This document shows positions 1-64,000 of a stretch of DNA of 64,000 nucleotides, piece after piece. The notes beneath the pieces are model-generated. The model did not search any database. It was not told the DNA's origin and saw only the letters and a program-made list of their open reading frames with translations. Position numbers and translations under genes: made by a program. Origin of the DNA: Candidatus Zhuqueibacterota bacterium (GTDB lineage Bacteria > Zhuqueibacterota > Zhuqueibacteria > Thermofontimicrobiales > Thermofontimicrobiaceae); NCBI GenBank assembly GCA_049322915.1, contig JBMOPW010000032.1, positions 128,001 to 192,000 of the forward strand, read 5' to 3'. The number at the start of each line of letters is the position of its first letter. The first letter of the stretch is position 1.

Positions 1-174
1 CTGGGCACTGTAGAGAAGCACTTCTCCGACTATCAGATCGTCGGTGGACTGGTGCTGCCCATGACGATAACCGGCACATTCGACGGGCAAATCGTCCCGA
101 AGTGGTCATTCACAATCGATGGTCTGGAAATTAATCCAGTTATCGAGGACAAATTTTTCTCACGTACGAATTGA
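1..174 (+). CDS. 3' end of a gene running in from the left edge; resembles the C-terminus of outer-membrane lipoprotein-sorting-like proteins
   Basis: Frame 1 is open from base 1 to TGA at 172-174 (LGTVEKHFSDYQIVGGLVLPM...GLEINPVIEDKFFSRTN*); FSDY..V.G..P and EIN..I.D..F pattern. Confidence 0.5.
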   Translation: MGTVEKHFSDYQIVGGLVLPMTITGTFDGQIVPKWSFTIDGLEINPVIEDKFFSRTN

Positions 175-191
175 ATCGGATCGGAGCGATT

Positions 192-872
192 ATGAATTTC
201 CAGGAAGCCATGACAAAACTTGAATCTTTAGGGACAGATCAGAATCAAAAGATTTATAAACGGCATGGAGCTGGGGATGCTCTGTTTGGCGTCAGTTTCG
301 CGGATCTGAAGGCATTGAGAAAGCAGGTCAAAACGGATCATTCGCTGGCCGTTCAATTGTGGAATTCGGGAAATCACGATGCGCAAATTTTCGCCACGAT
401 GATCGCTGATCCCGATGAATTCACCGGGGATGACCTGGAGCGATGGGTGCGTGAAGCGTTGAATTATATGGTCGCCGATTCATTTGTCAGCTACGTGGCG
501 TTCAATAGTGTACATGCCAAGACGAAAATGGAGGCATGGACAGAATCTGACGATGAATGGATTGGCCGCGCCGGCTGGGTTTTATTGGCCAAAATAGCTA
601 TGGAGCACAATGATCTCCCTGATTCATATTTTAATGAGTACATCCGGGTCATCGAGGAACGAATTCATCGCGTGAAGAACCGGACGCGCGAGGCGATGAA
701 TCAGGCGATCATCGCCATTGGAATTCGCAGCGACGATCTGGAAACGTCCGCTCTGGAATCGGCTAATCGGATCGGCGCCGTGGAAATCGATCACGGCGAT
801 ACATCGTGCAAGACGCCGGACGCATCGAACTATATTCGAAAAACGCGGATGCGTAGGTCGAACTCGCGCTGA
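192..872 (+). CDS. DNA alkylation repair protein (AlkD-like HEAT-repeat family)
   Basis: FGVSFADLK, LAVQLWNSGNHDA, DDEWIGRAGW and C-terminal VEIDHGDTSCKTPDA motifs; ATG 192 follows GGAG. Confidence 0.8.
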   Translation: MNFQEAMTKLESLGTDQNQKIYKRHGAGDALFGVSFADLKALRKQVKTDHSLAVQLWNSGNHDAQIFATMIADPDEFTGDDLERWVREALNYMVADSFVSYVAFNSVHAKTKMEAWTESDDEWIGRAGWVLLAKIAMEHNDLPDSYFNEYIRVIEERIHRVKNRTREAMNQAIIAIGIRSDDLETSALESANRIGAVEIDHGDTSCKTPDASNYIRKTRMRRSNSR

Positions 873-979
873 TTAAATTTTGAAACAGAACGAAAGAAAA
901 CAATGAGGTCGTGGTGAATCACAACATTCCAGAAATCGGGGCATTTCGCCGGCGAACCGACAAGAATTCGTGCCTGGCG

Positions 980-1723
980 ATGGAGTTGGAACTTATCAGC
1001 GTCGAAAGGGCCGATACGCTGATGCAGCAACTGGCCGAACTTCGGCAGGCCGATCTGGTTCCGGATATGGCGCTGATTCTCGCCCATCCAGCTACTCTGG
1101 CTGTTGGCGCGCGGAAGTTGCAGCCGCAGGATCTGCTCCGGCCGCTCGAATTTTTTCAATCCCGGGGAATTGGCTTGATTCAATCGATTCGAGGTGGTGG
1201 TTTGACCTATCACTGGCCGGGCCAGATTGTCTGCTACCCGGTGATGAAGCTGGCGCCGCAGGAGCAGAATATTGCCATGTACGTGTATCGGCTGGAGGAG
1301 GTTGGTCTTCGGACTTTGAGAGAATTCGGCATTGAGGCAAGTCGCAAACGGGAGAAAGCGGCGCAGATTGGTCTGTGGCTTGGCAATCGGAAAATTGCGT
1401 CGATGGGGATTCATGTCTCGCGCTGGGTGACGAGCTATGGATTTGCATTGAATGTGAGCGGAAATGCTGAGGCAGCGGATTTTATTCGCCCCTGCGGTCT
1501 CGATGGTGTGAAGCTTATTACCATGAGCGAGGTTTTAGGTTACGATCCGGGGCGACGAGCGGTGACGACGTCATTGCTGCGCCAGTTTGAGCAGGTGTTT
1601 GATAGGAAAATCCACGCGATGACGATGAGGAATTTGACCTGGCTGAATCAGGAGAATGCGGACCATGATATATCTTTCAGGAATGCAAATCTCAGTTCGT
1701 CTTTTAGTGAGAGCCTGGATTGA
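980..1723 (+). CDS. lipB: Lipoyl(octanoyl) transferase
   Basis: RGGGLTYHWPGQ, KIASMG, GFALNV and IRPCGL motifs; directly upstream of PDH genes; start uncertain (911 or 980). Confidence 0.88.
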   Translation: MELELISVERADTLMQQLAELRQADLVPDMALILAHPATLAVGARKLQPQDLLRPLEFFQSRGIGLIQSIRGGGLTYHWPGQIVCYPVMKLAPQEQNIAMYVYRLEEVGLRTLREFGIEASRKREKAAQIGLWLGNRKIASMGIHVSRWVTSYGFALNVSGNAEAADFIRPCGLDGVKLITMSEVLGYDPGRRAVTTSLLRQFEQVFDRKIHAMTMRNLTWLNQENADHDISFRNANLSSSFSESLD

Positions 1724-1755
1724 TGTACGTTGAAATAAAAAAAAGAGGAGTCAAT

Positions 1756-2817
1756 ATGAAACCAAAACTGATTCAGATATTGGATGAAAATGGAACTTGC
1801 GATGAAAAAGCAGTCGCCGATTTGACGACCGAAGATATGATCAACATGTATCGGCTGATGAATTTGACGCGAATCTGGAACGATAAAGCGCTGAGCCTGC
1901 AACGCCAGGGACGACTTGGCACGATGGGTTCTGTCCGGGGCCAGGAAGCATCCAACGTGGGCATGGCCTTGCCGCTGCAATCCAATGACTGGTTTGTGCC
2001 GGCGTTCCGGGAATACGGCGCCCTGTTCGCGCTGGGAATTTCGCTGCGGGACCAACTGATGTTTTGGGGCGGCGATGAACGCGGAGCGAGGATTCCGGAA
2101 AACCTCCGGGTGACGCCCACGTCAATCATTGTTGCGTCGCATTTGCCGCATGCTGTGGGCATTGCGCTCGCCGCAAAATTGAAAGGCGAGAAAAGCGTGG
2201 CATTGTCATCATCCGGCGATGGCTCCACTTCGGAAGGCGATTTTCATGAAGCGCTGAATATGGCCGCTGTGTTTAAGGCGCCGGTGGTCTTTGTCATTCA
2301 AAACAACCACTGGGCTATCTCGTTGCCATTCAGCAAACAGACAGCCACAGCGACGATTTCCGAAAAGGCAGCCGCTTACGCCATCGAGGGAGTGCGAGTC
2401 GATGGAAATGATGTGTTTGCAGTGTACACGACAGTGAAAAAATATGTCGAATTGGCCAGAAAAAATCACACGCCGGCATTGATCGAGCTGGTGACGTATC
2501 GAATGGGCGACCATACGACTGCCGATGACGCCACGAGGTATCGCGCGCCGGAGGCGCTGGCCGAATGGGAGAAAAAGGACCCCATCGACCGCTTGAAAAT
2601 TTATTTGATGAACAGTCGCGGCTGGACTGAAGAGAACGATAAAAAACTCATCGAGCAGTGCGCGCAGGAAGTGGATCAAGCGGTGAAAGAGTATGAGGCC
2701 ATGGAGCCAGCCGATCCTGCGGACATGTTCAAATATATTTATAAAGATATGCCCTGGCATTTGAAAGAAGAGATGGAAGAAGTGAGAGAATTGAATCGGA
2801 AAGGAGGGGTGAAATAA
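1756..2817 (+). CDS. pdhA: Pyruvate/2-oxoacid dehydrogenase E1 alpha subunit
   Basis: LQRQGRLG, GQEA, ThDP motif GDGSTSEGDFHEALN...NN, YRMGDHTTADD; RBS AGAGGAG before ATG 1756. Confidence 0.93.
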   Translation: MKPKLIQILDENGTCDEKAVADLTTEDMINMYRLMNLTRIWNDKALSLQRQGRLGTMGSVRGQEASNVGMALPLQSNDWFVPAFREYGALFALGISLRDQLMFWGGDERGARIPENLRVTPTSIIVASHLPHAVGIALAAKLKGEKSVALSSSGDGSTSEGDFHEALNMAAVFKAPVVFVIQNNHWAISLPFSKQTATATISEKAAAYAIEGVRVDGNDVFAVYTTVKKYVELARKNHTPALIELVTYRMGDHTTADDATRYRAPEALAEWEKKDPIDRLKIYLMNSRGWTEENDKKLIEQCAQEVDQAVKEYEAMEPADPADMFKYIYKDMPWHLKEEMEEVRELNRKGGVK

Positions 2818-3794
2818 TGGCAAGAAAATCAATGGTTCAGGCGATCAATGAAGCATTATTTCAGAAAATGGAAGACGACAAGACCGTCGTTGTGCTGGGA
2901 GAAGACGTTGGCGTTGACGGCGGCGTATTCCGGGTGACCCAGGGGCTGATCGAAAAATTCGGTCCCGAGCGCGTGATGGACACGCCATTGGCGGAATCAT
3001 CGATCATGGGCGCCAGCGTGGGCATGGCCATCAATGGCCTGAAACCTGTCGTTGAAATTCAGTTCATGGGATTCATCTACCAGTCGTTCGATCAGGTACT
3101 GGGGCATGTTGCCAGATACCGGCACCGGAGTCAGGGGCGATATGGGATGTCGCTGGTCGTGCGCGCTCCGTATGGGGCCGGCGTTCGGGCGCTGGAGCAT
3201 CATTCCGAAAGCACGGAAGCCAATTTCGCGCATTTGCCCGGTCTGAAAGTGGTCATTCCTTCCAATCCGGTGGACGCCAAGGGCCTGCTCATTTCGGCGA
3301 TTGAAGACCCGGATCCGGTGATTTTCCTGGAGCCAAAACGACTGTACCGCTTGAAAAAAGTTGAAGTCCCGGACGAAATGTACCGGACGCCCATCGGCGT
3401 GGCCGATATTCCGCGCGAGGGGAAAGATATCACGCTCATCGGTTGGGGGGGCATGATGCCAATTTGTCTCGATGCGGCGGAACACGTCAGCAAAGAAGGC
3501 GTGGACGCCGAAGTGATCGACCTGCGGACGATTGTGCCGTTTGACATTCAGAAAATCACAGCCTCGGTTAAAAAGACCGGCCGGCTGATCATTGTTCAGG
3601 AAGCACCGCGCTCGTTTGGTGTGGCTGCTGAGCTGGCCGCTCAGGTCGGGGAGAGAAGCCTGCTCCACTTGTTGGCGCCAGTTCGCCGCGTCACCGGCTA
3701 CGACATCATCCCGCCATTGTCAAAATTGGAAGATTACAATTATCCCAATGTGGAACGAGTCGTACAGGCCATTCATAAAACTATGGAGTTTTGA
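2817..3794 (+). CDS. pdhB: Pyruvate/2-oxoacid dehydrogenase E1 beta subunit
   Basis: GEDVGVDGGVFRVT, DTPLAES, EIQF, HHSES, EVIDLRT; TAATG overlap with pdhA. Confidence 0.93.
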   Translation: MARKSMVQAINEALFQKMEDDKTVVVLGEDVGVDGGVFRVTQGLIEKFGPERVMDTPLAESSIMGASVGMAINGLKPVVEIQFMGFIYQSFDQVLGHVARYRHRSQGRYGMSLVVRAPYGAGVRALEHHSESTEANFAHLPGLKVVIPSNPVDAKGLLISAIEDPDPVIFLEPKRLYRLKKVEVPDEMYRTPIGVADIPREGKDITLIGWGGMMPICLDAAEHVSKEGVDAEVIDLRTIVPFDIQKITASVKKTGRLIIVQEAPRSFGVAAELAAQVGERSLLHLLAPVRRVTGYDIIPPLSKLEDYNYPNVERVVQAIHKTMEF

Positions 3795-3795
3795 C

Positions 3796-5064
3796 ATGAG
3801 ATATGTATTTCGATTACCGGACGTCGGTGAAGGCATTCATGAAGCGGAAATAATAAGCTACGAAGCGAAGATCGGGGATGTGGTCAAAGCCGATCAGACA
3901 ATCATAAAAATTGAGACGGACAAGGCGGTGGTGACGCTGCCTTCTCCGGTGGACGGCAGGATATTAGAAATCCCACGCAATCCAGGGGACGTCATCGCTG
4001 TGGGGGAGCCGCTCATCATTCTGGATTCAGTGCAGGCCGGAGAGGAAATAACGGCAAAACCGGAAGCGTCCGTCCCGGAAGAGGGGCATGCGCCGGCCGT
4101 GAAAATTGTGCGGGAACCGGTCCTGACCGATAAGCCAGCGACCGCGCGCCGTGCACTGGCGACGCCGCACACCCGATATCTGGCGCGGGAATTGGGCGTC
4201 GATATCAACACCGTGGCCGGTTCCGGGCCAGGCGGGCGCATTACCGACGATGATGTCCGGCGCGCCGTCAAACAGTCGCCGGCGCCAGGTCCGAAGATTC
4301 CGCGGGCAGCGGCGGTCACCCATGAACCGTCGACGCTTGGGTTCGATTTTGAGAAGTATGGACATGTCCGCCGGGAGCCGTTGAAAGGCATTCGCAAGCG
4401 AATCGCTGAAGTCATGGTCCGATCGTACTCGACCATCCCCCATGTGTCGCACACGGACGAAGTGGATGTCACCGATCTGTTCGAGGTGCTGAAAAGGCAG
4501 AAATCAATGGCGGAGCAGCGGGGTGTGAAATTGACCATCACTGCTTTTATCGCAAAAGCTGTGGTATCAGCGCTGCAGGCGTTTCCCGAGGTCAATAGCT
4601 CGCTGGATGAAGAGAGCGGCGATCTGGTGTACAAGGATTACTACCATCTTGGCATCGCAACGGACACCGACCAGGGATTGATGGTGCCGGTGGTGAAAAA
4701 TGCAGACACCAGGAGCATCCTTCAAATCGCCGAGGCGATTCAAAAACTGGCGACTCAGGCGCGCAACCGCGAGATCGACCTGGAAGACCTCCGCGGCGGA
4801 ACGTTCACCATCACTAACCCCGGTGGCATTGGCGGCATTCACGCAACGCCGATCATCCAGCATCCCCAGGTGGCTATTCTGGGCGTGCTGGCGGCGCGAA
4901 AGAAGCCGGTGGTCAAAGACGATCAGATTGTCATCCGCACCATGATGCCGTTGGTCGTTTCTTTCGACCATCGCATTCTGGACGGCGCAGTCGTGGCGCG
5001 TTTCCTCAATCACATCATCCATCTGCTGGAAGATCCTATGCGCATGCTGGTGGATGTTATTTGA
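3796..5064 (+). CDS. pdhC: Dihydrolipoamide acyltransferase E2 (single lipoyl domain)
   Basis: FRLPDVGEGIHEAEI, lipoyl lysine ETDKA, E3-binding GSGPGGRI, catalytic FDHRILDG; start ATG 3796. Confidence 0.93.
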   Translation: MRYVFRLPDVGEGIHEAEIISYEAKIGDVVKADQTIIKIETDKAVVTLPSPVDGRILEIPRNPGDVIAVGEPLIILDSVQAGEEITAKPEASVPEEGHAPAVKIVREPVLTDKPATARRALATPHTRYLARELGVDINTVAGSGPGGRITDDDVRRAVKQSPAPGPKIPRAAAVTHEPSTLGFDFEKYGHVRREPLKGIRKRIAEVMVRSYSTIPHVSHTDEVDVTDLFEVLKRQKSMAEQRGVKLTITAFIAKAVVSALQAFPEVNSSLDEESGDLVYKDYYHLGIATDTDQGLMVPVVKNADTRSILQIAEAIQKLATQARNREIDLEDLRGGTFTITNPGGIGGIHATPIIQHPQVAILGVLAARKKPVVKDDQIVIRTMMPLVVSFDHRILDGAVVARFLNHIIHLLEDPMRMLVDVI

Positions 5065-5124
5065 AACCAGGCACGCCTGAAACGGGTATCAATAGCGATT
5101 CATGCCAGTCCCCAATGAAACAGA

Positions 5125-5284
5125 ATGGGGCTGATTTGAAAAAAAAAAAATTGCTCAGCCACGACGTCTCAAAGGCACGATGAATAAAATGACCTCTTCG
5201 TGTAGCGTTGTGGCAAGACGACAAGCCTGAATGGCAACGAAAATTCTCTTTAACCCGGAACCTTGAAACCTGGAGCCTGATCAG
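5125..5284. repeat. Dispersed non-coding repeat, copy A
   Basis: 5237-5257 is the exact reverse complement of 63860-63880; 5182-5203 matches 63914-63935 at 21/22; 5155-5190 resembles 19835-19870. Confidence 0.85.
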
Positions 5285-5357
5285 TTTCAAAACAAAAAAT
5301 CAGGTAACAGCGACGGCATCGGTGGATTTTCAGTAAAAATTTTGTGAAATCAATTGT

Positions 5358-5753
5358 ATGGTGCTCATCGATTTAAGAAATAAATTACAGACAAGCTCCC
5401 TTCGATACATGGCGGGCGGCCTCATTGCCCTCGTGCTCTTTTTGAGCACGGGTCATGATTTATTCCATAATCACCAGCCCGATTTCGAGAATCACGAAGA
5501 CTGCCCGGTGTATCAATTCCTCGTTGTGCTGGGCTCCGTCGGAATCATCGGCGCGCTCGTTCTGCAGCATTTTCTGAATCGAGTCACCATTTTAGAGTTT
5601 CATTCCGACGCGATTATTTATGGCGTCGAGCGGTTAACCCCGGTTATCCGCGGCCCTCCGGATACAGCGACTGTTGTTTTTTTGAATGAACATGCGCTTA
5701 AGTGTTTCAGAACGAATAACTATCCGGAGGTGTTTTATGAAAGTAAGTCTTAA
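5358..5753 (+). CDS. Small membrane protein, DUF2946/CruR-like candidate leader peptide (His/Cys loop between two hydrophobic segments, RGPP motif)
   Basis: GHDLFHNHQPDFENHEDCPVY between two hydrophobic stretches; IRGPP with RGPP at 5649-5660; upstream of a metal-uptake lipoprotein and TonB receptor. Confidence 0.65.
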   Translation: MVLIDLRNKLQTSSLRYMAGGLIALVLFLSTGHDLFHNHQPDFENHEDCPVYQFLVVLGSVGIIGALVLQHFLNRVTILEFHSDAIIYGVERLTPVIRGPPDTATVVFLNEHALKCFRTNNYPEVFYESKS

Positions 5754-6198
5754 ATTTCTTGTTATTGCGCTTGCATTATCGGCATTAATTTTTGGTTGTG
5801 ATAAAGACAATCCAGTTGACGATGATACTCACAGTGAACATGCCGAGGCCGTTGGCCTTGTCATTACGCAGGATAGCAGTGAAATTGTTCGGTACGAAAG
5901 CGGCACGGTCACGGGTAAAATTACCGTGAAAGTCGGTGCAGAAACGCCGTTGCTTTTTGTTCAGTTCATCGATGAACATGACGGCGACTTATTTACGCCG
6001 GACATTGAACACCATTCGCTGGCTTTCACCGTCGCCAATGTCGCCATTGCCGAGGTCATCCAGAATGCTAAAGATGGTTTGGGCAAATTTTACATTCAGG
6101 GGAAATCAGCCGGCTCTACGACGATTGAAATAAAAATCCTGCATGAAGACCATGCAGATTTTGTTTCAGCGCATATCCCGGTTGAGGTGACATTATAA
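5737..6198 (+). CDS. His-rich lipoprotein, putative metal-binding partner of the TonB receptor
   Basis: GGAGG RBS at 5726-5730; lipobox LIFGC; HSEHAE, EHHS and HEDHADF motifs; beta-rich Ig-like composition. Confidence 0.75.
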   Translation: MKVSLKFLVIALALSALIFGCDKDNPVDDDTHSEHAEAVGLVITQDSSEIVRYESGTVTGKITVKVGAETPLLFVQFIDEHDGDLFTPDIEHHSLAFTVANVAIAEVIQNAKDGLGKFYIQGKSAGSTTIEIKILHEDHADFVSAHIPVEVTL

Positions 6199-6216
6199 TT
6201 CACTGAGTCGATCATG

Positions 6217-6252
6217 GTTCTCCCTCATTCCGAATCCGGAATGGGGGAGAAC
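6217..6252. other. Intergenic stem-loop without U-tract (mRNA stabiliser or processing site)
   Basis: gttctccctcattccg-aatc-cggaatgggggagaac, 16-bp stem with one G-U pair. Confidence 0.6.
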
Positions 6253-6274
6253 TGTACTGCAAGGAGTATCGTCA

Positions 6275-8509
6275 ATGAAATCGTTTTTTTATCGCATCGC
6301 ACTGATTCTCAGTGTGATGATGATATGCCGGATCGGCTTCGCGATGGCATCTGAAGAACATTCCCCCGGAACGGGTGTGTTTGCAGGTCAGGTTATCGAT
6401 TCAGAAACCGGTGAACCGGTCGGGTTTGTCTATTTGTTGATTGAAGAGATTCATTTCTGGCAGCGGGTTGGAAGCGACGGTGTGTTTCGTTTTGAAAATA
6501 TACCCGCCGGCATTCATGCGGTAAAAACCTATCGGTTGGGATATAAAGAAGCTGTGGAGCAGGTCGCCATCGTAGAGGGGAAGGTTACAAACAAAACGTT
6601 CCGACTGGCGTTGGCGCCCATTCTGATTGGCGAGGTCATTGTTTCGGCGCACCGGGTGCATGGCGATTCCACCCTGGAAAATCCGGATATTGTCGTTGCC
6701 GATCGCAAGCTCAGGCAAAATCTGGGCATGACCATAGCCAAGACGCTTGAAAATGAACCGGGTCTGGATAAAATCTGTATGGGACCGGCTCCGGCGCGAC
6801 CGGTGCTGCGCGGTCTGGCTGGCGACCGGCTGCTGCTTCTCGAAGATGGCGAGCGGACCGGCGATCTTTCAGCGACGTCAGCGGATCACGCTGTATCCAT
6901 TGATCCCATGACCACCGAACGCATCGAAGTGATACGCGGGCCGGAAGCCATGATCTATGGCTCCAATGTCATGGCCGGCGTGATCAATGTCCAGCGGGAA
7001 TCGATACCGCGCGTGCGGCCGGAGAAAATAACCGGTTCGGTCACGTACCACGGAGAGAGCGTCACGAATGGAAGCGCTGGCGCGTTGGAATTGCGCGCGC
7101 CGGTCGGGCCAATGGCCATGCGATGGGATGCGAGTGTGCGCTCGGCCGGCACTGTGCAAACGCCGGTTGGCCCACTGCAAAACACGGAAATTCAAACGCT
7201 GAACAGCTCAATCGGGTTGAGTCTGGTTCGAAGCTGGGGTCATGCCGGAGTTGCCGGCGGTTGGTATGATTCGGAGTACGGCATTCCCCCTGATCCGATT
7301 GCCGGACACCCGAGCGGTGTGGATATTGACATGCTGCGGCAGCATGTAGCGACAGAAGGTCTGTTCAATGTCCCTTCGTCCATGATTCGGCACGTATACG
7401 TGAAGCATCAGTACTCCCGCTACCAGCACCAGGAGATTGAAGCATCGGGCATCATCGGCATGGAATTCGGGGTGGTGACGCATCATGCCACAGCGATTTT
7501 GCACTTCTGCGAATGCGGCCCATTGTACAATGCGCGAATCGGCATCTGGGGTGAATCGCGCGATTATGCGTCAGGCGGGCTCACGTTCACGCCGGATACC
7601 AGAGAGTCAGCCGTGGCCGTTTATCTGTACGATGAACTCATCCGCGGCCGCTGGTCATTCAATGGCGCGATTCGGGCGGACGGCAAAACAGTGCGTCCCG
7701 AAGCGAGCTATGTGACGCCCCATGTCGGCCACATCCGAACGCGCGACTTCGCCGGTATCTCCGGGGCGGTTTCCGGACACTACCATGTGAAACCGGACTT
7801 GATGCTGGGCGCTTCGGTCATCCGAACGTTTCGCGCTCCCGGGGTGGAGGAATTATTCTCGGAAGGGCCGCATCTGGCAGCCTATTCCTATGAAGTCGGC
7901 AATGCCGACCTGGACGAGGAGACCGGCATTGGATTCGAGCTCTTTGGCGAATACGAGTCCGGTCACGGGAAAATTCGGGCAGCAGTCTTTCGGAATGAAT
8001 TGCAGAATTACATTTTTCCGAGAAACACCGGAGAACGAAGCTGGCGTCGCGCCGATTTATTTCAATACCAGTACAGCGGATTCCATGCGCTGATGACCGG
8101 TTACGAGGTGTCGCTGGATTGGGCGCCGGCGAATTGGCTGTCGTTTTCAGCTCAGGTTCAGTATGTGAAAGGGCAATTGTTAGAAGAAGACCAGCCTATT
8201 CCCCGGATGCCGCCACTATCCGGCAAGGTGGAAATGCGCTACCATCGCGGGCCATTATCCATCATTGTGGATTCCAAAGGCGCTGACAGACAAAACAGGT
8301 TGGATCAGTTCGAACTGCCGACGGAGGGGTATCTCATTCAGGATACGACCGTGCAATATTTATTGCCAAAGGGGAAGCTGTTGCATACCCTTTCGCTGAC
8401 ACTGGAAAATATCGGGAATGCAGAATACCGCAGGCATTTGAATCGCGTCAAGGAAATCATGCCCGAGCCTGGGCGCAATGTTCGGCTCCTGTACAAGGTT
8501 TTCTTTTGA
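6275..8509 (+). CDS. TonB-dependent outer-membrane receptor with N-terminal carboxypeptidase-regulatory-like domain; ZnuD-like metal transporter
   Basis: Signal peptide; GQVIDSETGEPV; plug motif RPVLRGL...DHAV...ERIEVIRGP; RAPGVEELFSEGPH; C-terminal PGRNVRLLYKVFF. Confidence 0.9.
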   Translation: MKSFFYRIALILSVMMICRIGFAMASEEHSPGTGVFAGQVIDSETGEPVGFVYLLIEEIHFWQRVGSDGVFRFENIPAGIHAVKTYRLGYKEAVEQVAIVEGKVTNKTFRLALAPILIGEVIVSAHRVHGDSTLENPDIVVADRKLRQNLGMTIAKTLENEPGLDKICMGPAPARPVLRGLAGDRLLLLEDGERTGDLSATSADHAVSIDPMTTERIEVIRGPEAMIYGSNVMAGVINVQRESIPRVRPEKITGSVTYHGESVTNGSAGALELRAPVGPMAMRWDASVRSAGTVQTPVGPLQNTEIQTLNSSIGLSLVRSWGHAGVAGGWYDSEYGIPPDPIAGHPSGVDIDMLRQHVATEGLFNVPSSMIRHVYVKHQYSRYQHQEIEASGIIGMEFGVVTHHATAILHFCECGPLYNARIGIWGESRDYASGGLTFTPDTRESAVAVYLYDELIRGRWSFNGAIRADGKTVRPEASYVTPHVGHIRTRDFAGISGAVSGHYHVKPDLMLGASVIRTFRAPGVEELFSEGPHLAAYSYEVGNADLDEETGIGFELFGEYESGHGKIRAAVFRNELQNYIFPRNTGERSWRRADLFQYQYSGFHALMTGYEVSLDWAPANWLSFSAQVQYVKGQLLEEDQPIPRMPPLSGKVEMRYHRGPLSIIVDSKGADRQNRLDQFELPTEGYLIQDTTVQYLLPKGKLLHTLSLTLENIGNAEYRRHLNRVKEIMPEPGRNVRLLYKVFF

Positions 8510-8596
8510 TGCGTCGCCATCGACGGGGAGTTGAATCATATCGTTGAAATGTCGCACAGAGTTTGAAATTCAGTTTACGTTGATTGGAGAATAGAA

Positions 8597-10024
8597 ATGG
8601 TAGTCGGAGATTTTACGCAGAAAGTGGACACGTTGGTGATTGGCGCCGGACCCGGCGGCTATGTCGCTGCCATTCGGGCGGCGCAATTGGGCCAGGAAGT
8701 CACGCTTGTAGAAAAAGATCACCTGGGAGGTGTCTGTCTCAACTGGGGATGCATCCCTTCCAAAGCGATGATTGAAGTGTCCGGGCTGAAACAGCGCATT
8801 GCCCGCGCAGCGGACATGGGGCTGATGACCGGCGAAGTTACGGTCGATCTGGCCAAACTGCATCACTGGAAAGATGATGTTGTTCTCAGGCTCAGAAAAG
8901 GAATTGAAGGCTTGCTCTCTAAAAATGGCGTGGACGTTGTTCATGGAAATGCGAGCTTCACGGATCCCGGTCACATTCTGGTGGATACCCGGGAGGGGTT
9001 GCAGCGCTTCGAATTCAAAAACGTCGTCATCGCCACCGGCTCGCATCCTATTCAACTCCCCGGCGTTCCGTTTGACGGCAGGGTTATCATCGATTCTTCG
9101 GACGCGCTGTCTTTGGCGGAAGTGCCGAAAAGAATGGTCGTCATTGGCGCAGGTTCGGTGGGAATTGAACTGGGAACTGTCTATCGAAAATTGGGCGCGG
9201 ACGTCACGATTCTGGAGAACCAGACTGCATTGCTGATGATGCTCGAACCGGAGGTGTCCCGAATTCTTGAGAAGTCGCTGAAGAAAATCGGAATCGATGT
9301 GTTGTTGGGCAGCGAGTTGAAATCGGTGCAGGTGAAAAATGATCGGGCCGAGCTCCATTATGTTCAAAATGGCGCGGCCAAAATTCTCGAAGCCGATAAG
9401 GTGCTGGTTGCAGTGGGCCGGCGCCCCAATACAGCCACACTCGGTCTCGGCAAATTGGGACTGACAACCGATGACCGCGGCTTCATCCCAGTGAACAGCC
9501 GGCTGGAGACCGGCGTGAAGGGCGTGTACGCCATTGGCGATGCGGTTGCCGGCCTCATGTTGGCGCATCGCGCATCGCACATGGGGAAAATCGCAGCAGA
9601 GGCTATTTCGAACCGACTTGCAGAGTTCGACAACCTGGCCATACCCGGCGTCATTTTCAGCGACCCTGAAATTGCGACGGTGGGAATGACTCAGGCTGAT
9701 GCGGAGAACCAGGGCTACACCGTGAAAGCCGGCGCATTTCCGTTCCGAGCCCTGGGCCGTGCAATGACCATCGGCGAGACCGAAGGGCTGACGAAAGTCG
9801 TCTCGGACGGGCAGACCGGAACTGTGCTGGGTGTGCATATCATCGGTCCGCACGCATCGGATCTGATTGCTGAAGGCGCGCTTGCCGTGGAATCGGCTTC
9901 CCACGTCGATGACTTGATGCTGACCATTCACGCGCATCCCACATTGACCGAAGGAGTCGGCGAAGCCGCCGAAGCCGTGGAAAATAAGGCGATCCATATT
10001 TTTAATTCGCCGATGAAACAATGA
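8597..10024 (+). CDS. lpdA: Dihydrolipoamide dehydrogenase E3
   Basis: GAGPGGY, redox disulfide GGVCLNWGCIPSK, GRRPN, HAHPTLTE. Confidence 0.95.
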   Translation: MVVGDFTQKVDTLVIGAGPGGYVAAIRAAQLGQEVTLVEKDHLGGVCLNWGCIPSKAMIEVSGLKQRIARAADMGLMTGEVTVDLAKLHHWKDDVVLRLRKGIEGLLSKNGVDVVHGNASFTDPGHILVDTREGLQRFEFKNVVIATGSHPIQLPGVPFDGRVIIDSSDALSLAEVPKRMVVIGAGSVGIELGTVYRKLGADVTILENQTALLMMLEPEVSRILEKSLKKIGIDVLLGSELKSVQVKNDRAELHYVQNGAAKILEADKVLVAVGRRPNTATLGLGKLGLTTDDRGFIPVNSRLETGVKGVYAIGDAVAGLMLAHRASHMGKIAAEAISNRLAEFDNLAIPGVIFSDPEIATVGMTQADAENQGYTVKAGAFPFRALGRAMTIGETEGLTKVVSDGQTGTVLGVHIIGPHASDLIAEGALAVESASHVDDLMLTIHAHPTLTEGVGEAAEAVENKAIHIFNSPMKQ

Positions 10025-10025
10025 T

Positions 10026-10694
10026 ATGAGCCCGAAAACCGGCAATACCCAGATTCACAGAATTCTGGAAATTCGACCGCTGAGCCGATCGGTCTTCTGC
10101 GTTCGTATGGAAAAAGGGGATTTGATTTTCCACGCCGGACAGCATGTCGCCATTGGTTTTCCGGGCGAGAATATGGTGCGGGACTATTCCATCTATTCCG
10201 GTGAACGCCAGCCGTTTCTCGATCTGTTGGTCAAAGCGCGGGAGATCGATGAAATTTCAGTCCGGCTACGAGCATGTCAGCAGAACGATATTGTCAGTCT
10301 GGGCGTTCCGACCGGTGACATGGTGCTCGAAAATCCAAAGGACGATAGGTTGAAATACCTTTTTATCTGCACCGGCACAGGTATTGGCCCTGTTCATTCC
10401 ATGGTGATCAGCTATCCGCGGCTCAATTATCGCATTGTTCATGGCATCTCCCGGCTGGACGATCGTGTCGACTCAGGCGATTATGACACGCGTCGCTATA
10501 TCACCTGCATATCGCAAGAGAACAGCGGCGATTTCTTCGGAAGGGTGACTGAATACATCCGCTTGCAGAAAATCGAGCCGGACACATTGTGCTATATCAG
10601 CGGCTTCCCGGAGATGGTGTTCGAGGTCTATCACCTGCTGCAATTGAAAGGGATTGCGCGGACAAATATTTTTACAGATCTATTTTTTAAATGA
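10026..10694 (+). CDS. Ferredoxin-NADP reductase-like FAD/NAD(P)-binding oxidoreductase
   Basis: FHAGQH, RDYSIYS (RxYS), CTGTGIGP, FFGRVT. Confidence 0.8.
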   Translation: MSPKTGNTQIHRILEIRPLSRSVFCVRMEKGDLIFHAGQHVAIGFPGENMVRDYSIYSGERQPFLDLLVKAREIDEISVRLRACQQNDIVSLGVPTGDMVLENPKDDRLKYLFICTGTGIGPVHSMVISYPRLNYRIVHGISRLDDRVDSGDYDTRRYITCISQENSGDFFGRVTEYIRLQKIEPDTLCYISGFPEMVFEVYHLLQLKGIARTNIFTDLFFK

Positions 10695-10723
10695 AACGTG
10701 TGCGGTGATGAGGGTGATGCAGC

Positions 10724-10764
10724 ATAGCAGTGGTTGGTCTGATCCAGCCACTGCTATTTTTTTT
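10724..10764 (+). terminator. Rho-independent terminator
   Basis: atagcagtggttgg-loop-ccagccactgctat followed by T-run. Confidence 0.85.
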
Positions 10765-11212
10765 ACCAGGCGCCGTAGGAATTGACCGGGAAAGAATGCC
10801 GCCGGTTACACCTGCCGAATTTGAAAATAACTTCATATCCTGGTTCGCCGCCCGGGAGAGATTTCGCTTGTTTTTTTCCCGCTGATTTTGTAGTATTGAT
10901 CTACTTCAAAGCGATTGAATGCGCCGTCCCTGATATTCGAACTCAGACTACGGAATCCAATGTGGACACGCGCGCCGTCGATGGAGCCTGATTCGGATGT
11001 TTCCGCAGCGAACGGCTGCACTGATTCGAGCGTCAGCCGGCAGCGTTCGACTGATGTGCGGACGGAGTGAATTCGTGAATCCGTGGAATTTCATGCCCGG
11101 CAAGGAAACGCGCTATTCAATCCGCTACTGCAAAAAGACATGCTGAGATGCCGCGAATGCCTGTCCCGAAAATCCTGACTGCGGCGTAATTCATCCCCGG
11201 AGGTAGCGCAAC

Positions 11213-12016
11213 GTGGACCTTTTTCTGAAAGCATTGATACTGGGTGTGGTTGAAGGACTCACCGAATTCCTTCCGATCAGCAGCACCGGTCACATGATTC
11301 TTGTCAACGAGTTCGTTCAACTGGAACACTCATTTGCCACCATGTTCGAGGTCGTCATTCAGTTGGGGGCGATTCTCTCGGTTGTTCTGTATTTCTGGCC
11401 GAAATTATCGGCAGTCTTTTCAGCGGATGTCCTGAAACGTGCAGAGTGCCGCGGGCTGTGGATTCGGGCCATCATCGGCGTTTTCCCGGCGCTGGTGATT
11501 GGCGCCATTGCTGGCGATTTCGTCGAGGCGCATCTGTTCAACCCGATGGTGGTCGCCATTGCGCTGGCGTTCTGGGGAATCGTGCTGATAGTTTTGGAGA
11601 GCCGCCACAGGAAACCGAGCATCACGTCGGTGGCGGAACTTCCGATCAAAATAGTGCTGGGGATAGGTTTAATTCAATGTCTGGCCATGGTGCCGGGCAC
11701 ATCGCGGTCGGCAGCGACGATAGTCGGCGCCATGCTGCTGGGCGCATCGCGCGGGGTTGCGGCAGAATTCTCATTCTTTTTAGCGATCCCCACCATGGCG
11801 GCTGCTTCGGCCTATACGTTGTTGAAGAGCGGATTGAATTACTCATCCGATCAGTGGCTGGCCCTCGGGCTTGGCTTTGTCACAGCATTTCTGGTAGCCT
11901 GGGCGACCATCGCATTTTTAATGCGCTATATTCAAACCCGGGATTTCCGGCCATTCGGTTACTACCGCGTTGTGCTGGGTGTTCTGGTCGCTGCGTTTTT
12001 TCTCTGGGTAAAGTAA
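11213..12016 (+). CDS. uppP: Undecaprenyl-diphosphate phosphatase
   Basis: EGLTEFLPISSTGH, IQLGAIL, PGTSRS, AEFSFFLAIP; GTG start after GGAGG. Confidence 0.95.
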   Translation: MDLFLKALILGVVEGLTEFLPISSTGHMILVNEFVQLEHSFATMFEVVIQLGAILSVVLYFWPKLSAVFSADVLKRAECRGLWIRAIIGVFPALVIGAIAGDFVEAHLFNPMVVAIALAFWGIVLIVLESRHRKPSITSVAELPIKIVLGIGLIQCLAMVPGTSRSAATIVGAMLLGASRGVAAEFSFFLAIPTMAAASAYTLLKSGLNYSSDQWLALGLGFVTAFLVAWATIAFLMRYIQTRDFRPFGYYRVVLGVLVAAFFLWVK

Positions 12017-12044
12017 ACGGCTGGCAGACTGCCGCTGGCGCTCA

Positions 12045-14957
12045 TTATCGGAAAACAATCTCAATTCGCCGATTCAGCTTTCTGCCAATGGGACTTTGAT
12101 TGTCGCCAATCAGAATACGCTCGCCGCTGAGGCGGGTGATGCCCAATGGTATTTCCTCACCAAAACCAAGGGCCGGTGAAATATTTCCGGCTACAGTCGG
12201 GTAAAAATCCGGGACCTCGTTTTTCACGTGGGTTTTAAAACCTTCGTGGAATCTGGTGGCGCGTTGTTCAGAGAGCAGGTTGTTAATTTCGGTTGGCCCA
12301 ACGGCGCAGGCGTGTCCTTCAAAGTGCATCGTTTTCTTGCCATCCAGCATCGTTCGGGTGATGTCCAGCAGCCGCTTCCAGTAAAAGCCGTACATGGGAC
12401 TGGTGCCGGCAAATTGCAGCGGAAATGCGATGCGGTGTTCGCGCAAAAAGGTTGATTCATTCAAATAAGTTTTTTTAACCCGGGTATGGAATTCCCGCCC
12501 CAATTCATCCCGGAGGTTGATGAAATAATCAACGTCTTGATTCATCCACGCAGAAAGGCTGCCGGCGCGACCCGGATCCCAATCGATTTGATTATCGAAG
12601 TTCATTCGGAATTGCAGGTTGCTTAATTCCAGGCTATCCTGCAGCATGTTCTGCGAGAGGAAAAGCTGGCCGGCGTTGGTTTGCGCGGCGCATTTTATTG
12701 CCGACTTGAACGTCACCTGCTTGTGTATTTCCTCGTTATCTGTGTGACGAATGGGAAGGAACAGAATGGCCTGGCCCTGCGCGTCCGTGGTGATGGCAAC
12801 GTAGCGCCGTTCTTCGAACACCCAATCAGCGTCCTGCGGATTCTTCGGGATGCGCCTTTCCGGAAGTACTTTTCCTTCAACGAGGAGTATTTGATTTTCG
12901 TTCACGCCCAACATCATCAATGAATCTCGAACAGCCTCGGCGCGGGCATTGGCCAGAGCGACATCGGTTTCGCCGGAATTGGTGTCGGCGAATTCCTGCA
13001 ATGTAATTTTCAATTCGCGATGTTCGGCCAATCGTTTCGCTAACGTTGCTACCGGCGGATCGAATGAGGTTTTGTGCAGGTATTCGTTTTTCACCTTTGT
13101 GCTGTTGACATCGAAACAGACTTCGGTGATAATGGGCATATCGATGGTCACCCGGGCGATGGTTTTCACGGCCACAGTGTCGTCGCAGGCAAATGTACCT
13201 TTGGGAATGGTGGTGAAATTTTCGGACAGTGCATTGTTGATTCTATTGAGTTCAAAAAGTTTCTCTTCTTTATCTGCCACAGCCACTATCTGGTGTGAGC
13301 CCAACAAAAAGGTATTCCAGGAAATTTGGATGGTATCGGATTCGCCCGGTTTCATTTCTGCAAGTTGACTCTCAAAGAGTATGTGTGAATGCGCTTCTTT
13401 TCCTTCCGAAAGATCGTGCACGACCTTCACAGTTGAGTCGTAAATGGTCATGCTGAAGTCTCTGGCTGTTGAATTACCGGTATTGGTGACCAATATTTTT
13501 AATTCACCGTGGTAATCGTCTTCGGTGATAACTCGGTGATAATCGAATTCGATTTTTTCAATTTTGATGTCCGGGGAGGGAATATAAAAATGGGCGATGC
13601 GGCCCTGTTTTGTCTCGGCAAAATTCAGATGCTGATCCAAATCTTCAGCGATCACCAGCCAGTAATTATCCCCGCCGAACGGTTTATTCACGATGAAGGA
13701 GTCGGCTTTGACCGGTTCATTCAGCCGGAAGTTGGTTTCGGAAAGCATTGCATAAAATTTATCAGTTTGTTTCGCGTCATAAAAAGAAAGAAGCTGCGCT
13801 AATCTGGTGCTGTCCGGATCGAGCACGAGCGTGTAGGCGACTTCGTCGAAAATATCCGGGTCGCGGGTATCTTCCCATTTTAAGGTAACGGATTCGGTTT
13901 TCACGGTGTCGCCGTTGGCCGGGCTGGCGAAGCGGAAATTCTCCGGGCCAATGGGATAGTGCGACATGGTTCCGCGGTAGGTTCGGGAGAAAAATTCGCC
14001 TTCATCGATGGTGGCCATATCCAACTGCAGGGCGTTGTTGCGGCCCGGCAGCAGGGTTTGTTCGGACGTCATCAAATCGTCGAGGCAGATGGTGGCGCCA
14101 AAGGAGACCTTGCTCATCAAATCGGCGCCAAAATCGTATCCGCCGTTGATGGAAAATCGTTTGTTCCACGAAATTTCCGTGCCAATTCCAACAGCCCCAT
14201 CTTCGTCTTTAACATTGTAATAATCGGCCAAAACCTGTACCTGCACGCCCCCGTGGGTTCCGGCATAAAACGCAGCGCCAACGCGCCAGGTTTGCGGCAG
14301 TGGTGTGGCAACATTTTCATAAGTTAAATCCTGTCCCATTTGCGTGAGCGCAACTCCCAAAGAGAGCACGCCGTGTTTCAGCAGTGAATTGCCCAGGTCG
14401 AAACGGGGCGTTCTGCCAAGCAGGCCAATGTCGGCGATCCAAGCGTTGGCGTGAAACTGGTCCAGATTGCTTCGCAGATATTTGAAGCTGGCGCCAAGGG
14501 CGAGATTGTCGGAAATGACCGACAGCGGCTGGCCGATACTCAGCGCTGCGATGAAATCATTGGCTGTGGCCATGGGAACTGCTTCGTCAGTGCTGTCGAA
14601 TTCCGGCACGCCGTGATAAATGAGGCCCACCGAGAATCGGGTTTTGCGGCTCCAGGGGGTGCGGAAATTCTTCCCGGAAATCAATGAAGCATTGTACACG
14701 TCGGCGATCCATTTTGAGTAAGAGGCGGCCCAGTACCATTCTCGCGTCAGCCCGGCTGTGCCGGGATTGGCAAAAATGGCATGAAGCTCGTCCAGGCCGC
14801 TGGTCTGCGCCGACCCCATGGATTGGAGTCTGGCGCCGGGCAGCATTTTAAGAAATGGCGCGCCGGCCCTGATCTGTCCATACCCGGCATTGACGCAGAG
14901 CAAGAGGCACAGGATCGGAAAGAGTGACAATCGAAAAATGTAACCGCACAACTTCAT
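12045..14957 (-). CDS. PorV/PorQ-like beta-barrel fused to a CARDB/Ig-like domain and two OmpA-like C-terminal domains
   Basis: GAPFLKMLPGARLQSMGSA...AIFANPG (PorV-type N-terminus); VTNTG...ADKEEKLFELNRINN (CARDB); FDVNS...LANARAEAVRDSL...RRYV and EGHAC...LSEQRA...GFGE...NRRIEI (OmpA-like); signal peptide from ATG 14957. Confidence 0.75.
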   Translation of the reverse strand: MKLCGYIFRLSLFPILCLLLCVNAGYGQIRAGAPFLKMLPGARLQSMGSAQTSGLDELHAIFANPGTAGLTREWYWAASYSKWIADVYNASLISGKNFRTPWSRKTRFSVGLIYHGVPEFDSTDEAVPMATANDFIAALSIGQPLSVISDNLALGASFKYLRSNLDQFHANAWIADIGLLGRTPRFDLGNSLLKHGVLSLGVALTQMGQDLTYENVATPLPQTWRVGAAFYAGTHGGVQVQVLADYYNVKDEDGAVGIGTEISWNKRFSINGGYDFGADLMSKVSFGATICLDDLMTSEQTLLPGRNNALQLDMATIDEGEFFSRTYRGTMSHYPIGPENFRFASPANGDTVKTESVTLKWEDTRDPDIFDEVAYTLVLDPDSTRLAQLLSFYDAKQTDKFYAMLSETNFRLNEPVKADSFIVNKPFGGDNYWLVIAEDLDQHLNFAETKQGRIAHFYIPSPDIKIEKIEFDYHRVITEDDYHGELKILVTNTGNSTARDFSMTIYDSTVKVVHDLSEGKEAHSHILFESQLAEMKPGESDTIQISWNTFLLGSHQIVAVADKEEKLFELNRINNALSENFTTIPKGTFACDDTVAVKTIARVTIDMPIITEVCFDVNSTKVKNEYLHKTSFDPPVATLAKRLAEHRELKITLQEFADTNSGETDVALANARAEAVRDSLMMLGVNENQILLVEGKVLPERRIPKNPQDADWVFEERRYVAITTDAQGQAILFLPIRHTDNEEIHKQVTFKSAIKCAAQTNAGQLFLSQNMLQDSLELSNLQFRMNFDNQIDWDPGRAGSLSAWMNQDVDYFINLRDELGREFHTRVKKTYLNESTFLREHRIAFPLQFAGTSPMYGFYWKRLLDITRTMLDGKKTMHFEGHACAVGPTEINNLLSEQRATRFHEGFKTHVKNEVPDFYPTVAGNISPALGFGEEIPLGITRLSGERILIGDNQSPIGRKLNRRIEIVFR

Positions 14958-14974
14958 GGATTGGCCTGTTATTT

Positions 14975-17434
14975 TTACCTGACGATGATGAATTTCTTCC
15001 ACGAATTAAACTCTCCGGAACGCAGCGTGACGAGATACACGCCACTTCCAGCGCCCTGGCCTGTTTCCGTAATCCCATCCCAGGAATAGCTGTTCCACCC
15101 GCCCTGATAAACACCCTGGGTGAGTTGGGTAATATGCCGGCCGGCGATGTCGTAAATATCAAGCTGCGCTGCTCGACGGTTGCTCAGTTTGAATCGAATA
15201 TCCAGGGGCGATTCTGCTTCCGGGCGGAAAACATTCCGGTCCAAAACCAGGTAATTGCTGCTGACGACCTCAACGATTGACTGCGCACTGAGCTTATTTC
15301 CCAGGGCATCGGTCGCAAGGATTTCAAAGACGAGTGGCTCTTTTGGTGCAGTGGTGACCATGAATTCCGGTCGGTATTTTTCAGCCACTTCGTACCAGAC
15401 ATCCGACGTCAGATGATTTTCCGAAATGAATCCGTCCGCAAAATCAGTGATAATACGTCCGTCCGGGAGTCGAATCCACATGTCCCATGTCATGGTATTC
15501 GGAGGAAGTTGAATGCGCACGCTGATACTATCGGTCACATCGAGAATGACCGGCGCTGCCTCAATGCCTGGCGTGCGCTTGAGCGGAATTTGAATCAATA
15601 CGGTATCGACGTCGAAATTGTTGAAAAGCAGGGTATCGCCGGGCGCGGCTGCATGGCAGGATGAAACGATCGTGCCTGGCTGACTCAAATTGGGCGTGAC
15701 AGCGCCATCGTACAGGATTGTTAACTCTGCTTGCGGCGCCAGACTGGGAATATTCCAGGTTAACCGGTCGCCTTCGGTTTTGTCCGGAGCGCGACTGATG
15801 TTGCTCAATGTGACATGGGATGAAAGCGTGCTGGTCAAAACGATATTCGTCGCAGTGTCCGGGCCAGGGTTGAAGAGCATGAGACTGTATTGGATATCTC
15901 CGCCGGGAACGACGACTTTCAGAGTGTCGTCATCCTTCACCTGATGGGATGCTGTCTGTGAAACAAGGGACACGCCAACATCAATTAGTTTTTGGGGAAT
16001 CAGTCCCAGCGAATTTACCAGCACGGTGTCATTTACAATGTTGTTGTGGTCAGTGGTGTCATTCGGACAGATTACCTCTGCCGTGGCGAGGAGCAGCGAA
16101 TCTGACTTCGGAAAGGCGCTATCCACGTTCCCGATGCAGATAATTCGCAGATTGGAGAACGGATTGAGCGATGCGATTTCCCAGATCAGGGAGTCGCTGG
16201 TGGCGCGCTGTGGCGCCACATTCACATCGACCCATTTGAAAAAAGGCGAAATGACATTGACGAGCGTGATGTCTTTGGCTGACCTGGGCGTGCGGTTGAA
16301 TACCGTCAGGGTATATTTTAAGTCACCGCCCGGAGTTGCGAGGCTCATTTCTCTTCCGTTGCGGATCACAGTCGAATCGGTGAAGGAAATCAAAACGATA
16401 CCCACATCGACATTCTCGATTGGTTCACTCCCTGGAAAATGAACGCGCACCGTGTCGACATCGGCATTGTTGAAGGATGTGGTATCGTTGACTGAATACA
16501 TATTTGCTGAACAAATGAGCAGCGTGTCCGCTTCAGCCACGACGCTATCCACACGGCCGCTGTGCAGAATTGGCATCGAAGAAAGGGGCGCGAGAAATGG
16601 GATATCCCAGAAAAGCGAATCGTTCGAAATACGGTCCGGCGCTGGATGAATGCTGTCGAGCGTCAATTGCGCCGGAGTCAGATTCCTCACTCTGACATCC
16701 CACGCTGTGTCCGGGCTATGGTTGAAAACATTCAATGTGTATGCAACGATACTCCCGGGAAGCGCGACATTCACGGAGTCTCCATCGATCACGGCGATTG
16801 AGTCAGTGCGCGAGATGAGCGAAATCCCGGCGTCGACATTGTTTGACGCTGGCAGCGCATGGATTATCTTCAGACTGTCCGTGACTTTGACGCTCTCGGA
16901 TGGCCCCAAAGGCCCATCCAGTACTTCCGGGAATTCATTCATAATGAATGCGACATGATGTATTTGCAGGGTATTTCGCCCTTCGGTGAAATAGAACAGG
17001 CCAGCATCGCGCCAGGCGGTGTGCCTCGGACCGGGGTCATCAAAAACTACTTTGTACGGGCCGATATTTGGATCAGCAGGCATTACGACAGCGCTATCCG
17101 GCCGGAGCGCGGTCATATAGAACGACTCGTTTTTCTGTTCATCCCCGCTGTTGTACAAGATTTTTATCACGATCCGATAAAAACCCGGGGCTGAAATTTC
17201 TGCGCTGGTTACGTCGGCATGCAATCGCTCCGGATCGAGCCTGTTTCGGCTGGAATCCCAATCGGCCTGTACACCGAGCGTATCCGGAATGACAAGGATC
17301 ATCGTATCGCTGACGGCGCGCATGGAATTTCCAGCGTCAATCCGGGCATTCGCCGCCGGGGCCAGGCAAATGCCTAACACCATCAGAATGGATAAGACCA
17401 GCGCGATGCGTTTCCTGTTCAAGTTCATGTGCAT
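14975..17434 (-). CDS. Secreted surface protein with three DUF11-like repeats and a C-terminal FlgD-Ig/T9SS-type sorting domain
   Basis: Signal peptide; three repeats VD.G..L...PG...Y.L.VFN..P..A.....W.I..L.P...D....NN..DTV; C-terminus LDIYDIAGR...WDG....G...GSGVYLV...KKFIIVR. Confidence 0.8.
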   Translation of the reverse strand: MHMNLNRKRIALVLSILMVLGICLAPAANARIDAGNSMRAVSDTMILVIPDTLGVQADWDSSRNRLDPERLHADVTSAEISAPGFYRIVIKILYNSGDEQKNESFYMTALRPDSAVVMPADPNIGPYKVVFDDPGPRHTAWRDAGLFYFTEGRNTLQIHHVAFIMNEFPEVLDGPLGPSESVKVTDSLKIIHALPASNNVDAGISLISRTDSIAVIDGDSVNVALPGSIVAYTLNVFNHSPDTAWDVRVRNLTPAQLTLDSIHPAPDRISNDSLFWDIPFLAPLSSMPILHSGRVDSVVAEADTLLICSANMYSVNDTTSFNNADVDTVRVHFPGSEPIENVDVGIVLISFTDSTVIRNGREMSLATPGGDLKYTLTVFNRTPRSAKDITLVNVISPFFKWVDVNVAPQRATSDSLIWEIASLNPFSNLRIICIGNVDSAFPKSDSLLLATAEVICPNDTTDHNNIVNDTVLVNSLGLIPQKLIDVGVSLVSQTASHQVKDDDTLKVVVPGGDIQYSLMLFNPGPDTATNIVLTSTLSSHVTLSNISRAPDKTEGDRLTWNIPSLAPQAELTILYDGAVTPNLSQPGTIVSSCHAAAPGDTLLFNNFDVDTVLIQIPLKRTPGIEAAPVILDVTDSISVRIQLPPNTMTWDMWIRLPDGRIITDFADGFISENHLTSDVWYEVAEKYRPEFMVTTAPKEPLVFEILATDALGNKLSAQSIVEVVSSNYLVLDRNVFRPEAESPLDIRFKLSNRRAAQLDIYDIAGRHITQLTQGVYQGGWNSYSWDGITETGQGAGSGVYLVTLRSGEFNSWKKFIIVR

Positions 17435-17477
17435 TGGTTGAGTCCGTGTTAAATGGAAATTGTATATCGCTCATTCA

Positions 17478-17493
17478 TGCAAGATTAGTGCCA
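17478..17493 (-). promoter_or_regulatory. Sigma54 (-24/-12) promoter of the DUF11 and PorV-like operon
   Basis: Minus strand TGGCACTAATCTTGCA matches TGGCAC-N5-TTGCA, about 44 bp upstream of ATG 17434. Confidence 0.75.
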
Positions 17494-17905
17494 CGACGCG
17501 ATTGCGGCGATTTCGACCAATTCACAGTACAGTGGCGGTCGTGTCTGTAAATACGTATAAACCAGGCTGTTTGAAGAGAAAAATATAATTGACCGATCAA
17601 GTCGGAATGAATCTTTCAAACAAGTATGTAGCACAAAAACAATAGACTGTGTCATGAAATGAAACAGCAAAAAAATTTGAGACTGGAAGACTGAAAATGG
17701 CTGGCGTGCTGCCAGCTATTGATTCAATGGCTATTTGGTAGTACGACCTGGCCAGATTAGCTAAATAATGAATGTCGACACCTCCATGCTTGCATCATTG
17801 CAATCGACAAAGGAAAACTGGAAATTGATGAATGAAAACCGGTCAATGGGTGCGTATCAAGCAGCATTGGTGTGATGCTATTATATAAATCCTGGTTGCA
17901 CGGCA

Positions 17906-17934
17906 TGAATCTTTTTAAAAAGCGATTCATCTAA
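17906..17934 (+). promoter_or_regulatory. Candidate ECF-type promoter (TGAATC-N16-CATCTAA)
   Basis: Same motif and spacing at 59077-59105; this copy is also a near palindrome. Confidence 0.45.
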
Positions 17935-18037
17935 ATGAATGTTTAAAAGTTTTGTGGGCTCAAAATAAAATGGTATGGAAGATGGCTCTGTCCTGATTTT
18001 CTATCATCAAAATAACTGAAAGATAATGAGGTTAAAA

Positions 18038-18694
18038 ATGGCTCATCTGAAAAAGCAAGATGTAGAATATTTGAAAAAACAATTCGAGCAACTCACCCAG
18101 CCGGTGACGCTGGTTTTCTTCACCCAGAAATTTGAATGTCAGTATTGCCAGATCACGCGGGAGATCATCACGGAACTGGCGGAGACTTCGGACAAAATCC
18201 ATGTGGAGACGTATGATTTTGTGGAAGATGCGGAACAGGTGAAGAAGTATGATATCAAGCGGATACCGGCCATTGCTCTCGTGGGCAAAAAGGATTACGG
18301 GGTGAGATTTTACGGCATACCGGCCGGGTATGAATTCAGCACTTTAGTGGAAGATATCATCGATGTTTCGGCCGGCGCAACATCATTGAGCGATGGAATT
18401 AAAGACGCGCTGAAAAAGTTGGAAAAGCAGGTGCACATCCAGGCGTTTGTCACCCCTACTTGCCCCCACTGTCCGCGAGCAGTGCGTACTGCGCATCAAA
18501 TGGCTATTGAGAGCGATATGATTGTGAGCGACATGGTGGAGGCGTCAGAATTCCCCCATCTGTCAAATCGCTACGGAGTCTCTTCGGTGCCGAAAGTCGT
18601 CATCAATGAATCTGTGGAATTCGTTGGAGCATTGCCGGATACGAATTATCTGGAGAAGGTGCTGGAAGCGGAAGGAGCTGTCATGCGCTCCTGA
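18038..18694 (+). CDS. Protein disulfide oxidoreductase (two thioredoxin folds, AhpF N-terminal/PDO type)
   Basis: CQYC and CPHC motifs, FYGIPAGYEFSTL, VSSVPKVVIN. Confidence 0.9.
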   Translation: MAHLKKQDVEYLKKQFEQLTQPVTLVFFTQKFECQYCQITREIITELAETSDKIHVETYDFVEDAEQVKKYDIKRIPAIALVGKKDYGVRFYGIPAGYEFSTLVEDIIDVSAGATSLSDGIKDALKKLEKQVHIQAFVTPTCPHCPRAVRTAHQMAIESDMIVSDMVEASEFPHLSNRYGVSSVPKVVINESVEFVGALPDTNYLEKVLEAEGAVMRS

Positions 18695-18857
18695 CAGCTG
18701 CAGGGTGCCTGGACATTTATCAAAACGTGCAGCCGGGCTGTATCTCGTTTTCATGCTGCCGATCTCACACGACTGCCGATTGATCCCATCGACGTCAATT
18801 CACAGTCGTGTGAAACATGCACGGGAATCGACTCTCTTGATACAGCCCGGTTGTCAA

Positions 18858-19664
18858 TTAATGGACGAAATGAAAGAATCGCAGACAATCTAAAAAATCA
18901 TCGCTTGTATAACTGATCGTGAATTCTCCTTTTTTGACGGCGCCAGGGTACCATGCAGCGTGAGTGGCTCTGTCCTTCTTCTTGAAATCGATTTCAATCT
19001 CAAAAGGCGGAGCCACGATAAATGGCCGCATCGCTGGCAGTTGCTGGATGGCGCGTTGAACACCTTCCTGAATTTTCCGCTGCGCCAGCCGAGGATGTAT
19101 ATTGAGGCAGGCTTCTCCGATTCCCTGTTTGACTGCAACCGTTTCAATTTCCGGAATGAGTTCTCTGGCTTGTTGGCAAATGGCTTCATCGCCGGAGAGA
19201 AAGATCACAGGCACTGAATAATAGCCGGCAATGAGCGCATTCCATCCGAATTCAGGCAATGTCAGTCCATTGACGCGAAGGTCTAAAATTGCGCCGCTCA
19301 TGGTGTGAGCCAGCGTACCGTTCGACGTCATCGCTTTGGCGTGATACCCCACAAAACAAACCGCGTCGAAACTGGAGTCGAGGCCCTCCATCATGCTGAA
19401 AGGCTGGACAGACCAGGCGCGCAGCAATCGAGCGTTTTCATTCAATAAATCCGGGATGATATTGCGGGCGGTTCCGTGCGCATCCCGAACGACAATATCC
19501 GTTGCGCCCAACGCAATCGCCCCTTGAATCGCGGCATTGACCTCTTCCGTCATGATTTTTCTGAAGTATTGATAGTCTGTATGAGGGCCGGTCGTTTCGT
19601 CCCAATCAATGACTCCGGTGACGCCCTCCATATCCGCTGAGATAAAAATTTTTAATGGATCCAT
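18858..19664 (-). CDS. dppA: D-aminopeptidase, peptidase M55 family
   Basis: IFISADMEG, VRDAHG, MMEGLD, VGYH, LAHT, SGD motifs. Confidence 0.9.
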   Translation of the reverse strand: MDPLKIFISADMEGVTGVIDWDETTGPHTDYQYFRKIMTEEVNAAIQGAIALGATDIVVRDAHGTARNIIPDLLNENARLLRAWSVQPFSMMEGLDSSFDAVCFVGYHAKAMTSNGTLAHTMSGAILDLRVNGLTLPEFGWNALIAGYYSVPVIFLSGDEAICQQARELIPEIETVAVKQGIGEACLNIHPRLAQRKIQEGVQRAIQQLPAMRPFIVAPPFEIEIDFKKKDRATHAAWYPGAVKKGEFTISYTSDDFLDCLRFFHFVH

Positions 19665-19832
19665 GTGAATTCTTAAACCTTTCTGTGTTTAATAAGTTAA
19701 AAAAATGAGTTCGTTCTCAATAGACCTGATGGCGCGGGAGGAAGCGTCCTCTTCGTTGATTCGAGTAGCAGGTTGGAGATGTGCTGATTTTATCGAATAT
19801 CGACTCTTCACCCATGATAATAATTGGTCACT

Positions 19833-20000
19833 ATTCAGCCACAAAATCTCAAAGACACAAAGAAAAAGAAAGATATAAAATAGTCGATTCAGAAAAGCTG
19901 AAGTTGACATTAAAAAAAATTACAGAATGTCGGATTAAAAGATTGAATAAAAAGTTGGACACTGCTTGTAACTTCGAGACCTGGCGCCTTTGAGGCAAAA
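19833..20000. repeat. Dispersed non-coding repeat, copy B (degenerate)
   Basis: 19884-19902 matches the reverse complement of 63972-63990 at 18/19; left arm tcagccac...tctcaaag.cac resembles 5155-5180. Confidence 0.6.
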
Positions 20001-20203
20001 ATCCATGCCTGAATAGTTCCAATCATTGAGTCATAAAGATAAGAAAATTTAATAACATATCCAAGAGATAAAATTTCTATTCAGGTCACGAACACAACCT
20101 CGCCAGGAAAAAAAATGTAATATCTTTATCGGGGATAGCGTCTAAATGTTAACATTTCGAAAATGCGTCATTGACTTTGAATCAATAAAAATGGGTATTC
20201 ATT

Positions 20204-23200
20204 ATGAGATATGTACAAAGGATCCTTTCTGTTCAATCGCTGCTGATACTGCTCATGGTAAGCGTTGCATCAGGACAACAATTTGGGCGAAACAAGGTCC
20301 AATACGAAGATAAAAACTGGCAGTATATTCAGTCCGAACATTTCGATTTTTACTATTACGAAGGGGGCAGACGATTGGCTGAGTTTGCTGCCCATGTGGC
20401 TGAATCGTCCTATGTGTCCCTGAACCGAGTGTTCAATTATAAACTGACCGACCGGATTCCATTCATCATCTATCGCTCGCACAATGATTTCACCGAGACC
20501 AATACTTCCTCGGAAGTCGTGGATGAGTCTGTCGGTGGATTTACCGAGTTTTTGAAAAACAGGGTCGTTATTCCGTTCGACGGGTCGTACGAACAATTCC
20601 GTCATGTGATTCACCACGAATTGACCCACGCGGTGATGTTACAATTTCTGTACGGCGCCGGCCCTGGTTCGATCATCAAAGGCGTTTCCCGCTCAGCGCC
20701 TCCGATCTGGTTCATCGAGGGATTAGCGGAATTTACCTCGCTTGGCTGGGATGCGGAATCGGATATGTATGTGCGCGATGCAACGCAGCGAGGCTATCTG
20801 CCGCCTATCCCCTATCTCCAGGCATTCCTGGCGTACAAAGGCGGACAGGCTGTGCTGGTGTATCTGGAAGAAATGTATGGGAATCAAAAATTGGGCGAAC
20901 TGCTGCAGAGGATCAGGACGAGCCGGAATTTCGAACGCGCGTGGGAAGGCGCGGTGGGCGAAAAATTGGAGGAGTCCAACAAGAAATGGCAGCGGTATAT
21001 GCGTCAAAGATACTGGCCGGATGTGCAGGATCGAAAAGAGCCGGCTGATTATGCCCAGCCATTGACGAATCATGTCGACTGGCAGAATTTCGTCAACAAC
21101 AGTCCGGCGGTTTCTCCCAACGGGGACCGGGTTGCCTTTCTGACAGATCGCAACGGGTTCTTCGATATCTACCTGGTCTCGGCCATGGACAAGAAAAAAG
21201 TGACCAAATTGATTTCTGGTCAGAGAAAAGCCGACCTGGAAGAATTGCAGTGGCTGAGGCCCGGAATGAGCTGGTCCAATGACGGAAAGTATCTTGTATT
21301 TTCGTCCCGCACCGCCGGCGAAGATGCTCTGAATGTTCTGGATGTGAAGAAGAAAAAAATCATTGCCACACATAAATTCAATATGGATGGCGTGTTCTCG
21401 CCGGCCTGGTCGCCAGTCTCCAATGAAATCGCCTTTATCGGGGTGAGGCAGTTTCATTCTGATCTCTATATCTTCAATAGAGATTCGAATACGCTGCGTC
21501 AGATCACCCGTGATATTTACACGGATCAGGATCCGGCCTGGTCGCCAGACGGACGCACCCTGGCCTTTGTCTCGGATCGGAAGGATAGAATAAATCAGGA
21601 AGAATTATCGCCGGAAAATCGAATTGAGCGTCATGATTACCACACGGACGACATCTATTTGATAAATGCCGACGGCGCCAATTTGCGACGACTGACAGAC
21701 GTTCCCACCAATGAAACTTCACCGCTCTGGACGCAGAATGCCGACCAGATTCTTTACATTTCCGATGAAAGCGGAATCTCCAATATCTATTCTCACAATC
21801 TGGTGACCGGAGAGAAACGCGCACTGACAAACCTGATGACCGGCTGCGCCCAACTCTCCGCCGGATTGAAGAGTGATCGGCTGGTTTTCACTGCATTTGC
21901 CAATGGCGGCTATGACATTTTTATCTGGCCGGATCCATTCTTCAACGTAGAGGAAAGGTCGGAACCGAAACTGACAGCGTACGCGAAGCAGCGCATTTCA
22001 GGCCAGCAGTATCTCGATCTCACGCTTGAAAAAGAAGAAGCGGATAAAGTTACCGAGACTGTGAAACGGGGACAGGATTTTTCAAACTACATTTTCGGCA
22101 GCAGTTTCAAACAGGGCAATATCAATCTGGCTCAAAACAGGTACAAAAATTCCATGCTGGACTCGGCGGACTTTCGCGAGGAGAGCGGCGATTTTCGGAC
22201 AAACGATTATCGCATCAAATTTACCGTCGATTATCTGGGTGCGAATTTCGGCTATGACCCGATCTATGGAATTTATGGGTTGACCCAGATGTATTTGAGC
22301 GATGTGCTTGGCAATCACCAGATTCAAATCGGCGCTGATGTCGCGCAGACGTTGGAGAACAGCGATTTCCTCCTGAGCTATCAATACCTGAAACGAAGGA
22401 TGGATTTTTCGCTGACCGGATTCCAGTTCGTGAGCTATTATGCAACCACGTACGGAACGGTTCGATTTGCCTATCGCGGTTTGGCGCTGAACACGTCCTA
22501 TCCTCTGTCACGGTTTCAGCGTATCGATGGCGGGTTGCGATATTTCAACATTGCCGAAGAAAATTTGTCGTACAATTTCATCACATCGGAGAAGATACCG
22601 GTCCTGATGCCGATGCTCTCCTACACATCGGACAACTCCATCTGGGGCTATACAGGGCCCATCCGGGGCGGTCGGAGTTACATTGGATTGACGGCCAGCC
22701 CAAAAATCGGAAATCAGGGGAAGGAGTTTGTGACCGGCGCGTTTGATATCCGGAAATATTTCAGCATCAAGCCGGATTATTCGTTTGCCTTTCGAATTTC
22801 CGGCGGGGCAAGCTTTGGCAAAAATCCAAATTTATTCATTTTAGGCGGTACGGAAAACTGGCTCAATTATCGCTTCTACGAAAACATTCAGTTCAGTTCC
22901 ATCAGCGATTATTTTCTGTCCGATCTGGTGATGCCTCTGCGGGGCGCTGCATTGTACGAAATGGTTGGCTCCCGGGCTGCGCTGTTCAATGCCGAATTCC
23001 GATTCCCGCTGATCCAGTACCTGATTGCTCGGTTCCCCCTGCCATTGGCGTTTCAAAATATTCAGGGCGTGGCGTTCCTTGACGCCGGTTCTGCCTGGGA
23101 AAATGACGCCGCATGGCGCTTCACTGCAACGAAGGAGGATGGCAGCCGCTATGTCAGAGACATTGTCACCGGATTCGGGTACGGCATTCGAATGAATTTG

Positions 23201-23296
23201 TATTACTTCATCCTGAAGTTCGATGCTGCCTGGCGCACTGATTTCGACGGGGTGAGCAAGCCGCTGTATTATTATTCGATAGGCCTTGATTTTTAA
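20204..23296 (+). CDS. Outer-membrane protein: zinc-peptidase-like domain, TolB/PD40 propeller and Omp85 (BamA/TamA) barrel
   Basis: FGRNKVQY; HELTH...WFIEGLAE; repeated PAWSPDG; PLRG, NAEFRFPL, FLDAGSAW, GFGYGIR; terminal Phe. Confidence 0.85.
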   Translation: MRYVQRILSVQSLLILLMVSVASGQQFGRNKVQYEDKNWQYIQSEHFDFYYYEGGRRLAEFAAHVAESSYVSLNRVFNYKLTDRIPFIIYRSHNDFTETNTSSEVVDESVGGFTEFLKNRVVIPFDGSYEQFRHVIHHELTHAVMLQFLYGAGPGSIIKGVSRSAPPIWFIEGLAEFTSLGWDAESDMYVRDATQRGYLPPIPYLQAFLAYKGGQAVLVYLEEMYGNQKLGELLQRIRTSRNFERAWEGAVGEKLEESNKKWQRYMRQRYWPDVQDRKEPADYAQPLTNHVDWQNFVNNSPAVSPNGDRVAFLTDRNGFFDIYLVSAMDKKKVTKLISGQRKADLEELQWLRPGMSWSNDGKYLVFSSRTAGEDALNVLDVKKKKIIATHKFNMDGVFSPAWSPVSNEIAFIGVRQFHSDLYIFNRDSNTLRQITRDIYTDQDPAWSPDGRTLAFVSDRKDRINQEELSPENRIERHDYHTDDIYLINADGANLRRLTDVPTNETSPLWTQNADQILYISDESGISNIYSHNLVTGEKRALTNLMTGCAQLSAGLKSDRLVFTAFANGGYDIFIWPDPFFNVEERSEPKLTAYAKQRISGQQYLDLTLEKEEADKVTETVKRGQDFSNYIFGSSFKQGNINLAQNRYKNSMLDSADFREESGDFRTNDYRIKFTVDYLGANFGYDPIYGIYGLTQMYLSDVLGNHQIQIGADVAQTLENSDFLLSYQYLKRRMDFSLTGFQFVSYYATTYGTVRFAYRGLALNTSYPLSRFQRIDGGLRYFNIAEENLSYNFITSEKIPVLMPMLSYTSDNSIWGYTGPIRGGRSYIGLTASPKIGNQGKEFVTGAFDIRKYFSIKPDYSFAFRISGGASFGKNPNLFILGGTENWLNYRFYENIQFSSISDYFLSDLVMPLRGAALYEMVGSRAALFNAEFRFPLIQYLIARFPLPLAFQNIQGVAFLDAGSAWENDAAWRFTATKEDGSRYVRDIVTGFGYGIRMNLYYFILKFDAAWRTDFDGVSKPLYYYSIGLDF

Positions 23297-23469
23297 AATG
23301 AAAGCAGGGAACAGTTACGGAGGCCAGTCAGGCCCAATCGACACCGGCGCTTGCCGGGCGCCTCATCTTTGTGGATGCCGGTTTGTGTTCCCCGGCTGAA
23401 TGAAAAACGCTGGAATGGATTGAAACAATCGCTATCAACAATGGAGTGAAATCAGAATTTGAGGTTTGT

Positions 23470-24726
23470 ATGAGATCGATATATCATTTATTTTTCTTAT
23501 GGATAGCACTCGTGAGTACAGCAACCGGGGCAATCGCGCAAACAGATAATGAAAGAGATCTGCCCCTGTTTAACTATGATATTGCGGTATTTCCCGGCGC
23601 GAACCAGGAGTTGGCAGAGTTTGAGCTGTTTGTGTGGGTGCGGAATACTGATTTACAGTTCATCAAAAAGGAAACCAGCTACGACGCCCGCTATCAGCTC
23701 AATACCAGCGTCTATGATAAAAATGGCGTTTCAATTTTCACCCAGGACAAAACGTACGAGGTTACCGAAGAGCTGTTCTCTTCGACCATCGACCCGGGCA
23801 TTAAACGGCCGCATGTATTCCGGGATGCGGTCCCGCCGGGCGAATACGTCGTGTCCATTCGGCTGTACGATTTGAATACCAATAAAAGCAGACATGCAGA
23901 GCAGTCCAAAACAGTGAAATTATTCGAGCCGGAGAAGCTCAACGTGAGCGATGTTCTGATATTGAACTCGTCGCAGATCGATTCTATTGATCTGAACAAT
24001 GTGATCCCGCCGCGCCATGTCCCGATTCAGGATCGGATATTTCTCTACGCTGAAATTGTGAATCCGGTCCAGGCTGATACATTTGATGTGGAAGCCACCC
24101 TGCAAACCGATGGTCAGATCAGCACATTCAATTTCTCAAAAAAAATGAAATTAATTGCCGACCGCCGGAAATTGCTGCTGGAAGTTTTGAAAGAAAATAT
24201 GCGGCAGGGAAGAAATTTATTCACTTTAAAAATCAACACCGGGAATCAGTCTATCTCCATACAAAAGGCAATTCGTTTTGTGACTGATGAGATGTCGTTC
24301 AGTTATGATTCAGTGGATGACATGGTCGGACCGCTATCCTATGTGGCCGATGGCGATGAATGGAAGCAATTGAAAAATGCGCAGGGCGCGAAGCGGGATA
24401 GCCTGTTTCAACAATTCTGGGATAAACGCAATCCCAATCCCGGGGCTCAGGACAATCCGTTGTATGACGAATTTTATAAACGGGTGCGGGTTGCCAATAA
24501 AAGCTTCACCAAGATGAAACGCGCCGGCTGGGTATCGGATCGCGGCCGCGTATACATTGTCTACGGCGCGCCCGATCGGATCAGTCGCAATGACCAGCAG
24601 GTTTATTCCCAGACTGTGTATGAAATCTGGTATTACGACACTCATCGCCTGGAATTTGTATTTGAAGACCGCTATGGTTTTGGCGATTACAAACTCGTCT
24701 CGGGAAATTTGAATCCATATTATTGA
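23470..24726 (+). CDS. GWxTD domain-containing exported protein
   Basis: Signal peptide; FWDKRNPNP...EFYKRVRVAN...GWVSDRGRVYIVYGAP...YEIWYY. Confidence 0.85.
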   Translation: MRSIYHLFFLWIALVSTATGAIAQTDNERDLPLFNYDIAVFPGANQELAEFELFVWVRNTDLQFIKKETSYDARYQLNTSVYDKNGVSIFTQDKTYEVTEELFSSTIDPGIKRPHVFRDAVPPGEYVVSIRLYDLNTNKSRHAEQSKTVKLFEPEKLNVSDVLILNSSQIDSIDLNNVIPPRHVPIQDRIFLYAEIVNPVQADTFDVEATLQTDGQISTFNFSKKMKLIADRRKLLLEVLKENMRQGRNLFTLKINTGNQSISIQKAIRFVTDEMSFSYDSVDDMVGPLSYVADGDEWKQLKNAQGAKRDSLFQQFWDKRNPNPGAQDNPLYDEFYKRVRVANKSFTKMKRAGWVSDRGRVYIVYGAPDRISRNDQQVYSQTVYEIWYYDTHRLEFVFEDRYGFGDYKLVSGNLNPYY

Positions 24727-24846
24727 TGTCCAGATGATCTGTGACTGCCCACGTGGCTCGGTCCGCTGGTGATGCAGGACAGGGAAAGCAACGGCATCGA
24801 TACGATTCGGTGAAGAATCAGTGGTTGCAGGGATTGGATGAAAGGT

Positions 24847-24895
24847 AAACCCCTGGCGTCGTTATTTTCGAAAGTGACGCGCAGGGGTTTTTTTT
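24847..24895 (+). terminator. Terminator between convergent genes
   Basis: aaacccctg-gcgtc...gacgc-gcaggggttt followed by T-run. Confidence 0.7.
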
Positions 24896-25002
24896 ATAGG
24901 CCGAATCGTTGTCGGGCTGACTGAAAAACGCATCGCCCCCGCATGAATTTTGAATGAAGGAGCCGCCGGCAAATTTGAAGGCAATCGGCCGGCGAGCGTT
25001 GC

Positions 25003-25401
25003 TCAAAAAAATGCCGTTTTAAATTCTTCATCCACAGGCATTGGCTTACCCTCTCTGCTGATGAAGACGGCCGCCAATTGTGCGGATGCAATTTTTTTCT
25101 TCGTTTTCACGTTGAAAATTTCCTGAATAAATTTAATGCTGGTTCGGCCAGCTTCTGTTCCCTCTAACGTGACTTCCAGTTCGTCCCCTAAAAATGCCGG
25201 AGCCAGATATTTAATATTGACTTCAACGATCACGACAAATTTGCCGCTTTTGATGAAGCTCTCGAATGGCAATCCGATCTGCTCCAGCGATGCCACCCGG
25301 CAATACTCCATATAATTGAGATAAACAGCGTAATTCACATGCCCCTGCGCGTCGATTTCGTAAGAGCGGACTTTGAGCGTTTGGCTATATTTTTTCATCA
25401 T
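25003..25401 (-). CDS. Acyl-CoA thioesterase (YbgC/4HBT hot-dog family)
   Basis: VRSYEIDAQGHVNYAVYLNYME; KYLAPAFLGD. Confidence 0.88.
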   Translation of the reverse strand: MMKKYSQTLKVRSYEIDAQGHVNYAVYLNYMEYCRVASLEQIGLPFESFIKSGKFVVIVEVNIKYLAPAFLGDELEVTLEGTEAGRTSIKFIQEIFNVKTKKKIASAQLAAVFISREGKPMPVDEEFKTAFF

Positions 25402-25430
25402 GCCTCGAGTTAAAATTAGTCAGATAGAAT

Positions 25431-27494
25431 TCAGGAAGTATGTCTGGTCAGTTCCAAAACTGTCCCGTCTTTCTTGTTCAGATTTAAAATGATCATTGGC
25501 TCAGCCGAGAAGGCGACTTGTTCTGAAGCCTCCTGGAATGGGTTTTGAATGGCCCAATTTTTCCCTGAAAATAGCGAGGCCGCGAGTGAGATCCTGGCGG
25601 ATTTCTGTTCATTGCCATTGTTCACCGCGATGAGGACATACTCGTTTTCGTCGCGTTGAAACAAGGCCGCGTGAACATCGTCTGTCATTGCGCGACACAT
25701 TATCGGCGCCTTCAGCCAGCGATGGAGCGCGGCAATGATTTCCGCTGTTGCGGAACAGCCTAAAAATATCAGAGCGCCTTTTTCCAGCACCTGCCGATAG
25801 CCGATGATAAATTTTTTCCCGAGTTCGAGATTCTCATGAAGTTCATTCTCTTCAGCAAGGAAATGAGAATGGCCGGCAGGAGACTGCGTTGCATAAATGG
25901 CTTCGCCGGGGACATCCCTGAAAATGGACACAGCGTCATGGATGAATAGGTGCTCTTCGCCCAGGGTTAACTGAAAATCTTTCGTGGGCGTGGAACCGTC
26001 CGGCTTTGGAAACCGGAGAATCGAACAGGGGAGCATTGTTTCATCGAGCCAGGGAAATGTGTTGAAGAAAACGGCGTTTCCACCTTCTGTGACAAAGCGG
26101 ACCAGCCTTTCCTGCCGTTCCTGACTCATCCATTCCGGCCCGCAGTAAAATAGCAGTTCGGTGGTCTCGTCACCCTTCATTATGTCGTAGCTCCGGAATG
26201 AGATGCCGGATTTATAAACGGCTCTGGCAACCATGTTTTTCCCGCCCATTTGTTCGGAGAAGAAATGGCTCTCGTCCTCTGTGATCGCTGTTCGGGACAG
26301 TTTATTCAGTTCCGCTGGCCTGATATGCTTAAAAACCTCAACGATTTTTTTTAGCGGATCAAAGAGCTCGAATCGTTTGTATCCCCGCGCATTGATGGGA
26401 GAGAAATACCAGTTATCCCGCTCCACGACCATGTACCAATTCCAGCCGACAACACCGGCGATCAACGCTGTCAGACAGGTGAGACGGTAGTGATTGGGAG
26501 AAAGACTGCCGGTGTGGTAACTGTAATTATGCCAGATTCCGCATTCAAATTCGGGAATATAGGGAAGCCGGGTCACAGCGCTGGCATAGCTGAGATTTCT
26601 GAAAAATGAAAGGTGCTCATCCTCGGACTCGTGGAATTCATTGCTGGGATACAGATCAACGCCCACCAGTGGAAATTCCTGGTCCATCTCCCTGAGATTC
26701 TGGCTGATGCAGTTCAAAATAGTGTTCAGATAAATGGGGATATCCACACCTGCCGCGCGATAGGTTTCAACCGCCCAGCGCGCGATTTTTTTAGCGCACC
26801 AGAATTGAAACTCCTGAAAATCAATGGCGCGAATTTTTTCCGAAGGATCGTTTCGCCTGACTCTGATCGTTCCCATTGCTTCAGAGAACTGGCTCAGCGA
26901 GCCGTGCCACGCCTGGTTTAGCGCGTCAATAGACGTATATTTTTCCTGCAAAAAATCCTGAAACAGACCGGCCCCGCCGTACACACCTAACTGCTCGCCG
27001 TAATTTCGGACAAACGGATCGATCTCATTGTCCGCCTGCAGGAGAATAATGGGCCCGCCGGATGTGAATAAAAATGGGAGAATGGCCTGCGTTAACTGTC
27101 GAATGTACTCTCCCGCTGCGTCCAAAAATTTCGGATGCAGCCGATGAAACGGCGCGATTCTCGCCGGCACGCCAGCCTGAGGCCACTCCGAATAAATATA
27201 GGGACCGGGCCGGAGAATCACTTTGAAATCCATCTTGTGACAAAGTGAGAGAAATTCAACCAAATTCCGCTCTGGTAAAGTAGCGCCGTTGAAGTCACAG
27301 GTGTCTTCTTCATGCTCATGGAAGTCCCAGCAGACATAAGTGGCAATAATGTCCAGCCCCATTTCACGAATTCGATGGAGACATTTTTCCCAGTAGTATG
27401 GCTGCAATCGCCAGTAGTGCATTTCGCCGCTGATTAAAGGGAGAGACTCGCTTCCGATGAGAAGATTATTTTTATGAAGCGCTATTTTTGTCAT
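25431..27494 (-). CDS. Glycoside hydrolase family 35 (beta-galactosidase-like), cytoplasmic
   Basis: SGEMHYWR, TYVCWDFHE, ILRPGPYIYSEW, GGPIILLQADNE, IPEFECG; start ATG 27494; no signal peptide. Confidence 0.85.
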   Translation of the reverse strand: MTKIALHKNNLLIGSESLPLISGEMHYWRLQPYYWEKCLHRIREMGLDIIATYVCWDFHEHEEDTCDFNGATLPERNLVEFLSLCHKMDFKVILRPGPYIYSEWPQAGVPARIAPFHRLHPKFLDAAGEYIRQLTQAILPFLFTSGGPIILLQADNEIDPFVRNYGEQLGVYGGAGLFQDFLQEKYTSIDALNQAWHGSLSQFSEAMGTIRVRRNDPSEKIRAIDFQEFQFWCAKKIARWAVETYRAAGVDIPIYLNTILNCISQNLREMDQEFPLVGVDLYPSNEFHESEDEHLSFFRNLSYASAVTRLPYIPEFECGIWHNYSYHTGSLSPNHYRLTCLTALIAGVVGWNWYMVVERDNWYFSPINARGYKRFELFDPLKKIVEVFKHIRPAELNKLSRTAITEDESHFFSEQMGGKNMVARAVYKSGISFRSYDIMKGDETTELLFYCGPEWMSQERQERLVRFVTEGGNAVFFNTFPWLDETMLPCSILRFPKPDGSTPTKDFQLTLGEEHLFIHDAVSIFRDVPGEAIYATQSPAGHSHFLAEENELHENLELGKKFIIGYRQVLEKGALIFLGCSATAEIIAALHRWLKAPIMCRAMTDDVHAALFQRDENEYVLIAVNNGNEQKSARISLAASLFSGKNWAIQNPFQEASEQVAFSAEPMIILNLNKKDGTVLELTRHTS

Positions 27495-27539
27495 TGTATT
27501 TGCCCTGTGTTGTATGAAGTCAATTTTTTGAATGGGGAT

Positions 27540-27568
27540 AATATAACTCGAAAGCCCGGCAATGTCAA
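27540..27568 (-). promoter_or_regulatory. Sigma70-type promoter for the GH35-thioesterase operon
   Basis: Minus strand TTGACA-17-TATATT. Confidence 0.65.
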
Positions 27569-27830
27569 TGAAAATATAATCCGGGAAGAAAGCTGATTGA
27601 TGATGGATCAACTTACATGAATGTAATCTTGAGTTAAAAATGAAACACACGCTGAACCGACTTTCGGCATTTAGCCTGGAACGCTGTGTTGCTGCATGGG
27701 CGGTTTCTTGGCTGAAGGGTGAATTCGTTCATGGTATGAGAATTGCAAAAGGCAGAGGGTAATGTTGCGAACGATTGTTTCTCATCCTGGAAATTCTATA
27801 ATCATAGCACTGCATCGTGGAGGTACATCA

Positions 27831-28265
27831 ATGTTCAAATTCTTGTTCAAACTTTTTGTCGGCTGGCTGGCGCTGCAGTCAGTGCTCGGATATCTTCGCC
27901 GGGAAGAAATTATCTATGGGTCCATTGAAATCAATTATGCCGCATTGCAGCGGAAAATTATTGAGGTCATTCCGACGGAAGAGATTTCGGAAGCGATCAT
28001 TCATGCTGCGACTAACAAAATGAGAGATACATTCAAGTCTAAACAGGGATATTCTATTGATTCGGGTGATAATGATGAACGCCGCAACAGCTACTTTAAG
28101 GAAGTCGTCCATGTCGTCCATCGCGGTGAGACGTTGTACGACCTGTCAGAACGATATGGAGTTTCCTGGAAGGTCATCAAAAAGATTAACAGGCTCGAAA
28201 ATATGAATCAGCTCTGGGTCGGCCAGAAGCTTAGAATCCCGACCCGACTGGCGAGCCTCACCTGA
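27831..28265 (+). CDS. LysM domain protein with N-terminal hydrophobic anchor
   Basis: HVVHRGETLYDLSERYGV...INRL...LWVGQKLRIP; GGAGG RBS before ATG 27831. Confidence 0.85.
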   Translation: MFKFLFKLFVGWLALQSVLGYLRREEIIYGSIEINYAALQRKIIEVIPTEEISEAIIHAATNKMRDTFKSKQGYSIDSGDNDERRNSYFKEVVHVVHRGETLYDLSERYGVSWKVIKKINRLENMNQLWVGQKLRIPTRLASLT

Positions 28266-28315
28266 TTTCCATTGGAAAATATTAACTCTGTTTGAATTTA
28301 TTGCATTATAAAATA

Positions 28316-28466
28316 AGCGGACAGCGTACAGCGATCAGCGTTCAGCTAAAGGAATAACAGTGCGTTATTTACAAGCACTGAAATCACCTGAAAGATGAAA
28401 AAGCGTGCCAAGCCTATCTGATTGAATTTTTCAGAACTGATGGTTGAGAGCAGACAGCTAATCGCT
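28316..28466. repeat. Inverted array of degenerate heptamers (AGCGNNC-type) around a spacer of about 87 bp
   Basis: agcggac agcgtac agcgatc agcgttc agct ... aactgat ggttgag agcagac agctaat cgct. Confidence 0.65.
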
Positions 28467-28788
28467 CAGTTTAGGTGCATATCAAGTGAGTCGAAAGATA
28501 ACTTCCCAACACATGCTTATGAGCAGCAATCCTGAGTTCATTGCCGCTGATGTTTCATTCCCGGTTACCTCTTCAGAAAATTACTAAAAAATAATTTCAT
28601 GGATCACGACTTGCCCGGTAAAATGTGGTTCAACGCTCCAGGGCTTTCGCTAAATGGGCTCGAAATAGTATGCCCATACCGGCCAGACGAAATCTGTTTC
28701 TTTGCTCAGTCAATGCAGATCAGGGCGTTATCGGGTACGCACGAAAGTGATTATTATTTTTAAATTACCTGGTGAGGCAATTTTTATC

Positions 28789-28817
28789 TTGATTTTCAAA
28801 GTTTTAAACTGTATATT
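28789..28817 (+). promoter_or_regulatory. Sigma70-type promoter for parAB
   Basis: TTGATT-17-TATATT upstream of the GGAGG RBS. Confidence 0.55.
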
Positions 28818-28850
28818 TATTTCAATTTTCTTGATTAACTGGAGGGTTTA

Positions 28851-29615
28851 ATGGGCAAGATTATTTCGATTGCCAACCAGAAAGGTGGCGTTGGAAAGAC
28901 CACAACTGCCGTTAATTTGTCAGCTTGCCTTGCTGTTGGAGAATATCCTGTTCTGTTGATTGATATTGACCCCCAAGCCAATTCCACAAGTGGCCTGGGA
29001 TTCGACGCGAAGAAGATTAAAAAGAGTATTTACCACGTATTGACTAAAGGCTCTGACATTGATGATGTGATCATCAAAACAGACCTGGCATTCCTGGATT
29101 TGCTGCCATCTAATATGGATCTGGTCGGTGCGGAAATAGAACTTGTTCCGGCCATGTCGCGGGAAAAAATTCTTCAGGGAATACTTCCCAAAATTAAAGA
29201 CCGATATAAATACATTTTCATCGATTGTCCACCATCCTTGGGATTATTGACACTCAATGCCATGACTGCATCTGACTCCGTTTTGATTCCCATTCAGTGC
29301 GAATATTATGCTCTGGAAGGATTAAGTCAATTGCTGAATACGGTTCGGCTTGTGCAAAAGCACCTGAACAGCAAGCTGGAAATCGAGGGAGTGGTACTGA
29401 CCATGTACGATGGGCGACTGAATTTATCACGTCAGGTTGCCGAGGATGTGAAACGCTTTTTCGAAAAGAAAGTCTATCAGACAGTCGTCAATCGCAATGT
29501 GCGAATAAGCGAAGCGCCGAGTTTTGGAAAGCCGATTATTCTGTACGATGCTGTTTCCACAGGCTCAGAAAATTACATGAGTTTAGCAGAGGAATTTATC
29601 AAGAATGGCCAGTAA
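28851..29615 (+). CDS. parA: Chromosome partitioning ATPase ParA/Soj
   Basis: [39 protein letters not shown]. Confidence 0.97.
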
Positions 29616-30456
29616 ACGGTTAGGAAAAGGCCTTCGTGCATTAATCCCGGACATTCCCGAAGAAGAAGAGGACGAGCGCAAAAGTTCCATCAGGGATATT
29701 GCGGTTCCAAAGATTCGACCCAATCCATTTCAGCCGCGGGAAAATTTCGATGAGATTGCACTGGAAGAATTGAAAAATTCCATTGCGGAAAAAGGGATCA
29801 TTCAGCCAATTACAGTTCGCCAGGTTGAGGATGGTTACGAACTCATCGCCGGGGAGCGACGGCTGAGAGCGGTGACGGCGCTGCAATTTGAAACGATTCC
29901 CGCCTATGTGCTGGACGTCGAGAGCGATGAGGATATGCTGGAACTTTCGCTCATCGAAAATATTCAGCGCGAAAATTTGAATCCCATGGATATTGCCCGG
30001 GCCTATAATCGGCTACTGGTCGAATGCAGTTTAACTCAGGAATCGGTCGCAAAGCGCGTCGGCAAAGAGCGATCCACGGTGGCGAATTTTCTTCGGCTGC
30101 TGAAATTGCCAGGCCATATCCAGGATAGTCTGAAGCGCGGTGACCTGAATATGGGCCATGCGCGGGCGCTGATCACCATTGAAGACTCATCGCTCCAGAA
30201 TGAAATCTGGGAAAAGATTGTCAACAATGATTTGTCAGTCCGGGAAGTAGAGCGGTTGGTGAAAAAAGCGACGACTGCTAAAAAGAGCCCATCGACGACT
30301 GAGGAAAAGCCGTTTTATATTCTTGAGGCCGAAGAGAAGTTGAGAAATTCGCTCGCGACTCAGGTCAAAATTAAGTCTGGCAAAAAAGGCGGCAGTATCG
30401 AGATTGAGTATTACTCGGATGATGATCTGGAAAGATTATTGGAAATTTTACAATAA
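29605..30456 (+). CDS. parB: Chromosome partitioning protein ParB/Spo0J
   Basis: [48 protein letters not shown]. Confidence 0.97.
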
Positions 30457-30484
30457 CGAATTTTTGAAAGAATAAATTGTAGCG

Positions 30485-31360
30485 ATGAATACGAAGAAAA
30501 AAAATAGAAAACAGCACATTTCTATATTATTGATACCGGATGATTTTTCAGACCCGTTCAGTTTTAAAGTCAAAATTCGAACATTGAAAATACTGGGTGT
30601 GATTGCCTCTCTGCTTGTCGTTCATATATTCGTGGGCATCGTTTTTTATTACAAATACTCGGTCACAAATCACTATCGGAAACAATTGGAACGCGACAAC
30701 ATCAACCTCAAAGAGGACAATCAGCAGATTCACTCGCTGTGGGATAAGGTTGAGGAGTTGTATAATTTCCAGTCAAAAGTGAGAAAAGCATTCGAAGTGG
30801 ACAAGGGCTTTGAAGTCAGCGACCGAAAGACCGCTCAAATAATGAACGATTTGAGAACGAACATCAATTTATTGCCAGAGCAATTATTGCATAATTCCGA
30901 TGCAGAAGCCGAAGATGCCGCTCAAAAGAAGATCGATTTCCTGACGCGGAAGAAGAATTATTATCACGAATTTGCCAACAACATTCCCACCTATTTGCCC
31001 GTGGAAGGTTGGCTATCGACGGATTTCCGGAAGAATGATTTGTCCAAGCCCAATCATTTTGGAATCGACATTGCTTCCAGCAGAGGATCGTTCATCAATG
31101 CTGCTGCGGATGGAGTCGTGATATTTGCAAACTGGACCGATGATCTCGGCAACCTGATGATCGTTTACCATTTCAATGGATTCTTAACTTTTTACGGCCA
31201 TAATCAAATGCTCTTGAAGCGTGAAAACATGTATGTGAAAAAAGGAGAGCCAATTGCGTTGCTGGGTAACTCCGGCCGAAGCACGGCGCCGCATCTTCAT
31301 TACGAAGTATGGAAAGATGGCGTTCCAGTGGATCCAAAAGATTATTTGTTAAGATTTTAA
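30485..31360 (+). CDS. M23 family peptidoglycan endopeptidase (TM segment, coiled coil, LytM domain)
   Basis: HFGIDI, YGH, GNSGRSTAPHLHYEV. Confidence 0.92.
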   Translation: MNTKKKNRKQHISILLIPDDFSDPFSFKVKIRTLKILGVIASLLVVHIFVGIVFYYKYSVTNHYRKQLERDNINLKEDNQQIHSLWDKVEELYNFQSKVRKAFEVDKGFEVSDRKTAQIMNDLRTNINLLPEQLLHNSDAEAEDAAQKKIDFLTRKKNYYHEFANNIPTYLPVEGWLSTDFRKNDLSKPNHFGIDIASSRGSFINAAADGVVIFANWTDDLGNLMIVYHFNGFLTFYGHNQMLLKRENMYVKKGEPIALLGNSGRSTAPHLHYEVWKDGVPVDPKDYLLRF

Positions 31361-31690
31361 TATAATTAAACAGTAGCAACTCAGTCGTAATAAATCAAAG
31401 GCTTGACGTAAGGATGGGTGTCGTGTAAGTTCAGTCAAACAGTGAGAGAAATCCGGGGCGGGTGAACGAATCGATTTACAAAATAAAATCTCAATGGCCA
31501 GAATGAAGTACCCCGGGTTTCGGGCGTTCAGGGGGATCAATTGAAATTATCTCAAAAGGATTTGTGAACCCGAGCTGCTTTTGACTTTATGAGCAGCGAC
31601 TCCTACTCTCAATCAGATGCGCTTTCGAATTTTCTGGACAGAGAAGCTACAAGCGACGGACTTTTTAAATCGTAGAAAAGGAGAGTTATC

Positions 31691-32149
31691 GTGGTGGGTA
31701 AGAAAGATGATCAGGCAATTGCACGTTCCGGCGATCTGAACACAATTATTGGAAAAGGTTCCTCCATGGAAGGAGTTATCCGCGTGGAGAACAGTTTACG
31801 CGTTGATGGAAGAATCAAAGGAAATGTCACAGCATCAGATTCTCTTGTCATTGGCAAGGAAGGTGAAATCGAAGGTGAAATCATTGCTAAAAACGCCATC
31901 ATTGGTGGCAAAGTGCGCGGCCGAATCAGCGCATCGGGAAAAGTGGTTCTCGAATCCAAAGCATTATTTCAGGGCGAATTGAAAACTGCCCGTTTGATGA
32001 TTGATGACGGCGCCGTTTTTGATGGCCAATGCTCGATGCAGCAAGATGGCAAAATGCCGTTCGAGCCAAAAGTGAATCCGGTGGCAGGGAAATCAGGGCT
32101 GAGCGTTGCAGGAAGCAATCCTGCTTCTACAGAGGAGAAGAAGAAATAA
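31691..32149 (+). CDS. Bactofilin (polymer-forming cytoskeletal protein)
   Basis: TIIGKGSSMEG...LRVDG.IKG...IDDGAVFDGQC beta-helix pattern; GTG start after AAGGAG. Confidence 0.92.
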   Translation: MVGKKDDQAIARSGDLNTIIGKGSSMEGVIRVENSLRVDGRIKGNVTASDSLVIGKEGEIEGEIIAKNAIIGGKVRGRISASGKVVLESKALFQGELKTARLMIDDGAVFDGQCSMQQDGKMPFEPKVNPVAGKSGLSVAGSNPASTEEKKK

Positions 32150-32185
32150 CGCCTCGCTCTCAGATTTATAAATAATCTGTAATAT

Positions 32186-32267
32186 AAATCCTCTCGTGGT
32201 TTTCAAGCCATTCGATAGCGGTTATGACGGTCATCGATACTGCGAATTGAAAACCGCGAGAGGATTT
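32186..32267. repeat. 21-bp inverted repeat with 40-nt spacer (terminator or stabiliser-like)
   Basis: aaatcctctcgtggttttcaa ... ttgaaaaccgcgagaggattt. Confidence 0.7.
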
Positions 32268-32562
32268 CTGCATTAGTCTTATTTGAACAATGAGTTAACG
32301 TCCCCTTATCTTCAACCTTTATCCTGTCATATTGTTAACAAAAATTTAATCACTTTAAAATCGAAATTAGTTACAAAAAATTCATTGATTTTTTTATAAT
32401 ATTATTCTGCATTCTATTACTTGAATTGTACTAAAGAATCAGTATGTCATGCCGAAATAATAGTATCATTTCTCTGCCAGTCTCGTAATTCAAATAAATT
32501 ATGGTGATTATGAGAAAAAGGATTCTTTGCTTAGCTATTACAAAAATTTAAAAAAACTTTTA

Positions 32563-32591
32563 TTGACTAACAGGAAAAAAAGTTATATAAT
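32563..32591 (+). promoter_or_regulatory. Strong sigma70-type promoter for the TPR/Agl-Glt-like operon
   Basis: TTGACT-17-TATAAT preceded by an AT-rich UP-like tract. Confidence 0.75.
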
Positions 32592-32649
32592 TAGTAGGTG
32601 TTTTGGATAAACATCGCTGTGAAATGTAATATCATTCAAAGAGAAGATT

Positions 32650-35553
32650 ATGAGAAAGAAGAATATCATTTTAAGTTTTCTTATGTGGATCATGTTTTTT
32701 TCGTTCGATGCACCGGGTGTTACAGGGTCGGAACTGCCGGATAAATATAAAAAGGACGATGTGACAATCGATTTTGAATCGCGGTTGCGCTTCTACCTGG
32801 ATTTGAAGACCAAACGATTCATGCGAAAGATGGCAGTGAAGGAAGGCGCGTTGCTTGAGATGATACGCAGCGTGACTGATGAAGTTCGCATCCGTGGCAA
32901 GGCTGGATTTCTGGATGGCGACCCTGGTTTCAATTTGATCTACGGGAAAAGCAACAAGATTCTGGAAGAATTTGATGCTGAAATTGATTCGATAAAACAT
33001 ATTGTGAAGGAACTCGATAGGTTGGAATTGACCATTCAGCGGATGGAAGATCTCAAACTTTTGAAAGAGCTGGAACAAATCAAAGACCGATTGCTCACTG
33101 TGCTGGATGATCAAAAATTGGCCACAAAACAGTTGACGAAACAGCAAGTGGCCAGTATGATCGATGATTATTCCCATGAAATAAACCGCATCCTGAAAAT
33201 TTACGAGGAGATCGAAACCTTTCAGAAAAAAGCCAGGGGCTATGGTGATACAGAAATCGTGAAACAATTGGATCTGCAGAAACAGCACGTGATTCAAGTG
33301 CTCGAACAGAGTCGTATCGCCGGAACAGCGCCGGAGACAGTTGTCAATAGCTACATTGAGGAGGCGGCTTCAATTGTTGAAATTCTGCAACAGATCGATG
33401 ATCTGAATCAGAAGTTTGGCGTTGATTCGACAGTCAATACAGATGTTGAATCCGTGCGGGATAATATCATCGCCAATGTGGATGAACGCATATTCAAGCT
33501 GTTTGGCTATCAGACCGGGAAAGATTTCAGCGGCGTCACCATCTCTGAACACTTCAACACCTGGAAATCCGAGCGCATTGCCGAATATCAATTGAAGCTC
33601 ACGCAATACCAGATTCTCCGAAAGAGTCTGATTCAGTCCGCGACTCCGCAGGAGCGAAACCGTATGTTGGAGCGCGAGATTACAAACGCTCTGCTCAATT
33701 ACTCTGAAGAGCGATACGAGCTTTCGGAATTATTATTCGCTGATATTTATGAAGCCTATGGCGAATATTTCCCGAATCTCGATGGTGTGATTTTCTACAG
33801 AAGTGAAGCGAATTACGCCAATCATTATTATGATGAAGCTATGGCCGGGTATCAAAAACTTATAACCGATTTCCCCCAATCCCAGTATGTGGGGCAATGT
33901 AACCTGCGGGTGGCAATGATCCATTACACGTATGGCGAGAATAGCCAATTCTTCGATTATTATAATAAGGTCTGGAATTCCACTGGCATAGAACCGGAGG
34001 ATCTGAATAACCTCCACTATCTTGCCGGCTATCTGTACCTGACAGATAGGCGCTTCAAAGACGCAGAAGCTGTTTTGTTGAATATTAAAGAAGATTCAAA
34101 ATACTATATGGCGGCCCAATATTTGCAAGGGATTGTCTTGACGAATCTGGAAAAATTTACCCAGGCAAAGGCAATATTTGAGAAACTGACGGATCAGCAA
34201 AACTATCCGTGGACGGACCTGAATACATCCATCATACGAAATGAGTCGCTTCTGAAATTGGGCTATATTCACTACCAGCATGGAGAATATCAGAAAGCAA
34301 GTCAATATTTCGACATGGTTTCCAAGGGCTACGATAGATATGATTCCAGCTTGTTAGCCAAGGCCTGGACCAATCTCAAAAAGGGCGAGTACGAGAATGC
34401 CATTTCCAACGTGGACTTGATTTGCAACAATTACTTACTCTCAAATTACACGTATGAAGCCCTGGTGTTATCGGCGCATTGCAAGCGTATTCAGAATCGG
34501 ACTGATGAAGCGATCAAGGATTTTCAATATGTGACCAATGCAAAGTATATCCTCAACCAGGTTCAGGAATATAACAAAGAGCGCGAGCATATTTTACAGC
34601 AATTGGATGAACTGGAAGTCCTCGAAGAGGATATTTTTGAACATCAAAATCAGCGTCTCTATCCCGAAGTCGTTCGAATCCGGGATGTGATCAATGACGC
34701 CCTGGTTGCTTTTCGGTTTCGAGGCGCAGCGAGCAGCCGGATGTTGGAGGGATACAACGACGAGCGCAAAATTCTCATTCGTCAGATTGAGGAATTTGAG
34801 CGAATCATTGAAATAGCTGATGCTGAAGGCGATGAAGAAATGAAGAAAGATGCCCTCCAACAAAAGAAACGTCTGGTTGCAGCGTTGGAAAATTTTCAGA
34901 CAGAAGAGTCTGTCTCTGGCGCCGAATATTTCATGGATTATCCTCTGGCCACCAAAGAGGGTGGTATTATTTACCGTCGCGGTATTGTGCAGAAATTATT
35001 GAGTGAACTGCTGGTAGAGAAACAGCGGGTTCAGGACGATCTGATCATAGTTTCGGAATTGATGTCCATCAATGAGGATAAACCGCGCATGGATGCGGCA
35101 ATTGATTTGGAGATAATTGAAGAAGAATTGCACGACTTGCAAAATCAATTGAATCAGTTTCAGGTGTATTTAGCCAATCACCAGGTCGAGCAGATTCACA
35201 CAAATGCAGAGCATTGGGCCGACCTCTCAGGATTTGGCTTGAGTGATTTGAACTATATGTCATATCACGAGAGAACCAAAAAGATATCCAGCTATTCAAA
35301 AAACCTCAATGAGATTGATGCGGTATTAGGCCAAAAAAGAAAGAGTCTGGAGGAGCGGATTTGGCGGTTTGACAATGAAGTGAAGAAGATACAGAAGGAG
35401 ATGGAAGCGGAAAAGACACGGCTGGAAAAATTAGAGAAAGAAAAATATTTCCAGGAAATCTATTTCGAGACGAAATCGAATGAAATTGATCTTCAGACAA
35501 ATGAGGAGTTTGAGGAGTTGAACTTCGAGAATGAAAGTGGGAAGAAATTTTAA
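32650..35553 (+). CDS. Exported TPR and coiled-coil protein (GltC-like position in the cluster)
   Basis: Signal peptide; central TPRs (YDEAMAGYQKLITDFPQSQY, LLKLGYIHYQHGEYQKA, SLLAKAWTNLKKGEYENA); flanking heptad-rich helices. Confidence 0.75.
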   Translation: MRKKNIILSFLMWIMFFSFDAPGVTGSELPDKYKKDDVTIDFESRLRFYLDLKTKRFMRKMAVKEGALLEMIRSVTDEVRIRGKAGFLDGDPGFNLIYGKSNKILEEFDAEIDSIKHIVKELDRLELTIQRMEDLKLLKELEQIKDRLLTVLDDQKLATKQLTKQQVASMIDDYSHEINRILKIYEEIETFQKKARGYGDTEIVKQLDLQKQHVIQVLEQSRIAGTAPETVVNSYIEEAASIVEILQQIDDLNQKFGVDSTVNTDVESVRDNIIANVDERIFKLFGYQTGKDFSGVTISEHFNTWKSERIAEYQLKLTQYQILRKSLIQSATPQERNRMLEREITNALLNYSEERYELSELLFADIYEAYGEYFPNLDGVIFYRSEANYANHYYDEAMAGYQKLITDFPQSQYVGQCNLRVAMIHYTYGENSQFFDYYNKVWNSTGIEPEDLNNLHYLAGYLYLTDRRFKDAEAVLLNIKEDSKYYMAAQYLQGIVLTNLEKFTQAKAIFEKLTDQQNYPWTDLNTSIIRNESLLKLGYIHYQHGEYQKASQYFDMVSKGYDRYDSSLLAKAWTNLKKGEYENAISNVDLICNNYLLSNYTYEALVLSAHCKRIQNRTDEAIKDFQYVTNAKYILNQVQEYNKEREHILQQLDELEVLEEDIFEHQNQRLYPEVVRIRDVINDALVAFRFRGAASSRMLEGYNDERKILIRQIEEFERIIEIADAEGDEEMKKDALQQKKRLVAALENFQTEESVSGAEYFMDYPLATKEGGIIYRRGIVQKLLSELLVEKQRVQDDLIIVSELMSINEDKPRMDAAIDLEIIEEELHDLQNQLNQFQVYLANHQVEQIHTNAEHWADLSGFGLSDLNYMSYHERTKKISSYSKNLNEIDAVLGQKRKSLEERIWRFDNEVKKIQKEMEAEKTRLEKLEKEKYFQEIYFETKSNEIDLQTNEEFEELNFENESGKKF

Positions 35554-35583
35554 ATCAGGATGTTCACCTGATAGGGAAGGGAA

Positions 35584-38500
35584 ATGAAGAAGATAATTTT
35601 AATTGGCCTGTTTTTGGGGATGTTATTTTCGAGCCAACGGTGTTTTTCGCAACAGGAACCGCAAGAGGAAGGTCAGAAAAAAGCCGCGGTCGATTCGCTG
35701 ATCGATTCGTACTCGGTCGAGGATATTCTTAAATACCGGGAATACTATCAAAAACAGATCGAAAATATCACGGCTGAAAAGGTTGAGTTGCGCAAAAAGG
35801 GAATTCGCGATGCAGAAAAATTCCTTGAAAATAATCCGAATAGCAAGGTTCTGGATAAAGTGATGATGCGACTAGCCGAGTTGTATTATGAAGACGCCGA
35901 GGAGGAATTCATTCAGCAGATGCAGGCGTATGATCTGAAGTTAGAAGAGCTTGGCGATGCGCCAGCAGATACCACCCTTACGGAACCGGTAAAAAATTAT
36001 TCCAAGGCGTTAGGTCTGTACCAAATCATCATTGATGAATATCAACATAGCGAATTGTTAGACGATGCCTTATATAACAAAGCGTTCATCCTGGAGGAAA
36101 CGGGAAAAATTCAGGAAGCACTGACGATTTACAATTCAATCATCGCAGAATTCCAGGACAGTCGTTATGTACCCGAGTGTCTGATGCGAATTGCTGAGTA
36201 TTATTTCAATCCCCCAAAGAATGATATTGATACCGCCATCGACTATTATAAAAAAATTCTGGAATATAAAGATAGTCCCAAATATGACGAAGCCTTATAT
36301 CGTTTGGGCTGGTGCTATTATCGAAAGAGCGACTATCCTCTGGCAGTATCCTACTTCACCATTTTAGCTGACGATGTGCAGCGCGCCGGAGAGATCGATC
36401 CGGAGCAAAAGTTCTCCAATCCGGTGTTGCGCGATGAATCCATTGAATACATTGGTATCAGTTTTCTGGATTATGGCGGAACCGATCGGGCTGTGGATTA
36501 CCTGAATAGCATCGGCGGTCGTGACTATGGCGTGGATATTTTGAAGAAAATAGGCGATGTCTATTTGAACGAAAAGGAAATGTACGATCAGGCGGTTCAG
36601 GCTTATCAGACCTTGTTGAAGATGTACCCAGAAGATAAAGAAGCTCCGTTCATCCAGGATAAAATTGTGCTTTGCTACCGTCATCAGAATGATGATATGA
36701 TGGCCTACGTTGCCCGGGATAAACTATTCAACCATTACAAGCCGGGCAGCCCCTGGTGGCAGAATCAGCAAGATGAAACAATGAAGGAGAAAGTTTATGG
36801 TATAACGGAGCGTTCGTTACGCGATAATATCAATCTCCTTTTTCAACGCGCAGAAGCCGCCAATGATCAGGATCTGTACTTGCAGGCTGTCAACGATAGC
36901 CGGAAATATCTGAAATCGTTTGCCTCAGACAGCAGCGCGCCGCAAATTCATTGGAACATGGCGCTGACTCTGGATACCAAGCTGCATCAAACCGATGAAG
37001 CGTTTGAAGAGTACATGAAGATTTCCGATCTTTACTGGGGCAGCAAGTATCAAAAATATTCTGCTGAAAATTCCATCGCCCTGGCCAAAGATGCAGTGGA
37101 AACAGATACTTCGAAAAAGCAGATAGCGTCGGGAGAGACGGTCGCGGACTTGCAGAAAAAGGCCAGCAGTGTGCTGGAAGCGCTGGACTACGATCGCATG
37201 GAGTTCAGCGAGTACGAGAAGAAGTTATTGAGAGCTTATAATAATTATATCAAATTATTCCCCCATGAACCTGAGACCGCAACCATTCTGGCGAATGCCG
37301 GCGCTTTGAATTACAACAACAACCGGTTCCCGGAAGCGCTGCGGTATTTCAATACCATCATCAAACATTTCCCGGATAGCAAAGATGTGGATTACGCAAA
37401 ATACACCATCATGGAAAGTTATTTCGGGAAACGCGATTTTAAGAGCGCGGAAATCATCGCCAGAAATTTGAAGAACACCGAAGGCATCGATGCGAGTCTG
37501 GCGGATAAAGCGAAGAACCGATTGGCCGAATCCATTTTCCTCGCAGCAGAAGTGTTCGCAGATTCGGCGGATCATCTGCAGGCTGGCAATGAATATCTTC
37601 GCGTGGTCATGGAAGTCCCCAATGCAGAGTTTGCTGATCTGAGCGTTTTCAACGCGGCGCTGGAATATGACAAGGCCAAAGAATTCAGTCGCGCCGTGGA
37701 GACGTACAATTATCTGATCGAGACGCGACCCAATTCAAAATATCTGCTGGATGCCATGAATAACCTAGCCATCGATTACGGAGAACTGAAGGAATTCAAA
37801 AACGCGGCCCTGACGTATGAACGATTGGCGAATGCTGCCAAGGATTCCGCCCGGACCCACGATGCTTTATTCAATTCCAGCCTGTTCTTCGTGAAAGCGG
37901 AAGAATGGGAAGATGCCATTCGCATCAACCGGCAGTTTGTCCAGAAATATCCAAAGTCACAGGACGCCGATGATTTATTTTACGACATTGCCACTTATTA
38001 TTTGAAACTGGATGATCTGGATAAGGCAAATTCCCTCTATGGCGAATACGCCCAGTTATATCCCAATTCACCGCGCGTGATTGAAACATATTTCCATCGC
38101 GGTGAATATTATCGCAACAAGGACCTTCAGGCCCTGGCAAAGGGTGAATACGAAAAGGCAGTGGCCAAGAATACCGAATTTAAATCAAAGAATCTAGAGC
38201 AAAATGATTACTTCGCTGCAGAAGCGCTGTTTCAGTTAACACTACTGCATTTCGGTGAATTCAAAGCCATCGAATTCCAATTGCCGGTCGCGAAGATGGA
38301 ACAATCAAAATCACAAAAGCGGGGATTATTGATTAAGGTAGTGGATGGATTCACGCAGGTCGCGACGTTTGGAACGCTCCGATTGTACGAAGCAACATTT
38401 TATATCGGCGAGACCTATGATGAATTCGCCCGGTGCTGGGTGCGGCAGGAAATTCCTCAGATGGATGAAACCCGGCGCATCGTTACTCAGAAGGAAATCA

Positions 38501-40224
38501 ATAAAACCACGGCTGATCTGTACGAGAAAGCAGAGGAGTCCTACAAGCAAGCCGTGAGAATTCTGTCCCGCCTGGCGGATGAATATGAGCAGTCTCTGAT
38601 GACCGATTCGACAGCGCTGGCAGAAAACGAACTGACAAAGGTTGTTCGGGAAGATAGTACCCTGCGCGTGGCGCGCAAGTGGATCGATCGGAGCAAGGAG
38701 AAAATTTCCGAAGTCATTTATGATATTGCAGAGCTCAATTTTACTTCGGTGAATGGTTTTCTGGAAGCGCCCATTCCGGAAGGGCTGGATAATGTCGCTG
38801 AAATGGAGTACAGAAAACAAGTGCTGAGCAAAGCCATTGCTCCCTTGATTCAGGAAATTGTCGATGCCCATGTCCGCAATGTTCGCGAGGGCTGGAACCT
38901 GGGACTGGAAAACCAGTGGGTGAAATTATCCCGGCGTAAAATTCTCACGACAAGCAATTTGCTGGCATCCGAATATTATTCCTTGGCTGAGAAGTCACTC
39001 AGGCTGTACCGCGAGAGTTCAGAAAATTATATCAAAACGACCCAACAGGGTGGCTCCGCCGAAGGCCTGGATGCGACGACACTCTCGGATCAAATGGCAA
39101 ACCTGATCGACTTTACGCGGGCGTTTTCTGCGGTGACCGTTGAGATGTATCGAAAGACGCTGGAAAGGGCCGTTGAAGAGAATATCAACGATCCGAGTGT
39201 CTCTGAGACGAAAGAAATCATGCTAAAGGACCTTTATACGATCAGTCAGGAGTGCAGCGAACTTGAAAAAACCTGTCGGAACAATCGTAAGAATTATGAA
39301 AAGCAGTTCAAAGAGACTGATAAAATCGAATATGAAGATGCGCTGTTCACATACGAGGATAATTATTTTGCCTTCAGAGAGGCCAATAAGGAATTGTTGG
39401 AATTGGGCTACCAGATTGCACAGGACATGGAAATATCCAATCAGTGGGTTCCCAAAATTGTGCTGGCTCTGGTTCAGGCTAATCCCGAGGAATATGGCAA
39501 TCTGCTGAACCTGGAAGCGTCCACGACCCAGCATGCCACCAATGATAGCTGGAAAGCGACGACCCAATACACCGAGGGATGGACGCAACTCGAATTCAAT
39601 GACATCGACTGGTATACTGTTCAGCAGAAGTCGGGTGTGTTCCAGAATGCCGGCGAGGCGGATGTCGTTTGGCTTTCCGAGGTGGATACGACCGGGGTGG
39701 AATACGATACAACCGTAGTAACGGTACCAGTGATGACCGATACTTCCCTGAACGCCGAAGTTTTACCGGACTCATCGCTCAGCGACTCCAGCCGACTGGC
39801 TAACGAGACAAAATACGTTGTGACCACACGACACTGTATGGAGAATATCCCGGCGCGTCGGGTATTTTTCAGAAAGAAATTTTCTGTTACGGGTTTGCCG
39901 GTTTCTGCCGATATAAAAATAAAAGTGGATGATTCCTACAACTTGTTTTTGAACGGAGAATATGTGGCGGCGTTTGCCCAGGAAGACACGATGTCGGTGG
40001 ATCAGGAGCATTTTCATGAACTGACTGAAATTCTCGTCGAAGGCGATAATGTGCTGGCCATTGAGGGAATTGATAATAACGCCACCGGAGGTGGATTGGT
40101 AGCAGCGGTCTCGGTGAAAGCATTGCCGGAATGGAATGATAAAAAGCAGCAAATACAGATTGAGACAAGTGATATAAAAATTAAAAAGAATCTGGTGATG
40201 GATAAATACATTATCATGTATTAA
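35584..40224 (+). CDS. Large exported TPR protein (GltD/AgmU-like) with C-terminal jelly-roll sugar-binding-like domain
   Basis: Signal peptide; many TPRs (MRLAELYYE, MRIAEYYF, ALYRLGWCYYR, LRDESIEYIGISF); C-terminal FFRKKF...VDDSYNLFLNG...EGDNVLAI. Confidence 0.8.
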   Translation: MKKIILIGLFLGMLFSSQRCFSQQEPQEEGQKKAAVDSLIDSYSVEDILKYREYYQKQIENITAEKVELRKKGIRDAEKFLENNPNSKVLDKVMMRLAELYYEDAEEEFIQQMQAYDLKLEELGDAPADTTLTEPVKNYSKALGLYQIIIDEYQHSELLDDALYNKAFILEETGKIQEALTIYNSIIAEFQDSRYVPECLMRIAEYYFNPPKNDIDTAIDYYKKILEYKDSPKYDEALYRLGWCYYRKSDYPLAVSYFTILADDVQRAGEIDPEQKFSNPVLRDESIEYIGISFLDYGGTDRAVDYLNSIGGRDYGVDILKKIGDVYLNEKEMYDQAVQAYQTLLKMYPEDKEAPFIQDKIVLCYRHQNDDMMAYVARDKLFNHYKPGSPWWQNQQDETMKEKVYGITERSLRDNINLLFQRAEAANDQDLYLQAVNDSRKYLKSFASDSSAPQIHWNMALTLDTKLHQTDEAFEEYMKISDLYWGSKYQKYSAENSIALAKDAVETDTSKKQIASGETVADLQKKASSVLEALDYDRMEFSEYEKKLLRAYNNYIKLFPHEPETATILANAGALNYNNNRFPEALRYFNTIIKHFPDSKDVDYAKYTIMESYFGKRDFKSAEIIARNLKNTEGIDASLADKAKNRLAESIFLAAEVFADSADHLQAGNEYLRVVMEVPNAEFADLSVFNAALEYDKAKEFSRAVETYNYLIETRPNSKYLLDAMNNLAIDYGELKEFKNAALTYERLANAAKDSARTHDALFNSSLFFVKAEEWEDAIRINRQFVQKYPKSQDADDLFYDIATYYLKLDDLDKANSLYGEYAQLYPNSPRVIETYFHRGEYYRNKDLQALAKGEYEKAVAKNTEFKSKNLEQNDYFAAEALFQLTLLHFGEFKAIEFQLPVAKMEQSKSQKRGLLIKVVDGFTQVATFGTLRLYEATFYIGETYDEFARCWVRQEIPQMDETRRIVTQKEINKTTADLYEKAEESYKQAVRILSRLADEYEQSLMTDSTALAENELTKVVREDSTLRVARKWIDRSKEKISEVIYDIAELNFTSVNGFLEAPIPEGLDNVAEMEYRKQVLSKAIAPLIQEIVDAHVRNVREGWNLGLENQWVKLSRRKILTTSNLLASEYYSLAEKSLRLYRESSENYIKTTQQGGSAEGLDATTLSDQMANLIDFTRAFSAVTVEMYRKTLERAVEENINDPSVSETKEIMLKDLYTISQECSELEKTCRNNRKNYEKQFKETDKIEYEDALFTYEDNYFAFREANKELLELGYQIAQDMEISNQWVPKIVLALVQANPEEYGNLLNLEASTTQHATNDSWKATTQYTEGWTQLEFNDIDWYTVQQKSGVFQNAGEADVVWLSEVDTTGVEYDTTVVTVPVMTDTSLNAEVLPDSSLSDSSRLANETKYVVTTRHCMENIPARRVFFRKKFSVTGLPVSADIKIKVDDSYNLFLNGEYVAAFAQEDTMSVDQEHFHELTEILVEGDNVLAIEGIDNNATGGGLVAAVSVKALPEWNDKKQQIQIETSDIKIKKNLVMDKYIIMY

Positions 40225-40237
40225 GAGGTGGTGTTTC

Positions 40238-40657
40238 ATGACTCGATGGAAAAAAGGAACATGGATTTTTTATGCTGCGTGGCTGTGCGTTTGTTCACCC
40301 GTAATAGTCACGGCCCAGGTAAGCAATCAGAATGCCAGTTCGGTCAATTCAGCCCGGGCAAAACAGGATTCAACGCTGCGCGTTATGGCTGATTCACTGG
40401 CATCATTGGGTGATGAAATTGAACTGCTGGAAATCAGCATCGAAGCTGTGATCGAAAAACCTCGAGTGTCAATTCTTCCGAAACGAGTCGAACCGGCATT
40501 AGGCGAGATGGATTTCGTTGACCGGTCCTTTGAAAGCGAACTGAAGCAGGTTCCTGATAAGCCCATGGTAACGGATGAACGTCTCTACACACCAAAGAAA
40601 ATTGAAAATCTTAAAGCGAAACTTCTTTCAAAGAAGAGAGAATTGGAGAAAAAGTAA
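40238..40657 (+). CDS. Small exported protein, GltF/CglF-like
   Basis: Signal peptide; IEAVIEKPRVSILPKR...DRSFESEL resembles the GltF-like pattern; lies between the TPR genes and the motor genes. Confidence 0.6.
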   Translation: MTRWKKGTWIFYAAWLCVCSPVIVTAQVSNQNASSVNSARAKQDSTLRVMADSLASLGDEIELLEISIEAVIEKPRVSILPKRVEPALGEMDFVDRSFESELKQVPDKPMVTDERLYTPKKIENLKAKLLSKKRELEKK

Positions 40658-40671
40658 AGTTCTAAAACACG

Positions 40672-40753
40672 AGAAAGACCTTCCCTTTTCATTTTGAGAA
40701 ATTCAGTCAGCATGAATAACAACCGTGGAGAAATTTCCAGGGGAGGTCTTTCT
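40672..40753. repeat. 15-bp inverted repeat with long spacer upstream of the MotA/TolQ gene
   Basis: agaaagaccttccct ... aggggaggtctttct. Confidence 0.55.
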
Positions 40754-40813
40754 ATTTTAATCAGTTAACAAAGAAATAATTTACATGTAACTTAAATCAA
40801 TGATGGAGGTAGT

Positions 40814-41467
40814 ATGATTGGTGAAGTATTAAAAGGGTTTGCCACCACAGAGATGGGATGGGGATTCATGTGGGTCCTCTTGCTTTTCTTCATCGTTATG
40901 GTTGCTGTTGCCATTGAACGTGCGTATTACATCATGGTGCGGTCCAATATCAACGCGCCGCGATTCATGTCCGAGATTCGGAAGTTGGTGAAAGCCGGCG
41001 ATTACAAGAAAGCATTGTCCCTGTGCAGTTCCGCCCGGAACAAAGCTCTGGCCCAGGTTGTAGCTGCTGGTTTGAAAAAAGTGAGCGAAAGTGAAACGAT
41101 TGATTTTCGCTCCATTCAGAATTCGGTGGATGAAGGCACTCTGGAAGTGATTCCCAAGCTTCAGGATAGGACGTCCTATCTGGCAATGATTGCCAACATT
41201 GCAACACTGACCGGTCTGATGGGAACCATCTATGGCCTCATCGGAGCATTCAGAGCGGTATCAGCGCCTGGAATCGATGCCACTGAAAAATCCCGAATGC
41301 TGGCTTCGGGTATTGCAGTTGCTATGAACACAACACTGGTGGGTCTGGCAATTGCGATTCCAGCCATTCTTATTTACACGTATTTGCAGAGCAAGACTGT
41401 AAAAATCATCGATGAAATCGATGAGCATACGGTGAAGTTAATTAACCTAATTACAGGGAATCAATAA
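40814..41467 (+). CDS. MotA/TolQ/ExbB proton-channel protein (AglR-like)
   Basis: Three TM segments; IANIATLTGLMGTIYGLI; GIAVAMNTTLVGLAIAIP. Confidence 0.92.
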   Translation: MIGEVLKGFATTEMGWGFMWVLLLFFIVMVAVAIERAYYIMVRSNINAPRFMSEIRKLVKAGDYKKALSLCSSARNKALAQVVAAGLKKVSESETIDFRSIQNSVDEGTLEVIPKLQDRTSYLAMIANIATLTGLMGTIYGLIGAFRAVSAPGIDATEKSRMLASGIAVAMNTTLVGLAIAIPAILIYTYLQSKTVKIIDEIDEHTVKLINLITGNQ

Positions 41468-41469
41468 CA

Positions 41470-42006
41470 ATGGCTTTCAGACCTTCATTCAGAAGAAATG
41501 TAACTCAAGAGGAAGCGGAATTAAATATGACTCCGGTGATGAATTTAATGGTCTGTCTCATCCCATTACTTCTCACATCGGCTCAATTCATAAAAATTGG
41601 GATCATCGATTTGAATTTGCCGCCAGCCATTGGCGCTTCAGTGAGTCAGATGGAAGCGCCAAAAGAGACCGAGAAAAAGTTGGATCTGGCTGTGACCATT
41701 ACAGATGAAGGCTTTTTTATCTCAAGTTCCCTTGCTATTTTACGAGGGAGTGAGGGCGAAGGGCCTTCCATTCCGTTGATGACAGATGGCGAATACAATT
41801 TTGTGGAGTTATCCAATAAGTTATATGAATTGAAGCGCAAGGCGATTGGTAACTTCTCGGATACGGAGAAAATTGTCATTCAGGCAGAACCGGAAATTAA
41901 TTACCAACTGGTAGTGAATACGCTGGATGCCGCCCGTAACATTTCGGTGGAAGGGAAAACTTTCTCACTGTTTCCGGAAGTATCTCTGGCCGCTGGAGTC
42001 ATTTAA
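41470..42006 (+). CDS. ExbD/TolR family protein (AglS-like; TM Asp replaced by Asn)
   Basis: ELNMTPVMNLMVCLIPLLL TM segment; C-terminal AEPEINYQLVVNTLDAAR...LFPEV. Confidence 0.85.
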   Translation: MAFRPSFRRNVTQEEAELNMTPVMNLMVCLIPLLLTSAQFIKIGIIDLNLPPAIGASVSQMEAPKETEKKLDLAVTITDEGFFISSSLAILRGSEGEGPSIPLMTDGEYNFVELSNKLYELKRKAIGNFSDTEKIVIQAEPEINYQLVVNTLDAARNISVEGKTFSLFPEVSLAAGVI

Positions 42007-42137
42007 TTTCAGAAGTCCCGGAAGTCGTCCTGACCAAAACCAAACTGGGTTGAAACATCAGCCACAGCACGTGGAGGTTTTGTGCGTTCGCACTTCTTGT
42101 GATGAATTGAGGCCGGGACGATTCAAGTATATTTAAG

Positions 42138-42153
42138 TGGCACATTCCATGCA
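42138..42153 (+). promoter_or_regulatory. Possible internal sigma54 promoter
   Basis: TGGCACATTCCATGCA (GG-N10-GC) in a 200-bp gap, about 53 bp before ATG 42206. Confidence 0.35.
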
Positions 42154-42205
42154 AATTAGAAGAAATTTAATGCAGAAACAATTACATTTATAATTGGAGA
42201 AGCTA

Positions 42206-42700
42206 ATGGCTTTTATACCTTCTCGAATCAAAAAACATGACACAAATGCCGGAGCAGTCAAAGTCAATTTAACATCGATGATGGATATGTTCACAATAAT
42301 CCTTGTGTTCCTGTTGAAAACATTTTCAGCGGAAGGATCGCTCATCCAACCATCGGAGTATCTGACTTTGCCGCACTCAGGCACAGAAAAACAGCCTGAA
42401 ATAGCTCTGGATGTTGTTGTGTCCAAGGAATGGATCATGGTGAACCATGAACCAGTTGAAAAGGTGAGCAATGTTCAAAACCAGAGAAGTTTGATCATCA
42501 AAAATCTTCAGGATAAATTATCCGTCTATGCCCGGGAGTCCAGGCGAATGGAAGAATTACATGGGATCAAGTTCTCCGGCAAGGTAGCCATACAGGGGGA
42601 CAAGGAAATCCCTTACAGTCTGTTAGTTAAGGTGATGGCGACATGTGGAAAATCAGATTATCCGAATATGCGACTGGTTGTGTATAAAAAGGGAGAGTAA
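42206..42700 (+). CDS. ExbD/TolR family protein (AglQ-like)
   Basis: NLTSMMDMFTIILVFLLKTFS with conserved Asp; IQGDKEIPYSLLVKVMATC. Confidence 0.88.
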   Translation: MAFIPSRIKKHDTNAGAVKVNLTSMMDMFTIILVFLLKTFSAEGSLIQPSEYLTLPHSGTEKQPEIALDVVVSKEWIMVNHEPVEKVSNVQNQRSLIIKNLQDKLSVYARESRRMEELHGIKFSGKVAIQGDKEIPYSLLVKVMATCGKSDYPNMRLVVYKKGE

Positions 42701-42718
42701 CTGGAAGATTTGGAATAA

Positions 42719-43906
42719 ATGGACGAGGTCGATGTGAACAATCAAGGTAAAAATCCGCCGTTGGAGAAGAACGGAGACATTGGTTCGGATGCGAGCGCAT
42801 CAACCGGCGATATCTACGCATCTGGATATTTTCCAAAAGAGTTCGAACGACGATGGAGTGATTTAATTGATAAGCGATACTATACGATATTATTAATCAC
42901 TTTCGTTGTCAATTTTTCCATTGTTTTTTATTATTCGTTAAATCCGCCGGTGATAAATGTCGAAGCTGAAAGCGCCCGAATTCAGCAGCAGTATGCGCGT
43001 CTGGTGCTGGATAAAACCGAGCCGCTGGAAGAACCTGCCGAAAAAACAGAAGCTCTGCCAGTGGAGGAATTGAAAAGTGATAAAACTGTAGCTGGCAGTG
43101 GCGGAGAAGGCAGTGGTAGCGGCAGTGGATCGGGAGATGAAAAAGCCGAACAGGCTGCTGAGACTCGGGTTGGAACAGTCGAGTCGCGTCGTGCTGATTA
43201 TTCTTCGGAAACTGAAAAACGCCGTACATCCCGCGAGCAAATTTCCCGCGAAGTGAGTTCCAAAGGCTTATTGGGTTTGCTCACCAGCGATGGCGGAACA
43301 GCCACGGGCGAGGGGGTGGCGGACGTGCTGGGTGATGCCGGCTCTGGAAGCCAGAAAAATCTGGATGAGGTTTTGGGCAATCTCGATGGGCTAAAAACAA
43401 CGGGCCAATCAACCTCAGGGTCTGGCGGTTCTGGCACAGGCTCCGGTTCAGGTGACCGATCGCAACGCGGCGGACGCGCAGCCGGGGGTGGTGGCATTGA
43501 TGATTTGATCAGCGGAAAGGAAGAGGCAAAATCAGCCCAGATTTCCCGCAAAGGAAATATTGTCGTTGAAAAGGTTTCTTCCATCGCCGACGAAAAAGGC
43601 ATCAAGTCGGAGAGTCGCGATGCGGACAAAGTGTCCGAAGTGATCAACGCGCACAACGCCGCCATTCAATATTGTTATCAGAGAGAACTCAAACAAAATC
43701 CTGATCTGAAAGGTAAGCTGGTGGTCCGATTCACGATTATGCCCAATGGCAAAACAACGAATGTGAAAATTGTATCGTCCACATTGAACAATTCGCGTGT
43801 GGAACGCTGTATCATCAGTCGGATCGAGCGATGGGACGATTTCGGCGTCATCGATGCATCCAAGGGAGACGCCACATTTAGACAGGTTTATACATTCGGG
43901 TATTGA
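42719..43906 (+). CDS. TonB-like energy transducer with AgmX/PglI-type C-terminal domain (GltG-like)
   Basis: Single TM, long Gly/Ser linker, C-terminal IQYCYQRELKQNPDLKGKLVVRFTI...SSTLNNSRVERCI...W. Confidence 0.85.
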   Translation: MDEVDVNNQGKNPPLEKNGDIGSDASASTGDIYASGYFPKEFERRWSDLIDKRYYTILLITFVVNFSIVFYYSLNPPVINVEAESARIQQQYARLVLDKTEPLEEPAEKTEALPVEELKSDKTVAGSGGEGSGSGSGSGDEKAEQAAETRVGTVESRRADYSSETEKRRTSREQISREVSSKGLLGLLTSDGGTATGEGVADVLGDAGSGSQKNLDEVLGNLDGLKTTGQSTSGSGGSGTGSGSGDRSQRGGRAAGGGGIDDLISGKEEAKSAQISRKGNIVVEKVSSIADEKGIKSESRDADKVSEVINAHNAAIQYCYQRELKQNPDLKGKLVVRFTIMPNGKTTNVKIVSSTLNNSRVERCIISRIERWDDFGVIDASKGDATFRQVYTFGY

Positions 43907-44004
43907 TGAAGCCTTACAGTTCGTACCCAATAGATTTGGTCTCGTGGCGGTTGACCTGATCATTCCATCCTCGTCATTTATAAAACATTTATATTCTGCA
44001 AATT

Positions 44005-44039
44005 AAGTCGCTGGATATTTTATCCGGCGATTTTTTTTT
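44005..44039 (+). terminator. Rho-independent terminator closing the Agl-Glt-like operon
   Basis: aagtcgctggata-ttt-tatccggcga followed by T9. Confidence 0.8.
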
Positions 44040-44148
44040 GGATTATCAGTATGAAAATGAAATTGATATTGATTTTACTAAATAATTTAGTTAAATTGAA
44101 CGTTCAAAATTGGGGTGTAACAACTATCTCTGAAAAAGGAAATTTGCA

Positions 44149-45936
44149 TTGAAAACGCTTTTCATGGAAAAACGAACGCACCACTGCGGAGATCTGAGGG
44201 GAGCCCACGCCGGACAATCAGTCGTCCTGCAAGGATGGGTAAGTCGCCGACGGGATCACGGTAATTTAATCTTTATTGATCTTCGCGATATTCACGGCAT
44301 CACCCAAATTGTATTTGACCCGATTGAGAGAGATTCTGCTTACTCTGCGGCGAAAGAGTTGAAGCAGGAGTATGTCATTAGCGTAACCGGTCAGGTGAGG
44401 CTGCGGCCGGAGGGCATGGTCAATGAAAATATGGCGACCGGGGAGATTGAAGTTCTGGCCACCGGGATCAGCGTGTTAAACCCTTCGAAGACACCGCCAT
44501 TTCTCATCGTGGACAATGTGGATGCCACCGAAGAGTTGAGATTCCGCTATCGTTATCTGGATTTGCGTCGGCCTGAAATGCAGAAGAGCTTAATCGTACG
44601 GCATCGCGTCGCCCAGATTGTGAGGCGCGCGCTGGATGAACAGGGATTCCTCGAAATCGAGACGCCATTTCTGATGCGCAGCACCCCCGAAGGCGCGCGT
44701 GATTTTCTCATCCCGAGTCGCATGCATCGAGGGAAGTTTTATGCCCTTCCTCAGTCGCCGCAAACGTACAAACAGGTATTGATGATTGCTGGCTATGATA
44801 AATATTTTCAGATTGTCAAATGTTTCCGTGATGAGGATTTTCGCTCCGAACGACAGCCTGAATTTACCCAGATTGATATTGAAATGTCGTTCGTCGATGA
44901 ATACGATATTCGTCAGGTCACTGAAGGACTGGTTAGGAAAATTTTTAAGGACATCGTCCAGGTCGAGTTTAAGACACCTTTCCCAGTGTTGACCTATGAA
45001 ATGGCGATGGCGAAGTACGGGTCCGATAAGCCGGACCTTCGCTTCGGTTTGGAAATTCACGACCTGAGTCACATTGTAGCCTGCAGTGAATTCAAAGTAT
45101 TTTCAGGGACAGTGGCGGATGGTGGAATTATTGCAGCGGTGAATCTTAAAGGCAGAGCCGACTATTCCCGGAAGCAAATTGATGAACTAAATCTGTTCAT
45201 CCAGAATATGGGCGGGAAGGGTGTGTTGACGGCGAAAGTCAAAGAGAACGATGTAGAAGGGTCATTCCGAAAATTCCTTTCCGATGCGATGGTCTCCGAG
45301 ATGCTCAGGGTGATGGGCGGCGAGTCCGGCGATTTGTTGATACTCATCGCGGGTAGTCGGGCTGCCACGCTGGATATGCTGGGGCGGTTGCGTTTAAAAC
45401 TGGGAAAAGACGAAGGACTGATCGATTCCAATTCCTTTTCTCCGCTGTGGGTGATTGATTTTCCATTATTGGAATACAGTGAGGAAGAGCAGCGATTTAT
45501 CGCCATGCATCATCCGTTCACTTCGCCGAAGGTTGAAGATATTGAATTATTTGAAAAAGATCCATTACAGATGAAAGCCCGGGCGTACGATTTAGTCATC
45601 AATGGATACGAGATCGCCGGGGGGAGCATCAGAAATTATATATATGAAAACCAGATGAAGGTTTTCTCATTGCTCAAGATTGATGAAGCCGAAGCCCAGA
45701 GCAAATTCGGATTTTTACTGGATGCTTTGCAATATGGCGCGCCACCGCACGGCGGCATCGCTTTTGGCTTTGACCGGCTGGTGATGCTGTTGGCCGGGAA
45801 AAATTCCATTCGGGATGTGATCGCATTCCCGAAAACGACGAGCGCACTGTCACTCATGGACAATTCACCGGCAGAGGTCGATGACGCGCAACTTCGAGAA
45901 TTGGGCTTGAAGGTGGTTGACAAAGAGCAGCCATAA
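44149..45936 (+). CDS. aspS: Aspartate--tRNA ligase
   Basis: RRDHG, FIDLRD, YRYLDLRR, LPQSPQ, CFRDED..RQPEFTQ, YGAPPHGGIAFG, IAFPKT. Confidence 0.97.
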   Translation: MKTLFMEKRTHHCGDLRGAHAGQSVVLQGWVSRRRDHGNLIFIDLRDIHGITQIVFDPIERDSAYSAAKELKQEYVISVTGQVRLRPEGMVNENMATGEIEVLATGISVLNPSKTPPFLIVDNVDATEELRFRYRYLDLRRPEMQKSLIVRHRVAQIVRRALDEQGFLEIETPFLMRSTPEGARDFLIPSRMHRGKFYALPQSPQTYKQVLMIAGYDKYFQIVKCFRDEDFRSERQPEFTQIDIEMSFVDEYDIRQVTEGLVRKIFKDIVQVEFKTPFPVLTYEMAMAKYGSDKPDLRFGLEIHDLSHIVACSEFKVFSGTVADGGIIAAVNLKGRADYSRKQIDELNLFIQNMGGKGVLTAKVKENDVEGSFRKFLSDAMVSEMLRVMGGESGDLLILIAGSRAATLDMLGRLRLKLGKDEGLIDSNSFSPLWVIDFPLLEYSEEEQRFIAMHHPFTSPKVEDIELFEKDPLQMKARAYDLVINGYEIAGGSIRNYIYENQMKVFSLLKIDEAEAQSKFGFLLDALQYGAPPHGGIAFGFDRLVMLLAGKNSIRDVIAFPKTTSALSLMDNSPAEVDDAQLRELGLKVVDKEQP

Positions 45937-45967
45937 TGAAAAAATCCCAGCGTATCAAATTTTTTCC

Positions 45968-45996
45968 TTGACTATTACTTTTTTTTTTGTTATTAT
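45968..45996 (+). promoter_or_regulatory. Sigma70-type promoter with extended -10
   Basis: TTGACT-17-TATTAT with TGn before the -10 box. Confidence 0.65.
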
Positions 45997-46138
45997 TAAA
46001 CGATTTATTGGGTTAAATCTAATAAATTTGGTTGACACGATTGGCATGAATGATATTTGATACAAATACTGAATGGAGGGAAAAAGGTTTTTTTAATTTA
46101 AACGAATAATTCAATTTATGGAAGGAGGTGTTAACTTA

Positions 46139-46411
46139 ATGCGAAAGATGATGAGGACAATCATCGTGCTCATTTCAGTGGCGTGTTTAATTCTTTCTAT
46201 CACGCTGACCGGGTGCACGAAGCATCCGAATGAAGAACAGCGACAGGCGCTGGAAGAGCAAAAGAAGGCTGCCCTAGCAGCGGAAGAGCAGTTGGCGAAA
46301 CAGCAGCAAGTGAAAGCTGATCTCGAAAGAGAGCTGGCCGAGAAGAAACAGAAGTTAGAAGATGCTAAGAGCGAAAAAGAAGCAGTGAAAAATCGATTAA
46401 GCGGCATGTAA
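46139..46411 (+). CDS. Small coiled-coil lipoprotein
   Basis: GGAGG RBS; lipobox LTGC; mature part is a continuous E/K/Q/A-rich heptad helix. Confidence 0.8.
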   Translation: MRKMMRTIIVLISVACLILSITLTGCTKHPNEEQRQALEEQKKAALAAEEQLAKQQQVKADLERELAEKKQKLEDAKSEKEAVKNRLSGM

Positions 46412-46449
46412 AATTTTATCTCAAAAATTTCATTTGGAGGAAAATTTAA

Positions 46450-47295
46450 ATGAAAAATATCACCAAAATGGCTGCCGCCTTCGCACTGATTCTTTTATTT
46501 GTTCTTTCAGTGTCCTCTTTTGCACAAGAAAAAGAGATGACAATGGAAGAGTACAATGCTCAGATGGCAGAATGGGCAAAGAGAGAAGCAGATGCCAAAG
46601 CGGCTACAGTTCAGGTTAACGAAGAAATCGAAGCCCTGAAAAAACAGATCACCGAAGTAGATGGCGCCATCGTTGCAGAATGGCAAGAAATCTACACTCT
46701 GCTTGGTGTCGATGAAGCCGGCGTCAACGAGTACCGTTCCCAGTTAAACAGCCTTGAAAGTGAAATAGATGGATTGGCAAATCTTTCACCCGAAGAGCTG
46801 TACAAACGCCGCGCTGAGATCGATGCGCTGGAGCAAAAGCTGAACGGATTCAAACAGAGCAAAATCGCTTTGTTGAGTGAAATGCAAGATAAGCTTGCAA
46901 TGATTGAAGGGAAAATTGCCCAGTTGCGTGCCAGCCTTCCAAAAGCCGACTTTGATGAATACACCGTTATCAAAGGCGACTATCTCTGGAAAATCTCTGG
47001 TAAAGCCGATATCTATGGCGATCCCTATCAGTGGATGCGAATTTATACTTACAACAGAGAACAAATTAAAAATCCGGATCTGATTTATCCAGCTCAGATT
47101 TTCAAGATTCAGAGAAGCTGTGCCGATAACGAGTACCTCGTTGTAAAAGGTGACTGGTTGGCCAAAATCGCTGGCAAACCGGAAATCTACAATAACCCAA
47201 CTGCATGGACCAAGATTTTAGAAGCCAATAAAGATGTCATCACAGACAAGAATTTGATTTATCCCCATCAGGTTCTTATTCTGCCTGAAAAATAA
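46450..47295 (+). CDS. Exported coiled-coil protein with two C-terminal LysM domains
   Basis: Signal peptide ending SSFAQE; long coiled coil; YTVIKGDYLWKIS...NPDLIYPAQ and YLVVKGDWLAKIA...NLIYPHQVL. Confidence 0.9.
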   Translation: MKNITKMAAAFALILLFVLSVSSFAQEKEMTMEEYNAQMAEWAKREADAKAATVQVNEEIEALKKQITEVDGAIVAEWQEIYTLLGVDEAGVNEYRSQLNSLESEIDGLANLSPEELYKRRAEIDALEQKLNGFKQSKIALLSEMQDKLAMIEGKIAQLRASLPKADFDEYTVIKGDYLWKISGKADIYGDPYQWMRIYTYNREQIKNPDLIYPAQIFKIQRSCADNEYLVVKGDWLAKIAGKPEIYNNPTAWTKILEANKDVITDKNLIYPHQVLILPEK

Positions 47296-47524
47296 TCTGG
47301 CGGAAAATGGGCTTCAGCAGTTGCAGCATTAGTAATATGTACATTCATTTGAATAGATAACATTATTCAGGTATGAGAGAAAGCTCTTAGGGATTGGCGC
47401 ATGCCTTAACTGAGAGCTTTTTCTATTTATTTGAACGGTGAGAAAATTTAATTTTACGAAATGGAGTTCGATTAAAATTATCATTTCGAACATACGAAAA
47501 TCATGTTTTATTCCGATATAGCTT

Positions 47525-48493
47525 ATGGAAGTACAACGAAAAATAATGTTGCGCGGATTAGACCAGGTAAAGCTGTTTGGTTCGAATGACAAATATTTGA
47601 GAAAGATTGAGAGCAGCTTTCAGTCTAAAATAGTTGCGCGGGGCAGTGAAATTTACGTGGTCGGTGAAGCAGAAGAAGTCAAAGTCATTGAGCGCTTGAT
47701 CGCGGAGTTGATTCTGATTCTGGAAAAAAATGACCAGATTTCGGATAATGATTTTGCCACGGTTATGGAAGTATTGAATGCCGGCCAGTCCAAATTTGAA
47801 CCAGCGCACGATTTATCTTCGGTGATTCTTTATACCAAAGATGGCTATATTAAGCCGAAGACCGAAGGACAGAAATTATATTATCAATCGACATTGAAGA
47901 ATGATATTGTTTTTGCAATCGGGCCTGCCGGGACCGGAAAAACCTACCTGGCGGTTGCAATTGCGTTGGCGCATTTGCGCGATAAAGTAGTTGAACGAAT
48001 TGTGCTCTCCCGGCCAGCGGTGGAAGCTGGCGAAAGCCTCGGTTTTTTACCTGGCGATTTGCGGGAGAAAGTAGACCCCTATCTCAAACCCCTGTACGAT
48101 GCGCTTTATGATATGGTCATTCAGGTCAAACTTAAAAAATACATGGAAAATGGCACTATCGAAATTGTGCCATTGGCTTATATGCGGGGAAGAACGTTGA
48201 ACAATGCTTTCGTTATTTTGGATGAGGCGCAAAACACATTCCCCAATCAGATGAAAATGTTCCTCACTCGGTTGGGAACAAATTCGCGGGCGATTATTAC
48301 GGGCGATGTCACTCAAATCGATTTGCCAAATAAAAAGCAGTCGGGCCTGGTTCAGATTCAGGAAATTTTGCAAGGGATTGAAGGGATAGACTATGTCTAT
48401 CTATCGGATCGCGATGTGGTGAGACATCGTCTGGTCAGAGAAATAATAAAAGCGTATGAAAATTTTGACAATAGTCTTAATAACGATAAATGA
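47525..48493 (+). CDS. phoH: PhoH family ATPase
   Basis: GPAGTGKT, RPAVEAGESLGFLPGD, AYMRGRTL, DEAQN, VVRH. Confidence 0.95.
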   Translation: MEVQRKIMLRGLDQVKLFGSNDKYLRKIESSFQSKIVARGSEIYVVGEAEEVKVIERLIAELILILEKNDQISDNDFATVMEVLNAGQSKFEPAHDLSSVILYTKDGYIKPKTEGQKLYYQSTLKNDIVFAIGPAGTGKTYLAVAIALAHLRDKVVERIVLSRPAVEAGESLGFLPGDLREKVDPYLKPLYDALYDMVIQVKLKKYMENGTIEIVPLAYMRGRTLNNAFVILDEAQNTFPNQMKMFLTRLGTNSRAIITGDVTQIDLPNKKQSGLVQIQEILQGIEGIDYVYLSDRDVVRHRLVREIIKAYENFDNSLNNDK

Positions 48494-48509
48494 GCAGTTG
48501 AGATAAATT

Positions 48510-50825
48510 TTGCTGGAGAAAAGTGAGTTGAATAATTTTTTTAAGAAAGCACAAGGAGCATTGAAACCACAGCAAAACGGAAAAATAGCCAAGCCCGGCA
48601 ACGGGAAAAAGGTATCGTTTGTGAAGCAGTATGTGTGGGCATTGATCATTTTAGGTATAGTAATTTTTTTAATATCGCTCATGTTGCCGAGAGGAAGATC
48701 TTACACCTACAGTGATCTCAAAGAAGGCGAAGTCTATGTCGGTGAAGAAATCCTGGCCCCTTTCACTTTTGCAATTAATAAAAGTGAAGAAGAATATAAT
48801 CGCGACAGAAAGCGGGCTGAACAGGCAATACTCTCTGTATTCACGGAATCGGATAGCATTCGTTTAACACAGTTTTCAAGATTGGAAGCGTTTTTTGACT
48901 CATTGAAGATGATCAGAAGAAGTATAAGTGAAGCTACGCAGCAGCAAGAAATAACTGAATTGCTTCAGATCAATGCCATTATTGCTGATGAGTCTCTTTT
49001 GCAATTACTAACTACCAGTACGGATAAGCAAATCGACAATCTGGAAAAAAAGCTCAATCGCGTCGCCAAAGATTTTTACACCATGGGTATACTGGATATC
49101 CAAAAGGACTTGATTAACAAGGTGGATAATAAAATTCTGATCATTACTGAAAACGAAGAGATCATCGAAGAGGTAACTCAGTTCTATGACTCAAAAGAAC
49201 TTTCAGAAGCAGTACTGCAAAAAATTCAGACCGGTATGCAATTTGAAGAAATTGGGACGAAAGCTGGCTATCAGATCCTCTCGAGTTTTTTAAAACCGAA
49301 TATTTTATACAACGCCATTGAGACAAATAAGAAAATCGCCGAGGGCGTTAAAAATGTGCCGCTGGCGAAAGGTACGGTGCTAAAAAACGAGCGGATCCTC
49401 GACCGCTATGAGCGCGTGACTAAAGACCATATTGCGAAACTCAGTTCTCTCGCTCAGGAGTTAGTCGAACGTGAGGCCGGGCAGAACAGCCTGATGCTCA
49501 TCGTTCGTTTCTTTGGCAAATTTTTGATGATAGCACTGATGCTATCAATTTTCATTCTATTCCTTGTTTTCAACCGATTGTCAATTGTGAAAGATATAAA
49601 ACGGATCATTTTAATTGCTGTGATTTTTTTACTGGTCACGTTTTTAGCTTACTCGATCAACAATCTGGAACTCTCGCCTTATCTCATCCCCATCACCATC
49701 GGAACCATGTTACTGACAATTTTCTTCGATACGCGCGTCGGGTTTGTTGGCACCATCGTGCTGGGAATTCTCATTGGCTGCCTGAGAGGCAATGAGTTCA
49801 ATATTGCTGTTATCTCCATTGTTGCCGGTACTGTATCTGTGCTGGCTGTGAGCCGTATTAAAAATAGACACTGGTTGGTGAACTCCATATTTTTGAACAT
49901 TGCGTCGTACATTATTTCCATCACAATTATGGAAGTATTACGCTATACACCGTTCACGATGATCATCAAATCATGGGGATTTGGTGCAATGAACGGTCTT
50001 CTCTCCCCGCTGTTAGTGTACGGGCTCCTGGTAATTTTTGAATACTTCTTCGATATTGTCACAGACATGCGGTTGCTCGAACTGTCCGATTTGAACAGCC
50101 CGTTACTTCGCCAGTTAGCCATCGAAGCCCCGGGCACCTATCATCACAGTTTGATGGTTGGGAATCTTGCCGAAGCCGCAGCAGAAGCAATCGGCGCCAA
50201 TTCGCTATTGGCGCGGGTCGGTGCATATTATCACGACATTGGAAAAATGGAAAAACGGGAATATTTTATTGAGAATCAAATGCGAATGAAAAATCCGCAC
50301 GAGAAATTGTCCCCGTCGATGAGCTGCCTGATCCTCATTAATCATGTGAAGAAGGGATTGGAGATTGCCAAGAAGTATAAGCTCCCTAAAGAAATACGGG
50401 ATTTTATTGGGGAACACCACGGCACGAATTTAATATCATACTTTTATAATAAAGCGATGGAAAAGAATATCGGCGAGGAAATTGATGAATCGAGTTTCCG
50501 CTATCCGGGTCCGCGACCGCACACGAAAGAAACCGGCATTGTGATGTTGGCCGATACCGTCGAAGCCGCGGCTCGAACGCTGAAAGATCCGTCCGCCGGA
50601 AGAATTCGAGGCATGATCACCACGATTGTGCACGATCGTTTCGAGGACTCTGAACTTGACGAATGTCCTTTGACCATGCGTGATCTCAATAAAATTATCG
50701 ATAGCTTCGACACGATTTTGTTAGGTCGTTTTCACACGCGGATTGAATACCCGGAACGAAACGATAAACCGGGCGCGTCAAAAGAACGAAAGCTGAAAGA
50801 TAAAAATGCCGAAATACAAAATTAA
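48510..50825 (+). CDS. 7TM-HD phosphohydrolase (PgpH-like cyclic-di-AMP phosphodiesterase family)
   Basis: Extracytoplasmic domain, 7 TM helices, APGTYHHS, YYHDIGK, EHHGT, FRYPGPRP, MLAD; start uncertain. Confidence 0.88.
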   Translation: MLEKSELNNFFKKAQGALKPQQNGKIAKPGNGKKVSFVKQYVWALIILGIVIFLISLMLPRGRSYTYSDLKEGEVYVGEEILAPFTFAINKSEEEYNRDRKRAEQAILSVFTESDSIRLTQFSRLEAFFDSLKMIRRSISEATQQQEITELLQINAIIADESLLQLLTTSTDKQIDNLEKKLNRVAKDFYTMGILDIQKDLINKVDNKILIITENEEIIEEVTQFYDSKELSEAVLQKIQTGMQFEEIGTKAGYQILSSFLKPNILYNAIETNKKIAEGVKNVPLAKGTVLKNERILDRYERVTKDHIAKLSSLAQELVEREAGQNSLMLIVRFFGKFLMIALMLSIFILFLVFNRLSIVKDIKRIILIAVIFLLVTFLAYSINNLELSPYLIPITIGTMLLTIFFDTRVGFVGTIVLGILIGCLRGNEFNIAVISIVAGTVSVLAVSRIKNRHWLVNSIFLNIASYIISITIMEVLRYTPFTMIIKSWGFGAMNGLLSPLLVYGLLVIFEYFFDIVTDMRLLELSDLNSPLLRQLAIEAPGTYHHSLMVGNLAEAAAEAIGANSLLARVGAYYHDIGKMEKREYFIENQMRMKNPHEKLSPSMSCLILINHVKKGLEIAKKYKLPKEIRDFIGEHHGTNLISYFYNKAMEKNIGEEIDESSFRYPGPRPHTKETGIVMLADTVEAAARTLKDPSAGRIRGMITTIVHDRFEDSELDECPLTMRDLNKIIDSFDTILLGRFHTRIEYPERNDKPGASKERKLKDKNAEIQN

Positions 50826-51237
50826 AGTTGAAGACATTTATTCCCAATGCCCGGCCGAAAAGAAAATTCTCAAGAAAATTGCAGAACATGTGTTGTCAGA
50901 AGAACGGGTGATGCTAGCGGATATAAATATCGTTCTGGTGGATGATGCCTTCATCATCAATCTCAATAAGCAGTATCTGAACAAGACAACAACCACAGAT
51001 GTGATCAGTTTCAATTTCGAAGAGCCCCCGGATCTTCAGAATCTGGATGGTGAAGTGTACGCCAATGTCGAGCAAATTCGACGGCAGGCTGAAGAGTATG
51101 AGGTGACGGAAGCGGAGGAGCTTCATCGCATTGTCATTCACGGATTGCTTCATCTCATCGGATATAATGATGCCAGCCCGGTCGACAAAAATGCCATGAC
51201 GGAGAAGGAAAATTTTTATCTATCTCCGATACAATGA
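50806..51237 (+). CDS. ybeY: rRNA maturation endoribonuclease YbeY
   Basis: LNKQYL...TDVISF, HGLLHLIGY; standard phoH-HD-ybeY-corC synteny. Confidence 0.92.
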   Translation: MPKYKIKVEDIYSQCPAEKKILKKIAEHVLSEERVMLADINIVLVDDAFIINLNKQYLNKTTTTDVISFNFEEPPDLQNLDGEVYANVEQIRRQAEEYEVTEAEELHRIVIHGLLHLIGYNDASPVDKNAMTEKENFYLSPIQ

Positions 51238-51264
51238 ACATAATTTTAGGAGGTTTTTTCCCTT

Positions 51265-52575
51265 TTGGATAGCCAGTCATTTTTTCAATTGGTGCTATTT
51301 TTTATTTTAGTCTTGCTGTCTGCTTTCTTCTCCGGCAGTGAAGCCGCTTTTTTTTCGTTGTCAAAGGAGATGGTCGAGAGGCTGCGTGAAAGCAGATCCA
51401 AACATGCAACGAGAATCGTTCAGTTACTGGAAAAGCCGCGCTTTTTGCTAATCTCAATCCTGGTCGGCAACACAATCGTCAATGTCGCTGCAGCATCGGT
51501 CGCGGCATTATTTACCAGTGATTTGAGCAGCCGATACCACTTTTCAGAAGATGTGGCCATTTTTGTGGAAGTAATTGTCGTCACCACCGTTCTGATAATT
51601 TTTGCTGAATTGACCCCGAAAATATTTGCAGTCAAAAATGCCTACAAATTTGCTGCTACCATTGCTATCCCTTTAAGGATCATCACAATTATATTGTTTC
51701 CTATCTCTGCTATTTTGAACAATTTTCCGAAGCTCATCTCCGGCCTTGTCGCGACCCGGGTGAGAAAACATCTGTTGTCCAAAGATGAATTAAAAACGTT
51801 GCTGGAAGTGAGTGAGGAAAAAGGCGCGCTCGAAGAAGATGAAAAAGAGATGATTCATTCCATTCTGGAATTTTCTGAGACGACAGTGCGTGAAATTATG
51901 GTGCCTCGCATCGATATGATTCGCGTGGAAAAGAGAGCGTCTCTCGAAATACTCATTGAAACGATCAAGAAAGAGGGACATACCCGCCTTCCGCTGTACG
52001 ACCAGAAAATCGATAATATATTGGGGATAATTCACGCCAAGGACTTGCTGCCTTTTATTGGTGATAATTCTAAAAAGTTTGATCTTGAATCGCTGGCGCG
52101 GCCTGCCATGTTCGTCCCGGAAAGCAAACTGATCGGTGAATTGCTCAAGGATTTTCAGATCGAAAAGCAGCACATGGCAATTGTGGTGGATGAGTATGGC
52201 GGCACAGCCGGCCTCATCACTCTGGAAGACGTCATCGAAGAGATCGTCGGGGAGATACAGGATGAATACGACTCCGAATCGCCGCTCATCAGGAAGATTG
52301 ATGAAAAAACCTATCTCGTCGACGCCAAAATTGATCTGGATGTATTGAATGATGAGCTGGATATCCATCTGCCCGAAGATGCCAGCTATGAAAGTCTGGG
52401 CGGATTCATCCTGGACTTGATTGGCGCGGTGCCTCACAAGAAACAGGAGATAAGCTATTCCGGCTGCCGGTTTATTATTGAAAAAATCGAGCGCAATAGA
52501 ATCGTTCAGGTAATGCTCATTCGGGAACACAGCAGCAACAATAGCCAATCCGATTTTGAACCAGAGGAAAACTGA
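51265..52575 (+). CDS. CNNM/CorC (hemolysin-like, GldE-like) CBS-domain membrane protein
   Basis: SAFFSGSEAAFFSL, ILVGN, ELTPK, VREIMVPR, VVDEYGGTAGLITLEDVIEEIVGEI. Confidence 0.9.
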   Translation: MDSQSFFQLVLFFILVLLSAFFSGSEAAFFSLSKEMVERLRESRSKHATRIVQLLEKPRFLLISILVGNTIVNVAAASVAALFTSDLSSRYHFSEDVAIFVEVIVVTTVLIIFAELTPKIFAVKNAYKFAATIAIPLRIITIILFPISAILNNFPKLISGLVATRVRKHLLSKDELKTLLEVSEEKGALEEDEKEMIHSILEFSETTVREIMVPRIDMIRVEKRASLEILIETIKKEGHTRLPLYDQKIDNILGIIHAKDLLPFIGDNSKKFDLESLARPAMFVPESKLIGELLKDFQIEKQHMAIVVDEYGGTAGLITLEDVIEEIVGEIQDEYDSESPLIRKIDEKTYLVDAKIDLDVLNDELDIHLPEDASYESLGGFILDLIGAVPHKKQEISYSGCRFIIEKIERNRIVQVMLIREHSSNNSQSDFEPEEN

Positions 52576-52651
52576 GCCCGGACTTCTTTCTGCGAAACGA
52601 ACTGGCGGTGATGTCACTTCAATAAAACAGGCCTGGTTTCACGATTAAAAG

Positions 52652-52718
52652 ATGGATTCCCTTTCAGCAGGCAAGCGAAATGCAGGATGCCCCTGGTGAA
52701 GTGGAGTCCATTTTTTTT
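52652..52718 (+). terminator. Probable terminator
   Basis: atggattcc...ggagtccat followed by T-run. Confidence 0.55.
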
Positions 52719-52760
52719 ATCCTGTAAGAATCGGAGATCTGTTATTGTCAGAAAAAAATC

Positions 52761-52789
52761 TTGACAAAGTAAATAAAATTTATTAATAT
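52761..52789 (+). promoter_or_regulatory. Sigma70-type promoter
   Basis: TTGACA-17-TAATAT. Confidence 0.6.
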
Positions 52790-52850
52790 ATGGGCGATTA
52801 AAATTAATAAAAAATCCGTTTACCATGTTGAATGTTTTGGGGAGGTTGTT

Positions 52851-54038
52851 ATGCAGAAGATGTATTTCGATGCGCGGGACATTTTTCGCTCGACACGGAT
52901 TGCACTGAGTTTGCAGAGAATCTGGCTGCAATTCGTTGGATTGGCTATTGGCTATCTGGGCTACCTCATGCTCACCTATATTAGCTTCATGACTGCTGGA
53001 TTGGAACTTGTCGGCGTGTGGAAAAAACATGGTTTACTGCCGTGTATTTTTTCAGAGCCCCATACCTGGATCGCGACGATGGTCTACAGCATCGGTGTGC
53101 TATGGCTGCTGGTGGTCTATTTAATCGCCACGACGGCTGTTGCCAGGGCGACGTACATGACTTCGAAGGGCAATCATTTTTACACATGGAGAGATGCTTT
53201 AAAATTTTCATTCAGGAAGATCAGTTCCATTATCCTTTCGCCGATGGCCATTTTGATTTTAATCGGATTATTCGTTTCAGGCGGCGCTGTCGTTGGATGG
53301 TTGGGAAAAATACCGTTCATCGGAGAATTTGGAATCACCATTTTTACGTTGTTTTGGTTCATCGCTTCTTTGCTCATTGTATTTTTTGGCATTGTGCTGA
53401 TTGTGGCGCTGATTCAGGCGCCGGCGATTTTGGCAACCACCGATGACGACGCATTCGAAGTTGTGTTTCAGTCGTTCTCCCTTGTCTGGGCTCAGCCCTG
53501 GCGTCTGATTCTATACGAAGCGATTTCGGCTGTCATGGCAGTGGTGGGTTTTGTCGTTCTGGCTACTATTTCAAAAAATGCCTACATCGTGATGGACAGA
53601 ATATTCAGCAATACCATGGGCGAAGATTTCATCAATATCTCCGCGCAGGGAATGTACATTCTTTCAGTATGGCTCACCCACTCTATGAACTGGGTTCACT
53701 CCGCGTTTCACGATATTTCCGATATGTTCTATTTCAGCCGTGAATATGATCCGCTGCAATTAGCGATTGGTTATCATTATGCGGCCTCTTACATTTTTGC
53801 CCTGTGGATGCTGTTCATTGGCGGTTTGATTCTCTCCTACGGAATCGCGTCGTTCAATGTGGGCAATACGCTCACCTATCTGGTGCTGCGAAAGAAGAAG
53901 GACGATGAGAATCTCCTTGAGCGCAAAGATAAAGAGGAGGAAGAAGACGAGGAGGAAGAATCTTCGGAAGAGAAGAAAGAGGGCAATGCCGACGAGTCAA
54001 AGGGTACGACCGAAGACGAAGAAAAAGAAGAAGCGTGA
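52851..54038 (+). CDS. Hypothetical polytopic membrane protein with acidic C-terminal tail
   Basis: About 6 hydrophobic segments; tail KEEEEDEEEESSEE...; GGAGG RBS. Confidence 0.75.
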   Translation: MQKMYFDARDIFRSTRIALSLQRIWLQFVGLAIGYLGYLMLTYISFMTAGLELVGVWKKHGLLPCIFSEPHTWIATMVYSIGVLWLLVVYLIATTAVARATYMTSKGNHFYTWRDALKFSFRKISSIILSPMAILILIGLFVSGGAVVGWLGKIPFIGEFGITIFTLFWFIASLLIVFFGIVLIVALIQAPAILATTDDDAFEVVFQSFSLVWAQPWRLILYEAISAVMAVVGFVVLATISKNAYIVMDRIFSNTMGEDFINISAQGMYILSVWLTHSMNWVHSAFHDISDMFYFSREYDPLQLAIGYHYAASYIFALWMLFIGGLILSYGIASFNVGNTLTYLVLRKKKDDENLLERKDKEEEEDEEEESSEEKKEGNADESKGTTEDEEKEEA

Positions 54039-54124
54039 TAATGCTAAAATACTGTGTGGATGAAACGCGCCGAGAGGCCACCTGTGCGCTACCCAAATTT
54101 TTATAAGATGAATTTCTGATGAAT

Positions 54125-54163
54125 ACCATCCGTGATATGACCCACGGATGGTTTTTTATTTTT
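54125..54163 (+). terminator. Rho-independent terminator
   Basis: accatccgtg-atatgacc-cacggatggt followed by T-run. Confidence 0.8.
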
Positions 54164-54270
54164 GAGAGCTATCTACGGATTTAGGCCGGTTCCAGCAACG
54201 ACTTTCTGGGCTTGTAGCTACCAAAATGAGACGATAGTTTAGCGGGTATTTCATGAGTTAACTCGAAGGG

Positions 54271-55311
54271 ATGAAAAATATGGCTATAAATCAGTTACGG
54301 AAAGATCCCATCTCCGGGCGATGGACGATTGTTCTGAAAGATGAATTTCAATTAGAAAAGTTAATAATAAATACGAAGACTAAATTTGAGGAGCCTAAAG
54401 TTGGCGTTTGTCCCTTCTGCGAGACGAAAGAACACCTGACGCCTCCGGAAATAATGGCGCTTCGCCGCGAGGGGTATCCCCAGAACGGACAGGGCTGGCG
54501 CGTTCGCGTGATACCGGATAAGAATCCGGTGCTCCAGATTTACGGCGATATCAACAACAGGGGAGTTGGTCTCTACGATGTGCTGGATGGAATTGGCGCG
54601 CATGAAATTGTCATTGAAACGCCGCGGCACGATGAATCGTTGGCGGATCTGGCGCCGGAGCAGATTTCGGAAGTACTCTGGACCTACAAGGAACGCATTC
54701 TTGATTTGAAAGAAGATGAGCGGCTACGCTACATCATGGTACATAAAAATTCCGGCGAGGCGGTGGGCGAGACAGCCGAACACTCATATTCATTTATCAT
54801 TGGCTCTCCGGTGACGCCCAAACGGGTGAAAGATGAATTGGTGAATTCCCGCGAATACTTCCAGTACAAGGAGCGCTGCGTTTTTTGCGACGTCATCCGG
54901 CAGGAGAAATTGATGGAGGAGCGAATCGTTGTGGACGATGGCAATTATCTTGCCTTCACTCCCTTTGCCTCGCGCCGGCCCTTCGAAGTGTGGATTGCCC
55001 CGCAACGGCATCAGACATTTTTCGAACAGGAAGCTGATATCCATGGGCTGGCGGTTATTTTGAAGTCGGTGTTGGGCAGGCTCTTTAAACTCCTGAATAA
55101 ACCGGCCTATACCATGGTGGTTCATTCCGGACCAAACATCAAAGCCGGTCGGAAGCGGGGCTTCTGGACGACGCTGGAGAAAGATTATCACTGGCACATT
55201 GAAATTACGCCGCGACTCCGAAGCTACACAAGTTTTGAGGTGAGCGCTGGCTTCCCGGTAAATTCAGTGATACCGTTCCGGGCCGCCGAGTTGCTGAGAG
55301 GGGTTGAATAA
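54271..55311 (+). CDS. Galactose-1-phosphate uridylyltransferase family protein with a variant active site
   Basis: LRKDPISGRW, CPFC, GAHEIVIETP, ERCVFCD, YHWHIEI; HxHxQ motif reads HSYSF. Confidence 0.85.
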   Translation: MKNMAINQLRKDPISGRWTIVLKDEFQLEKLIINTKTKFEEPKVGVCPFCETKEHLTPPEIMALRREGYPQNGQGWRVRVIPDKNPVLQIYGDINNRGVGLYDVLDGIGAHEIVIETPRHDESLADLAPEQISEVLWTYKERILDLKEDERLRYIMVHKNSGEAVGETAEHSYSFIIGSPVTPKRVKDELVNSREYFQYKERCVFCDVIRQEKLMEERIVVDDGNYLAFTPFASRRPFEVWIAPQRHQTFFEQEADIHGLAVILKSVLGRLFKLLNKPAYTMVVHSGPNIKAGRKRGFWTTLEKDYHWHIEITPRLRSYTSFEVSAGFPVNSVIPFRAAELLRGVE

Positions 55312-55323
55312 TTCTCTGTTGCT

Positions 55324-56244
55324 ATGGCTTATTTTCAGCTCGAAAAAATGCCGTCCTGTCTGGCGCTGTATCAATCCGGCGAACTGTACCTGCGCATACA
55401 GCGGCTGCACGATATGTTAAAACAATGCAGCCTCTGTCCCCGTCGCTGCGGCGTTGATCGGACTGCCGGCGAAATTGGCGTCTGCAACGCCGGCGCCACA
55501 TTGAAAGTATCCAGCGCTTTTCCCCACTTTGGCGAAGAACGCCCGCTGGTTGGCAGGCGCGGTTCCGGCACGATCTTTTTCAGCCATTGCAACCTGCGCT
55601 GTAGTTTTTGCCAGAATTATGACATCAGCCACCACGGCGCCGGCGATGAAGTGAGTCCGGCGCAATTGTCCGGAATGATGATGTCGCTTCAGAACGCCGG
55701 ATGTCTGAATATCAATTTTGTCACGCCCACCCATTTTGTTCCGTACATTGTAGCAGCGCTGCCGCAGGCGATTCAGGATGGCCTGAAAATTCCCCTCGTC
55801 TATAATTGCAGCGGATATGAATCTCTGGAAGTGATCGAACTGCTCGATGGGATCATTGATATTTACATGCCGGATGCGAAATTTTCCAGCGTGGAGCATG
55901 CAACGCGATTCGCCTGTGCTGGTGATTACTTTTCAGTGTTGAAGCCAGTCCTCAAGGAAATGCATCGCCAGGTGGGCTCGCTCAAAACGACAGAACATGG
56001 GGACGCCTATCGCGGGCTGCTCATTCGGCATCTGGTAATGCCGAATGATACGGCTGGCTCGCGGGAGATTTTGAGATTCATTGCTACTGAACTCGGTGCG
56101 GACAGCTATGTGAATATCATGAATCAATACCGTCCCTGCTTTCACGCCACAGCTGACTCGCTGATCAACCGACCCATTACCTCATGGGAATATCAATCAG
56201 CCATTGAATTGGCAAAAGAATTTGGCCTCAATCGGGGCTTTTAA
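55324..56244 (+). CDS. Radical SAM protein, PflX-like
   Basis: CSLCPRRCGVDR, HFGEE, GSGTIFF, CNLRCSFCQN, IYMPD, LIRHLVMP, QYRP. Confidence 0.9.
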   Translation: MAYFQLEKMPSCLALYQSGELYLRIQRLHDMLKQCSLCPRRCGVDRTAGEIGVCNAGATLKVSSAFPHFGEERPLVGRRGSGTIFFSHCNLRCSFCQNYDISHHGAGDEVSPAQLSGMMMSLQNAGCLNINFVTPTHFVPYIVAALPQAIQDGLKIPLVYNCSGYESLEVIELLDGIIDIYMPDAKFSSVEHATRFACAGDYFSVLKPVLKEMHRQVGSLKTTEHGDAYRGLLIRHLVMPNDTAGSREILRFIATELGADSYVNIMNQYRPCFHATADSLINRPITSWEYQSAIELAKEFGLNRGF

Positions 56245-56263
56245 GAATGGAAGGAGTACCGCT

Positions 56264-57760
56264 TTGGAAATCGCGAATTGTCCCCGCCTTCAGATGTCTA
56301 ACATAACCAAGAAATACGCCGGGATTACGGCGCTTCAATCCGTGAATTTCACACTGAACAGGGGTGAGGTGCACGCTCTCGTCGGGGAGAATGGAGCCGG
56401 AAAATCAACGCTGATTAAGATACTTGGCGGAGCTATTCCCAAAACTCAGGGGGAAATTTTCTTCGATGGCGTGAAGCAGGAAATCCATGATCCCCAGCAG
56501 GCGCAAAGGTTGGGCGTTGCAGTCATTTACCAGGAACTCATGCTGGCTCCGGATCTCACGGCAGCCGATAATATCCTGTTGGGCCGATTTCCCAAAAAAT
56601 GGAAACTGTTTGTGGATAAAAAAGAGGTGCTACGGCGGTCGAGGGAAATTTTATCCATGCTGGGCTCTCAGATTGATTTGAACATTCCCATTCATTTGCT
56701 GACCATCGCTGAACAGCAGATGGTTGAAGTTGCCCGGGCGCTATCACTGAACGCGAACATCATTGTCATGGACGAGCCCTCGGCTGTGTTGACGCCGCAT
56801 GAATTGGGAAAGCTGTTCGACGTGATTCGCACACTCAAACAGCAGGGCGTCTCATTCATTTACATCTCGCATCGGTTGGAAGAAGTGTTTCGAATCGCCG
56901 ATCGGGTGACGGTGCTTCGCGACGGCGCGCACCAGTGCACAAGAAATATTCGGGATGTGAATCGCGACCAGATCATCACCTTGATGGTGGGCCGAAATTT
57001 GACATTCGCTGATGCCGCCGCGCCGATAGGGAAAGGGCATCAGGCAATTTTGGAAGTCAAAGGGCTTCGCAGTGAATTTCTGCAGCATCCGATAGACTTC
57101 ACATTGTATCAGGGAGAAATTCTGGGCATCGCCGGGTTGGTCGGCGCTGGCCGAACCCAGGTGGTCCGGGCGTTGTTTGGCGCGGATGCAAAACTGGCCG
57201 GGCAAATTTTCATCAATGGCAAGACAGTGGAAATTCATTCACCGGCAGATGCTGTGCGGCAGGGATTGGGACTTGTTCCCGAGGATCGGAAAAACCAGGG
57301 ATTGCTGATGGATTTGTCCGTGGCTGAAAATATGACCATCACCAATCTCAAAAAATTAACGAGCGCCGGGGTGATTAAAAAATCAAGGGAAAAACAGACG
57401 GCGGAGTCGTTGATAGCCCGTCTTGACATTCGGACATCCTCAATCGCTGATAACATAACCAGCCTGAGCGGGGGAAATCAGCAAAAAGTGATACTGGCGC
57501 GGTGGCTGGACAGCAACGCGAAAATCATAATTTTTGATGAACCGACTCGCGGCGTTGACGTAGGGGCGAAGAGTCAAATTCATTCGCTCATGCGGGAGTT
57601 GAAGGCTCAGGGGACATCGATTATCATGATTTCATCGGAACTACCGGAGATACTCGATTTGAGCGATCGGATTCTTGTCATGCGTCAGGGTCGAATCACC
57701 GGGCAACTGCAGCGAGAACTGGCGACGGAAGAAAAGATCATTTCCATGGCAACTCAATGA
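56264..57760 (+). CDS. Sugar ABC transporter ATP-binding protein (RbsA/MglA type, two NBDs)
   Basis: GENGAGKST, DEPS, YISHRL, PEDRK, LSGGNQQK, DEPTRG; likely TTG start after AAGGAG. Confidence 0.92.
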   Translation: MEIANCPRLQMSNITKKYAGITALQSVNFTLNRGEVHALVGENGAGKSTLIKILGGAIPKTQGEIFFDGVKQEIHDPQQAQRLGVAVIYQELMLAPDLTAADNILLGRFPKKWKLFVDKKEVLRRSREILSMLGSQIDLNIPIHLLTIAEQQMVEVARALSLNANIIVMDEPSAVLTPHELGKLFDVIRTLKQQGVSFIYISHRLEEVFRIADRVTVLRDGAHQCTRNIRDVNRDQIITLMVGRNLTFADAAAPIGKGHQAILEVKGLRSEFLQHPIDFTLYQGEILGIAGLVGAGRTQVVRALFGADAKLAGQIFINGKTVEIHSPADAVRQGLGLVPEDRKNQGLLMDLSVAENMTITNLKKLTSAGVIKKSREKQTAESLIARLDIRTSSIADNITSLSGGNQQKVILARWLDSNAKIIIFDEPTRGVDVGAKSQIHSLMRELKAQGTSIIMISSELPEILDLSDRILVMRQGRITGQLQRELATEEKIISMATQ

Positions 57761-57784
57761 ACAAAGGAAAAGGAGCGCTGACAC

Positions 57785-58927
57785 ATGTTGAAATTATTTA
57801 TCCTGATAAGTGCAATGCACTTATTTTTCAATAGCTGCATCGGGCAGGAAAAGGCGATTACGATTACTGTCACCGCCGCTGATTCCGTCATGCCGGCAGA
57901 TGATAAAATTTATATCACCGGAAATGTGAAGCAATTGGGAAATTGGCAACCGGATTCCGTTTCTTTGAATAAAATCGGCAATTCGACCTGGGAAATAACG
58001 TTGAAATTTCAGGTCGGCGAGCGGTTAGAATACAAATTCACCCGGGGAAGCTGGCAAAAAGAAGAGGTGCTGCCTGGCGGCGTTGTGCCCGGCAATAAAT
58101 ATTTGATTGTTCAGTCGGATCAACGGGTGGAACACACCATTTACAACTGGCGGGATTTCTACCACACCCGGGTCGGTGGAATGACCGGCGCTGTGTCGTA
58201 TCATGAAAATTTCCCTTCACAGAAGTTGGGCAATACCAGAACGCTCATCGTGTGGACTCCGCCAGATTATGAGCAAAGCACGACGCGATATCCGGTTTTA
58301 TACATGCACGACGGGCAGAATGTTTTCGATCCGGCAACGTCCTTCCTGGGCGTTGACTGGCAAATTGATGAAACCGTCGATAGCCTGATTCGTCGCCAAA
58401 GGATCGAGGAAATTATTGTCGTGGGAATTTACAATACCGCAGACAGACTGCTCGAATATACCGATACTGAAAAAGGCCGCGCCTACATGGATTTTCTTGT
58501 CAATGAAGTAAAACCGTTCATCGATCAAAATTACCGGACAAAAACAGACCGGGACAACACAGCGATTATGGGCTCGTCCCTGGGTGGCCTGATTTCGTTC
58601 TATCTTGTCTGGCGATTTCCGGACATTTTCAGCAAGGCAGCCTGTCTTTCCACGTCCATTTACTGGAATAACGGCGCCATGGCCAGGGAAATCGAAGCGT
58701 ACAATGGGCCAAAAAAAGATATTAAAATTTATTTTGACAGCAGCGGTGCGGGCAGAGAGGGGCTGCTGCTTCCATTCTATCATCGGATTAATGAATTATT
58801 GGGCGCCAAAGGCTTTCAGATGGGAGTGGATCTGGAATATTTCTACGACGAAAAGGCGGATCATTCTGAGCCCTCCTGGGCCAAACGTTCCTGGCGACCG
58901 TTGGAATTTATGTTTGGGTTGAAATAA
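57785..58927 (+). CDS. Exported CBM20-like domain fused to an alpha/beta-hydrolase esterase
   Basis: IYITGN...LGNW.P...EYKFTRGSW (CBM20-like); YPVLYMHDGQN, GSSLGG nucleophile elbow, HSE..W. Confidence 0.85.
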   Translation: MLKLFILISAMHLFFNSCIGQEKAITITVTAADSVMPADDKIYITGNVKQLGNWQPDSVSLNKIGNSTWEITLKFQVGERLEYKFTRGSWQKEEVLPGGVVPGNKYLIVQSDQRVEHTIYNWRDFYHTRVGGMTGAVSYHENFPSQKLGNTRTLIVWTPPDYEQSTTRYPVLYMHDGQNVFDPATSFLGVDWQIDETVDSLIRRQRIEEIIVVGIYNTADRLLEYTDTEKGRAYMDFLVNEVKPFIDQNYRTKTDRDNTAIMGSSLGGLISFYLVWRFPDIFSKAACLSTSIYWNNGAMAREIEAYNGPKKDIKIYFDSSGAGREGLLLPFYHRINELLGAKGFQMGVDLEYFYDEKADHSEPSWAKRSWRPLEFMFGLK

Positions 58928-59076
58928 GGCGCCCGGCGGATGCCAATCTGCCGCGACCCAGCTTGTGCGTTCTCCGCCGATGTGAATCAGGCTTTTTCCG
59001 GGTCAGCTTCGAGCCGCAGTAATGTGTGGTTGAACTGAGTCACCCACATCGACGTAATTATCGATTCCGCGCCAAT

Positions 59077-59105
59077 TGAATCTTTTTTCTTCTCCGATCA
59101 TCAAA
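59077..59105 (+). promoter_or_regulatory. Candidate ECF-type promoter (TGAATC-N16-CATCAAA)
   Basis: Matches 17906-17934 in sequence and spacing; lies just before the AGGAGG RBS of the cluster leading to the ECF sigma gene. Confidence 0.45.
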
Positions 59106-59124
59106 ATAGCAGGAGGAAAGAGAA

Positions 59125-59328
59125 ATGGAGAAGAAACCAGAGGCCATTATTCAGACGATTTGCGGCTCGATCGAGGATCGAATCGACGCATGTGCGGATC
59201 GGCATGTCGCTCAACTCTTGAAGGAGCGACTATGCTCGGAGCTGCGTGAGGGCTGCAAAAGTGAAATCGTAAATAATTTTTTAGATAAAATTGTCGATGA
59301 ATTGATAAAACGAAAATTCAGAAATTGA
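59125..59328 (+). CDS. Small hypothetical protein (4 Cys)
   Basis: Strong RBS AGGAGG; tightly packed with the next gene. Confidence 0.65.
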   Translation: MEKKPEAIIQTICGSIEDRIDACADRHVAQLLKERLCSELREGCKSEIVNNFLDKIVDELIKRKFRN

Positions 59329-59332
59329 TGCA

Positions 59333-59545
59333 ATGGAAAAGGTGACCAAAAAAGTTACAATTGAAGAGTTAATCGTGGAGCACCCATTTTCAGTGAATTA
59401 TCTGATGGAGAAGAATATCCGCTGCATTCGCTGCGGAGAACCCATTTGGGGGACACTGGAGGAAGCTGCACGGGAAAAAGGCTATACAGATGATCAAATC
59501 GAATTAATTGTGAATGATATGAATGAAACAATCAGCAAACAGTAA
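59333..59545 (+). CDS. DUF1858 domain protein
   Basis: TIEELIVEHP...CIRCGEP..GTLEEAA..KG. Confidence 0.8.
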   Translation: MEKVTKKVTIEELIVEHPFSVNYLMEKNIRCIRCGEPIWGTLEEAAREKGYTDDQIELIVNDMNETISKQ

Positions 59546-59569
59546 AATAGTCTGTGTTAAGGAGGATTA

Positions 59570-59992
59570 ATGAAAGCAAAATTAAGACAGGTGAATGGCC
59601 TGACCCTGGTCGGAAAAGGCGATTCAAATCATTGGGTAGCATTGGATACAGTGGAACATCTCGGAGGTACCGATGCTGGTACAAAGCCGATGGAATTGAT
59701 TTTATTGGGACTGGGTGGTTGCACGGCGATGGATGTGCTCTCGATTCTCAAAAAGAAACGGACGCCGATAACCGGATTTGAGATGGAGGTGGATGCAGAA
59801 CAGGCGGAAAATTTTCCCAAGGTATTCACGAAAATTACGGTCAAATATATTTTTTACGGCGATAAAACCAGGATCAAAACGACGGATATCGAGCATGCCA
59901 TGGAGCTTTCGGCTAATGTTTACTGCTCCGTGTCCGCCATGTTAAAAGCTACAGCAGATATTCGGTATGAGTATGAAATCAAAGAGGCATGA
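59570..59992 (+). CDS. OsmC family protein (YhfA-like)
   Basis: PMELILLGLGGCTAMDV, PKVFTKI, YCSVSAML. Confidence 0.9.
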   Translation: MKAKLRQVNGLTLVGKGDSNHWVALDTVEHLGGTDAGTKPMELILLGLGGCTAMDVLSILKKKRTPITGFEMEVDAEQAENFPKVFTKITVKYIFYGDKTRIKTTDIEHAMELSANVYCSVSAMLKATADIRYEYEIKEA

Positions 59993-60103
59993 TTGATTCA
60001 GGGATTATATTGAAATAAATCTGGAACTTCCATCAAATAAAACTTGTTTTTTTCAATTTAATTATTTATTATTTCACGTTGTAAAAAAATTGGAAGACAG
60101 GGT

Positions 60104-60676
60104 ATGATGGAAGTTTCAGAGAAAGATCTAATTCAACACGCTCGAAATGGCGATCGAATTGCACAGGCTCGGATTGTAGAAAAGTATGAAAAGATGGTCT
60201 ACAATCTGGGATTGAAATTATTGGGCAACCCGGATGCTGCCGAGTGCATTTTGCAGGAGACGTTTTTAAAAGTACTTCAGGCATTGCCCAACTTCAAAGA
60301 GCAGTCCCAATTGTCAACGTGGATCTATCGCATTGCGACAAATCAGGCGTTGATGCGTCTACGCACCAAGAAAAAAGAGCGCGCATCGTTCGAATCGAAC
60401 CTGGAAGATGAAAACAAGGATTACTCAGTTTTCATCCAGTCCCTCGACGCCGGGCCATTGGATGCGTTACTCAACACAGAGCTCAAAGAAAAGATGGACT
60501 ATGCCATCAGCAAGCTGCCGGACAATTACCGGACTGTCTTTGTGTTGAAAGACATTGAAGGAATGGCGTTGAAAGAAATAGCCGAGCTGCTGGATCTTTC
60601 ATTGCCGGCTGTGAAATCCAATTTGCATCGCGCGCGGGTTTTTCTGAGAAACCAATTATCTGAAATTTGGAATTAA
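60104..60676 (+). CDS. ECF RNA polymerase sigma factor
   Basis: AECILQETFLK, STWIYRIATN, EIAELLDLSLPAVKSNLHRAR. Confidence 0.93.
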   Translation: MMEVSEKDLIQHARNGDRIAQARIVEKYEKMVYNLGLKLLGNPDAAECILQETFLKVLQALPNFKEQSQLSTWIYRIATNQALMRLRTKKKERASFESNLEDENKDYSVFIQSLDAGPLDALLNTELKEKMDYAISKLPDNYRTVFVLKDIEGMALKEIAELLDLSLPAVKSNLHRARVFLRNQLSEIWN

Positions 60677-60922
60677 TTGAGTGACAGCATGAATTGTATT
60701 GATACACTAAATAAAATCTGTGAAGAATTGGGCGAGTACATTGACGGCACGCTATGTTCGGACGTGCAGGAGCATTTACAACACTGCCCCAAATGCTGCG
60801 CTCATGTGGATTCCATTCGCAAAGTGGTTTACCTCTATAAAAAGTCTGCCCAGGAAGATGTCCCTCAAAAAATCGATGAAAGGCTCTGGAGAATTTTGAA
60901 TCTTCAAAAGCCATGTGATTGA
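60677..60922 (+). CDS. Soluble zinc-binding anti-sigma factor (zf-HC2/ZAS)
   Basis: HLQHCPKC (HxxxCxxC), extra Cys residues, no TM; abuts the sigma gene; start may be 60689. Confidence 0.85.
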   Translation: MSDSMNCIDTLNKICEELGEYIDGTLCSDVQEHLQHCPKCCAHVDSIRKVVYLYKKSAQEDVPQKIDERLWRILNLQKPCD

Positions 60923-60990
60923 TTTTTTTCTCCTCTCATGTAAACTTGTCATCCCCCCGATAGAGCTGAAAATAGGCCCAAACATTTCGC

Positions 60991-61019
60991 TTGACACATG
61001 AAAAAATATTTCGTATATT
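60991..61019 (+). promoter_or_regulatory. Sigma70-type promoter
   Basis: TTGACA-17-TATATT. Confidence 0.7.
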
Positions 61020-61128
61020 AGCGCAATTTCAACTCCCCGTTGAACATTCTGATTTTTAAAGAATAAGGCTTGTTGAAATATGAATTATTCATGCCTCTGG
61101 GAACAGCGCATAGCGTGTTCCGGGAGCG

Positions 61129-62535
61129 GTGAATGAAACAAGGGAGTCGGTTGCCTTGAAAAAAATTGCGCTTGGCTCGGACCATGCCGGCTTTGAAATG
61201 AAAGAAAAACTGAAAGATTATCTGTCTCAGTCTGGCTACTCAATAGAGGATTGCGGCACATTCAGCAGTGAATCGGTTGATTATCCGGTGATTGCGCTGA
61301 AAGTGGCGCGCCTGGTAGCCGATGCGGCTGTGGAACAGGGCATCATCATCGATGGCGCCGGAATTGGTTCGGCCATGGTTGCGAATAAAGTGAAGGGCGT
61401 TCGCGCGGCGCTCTGCTACGACCAGTCGACTGCCCGAAATAGCCGGGAGCACAATAACGCCAATGTGCTCACGCTGGGCGCTGGATTGATTGGATTTGAA
61501 TTGGCGAAACAAATCGCCGACATCTGGTTGAACACCAATTGCACTGTGGAGCGGCATTTGAAACGCGTGGCCATGATCGATGCTATTGAAAGCGGGGCGG
61601 GATTGGACAGCCAGCCGAAAATGACTACTACCGCATCGGGAAGCATCAATTCCAACGGTGTGACAGAAGCGGATCTGGCGAAGATCGTGGAGAAAGTCAC
61701 TGCCATGCTGAAGCTGCAACCGGGCGCGCCGGTCAAATCCGGTTGTGAAAACGAGCCCTGCAGCGGCTGCGGCCAATGCGCTGATAAAATTCCCGAGACC
61801 GTCCGCGAGATGATTCACGCGGGGGCGAGTCGCATTTCTCATTCTCCAGGAGGAGTCGGATCGCCGCAGGACATAGCCCGATACATTGACCACACGCTGT
61901 TGAAGCCCGAGGCTTCGAAGGAAGAAATCAAAACGCTGTGCAAAGAGGCAGCGGAACATCAGTTTGCCACCGTCTGCATCAATCCGACCTACGTGCGGCT
62001 GGCATACCAGATATTAAAAGATACTCCGGTCAAAGTGTGCACGGTCGTCGGATTTCCGCTGGGCGCGCATGCTTCGGAAATTAAAGCTCAGGAAACCCGC
62101 CGGGCAATTCGCGAGGGCGCCAGGGAGATTGACATGGTTATTAATATTGGCGCGCTGAAAAGCGGTGAGGACGAACTGGTTTACAGGGACATCAAATCTG
62201 TGGTGGATGCTTGTGTGGATGGATATGCGTTGTGCAAGGTGATCATTGAAGCCGCGCTGCTGACGGATGAAGAAAAAATCCGCGCGTGTGAATTGTCCAA
62301 AAAAGCCCGCGCCCACTTTGTAAAGACTTCGACGGGATTTGCCAAAGGCGGCGCTACTGTCCATGACGTCGCGCTCATGAGCAAAGTCGTCAGTGGAACG
62401 TCTATGGGAGTGAAGGCTGCCGGTGGAATCCGAACGTTGGAAGACGCCGAGAACATGATCGCTGCTGGCGCTACCCGGGTCGGAGCCAGCGCCGGTGTGA
62501 AAATAGTCCAGGAAGCGGTCAAAGCCGCAAGCTAA
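61129..62535 (+). CDS. deoC: RpiB/LacAB sugar-phosphate isomerase fused to deoxyribose-phosphate aldolase (DeoC)
   Basis: N-terminal [32 protein letters not shown]-terminal [48 protein letters not shown]. Confidence 0.9.
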
Positions 62536-62556
62536 TGCCAGTTGATTGAGGGATGC

Positions 62557-63099
62557 GTGAGCCATATTTTTCTTGCAGGTGAAAAAGTGCTGCTTTCTCC
62601 CATTGAACCTGAGGATGCGCTGTTCTTAGCCGCAGGTGAGAATGATCCTGAAGTTCGGGACGCGTTATTTCTGGCGTTGCCTGTCTCGACGCAGCAGCAG
62701 ATGGACAAAATCAGGCTCCATCAGGCGGCGAAGGATGCTGTTGTGTTTCTCATCCGCGAGCGCCAGACTGATAATCCGATTGGACAGACCGCCTTTTTTC
62801 GGATCGATTATGTCAGCCGGGCAGCCGTGTTCTATCTGGCTATTCTGGACACGGAGTATTGGTCCCGGGGTTTCGGGACCGAAGCGACGCAGCTCATGGT
62901 GAGATATGGGTTCGATACGCTGAATCTCCATCGAATTCAACTTCATGTCTGCGCCGAAAATATAGCAGCGATTAAAATCTATCAGAAAGTTGGTTTCAAA
63001 AAAGAGGGAATCCTGCGGCAGGCTATGTATCGTCGCGGCGCCTTTGTGGATTTCTGGGTGATGGGCCTACTGAAAGACGAATGGCCAGGTACCTTTTAA
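62557..63099 (+). CDS. GNAT acetyltransferase, RimJ/RimL family
   Basis: YWSRGFGTEA, LNLHRIQL, NIAAIKIYQKVGFKKEGILR. Confidence 0.88.
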   Translation: MSHIFLAGEKVLLSPIEPEDALFLAAGENDPEVRDALFLALPVSTQQQMDKIRLHQAAKDAVVFLIRERQTDNPIGQTAFFRIDYVSRAAVFYLAILDTEYWSRGFGTEATQLMVRYGFDTLNLHRIQLHVCAENIAAIKIYQKVGFKKEGILRQAMYRRGAFVDFWVMGLLKDEWPGTF

Positions 63100-63131
63100 A
63101 AGAAAAGACATAAAATCGCTCGTAAATCACG

Positions 63132-63491
63132 TTACTCTCCCCCACCTTCTGCCCGTTCAATTGTGGCAAACATCGATCCCTTCGAATGCGGTAATCTCCA
63201 GTCAGCGCCGAAGTTCAAAATTTGATCTCGTTTCAACTCCGCCCGCTCTTTTGTTGTTGTATCGACGATGACGCGACCGTAATGATCCACAGTCCAAGCC
63301 ATCATCAAAGCGACCGAACGGGGATGCCCGAATAACTGCATCAACATTTCAATGACGTAGTCGTACGTGTGATCGTTGTCGTCCAGCAGAACTACATGAT
63401 ATCTGGGAATTCTCAAGGGCGCCTGTTTGCGGCGCTTATCAGTTTTTCTGGTTACCTTCGTGCGTGCAATGGACGCAGTTTTCATTTGCAT
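63132..63491 (-). CDS. clpS: ATP-dependent Clp protease adaptor ClpS
   Basis: YHVVLLDDNDHTYDYVIEML, VDHYGR, AELKRDQI. Confidence 0.85.
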   Translation of the reverse strand: MQMKTASIARTKVTRKTDKRRKQAPLRIPRYHVVLLDDNDHTYDYVIEMLMQLFGHPRSVALMMAWTVDHYGRVIVDTTTKERAELKRDQILNFGADWRLPHSKGSMFATIERAEGGGE

Positions 63492-63661
63492 GACTTTTCG
63501 CTCGACCCATAGAAAAGATTTAACTCAACTGCGCTACCTTCGATGGCAAGCCGATGAAAATTGGCCGAACCCAAATAGCCAGGCCAATTCTTGCAGGATC
63601 GGGCAATCTTGAAATTTATACTTTTGCCGATCCAATCGGTGTTGTCATTTTTAATGGTGAT

Positions 63662-63690
63662 AAAATAAAAAATCAAAAGTAGATTGTCAA
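63662..63690 (-). promoter_or_regulatory. Possible sigma70-type promoter for clpS
   Basis: Minus strand TTGACA-17-TATTTT. Confidence 0.45.
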
Positions 63691-63827
63691 GGGGAATAAA
63701 TTCATTTTCATGAGCAAGGCGGAGTCGCGTAGTCGGAATTGGTGTTAAATTTATTAACTGGTCCTCAGCCCAATTTTAATAGAGGGCGCGCTGTCGTGTG
63801 TGGTATAATTATTGTATAGCAGTAACG

Positions 63828-64000
63828 ACTCAGGTTCCAGGTTTAAAGGTTCCCGATTTCGGGTTAAAGAGAATTTTCGTCGCTATCCAGGCATGTAGTC
63901 TCGCCGCGAAGTCACACGAAGAAGTCATTTTATTCGTTCGTATTTTGTGCAATTCATTTTTTTAAACCACGTTCAGCTTTTCTGTATCGATAATTCAGCC
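63828..64000. repeat. Dispersed non-coding repeat, copy C (inverted relative to A and B; may continue past the window edge)
   Basis: Collinear inverted match to about 5125-5281, plus an 18/19 match to 19884-19902; window ends in attcagcc, the start motif of copy B. Confidence 0.85.

Follow-up and report, generated by a model that had tools for sequence, protein, structure and literature searches.

Immediately ahead of a lipoprotein gene and a gene for a TonB-dependent receptor, the window (the whole 64,000-nucleotide stretch of DNA analysed) contains a small open reading frame whose product, called the leader here, is ordered as a first transmembrane segment (TM1), the loop HNHQPDFENHEDCP, a second transmembrane segment (TM2), a spacer and an RGPP motif (Table 1). 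An earlier, sequence-only reading had described this succession and placed it ahead of the lipoprotein gene and a ZnuD-like receptor gene; all of the sequence features lie where that reading put them, and the gene context was confirmed by Pfam, NCBIfam and a match to the ZnuD structure 4rdr. The same reading proposed that the leader is an arrest peptide like CruR, senses a metal other than copper and controls a TonB-receptor operon. The core of this proposal is supported to the extent that comparison can show it, but its gate, read-through of the ribosome over the ribosome-binding site (RBS), is probably not the right one. The likelier gate is a predicted helix that sequesters the Shine-Dalgarno (SD) sequence of the lipoprotein gene and has the RGPP codons as its other arm.

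Table 1. Features of the leader locus and its downstream genes, in window coordinates.
Feature	Position	Strand	Basis
Leader ORF, 131 aa	5358..5753	+	ORF list
Hydrophobic segment 1, residues 18-32; presumed N-in signal anchor after basic residues	5409..5453	+	Translation, AF2
Ligand motif H37-N-H39-x2-D42-x3-H46-x-D-C49-P50; presumed metal-binding loop, hairpin tip	5466..5507	+	Alignments A1/A2, AF2
Hydrophobic segment 2, residues 54-73	5517..5576	+	Translation, hydropathy
RGPP arrest-type motif R98 G99 P100 P101, codons CGC GGC CCT CCG	5649-5660	+	Sequence, A1
5' arm of predicted SD-sequestering helix, GGC CCU CCG GAU A; inside footprint of a ribosome with Pro100 in the P site	5652..5664	+	MFE fold
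T7 homopolymer run	5677..5683	+	Sequence vs P0002 C-terminus
3' arm of predicted helix, UAUCCGGAGG, one bulged U, then GUU; contains lipoprotein-gene SD GGAGG (5726-5730)	5721..5734	+	MFE fold
Lipoprotein gene, 153 aa, lipobox Cys21, conserved His/Asp cluster; first gene of the putatively regulated operon	5737..6198	+	ORF list, A3
TonB-dependent receptor, 744 aa, ZnuD-like	6275..8509	+	Pfam CarbopepD_reg_2, Plug, TonB_dep_Rec_b-barrel

The ATG at 5358 is the preferred start of the leader over Met18 (5409), because the closest homologue (P0002, 81% identity) has Ala at the M18 position and keeps the upstream residues MV(L/F)ID..RNKLQTS. Inspection of the sequence revealed no SD in front of this start. 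Between the hydrophobic stretches at residues 18-32 and 54-73, the loop runs H33-D-L-F-H37-N-H39-Q-P-D42-F-E-N-H46-E-D-C49-P-V-Y. The second stretch has a peak 19-residue hydropathy of 2.14 and ends 27-28 residues ahead of the RGPP prolines. In the AF2 model of the leader (mean pLDDT 80), helices at residues 13-36 and 50-92 flank a loop at 37-49. The basic N-terminus, the hydrophobic residues 18-32 that follow it and the modelled helix 13-36 together suggest an export or N-in transmembrane segment of the type expected for a CruR-like leader. The leader protein matched no Pfam family at E<=1 or at E<=10, and no NCBIfam family at E<=1. The R[AG]PP motif occurs twice in all six frames of the 64-kb window, and we estimate that about two occurrences would be expected. 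A lone R[AG]PP is thus unremarkable, and its significance here derives from conservation and from pairing with the SD.

The family to which the leader belongs became apparent from an exhaustive phmmer search of 1.84 billion representatives, which returned 38 matches at E<=1e-3, 37 of them real. Alignment A1 of the family (39 sequences) shows no variation at H37, H39, H46, C49 or P101, while conservation is at least 90% at N38, D42, P50, R98 and P100. Alignment A2, with 88 sequences, has H37, H39, D42, H46, C49 and P50 invariant. Since H33 is variable among homologues, the conserved ligand set is H37, H39, D42, H46 and C49. The 'one Cys, four His' of the sequence-only reading therefore needs some amendment: the sensor part does have one Cys, but a second one (C116) lies in the non-conserved tail of the leader, and H33 drops out of the set of conserved histidines. 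A genome DNA search carried out independently, with a degenerate codon pattern for HNH..D...H..CP only and with the RxPP term left out, gave 93 loci, and [RK][AGS]PP stands 59-65 residues past the first His in 77 of them; the other 16 are 13 unrelated chance matches and three loci truncated by contig ends. Lack of conservation of RGPP and the His cluster had been named as the outcome that would speak against a sensing leader, and both prove to be conserved in A1, in A2 and in these 77 of 93 loci. The motif itself is RAPP in 23 of the A1 sequences, RGPP in 10, RSPP in three, KAPP in one, HAPP in one and missing from one. Among the 77 genome loci, Lys replaces Arg (KAPP or KSPP) in 12; 'KAPP' is absent from the main text of the RAPP/RGPP catalogue of Fujiwara et al. 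(PMC12992588), and the arrest competence of KAPP and KSPP is undocumented.

The distance between the loop and the motif is held more tightly than the sequence between them. In the window, where Y52 is the fourth position of C-P-V-Y, it is separated from R98 by 45 residues (53-97). The corresponding spacing is 44-46 residues in 64 of the 77 loci and 49 in 11, and the Cys-to-RxPP stretch is free of gaps in every A1 sequence except P0021. Hydrophobic segment 2 varies in sequence and keeps its length across homologues; it is present in 60/77 relatives. Most relatives (57/77) have a single Cys, and C-P-x-C is found in the other 20. With 37 protein homologues and 77 genome loci in at least ten lineages (Ignavibacteria, KSB1, Calditrichia, Neomarinimicrobiota, Zixibacteria, Leptospirales and others), the family has invariant residues, a fixed spacing and synteny in common, and all of its named members are annotated 'hypothetical protein'. 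Twenty profile matches were without any precomputed Pfam domain, and NCBIfam models run on 88 leaders gave just weak matches of the hydrophobic-segment type. A 'LIC10965 family' lead from that search was set aside: it involved three members with a best E of 0.0011, and the Leptospirales members were not among them. Membership in DUF2946, which the earlier reading suggested, was not supported. The DUF2946 HMM did not match the window protein and was not among the best 25 of 68 Pfam families matching 39 members, and the 45-residue spacing is nonetheless kept.

The sequence beyond RGPP is where the window departs from its relatives. Thirty further open codons follow the motif, spanning the GGAGG at 5726-5730 and the ATG at 5737-5739 before ending in a TAA (5751-5753), and this run over the RBS was the basis of the read-through gate. 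The run is present in the window, 30 residues from RGPP to the stop, but it is not a conserved feature: the P0002 ORF stops 10 codons after RGPP, and over the 77 loci the tail has a median of three codons (range 1 to 42 residues), with <=8 in 71 and <=12 in 73. It is possible that the window itself is no exception, as one additional base in the T7 run would bring an in-frame TGA (5687-5689) into play and end the ORF at about the P0002 end. If the sequence stands as it is, a ribosome moving past the arrest site would read 30 codons through the SD and AUG of the lipoprotein gene. The OFF state would then be blurred in the window, because read-through would also open the helix described below and could couple translation of the two genes.

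What the leader might control is indicated by the genes that follow it. In alignment A3, made from nine syntenic homologues of the lipoprotein, C21, D82, H136, D138, H139 and D141 are invariant, and the AF2 model of the protein is a beta-sandwich (pLDDT 85). It had no match among PDB sequences, and a fold search of the PDB gave just generic Ig-like or S-layer domains with TM < 0.5. In the Atlas, the lipoprotein falls with unnamed lipoprotein clusters, and a single weak structural row to archaeal ZnuA-family proteins serves as a lead only. The receptor has ZnuD (NF038289) as its best NCBIfam model at 143.8 bits, far under the cut-off of 950; by sequence, its best match among solved structures is ZnuD 4rdr (E 7.6e-28), followed by OprC (1.5e-9). 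Judged from these comparisons, the receptor is ZnuD-like and not a ZnuD equivalog.

Similar genes adjoin the leader elsewhere. The first ORF after the leader was scanned at 64 loci, as was the second at some of them, and in 57/64 one of the first two downstream genes encodes a TonB receptor or a metal importer of the ZnuA/ABC-3 type; one more locus has an AztD-like zinc chaperone. A TonB receptor is the first downstream ORF in 20 of the 64, while the second ORF is ZnuA (PF01297) in 29 and ABC-3 in one. The arrangement in the window, a small lipoprotein and then a TonB receptor, recurs in 7/7 loci tested. A protein of about 415 residues encoded between leader and ZnuA belongs to no Pfam or NCBIfam family. 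The ZnuA-type binding proteins score best in NCBIfam to the zinc protein AztC and second to the manganese protein MntC, all below cut-offs; the receptor of one relative (L002) has its top score to a copper receptor model. The His-rich loop is missing from both of the ZnuA-family proteins that were translated. No efflux gene was found among the downstream ORFs scanned. The genes upstream of the leader are unrelated in most of 52 loci, with a FUR-family gene 6 nt upstream of the leader at one locus (L016), and k-mer enrichment over the 200 nt preceding each of 71 leaders yielded A/T-rich words and no common palindrome that would indicate a shared operator such as a Zur box. This genomic context appears to favour zinc or manganese over copper, and zinc would most likely be the metal sensed.

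How might a stalled ribosome affect expression of these genes? Folding of the region around RGPP and the SD, which the sequence-only reading had proposed as a check, revealed the predicted SD-sequestering helix. The minimum free energy (MFE) fold of 5630-5760 has an energy of -38.4 kcal/mol (z = -3.2), with 10 Watson-Crick pairs between 5655-5664 and 5721-5730 and three more pairs. The duplex between RxPP codons and SD in the window is predicted at -20.3 kcal/mol, compared with a mean of -8.3 and a best value of -12.9 for 40 control windows of the same leader. Masking the footprint of the stalled ribosome raises the probability that the SD is unpaired from 0.10 to 0.58, whereas a control mask leaves it at 0.10. 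Over the family, the RxPP window ranks best of 41 windows for SD pairing in 22 of 70 loci. CCUCC:GGAGG complementarity comes automatically with Pro-Pro codons, and the RxPP window has a GC content of 0.55 against 0.33-0.45 for the controls, which means that part of its advantage over in-leader controls is compositional. Mean energies are -11.67 kcal/mol for cognate RxPP:SD pairs and -9.72 for non-cognate ones, and none of 20,000 permutations reaches the cognate value; nine decoy windows have a cognate advantage of just -0.55 to +0.41 kcal/mol. As computed from these sequences, RxPP-codon:SD complementarity is locus-specific across the family and extends past the core. Covariation of the first-Pro-codon wobble position with the GGNGG core could be followed at too few loci to inform.

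The predicted effect of stalling on SD accessibility is less uniform. With the stall mask, accessibility gains 0.2 or more in 12/62 loci, versus 1/62 for the control mask (Wilcoxon p = 0.005), and the family mean rises from 0.316 to 0.393 with the stall mask and to 0.325 with the control mask. The RxPP-SD helix may thus operate in some members, including the window, and not in all, because the switch is modest over the family and strong in 12/62. A CutF-type, SD-shielding helix in reach of a stalled ribosome is accordingly a prediction for the window, and for the family in part. The Arg codon lies a median of 93 nt from the downstream start in the family. The 76-nt spacer of the window (A20 C11 G18 T27) is short and not C-rich, and family spacers average 15.7% C and 15.4% G. 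A terminator scan called no intrinsic terminator between 5660 and 5737, and an Rfam scan of 4900-6400 at E<=1 produced two sub-threshold chance matches, both outside the leader. Promoter-like sites picked up at the leader locus by a promoter scan were uninformative.

Taken with the homologues, the operon context and the predicted RNA pairing, the locus probably encodes a cis-acting arrest-peptide leader of the CruR/CutF type, probably responsive to zinc, in which stalling exposes the SD of the operon for the lipoprotein and ZnuD-like receptor; we put the probability of this reading at about 0.6. The leader would be a small helical hairpin in the inner membrane with a His3-Asp-Cys metal site (HNH-x2-D-x3-H-x-D-C-P) at its tip and RGPP as a translation-arrest sequence exactly 45 residues past the Cys-x-x-x motif. 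The ribosome would stall with Pro100 in the P site and Pro101 in the A site and, covering approximately 5640-5672, would make the RGPP codons (5652-5664) unavailable for pairing to the SD region (5721-5734), and therefore the SD would be free and the lipoprotein and receptor genes translated. Binding of a metal, most likely Zn(II), by the nascent loop may promote folding or membrane insertion, and the resulting pull on the chain would end the arrest. Once the ribosome has gone, the helix would re-form and the uptake genes would be turned off. In this scheme the sign of the response would be that of CruR, with metal relieving arrest and shutting off uptake, and the RNA device would resemble the SD-shielding stem of CutF or SecM rather than transcription termination.

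The last element is the one for which a different output has to be considered, namely that a stalled ribosome blocks Rho or an attenuator ahead of the next gene and that the RGPP-SD helix is incidental. The modest effect on SD accessibility across the family leaves room for such a transcriptional output, as does the automatic pairing of Pro-Pro codons with GGAGG, and CruR, the only leader of a TonB-receptor operon to have been tested, works via Rho (PMC9426467). We regard it as unlikely here. The window spacer is short, AT-rich and not richer in C than in G, unlike the C-rich rut region of cruR (PMC9426467); no intrinsic terminator was called in 5660-5737; and the complementarity appears locus-specific beyond the core, with a window helix of 10+3 pairs that responds to the footprint mask. 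The sign of the response could also be reversed, such that metal bound to the loop after export impedes translocation and makes the stall last longer, turning the operon on at metal excess, with genes for handling or detoxification. CutF sets a precedent in that it combines an SD-shielding stem with a Pro-rich stall that copper enhances (PMC9973294; bioRxiv 10.1101/2025.02.05.636593). The downstream genes argue otherwise: they serve import, encoding TonB receptors as well as ZnuA/ABC-3/ABC ATPase systems, the ORFs scanned include no efflux gene, and the reversed sign is improbable because induction of importers by excess metal would be maladaptive.

A further question is whether the leader arrests ribosomes at all. 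The ORF might instead encode a small, stable protein of the membrane, for instance a metallochaperone or an additional subunit of the uptake system, with RxPP as a structural or degradation signal and no arrest-based regulation. Stalling of the leader is our inference, AF2 models the product with confidence as a helical hairpin whose ligand loop is conserved, and the gene strictly co-occurs with uptake genes. Against this, the sequence from loop to RxPP is unconserved and its length fixed, as expected from tunnel geometry and not from a folded subunit, and the tail past RxPP runs from one to 42 residues. Ordinary proteins avoid RGPP and RAPP more strongly than any other tetrapeptides (PMC12992588), and the spacing is that of CruR, where it is functionally required (PMC9426467). 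The RxPP codons, in addition, are predicted to pair with the SD of the next gene, and we consider a stable protein without arrest to be a poor account of the family. Still less can be said for a chance ORF or mis-annotation with no function. The leader is without family annotation, its named homologues are all hypothetical proteins and chance alone would supply one RGPP per 64 kb, but conservation effectively refutes this explanation, with 37 protein homologues and 77 genome loci that share invariant residues, spacing and synteny; it is scarcely credible.

Should the arrest-leader reading be correct, zinc would gain a protein-based post-transcriptional sensor, and a mechanism for sensing copper would be extended to another metal. 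Bacterial control of zinc as it is known is transcriptional and operates through Zur and similar regulators. Sensing of a metal by an arrest peptide has, to our knowledge, been demonstrated experimentally for copper only, in CruR and CutF. The authors of the CruR study point out that no riboswitch for copper or zinc has been described (PMC9426467). The leader may therefore be the first zinc-responsive nascent-peptide sensor, a member of an unannotated two-helix family that would read envelope zinc on the ribosome through a His3-Asp-Cys loop and control ZnuABC-type and ZnuD-like importers post-transcriptionally, with arrest codons doubling as the anti-SD strand; we offer this broader claim tentatively, as a serious possibility that falls somewhat short of an even chance. 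The family is compact and recognisable from sequence alone, and its distinct ligands, zinc-importer context and simple RNA output offer a direct way to ask three questions: whether nascent-chain sensing extends to zinc, how a metal generates the force that releases an RGPP arrest, and why the 45-residue spacing is common to DUF2946. Annotation would benefit too: every named homologue is at present a hypothetical protein.

CruR of Bordetella pertussis (Bp2923), a DUF2946 protein, is a close parallel. Both it and the leader are encoded by the small first gene of an operon that includes a TonB-dependent transporter, both have an N-terminal membrane or export segment, and in both a Cys-containing metal motif is followed 45 residues on by R-x-P-P. 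This motif stands a few residues before the C-terminus in CruR, as it mostly does in the leader family; in the window it is RGPP, an accepted equivalent of RAPP, and lies 30 residues from the stop. In CruR, the 45 residues from CXXC to RAPP are conserved within 1-2 residues and insertion of five more abolishes function (PMC9426467). Relief of arrest by metal, with uptake turned off, is the logic that the two are likely to share. They differ in the motif, which is CXXC in CruR and HNH-x2-D-x3-H-x-D-C-P-x-x in the leader family, with one Cys (C49-P-V-Y52) in the window, and in the second hydrophobic segment, which CruR lacks. CruR acts through Rho-dependent termination in a 162-bp GC-rich spacer with a C-rich rut region (PMC9426467), whereas the leader family has a short AT-rich spacer and a predicted SD-sequestering helix. 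Copper genes are associated with CruR and Zn/Mn importers adjoin the leader family; the former is found in Proteobacteria, the latter in Ignavibacteria, KSB1, Calditrichia and similar lineages.

The RNA device has its nearest counterpart in CutF of Rhodobacter capsulatus, where a stall at the C-terminal Pro-rich motif of an exported sensor opens an SD-shielding stem-loop (PMC9973294; bioRxiv 10.1101/2025.02.05.636593). A co-translationally exported sensor peptide whose stall frees the SD of the next gene is what we predict for the leader as well. CutF differs in having a cleavable signal peptide, a CxxxC motif and an EF-P-dependent PPP-type motif, and the anti-SD would be formed by the RGPP codons themselves in the leader, unlike in CutF. 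For CutF, more copper means more stalling and induction of a detoxifying oxidase, whereas the genes that the leader would regulate are importers. The CutF authors point to CutF-like clusters that have His-containing motifs and TonB neighbours, and they consider that not all are copper-specific; the words zinc and ZnuA are absent from the main text of that paper (PMC9973294).

The leader also fits the uORF catalogue of Fujiwara et al. 2025. There, RAPP and RGPP stand out as the strongest arrest cores and are refractory to EF-P, no tetrapeptide is avoided more in bacterial proteomes than RGPP, and CruR arrests with one Pro codon in the P site and one in the A site (PMC12992588). Among the classes of downstream gene, enrichment is highest for 'TonB-dependent receptor' (5450 RAPP vs 722 AAPP), and thousands of RAPP/RGPP uORFs precede TonB receptors (PMC12992588). 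In the catalogued uORFs, the core sits close to the C-terminus of a small secretory or membrane protein whose gene precedes the one it regulates. The leader, predicted to be a small membrane protein, likewise has an R-[AG]-P-P core and an operon downstream, with its RGPP 30 residues from the stop. In part of the uORF list, there are entries that bear the signature HNH-x2-D-x3-H-x-D-C-x-x-C and precede TonB receptors. None of the terms 'Zinc', 'Znu', 'stem-loop' and 'Shine-Dalgarno' appears in the main text, and within the main text and that part of the list the leader family, its motif, its link to zinc importers and the RxPP-codon:SD helix are not described (PMC12992588).

The mechanism that we propose also has features in common with SecM, MifM and VemP, namely a stall-disrupted SD helix and release by force. 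In those peptides, the stalled ribosome disrupts an SD-sequestering helix, and the pulling force that arises during membrane insertion or export releases the arrest. For SecM, MifM and VemP, what is monitored is also what is regulated, the Sec or YidC machinery, whereas the proposed input of the leader is a metal ion bound to its nascent loop.

The short ORF upstream of the lipoprotein gene belongs clearly, judged from its conservation, to a family of leader peptides that is real, conserved and as yet unannotated. The protein matched no Pfam or NCBIfam family at E<=1, and a word-indexed protein search with it returned only itself and P0002, an 81%-identical relative. An exhaustive phmmer run over 1.84 billion cluster representatives yielded 38 proteins at E<=1e-3, one of which, P0006, was rejected as a spurious repeat protein. 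In an alignment of 39 leader proteins, H37, H39, H46, C49 and P101 are invariant, N38, D42, P50, R98 and P100 are conserved in at least 90% of the sequences, and the stretch from the Cys to the arrest-type motif (RxPP) is ungapped in all sequences but one. As the C-terminal motif, 23 sequences have RAPP, 10 RGPP, 3 RSPP, 1 KAPP and 1 HAPP; 1 has none.

An independent scan of 185,579 species genomes used only the codons of H-N-H-x2-D-x3-H-x-[DEN]-C-P and did not presuppose RxPP. It found 93 loci, and in 77 of them [RK][AGS]PP lies 59-65 residues past the first His (62 residues in 31 loci, 60 in 29, 65 in 11, 61 in 4, and 59 and 63 in 1 each); of the other 16, 13 are unrelated matches due to chance and 3 are ORFs truncated at contig ends. 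Both the RGPP-type motif and the His cluster, on which the sequence-only reading had built its proposal of a metal-sensing arrest leader, are conserved in the alignment and in these 77 loci. Lys replaces Arg (N-K-A/S-P-P) in 12 of the 77, within a Melioribacteraceae/Ignavibacteria clade (e.g., L013, L014, L029, L033, L034, L037-L039, L041, L055 and L074). Carriers of the family include Melioribacteraceae and other Ignavibacteria, KSB1, Calditrichia, Neomarinimicrobiota, Zixibacteria, bins labelled Cytophagia, Leptospirales, Omnitrophica, Nitrospirota, Acidobacteriota and others.

Features of the leader and its operon in the window (positions in nucleotides unless residues are stated)
Feature	Position	Strand	Details
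Leader ORF	5358..5753	+	131 residues
Leader N-terminus	before residue 18	+	basic
Hydrophobic segment 1	residues 18-32	+	from translation
Acidic His-rich loop	H33-DLF-H37-N-H39-QP-D42-FEN-H46-ED-C49-P50-VY	+	from translation
Hydrophobic segment 2 (TM2)	residues 54-73	+	from translation
Spacer, TM2 to RGPP	24 residues	+	from translation
R98-G-P-P101	5649-5660	+	codons CGC GGC CCT CCG
Leader frame after RGPP	30 codons, ending TAA 5751-5753	+	runs over GGAGG (5726-5730) and ATG (5737)
Lipoprotein gene	5737..6198	+	first gene after leader
TonB-dependent receptor gene	6275..8509	+	second gene after leader; CarbopepD_reg, Plug and barrel domains

ORF, domain and structure searches agree with the layout of leader, RGPP and downstream genes first drawn by the sequence-only reading. 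Because P0002 has Ala at the site of M18 and conserves the residues upstream of it, the leader probably starts at ATG 5358 and not at M18. The receptor has ZnuD as its top NCBIfam model (143.8 bits against a cut-off of 950), and its nearest solved structure is ZnuD 4rdr (E 7.6e-28), followed by OprC (1.5e-9). The lipoprotein, without a sequence match in Pfam, NCBIfam or PDB, is part of a small syntenic family (9 aligned sequences) with an invariant lipobox Cys21, D82 and H136-x-D138-H139-x-D141 and a semi-conserved D-x-H-x-H-A-E near the N-terminus. Its AF2 model is a beta-sandwich, a fold that is generic only, and the invariant His/Asp cluster is in keeping with a candidate metal-binding partner of the receptor. 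By eye, genes for 2-oxoacid dehydrogenase E1-alpha, E1-beta and E2 and for dihydrolipoyl dehydrogenase (GGVCLNWGCIPSK motif) flank the operon (window 1720-5064 and 8597-10024), which suggests, as far as genes judged by eye allow, that the operon was inserted into a dehydrogenase gene cluster. The sole other R[AG]PP in the six frames of the window, an RGPP at 19379, lies two codons before a stop in a 41-codon open stretch that lacks an evident start or context, and it is probably due to chance.

Across the family, the leader mostly precedes metal importers. We scanned the first ORF downstream in 64 loci, and second ORFs in most of those, and a metal importer is the first or second gene after the leader in 57 of the 64. 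A TonB receptor directly follows the leader in 20 loci, L016 included, and in the seven of seven tested loci arranged as in the window it follows a small protein without a Pfam match. In 29 loci a 390-525-aa protein precedes ZnuA (PF01297), usually with ABC-3 and an ABC ATPase behind it; one further locus has such a protein with ABC-3 as the second ORF. The 390-460-aa protein of the ZnuA-type operons, which has no Pfam or NCBIfam family (L006, L029, L030, L032, L058 and about 23 more; e.g., L029:3518-4771), stands directly after the leader and could be an unrecognised outer-membrane zinc channel. Among the remaining seven loci, L046 has a 522-aa beta-propeller after the leader (L046:5655-7220), whose top NCBIfam match is the zinc metallochaperone AztD (E 7.6e-13, 47.9 bits, below the cut-off of 400), and L051 has the same architecture. 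The genes upstream of the leaders are mostly unrelated housekeeping genes, and therefore the leader heads the operon. Metal-linked exceptions comprise a FUR-family gene that ends 6 nt ahead of the leader (L016:4476-4895), two ABC-3 permeases (L028:4513-5319 and L050:4029-4850) and a TonB C-terminal domain protein (L061:4240-4857).

Folding of 5630-5760, a check that the sequence-only reading had proposed, gave an MFE of -38.4 kcal/mol (z = -3.2) and a helix that sequesters the Shine-Dalgarno (SD) sequence of the next gene, with the RGPP codons as its other arm. Nucleotides 5652-5664 (GGC CCU CCG GAU A, encoding Gly99-Pro-Pro-Asp) pair with 5721-5734 (UAUCCGGAGG, a bulged U and GUU), with 10 contiguous Watson-Crick pairs among them that cover the SD GGAGG; we estimate the chance of a given 10-mer meeting its complement within ~130 nt upstream at roughly 1e-4. 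The duplex of the RGPP and SD windows has an energy of -20.3 kcal/mol, compared with a mean of -8.3 and a best value of -12.9 for 40 other windows of the same leader. When a stretch reaching from 15 nt before to 17 nt past the first base of the Pro100 codon was forced to be unpaired, as by a stalled ribosome, the mean unpaired probability of the SD window rose from 0.10 to 0.58, an effect larger than at any other locus examined, whereas a control mask 40 nt upstream left it at 0.10. The helix is well supported for the window locus, and it is a likely output of the leader there.

Across the family the SD helix amounts to a tendency rather than a rule: of 41 windows, the RxPP window pairs best with the SD in 22 of 70 loci. 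For 55 de-duplicated loci, cognate RxPP-SD duplexes average -11.67 kcal/mol and non-cognate ones -9.72, and the cognate mean was reached in 0 of 20,000 permutations; this cognate advantage of -1.95 kcal/mol is not matched by nine decoy windows of the same leaders (-0.55 to +0.41 kcal/mol, p 0.03-0.92). In one clade, CCC-UUU-CAR (Pro-Phe-stop or Gln) pairs with UUGAAAGGG in place of CCUCC:GGAGG, so that, at the level of predicted pairing, the architecture is kept despite differing sequences. Mean SD accessibility rises modestly, from 0.316 to 0.393 with the stall mask and 0.325 with the control mask, and 12 of 62 loci gain 0.2 or more with the stall mask versus 1 of 62 with the control (Wilcoxon p = 0.005). 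The leaders (window 5358 and most loci) have no visible SD of their own, and a strong SD (GGAGG, GGAG or AAGGG) usually stands before the genes that follow them, a contrast that fits an SD present in order to be masked.

The long reading frame past RGPP, which had been singled out as unusual, is not conserved. P0002 has its stop 10 codons beyond the motif, and among the 77 loci the median tail is 3 codons (<=8 in 71, <=12 in 73), with more than 12 in only four. L025, L048 and L065 have tails 39, 42 and 31 codons long, which extend across the TonB receptor start and share residues that are a read-out of conserved SD-region nucleotides; their sister loci (L004, L008, L052, L059 and L084) stop directly after RAPPF, and the stop position seems free to drift among them. 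A T7 run lies just past RGPP (5677-5683), and one added base would put TGA 5687-5689 in frame, near the end of P0002. The window tail may be a natural or an assembly indel, and it may be tolerated because few ribosomes pass RGPP. If ribosomes did read through, they would open the SD helix too, which would speak against a clean OFF state at the window locus.

From sequence, synteny and folding energies, we propose that a ribosome would stall at RGPP and that its footprint would hold the anti-SD strand, leaving the lipoprotein SD free and the importer operon translated. The nascent His3-Asp-Cys loop would bind metal, and folding of the hairpin or its insertion would pull on the chain; the arrest would be released, the SD helix would re-form and uptake would be shut off. 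From the end of TM2 to the peptidyl-transferase centre there are 27-28 residues, a distance at which membrane insertion exerts force in translocon force-profile work. We give this composite explanation a probability of about 0.6. That the leader is an arrest-peptide regulator is highly probable, and that metal turns the operon off is rather more probable than the opposite sign.

Which metal would be sensed is a closer call, on indirect evidence, with zinc the leading candidate by a small margin of confidence. Zinc is favored because the receptor is ZnuD-like, because the ABC systems resemble ZnuA, AztC and AztD, and because a His, Cys and Asp ligand set suits Zn(II), while the invariant Cys argues against Mn(II). 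For the binding proteins of the ZnuA-type operons, AztC (zinc) is the top model, with 92-124 bits where the cut-off is 350; against zinc, MntC (manganese) is second, the L002 receptor is closest to a copper model, and both ZnuA-family proteins that were translated (2/2) lack a His-rich loop.

Regulators of this kind are already known, namely the copper-sensing arrest-peptide leaders CruR of Bordetella pertussis and CutF of Rhodobacter capsulatus, along with a catalogue of RAPP/RGPP uORFs. According to PMC12992588, no known arrest cores are stronger than RAPP and RGPP, both are EF-P-refractory, RGPP is in many phyla the tetrapeptide most strongly under-represented, and the ribosome stalled on CruR holds the two Pro codons in its P and A sites. 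In the catalogue described there, 'TonB-dependent receptor' shows the strongest enrichment among downstream classes (RAPP 5450 versus AAPP 722), and HNH-x2-D-x3-H-x-D-C-x-x-C sequences occur upstream of TonB receptors; published tables therefore already include the family. Neither the family nor its motif, the zinc link or the RxPP-codon:SD helix is described in the main texts, review portion and search matches covered here. The terms zinc, Znu, stem-loop and Shine-Dalgarno do not occur in the main text of PMC12992588, nor zinc or ZnuA in that of PMC9973294 (on CutF), and roughly the first half of a 2024 review on bacterial metal homeostasis has no occurrence of CutF, CruR or DUF2946. No paper on a zinc-uptake ribosome-stalling leader was among the matches listed, the best 15 of 119.

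The leader had been likened to DUF2946 proteins such as CruR, and an HMM search for that family gave no match. C-P-x-C does occur in 20 of the 77 relatives, 11 of which lack the second hydrophobic segment and look CruR-like in topology; such relatives suggest that the family and DUF2946 are remotely homologous or have converged on one geometry. One sub-family (L030, L035, L047, L053, L067, L069, L070, L073, L082, L083 and L088) combines C-P-A-C, a spacing of 65 and a single anchor with an acidic exported tail, without the second hydrophobic segment, and is closer to CruR in topology; its leaders precede ZnuA operons in all members with enough flank. In CruR, as reported in PMC9426467, 45 residues separate CXXC from RAPP, a length conserved within 1-2 residues, and adding 5 abolishes copper control. 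Exactly 45 residues separate the fourth position of C-P-V-Y from R98 in the window leader, and the spacing is 44-46 residues in 64 of the 77 loci; a fixed length with an unconserved intervening sequence is the pattern expected if the ribosomal tunnel and exit set the geometry. The leader family offers simple tests, and nascent-chain metal sensing would with it extend from copper to, probably, zinc. The mechanism proposed here shares its regulatory sign with CruR and its RNA device with CutF and SecM, and the window leader combines RGPP with a predicted SD switch stronger than at any other locus examined.

Follow-up and report, generated by a model that had tools for sequence, protein, structure and literature searches.

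The 64,000-nt window analysed here (positions 128,001 to 192,000 of contig JBMOPW010000032.1, Candidatus Zhuqueibacterota bacterium, of uncultured KSB1 type) includes a run of genes for two very large TPR proteins and a TolQ/ExbB-type motor, raising the question of which known envelope machine, if any, this locus encodes. A first-pass annotation of the DNA letters had proposed one promoter, seven genes and a terminator, resembling the core GltC/D-GltF-AglR/S/Q-GltG set of Myxococcus. The layout was recovered in full: seven + strand ORFs and their Pfam families lie within 32563-44039, between a sigma-70-type promoter-like site (TTGACT-17 nt-TATAAT, 32563-32591, +; 11/12 matches), predicted as the top of 30 sites in 32000-44300 and 59 nt upstream of the first start codon, and an intrinsic-terminator-like hairpin (44005-44033, +; 13 pairs, five of them G-C, loop of 3) that is followed by a T run, TTTTTTTGGAT, and is the strongest among 20 sites found. 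Both TPR proteins and a small 139-aa protein, which the annotation had called exported, have hydrophobic N-termini of signal-peptide type. The operon encodes no outer-membrane partner, and neither it nor its surroundings yielded genes for GltA, B, H, I, J, K or E.

The first two genes match Pfam TPR families. The first (32650-35553, +) encodes a 967-aa exported TPR/coiled-coil protein with a hydrophobic segment at residues 6-24, identified as GltC-like from its TPR families, a profile match and its position, gltC also being first in published core complexes (PMC3169522). It scores 47.7 bits (E 9.9e-13) against the NCBIfam GltC equivalog (cut-off 450). A profile of 16 orthologues matches three Myxococcota GltC-like proteins (hhalign 99.2%, E 7.3e-20, 305 columns), a match limited to the TPR core, where similarity can be repeat-inflated; single-sequence BLASTP gave E 6e-9 over 102 aa only. 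The second gene (35584-40224, +) encodes a 1546-aa exported giant TPR protein, GltD (AgmU)-like by BLASTP to a 1112-aa GltD paralogue of Myxococcus sp. Y35, itself matched to MXAN_1922 by size and position (E 4e-81, 26% identity; 966 colinear residues, 55-987 vs 85-1036). This protein carries a C-terminal extension of ~500 aa, and its last 547 aa have no similarity to the GltE-like protein and no Pfam family. Within the extension, a lectin/CBM-like beta-sandwich (~residues 1365-1514; 39676-40125, +) followed by a terminal helix was identified: when the final 230 aa of 22 orthologues were made into a profile, its matches among PDB sequences included the rhamnosidase 3w5m (E 1.9e-14) and the lectins 6kbj/6t0q/6t1d (4e-11 to 2e-10), and Foldseek with the AF2 model (mean pLDDT 82.2, pTM 0.70) matched sugar-binding domains of GH2 enzymes and rhamnosidases as well as PA14 domains (E 7e-5 to 1e-3). 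From these models, the end of the GltD-like protein has a predicted lectin-like fold, with putative sugar binding.

The 139-aa protein (40238-40657, +) has no Pfam family match. Its conserved core (L-x-E-I-x-I-E-A-V-I-E-K-P-x-V-x-I-L-P-K-R ... R-S-F) aligns with small proteins encoded just upstream of GltG-like genes in Myxococcota (hhalign 91.9%, E 6.9e-7, 49 columns), and HMM searches with the two families match reciprocally. One of these Myxococcota proteins matches NCBIfam CglF (32 bits, cut-off 90), and CglF is GltF (PMC4488436). Judged by these profiles, the product is a GltF/CglF relative, as the annotation had supposed, in a family of 255 representative clusters at E<=1e-3. GltF was classed in PMC3169522 as restricted to Myxococcales and Bdellovibrionales.

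The three motor genes follow. The first encodes a 217-aa TolQ/ExbB/MotA-family proton-channel subunit (40814-41467, +; Pfam MotA_ExbB 88 bits, cut-off 22.9) that falls far short of the TolQ and ExbB equivalogs (66.8 vs cut-off 221 and 48.7 vs 206). In the ExbB-family tree, one clade (support 97/98) unites all 18 operon proteins, this AglR-like subunit included, with the Myxococcus sp. Y35 pair of Agl-type proteins. It shuts out the other seven paralogues of each genome; TolQ from the TolQRAB cluster and every TonB-linked ExbB fall outside it. The next two genes encode ExbD/TolR-family subunits of 178 aa (AglQ-like; 41470-42006, +) and 168 aa (AglS-like; 42194-42700, +; possible alternative start ATG at 42206, 164 aa), which score 52.2 and 53.6 bits against Pfam ExbD (cut-off 25.4). 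The Agl clade in the tree of that family has support 99/94; within it, the AglS-like protein groups at 100/99 with the AglS-type ExbD, the second of each Myxococcus cluster, and the AglQ-like protein at only 83/85 with the AglQ-type one, the first. In both trees the Myxococcus sequences sit on long branches (1.35-2.3) that the tree software flags as uncertain. Of the two Y35 clusters, one was equated with MXAN_3003-3005 only by gene lengths in Table S3 of PMC3169522, and the other with aglRQS by elimination. As AglS-type and AglQ-type proteins form separate subclades, the AglQ/AglS duplication predates the split between the lineages. The operon's motor proteins do not group with ordinary TolQ/ExbB or TolR/ExbD, all of which, in both genomes, fall outside the Agl clades.

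The two ExbD-type subunits differ at the transmembrane position of the proton-carrying Asp. The AglS-like subunit retains it (Asp31; Asp in 57/57 orthologues), while Asn25 replaces it in the AglQ-like subunit, a substitution shared by 54 of 55 locus orthologues and found in the genome's second operon as well as in the window. In M. xanthus the D28N change in AglQ leaves the motor paralysed (PMC3858216); with a natural Asn at that position, the present motor could work differently or more weakly.

The last gene (42719-43906, +) encodes a 395-aa GltG-like bitopic force transducer with a short cytoplasmic N-terminus (~55 aa), one TM helix (56-74), a linker rich in Gly, Ser and Glu in which Pro is absent from the eight commonest residues, and a C-terminal domain (~298-395) ending in CYQRELKQNPDLKGK. 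Against NCBIfam NF033768 (AgmX/PglI C-terminal domain) this domain scores 93.6 bits (cut-off 40); the GltG equivalog (86.4 bits, cut-off 650), Pfam TonB_C (19.4 vs 24.6) and TIGR01352 (24.9 vs 27.1) remain below cut-off. Its AF2 model (pLDDT ~90) was used in a wide VIA-align search, where nine of the ten top matches were TonB/TolA C-terminal domains (Z 6.4-7.4; best match 6i97_E, rmsd 2.7 over 85 residues). No FHA domain was found in the protein, as the first reading had noted, the cytoplasmic part being only ~55 aa long. Complex prediction of the C-terminal domain with the GltF-like protein gave a score of 0.35 (best of three controls 0.00; at least 87% of contacts agree between runs, partner pLDDT at least 44); among 157 solved complexes 116 attain the mark used, as do 2 among 215 mismatched pairs, and at scores of 0.60 or less only 18 of the 157 attain it, along with both mismatches. 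The models thus lend weak support to a contact between the two. Binding of AglR to GltG has been reported from two-hybrid assays in M. xanthus (PMC3169522, PMC3858216).

The arrangement is conserved. All seven genes are colinear on one strand in 42 of 80 related loci examined, and a further 11 carry five or six of the seven, the set being interrupted by a contig end or a broken ORF. Six genes keep the same order in every one of 14 additional genomes from the phylum, and the GltF-like gene was seen in 13 of these. Because it recurs colinearly in related loci and further genomes, the seven-gene arrangement is not due to chance. The AglS-like gene is present in 151/167 phylum genomes (149/165 without the unpublished genomes G159 and G163), 99/105 high-quality genomes and 94/100 genera.

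Trees, hhalign, BLASTP and NF033768 together bear out the likeness to the Myxococcus core set, and the operon very probably encodes an Agl/Glt core-type machine. Curated equivalog cut-offs are far off (GltC and GltG as above; GltJ 42 vs 450), and by sequence its proteins are relatives of those of M. xanthus rather than equivalents. The closest published counterpart is the core complex of Luciano et al. 2011 (PMC3169522), described as a single operon of the Group B genes gltC, gltD, gltE, gltG, aglR, aglQ and aglS plus one extra small gene, carried by non-gliding Gamma- and Betaproteobacteria, Geobacter and Fibrobacter. Gene order there, C-D-(small)-R-Q-S-G, is that of the KSB1 operon (Gura_3077-3070, Sde_2961-2954 and Fisuc_1892-1897 in Table S3), and both have a short GltG without FHA and no outer-membrane Glt parts. 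The annotation's "stripped-down variant" is in this respect a design already recognised in that paper; lacking the GltA/B/H barrels and FHA, as it had noted, is the normal state of the published core complex.

Compared with the full Agl-Glt system of M. xanthus (AglRQS plus GltA-K), all seven parts are homologous, AglQ-type and AglS-type subunits are separately orthologous and the transducer is of AgmX/PglI type, but the KSB1 operon has no FHA link to a cytoplasmic platform, gathers in one operon what M. xanthus has in three clusters, and encodes proteins that stay below the equivalog cut-offs. A gliding machine of the Myxococcus type would account for this homology and for an MglB-like gene (NF052242, 82 bits vs cut-off 200) adjoining a small GTPase gene (small_GTP, 25 bits) elsewhere in the genome. 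It is nevertheless highly improbable: core genes alone are insufficient for gliding and occur mostly in non-gliders according to Luciano et al. (PMC3169522), the window's GltG-like protein lacks FHA, the neighbourhood contains no outer-membrane Glt parts, and the search for a protein of GltJ grade came up empty, as did that for the CglE/GltH family, in which the control was equally silent.

A functional analogue of Tol-Pal/CpoB, using the proton motive force for housekeeping, tying the outer membrane to the wall and coordinating division constriction, is also unlikely. The TolQ/TolR-family motor, the bitopic TolA/TonB-like transducer and the periplasmic TPR modules recall that system: in NCBIfam each TPR protein scores best against the YbgF/CpoB TPR module (57 and 104 bits), the GltG-like C-terminal domain resembles TolA domain III (1tol_A, Z 7.4) as much as TonB, and near-universal presence is expected of a housekeeping function. 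The genome has no TolB or Pal equivalog above cut-off, but a Bacteroides control also fails both models, so their absence is not established. The motor proteins, however, fall outside the clades of Myxococcus TolQ and TolR and include two different ExbD paralogues, CpoB is smaller than the TPR proteins by a factor of 4 to 6, TolB and Pal are absent from the operon, and other ExbB-ExbD-TonB-like trios in the genome, such as one adjoining sprA, could be TolQRA. Genes for parAB, M23 and bactofilin lie upstream of the operon in only 2 of 14 genomes; there is therefore no conserved link to division genes. Somewhat less likely still is that the machine energises outer-membrane transport or secretion in the manner of TonB, a role speculated for the core complex by Islam et al., in which the GltG-like C-terminus would pull a TonB-box-like strand of a remotely encoded outer-membrane protein. 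The shared motor superfamily and TonB-like C-terminal fold fit this, as do two further orphan AgmX-domain transducers in the genome, reminiscent of several TonBs sharing one ExbBD. Against it, ExbB/ExbD equivalog scores are far below cut-off, TonB_C and TIGR01352 scores are below theirs, the linker is Gly/Ser-rich, classical TonB systems give no role to two giant TPR proteins, and no TonB-dependent transporter or barrel lies in or adjoining the operon in the window or the 42 complete loci, as judged from the seven query proteins only.

The core-complex motor, with the mechanism that follows, is probably the best explanation. It would be a proton-motive-force-driven machine spanning the inner membrane into the periplasm, and the evidence extends no further than the envelope motor or trafficking machine that the annotation had envisaged. 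ExbB-ExbD and related stators have been solved as 5:2 assemblies; by analogy, AglR-like subunits would form a TolQ/ExbB-type channel ring around a heterodimeric plug of AglQ-like and AglS-like subunits. Since only the AglS-like subunit retains a protonatable Asp, proton flow is predicted along one asymmetric path. The GltG-like membrane helix would pass on the work of the motor, and a long flexible Gly/Ser-rich tether would bring the TonB-like C-terminal domain into the periplasm, there to engage a scaffold built from the two exported TPR giants, GltD-like and GltC-like, together with the small GltF-like protein. Given the lectin-like beta-sandwich at the end of the GltD-like protein, the scaffold may hold glycan, either peptidoglycan or a polysaccharide being exported. 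Agl-Nfs offers a parallel, combining an Agl-type motor with a GltD/NfsD-type scaffold and a GltG/NfsG-type transducer, and it transports glycan strands rather than acting on a substratum, although Nfs has outer-membrane NfsA, B, C and H and borrows AglRQS encoded elsewhere (Wartel et al. 2013, PMC3858216); for the KSB1 operon, action on a glycan is suggested by the lectin-like domain. A glycan-handling role is a tentative possibility, in which the machine would move or organise an envelope polymer, as Agl-Nfs does with the Myxococcus spore-coat glycan, rather than drive gliding.

Differences from the core complex as described in PMC3169522 define what the KSB1 operon contributes. GltE is missing, as it is from the Fibrobacter succinogenes core in Table S3, and the small gene that precedes aglR can be shown to be GltF-like. 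Set against the published description rather than the proteobacterial sequences themselves, the GltD-like protein is ~500 aa longer with a lectin-like end, Asn stands in for the key Asp in the AglQ-like subunit, and the system is near-universal in one FCB phylum, where a second paralogous operon is often present, including in this genome. Systems of this kind have been on record since 2011; to them the KSB1-type version adds these features, not found in print: near-universal presence, often with two operons, a core with a GltF-like gene inside it and without GltE, the beta-sandwich, and the AglQ-like Asn.

Seven co-directional orfs on the forward strand (967, 1546, 139, 217, 178, 168 and 395 aa) occupy 32563–44039 and encode, in order, proteins resembling GltC (32650–35553), GltD (35584–40224), GltF (40238–40657), AglR (40814–41467), AglQ (41470–42006), AglS (42194–42700) and GltG (42719–43906). 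They are preceded by the region's top-scoring promoter-like site (32563–32591, + strand; TTGACT-17-TATAAT, 11/12 matches) and followed by its strongest terminator-like hairpin (44005–44033, + strand; 13 pairs and a T run). Pfam assigns proteins 1 and 2 to TPR families, protein 4 to MotA_ExbB and proteins 5 and 6 to ExbD, and finds no family for the 139-aa third protein; both TPR proteins and this small protein have signal-peptide-like N-termini. Orf, Pfam and signal scans agree in all particulars with the first-pass annotation, which had described one promoter, these seven genes and a terminator. Its reading of them as an Agl-Glt-like motor operon also holds, given the position of the motor proteins in the Agl clade, an AgmX/PglI domain and similarity to GltF.

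Between the GltF-like and AglR-like genes, a spacer of 156 nt (40658–40813) contains a G+C-rich hairpin of 13 pairs (GAAAGACCUUCCC...GGGGAGGUCUUUC), followed by UAUUUU; from its sequence, this may be an internal attenuator tuning how much scaffold transcript is made relative to motor transcript. A 187-nt non-coding spacer separates the AglQ-like and AglS-like genes (42007–42193). Judging by orf coordinates, five related loci (L012, L014, L016, L037 and L053) have a gap of comparable length here, versus ~30 nt in other relatives. Mobile elements were rejected as an explanation for these long spacers, as each is single-copy in the genome.

The genome of the window (G000; 6.25 Mb, 96% complete) carries nine MotA/ExbB-family genes, the same number as the completely sequenced Myxococcus sp. 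Y35 used for comparison, and their neighbourhoods were read in both. The ExbB-family sets of Y35 comprise one TolQ-TolR-TolA-TolB cluster, TonB-linked ExbBD sets and two divergent trios, each of one ExbB and two ExbD genes without TonB. From gene lengths in Table S3 of Luciano et al., we infer that the trio of 245/173/193 aa matches MXAN_3003–3005, the paralogous ‘M2’ motor, and by elimination that the trio of 245/163/218 aa is aglRQS. A maximum-likelihood tree of 34 ExbB-family proteins (the window protein, 16 orthologues, the copy from a second operon of G000, and the paralogues of both genomes) groups all 18 operon proteins with both Agl-type proteins of Y35 (97/98, ultrafast bootstrap/SH-aLRT), leaving seven other G000 paralogues and seven of Y35 outside this clade. 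The tree of 46 ExbD-family proteins likewise contains a joint Agl clade (99/94), within which the second ExbD of the operons groups with the second (AglS-type) gene of both Y35 trios (100/99) and the first ExbD with the first (AglQ-type) gene (83/85); in both trees the Myxococcus proteins, whose identity comes from gene lengths and elimination, sit on long branches. The TolQ-like and ExbD proteins thus belong with Agl proteins and not with ordinary ExbBD or TolQR, in keeping with the first-pass reading. The separate AglQ-type and AglS-type subclades place the AglQ/AglS duplication before these lineages diverged, an order of events that speaks strongly for common descent of the motor in its entirety.

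At the position of the transmembrane Asp of TolR, ExbD and AglQ, the AglQ-like subunit carries Asn both in the window and in the second operon, as do 54/55 orthologues; the AglS-like subunit keeps Asp in 57/57. All four Agl-type ExbD proteins of the two Y35 trios have Asp. In M. xanthus, the AglQ D28N substitution is reported to eliminate proton conductance and paralyse the machine (PMC3858216).

The GltG-like protein (395 aa) has a cytoplasmic part of only about 55 aa, a single membrane helix (56–74) and a linker dominated by Gly, Ser and Glu, i.e. a Gly/Ser-rich and not a Pro-rich tether, and its C-terminal end is CYQRELKQNPDLKGK. It scores 93.6 bits against NCBIfam NF033768 (AgmX/PglI C-terminal domain; cut-off 40), and its 86.4 bits against the GltG equivalog do not reach the cut-off of 650. 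In the structure model, the C-terminal domain (298–395) is confident (pLDDT about 90), and TonB/TolA C-terminal domains account for 9/10 top matches among solved folds (Z 6.4–7.4), with an rmsd of 2.7 over 85 residues for 6i97_E. Both profile and fold therefore bear out the GltG/AgmX-type C-terminal domain predicted for 42719–43906, and the earlier remark that this protein has no obvious FHA domain is upheld, in line with the short cytoplasmic part. A Myxococcaceae GltG-like protein of 645 aa likewise has no FHA domain by Pfam (E≤0.01). Two orphan membrane proteins with an above-cut-off AgmX/PglI domain and no adjoining motor genes are encoded elsewhere in the genome, one of 417 aa (G000:C12:50328–51581; L009:10329–11582) and one of 390 aa (G000:C16:267202–268374; L010:10203–11375), and stand-alone AgmX-domain genes were also found in relatives (L066–L073, L078). 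These orphan genes suggest that several transducers might share one motor, by analogy with several TonBs on one ExbBD. In a MAG labelled Caldithrix sp. (L062:5705–10291), an AgmX/PglI-type domain ends a 1528-aa orf, versus the usual protein of ~390 aa.

The small GltF-like protein has a conserved core and matches, in profile comparison, small Myxococcota proteins encoded directly upstream of GltG-like genes (hhalign 91.9%, E 6.9e-7). Searched against 3,753 orfs, its HMM recovers 6/6 of these at E 3e-8 to 5e-4 and gives weak cross-matches to two others, and the reverse search is also positive. A wider search for GltF-like proteins gave 255 hits; of the best 150, the ten weakest belong to clusters named simply as ‘bacterium’. 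The proposed GltF similarity of 40238–40657 is thus borne out by hhalign and reciprocal HMM searches; the Myxococcus small protein itself scores 32 bits (cut-off 90) against NCBIfam CglF, which PMC4488436 equates with GltF. Complex prediction for the GltG-like C-terminal domain with the GltF-like protein gave a score of 0.35 (best of three controls, 0.00), with runs sharing at least 87% of contacts and a partner pLDDT of at least 44. The mark applied is reached by 116/157 solved complexes and 2/215 mismatched pairs, and at scores of 0.60 or under by only 18/157 solved complexes and both of the mismatches, so that the model lends weak support to a contact between the two proteins.

The 1546-aa GltD-like protein aligns with a 1112-aa GltD paralogue of Y35, from a cluster resembling MXAN_1919–1923, over 966 colinear residues (26% identity, E 4e-81); in sequence terms, this is far beyond the similarity of repeats. 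It is extended by about 500 aa at the C-terminus, and sequence profiles relate its last domain to sugar-binding beta-sandwiches (3w5m rhamnosidase, E 1.9e-14; lectins, 4e-11). The model of this domain (pLDDT 82) matches GH2 sugar-binding, rhamnosidase and PA14 domains (E 7e-5 to 1e-3). A fusion of GltE to GltD was rejected, the last 547 aa giving a best E of 23 against a Myxococcus GltE-like protein and no Pfam family at E≤0.01. As originally reported, the operon lacks a GltE-like gene, none of its seven orfs encoding a homologue of this small TPR lipoprotein. For the 967-aa GltC-like protein, the profile aligns with those of Myxococcota GltC-like proteins over 305 columns, confined to the TPR core (hhalign 99.2%, E 7.3e-20); the NCBIfam GltC equivalog gives 48 bits (cut-off 450; E 9.9e-13), single-sequence BLASTP is weak, and the gene lies in the same operon position as in published core complexes.

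Homologues of the GltG-like protein carry KSB1 or Calditrichaeota names in their sources, and the closest loci are labelled candidate division KSB1, Candidatus Zhuqueibacter, Calditrichota or ‘uncultured Cytophagia’; KSB1 is placed in the FCB superphylum in PMC11683472. Among 80 loci fetched, 42 have all seven genes colinear on one strand, 11 have five or six (cut or broken), 15 have the GltG-like gene alone, and the remaining 12 are either incomplete in some other way or Myxococcota clusters. In 14/14 further genomes of the phylum the operon is intact, with the GltF-like gene detected in 13/14. The AglS-like gene is present in 151/167 genomes of the phylum as delimited by the genome library (149/165 without the unpublished genomes G159 and G163), in 99/105 high-quality genomes and in 94/100 genera, many genomes also having a second, weaker match. 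In the phylum of a Latescibacterota-labelled MAG, a neighbouring phylum, it was found in only 4/81 sampled genomes. In the window, the operon has parA, parB and genes for an M23 peptidase and a bactofilin as upstream neighbours and aspS downstream. The par-M23-bactofilin genes are upstream in only 2/14 genomes, and a tie to chromosome partition or the cytoskeleton was therefore rejected as a functional clue; aspS is downstream in 8/14.

Luciano et al. 2011 (PMC3169522) define a Group B set (gltC, gltD, gltE, gltG, aglR, aglQ, aglS) whose genes sit together in an operon termed the ‘core complex’. It occurs in several Gammaproteobacteria and one betaproteobacterium as well as in Geobacter and Fibrobacter succinogenes, and includes an additional small gene reportedly without Myxococcales homologues. 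Locus tags there run in the order C, D, E, X, R, Q, S, G (e.g. Gura_3077 to 3070, Sde_2961 to 2954), the additional gene being Gura_3074, Sde_2958 or, in the CJA_3312–3319 core, CJA_3316; the Fibrobacter core (Fisuc_1892–1897) is given as C, D, R, (?), S, G. Table S3 also labels two homologues from Saccharophagus as ‘cellulose binding, type IV’. The window operon has the same layout in one operon (C-like, D-like, F-like, R, Q, S, G), with a TolQ/ExbB subunit of the AglR clade, an orthologous AglQ/AglS pair, a bitopic protein of GltG type, and homologues of GltD and GltC. It differs in having no GltE, although in the published table none is listed for Fibrobacter either. An AglR-GltG contact is documented in M. 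xanthus (PMC3169522, PMC3858216). The operon is thus real and well conserved, and represents a version of the Agl/Glt core complex, known since that study, that is specific to its lineage. The portions of the literature searched, which included a paper on Zhuqueibacterota and the genome paper of Caldithrix abyssi, did not mention an Agl/Glt system for either KSB1/Zhuqueibacterota or Calditrichota. Judged against Myxococcus and the published tables alone, its unusual set of features is the Asn of the AglQ-like subunit, a GltF-type gene in the core, the lectin-like extension of GltD, the absence of GltE and the Gly/Ser-rich tether.

The full M. xanthus gliding machine also has Group A genes (gltA, B, F, H, I, J and K), of which F, H and J were looked for: the operon has a GltF-like gene, the GltJ equivalog reaches 42 bits (cut-off 450), and CglE (GltH; NF033755) has no match in the genome. 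Nor has GldL (TIGR03513), both the CglE and the GldL model being silent in all control genomes too. The GltG-like protein differs from the FHA-bearing, equivalog-grade GltG of M. xanthus. PMC3169522 judges the core itself not enough for gliding and its function unknown, classes gltF as confined to Myxococcales and Bdellovibrionales, and reports no conservation of the machinery in Bacteroidetes. A Tol-Pal system would share the TolQ/TolR-type subunits, but on the window proteins the TolQ equivalog gives 66.8 bits (cut-off 221) and that of TolR 25–26 (cut-off 127), both proteins lie outside the TolQ/TolR clades, and TolB and Pal are not in the operon. No protein of the genome reaches the TolB or Pal equivalog cut-off, nor does any in a Bacteroides control, and tblastn of Myxococcus TolB against the genome finds propeller-repeat matches alone. 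An ExbBD-TonB system would fit the TonB-like fold of the transducer, yet the window proteins fall below cut-off for ExbB (48.7 vs 206), ExbD_2 (28.7 vs 123), TIGR01352 (24.9 vs 27.1) and Pfam TonB_C (19.4 vs 24.6). No outer-membrane partner of the machine was identified.

A second, paralogous Glt-core-type operon of seven parts lies on contig C4 (G000:C4:34495–42548, minus strand; L008:10496–18549), encoding TPR proteins of 483 and 988 aa, a small protein (144 aa), an ExbB (208 aa), ExbD proteins of 156 aa (with Asn at the Asp position) and 169 aa, and a GltG-like protein of 456 aa. Its two ExbD proteins adjoin the presumed Myxococcus AglQ and AglS in the tree. The GltG-like protein has ~100 additional N-terminal aa that look FHA-like by eye, and Pfam calls no FHA domain in this extension at E≤0.01. 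Upstream of the operon is a 344-aa orf of no family, and an ExbB-ExbD-ExbD trio on the opposite strand (G000:C4:31618–33138; L008:7619–9139), ~1.4 kb from the end of the operon, falls outside the Agl clade. On the same contig, a T9SS SprA translocon gene adjoins an ExbB-ExbD-TonB-like trio. Contig C14 carries a TPR and motor cluster (G000:C14:319340–326587; L112) in which a protein of 1042 aa, containing six TPR stretches of YbgF-like type (270 bits), is accompanied by an ExbB-like protein (265 aa) and then two DUF4159 proteins. It also encodes an MglB-like Roadblock protein (G000:C14:71509–72657; L115:691–1839, minus strand; NF052242, 82 bits, cut-off 200) directly followed by a 194-aa small GTPase, by sequence a possible MglBA-type polarity pair; no connection between these genes and the window operon was found. 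In the window itself, 20204–24726 encodes a protein of 1030 aa with propeller repeats of the PD40 (TolB-like) type, then a GWxTD-domain protein.

The operon therefore specifies a TolQ-type channel protein, two non-equivalent plug subunits (only one with Asp), a TonB-like bitopic transducer, two exported TPR giants and a small exported partner, a set that stays in a single operon throughout the phylum. In such a machine, the motor would convert proton flow into motion of the transducer's membrane helix, the tethered GltG-like C-terminal domain would grip its partner in the periplasm, and the TPR scaffold would hold glycan via its lectin-like tip. Near-universality in the phylum (151/167 genomes, vs 4/81 in the neighbouring phylum) argues for a basic envelope function, and by analogy with Agl-Nfs, the Myxococcus spore-coat machine, we favour a role of that kind, for instance in handling or ordering polymers of the wall or surface, ranked above the less probable alternatives of gliding, Tol-Pal-like tethering and TonB-like energising of an outer-membrane protein.

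A bolder version of polymer handling, which we consider improbable, casts the Glt core of this phylum as a conveyor of glycan that has a housekeeping role and an asymmetric stator. With its Asn, the AglQ-like subunit would be a non-conducting structural plug, protons passing by AglS-like alone, and the GltF-like protein would be an ancestral core component with a conserved beta-strand motif serving as a TonB-box-like handle for the GltG C-terminal domain. Its pull would shift the scaffold, whose lectin-like tip would hold peptidoglycan or an exported polysaccharide. Were this conveyor real, the additional small gene of proteobacterial cores would be a divergent gltF too, and the original job of the Agl/Glt family would be polymer handling, not motility.

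The organism is uncultured and the kind of system already described. The function of the core complex outside Myxococcus has nevertheless been a standing question since 2011 (PMC3169522), and a preprint of 2020 continues to describe it as unknown, with speculation about secretion (10.1101/2020.07.22.216333). Here, an entire FCB phylum has the core as a near-universal trait, kept by vertical descent and not acquired sporadically. A GltF-type protein within it shifts GltF from a ‘recent myxobacterial addition’ towards an ‘ancestral part’, a plug subunit naturally without the proton-carrying Asp provides a natural experiment on heteromeric 5:2 stators, and the lectin-like domain on a GltD-type scaffold offers a concrete lead to a possible glycan substrate.
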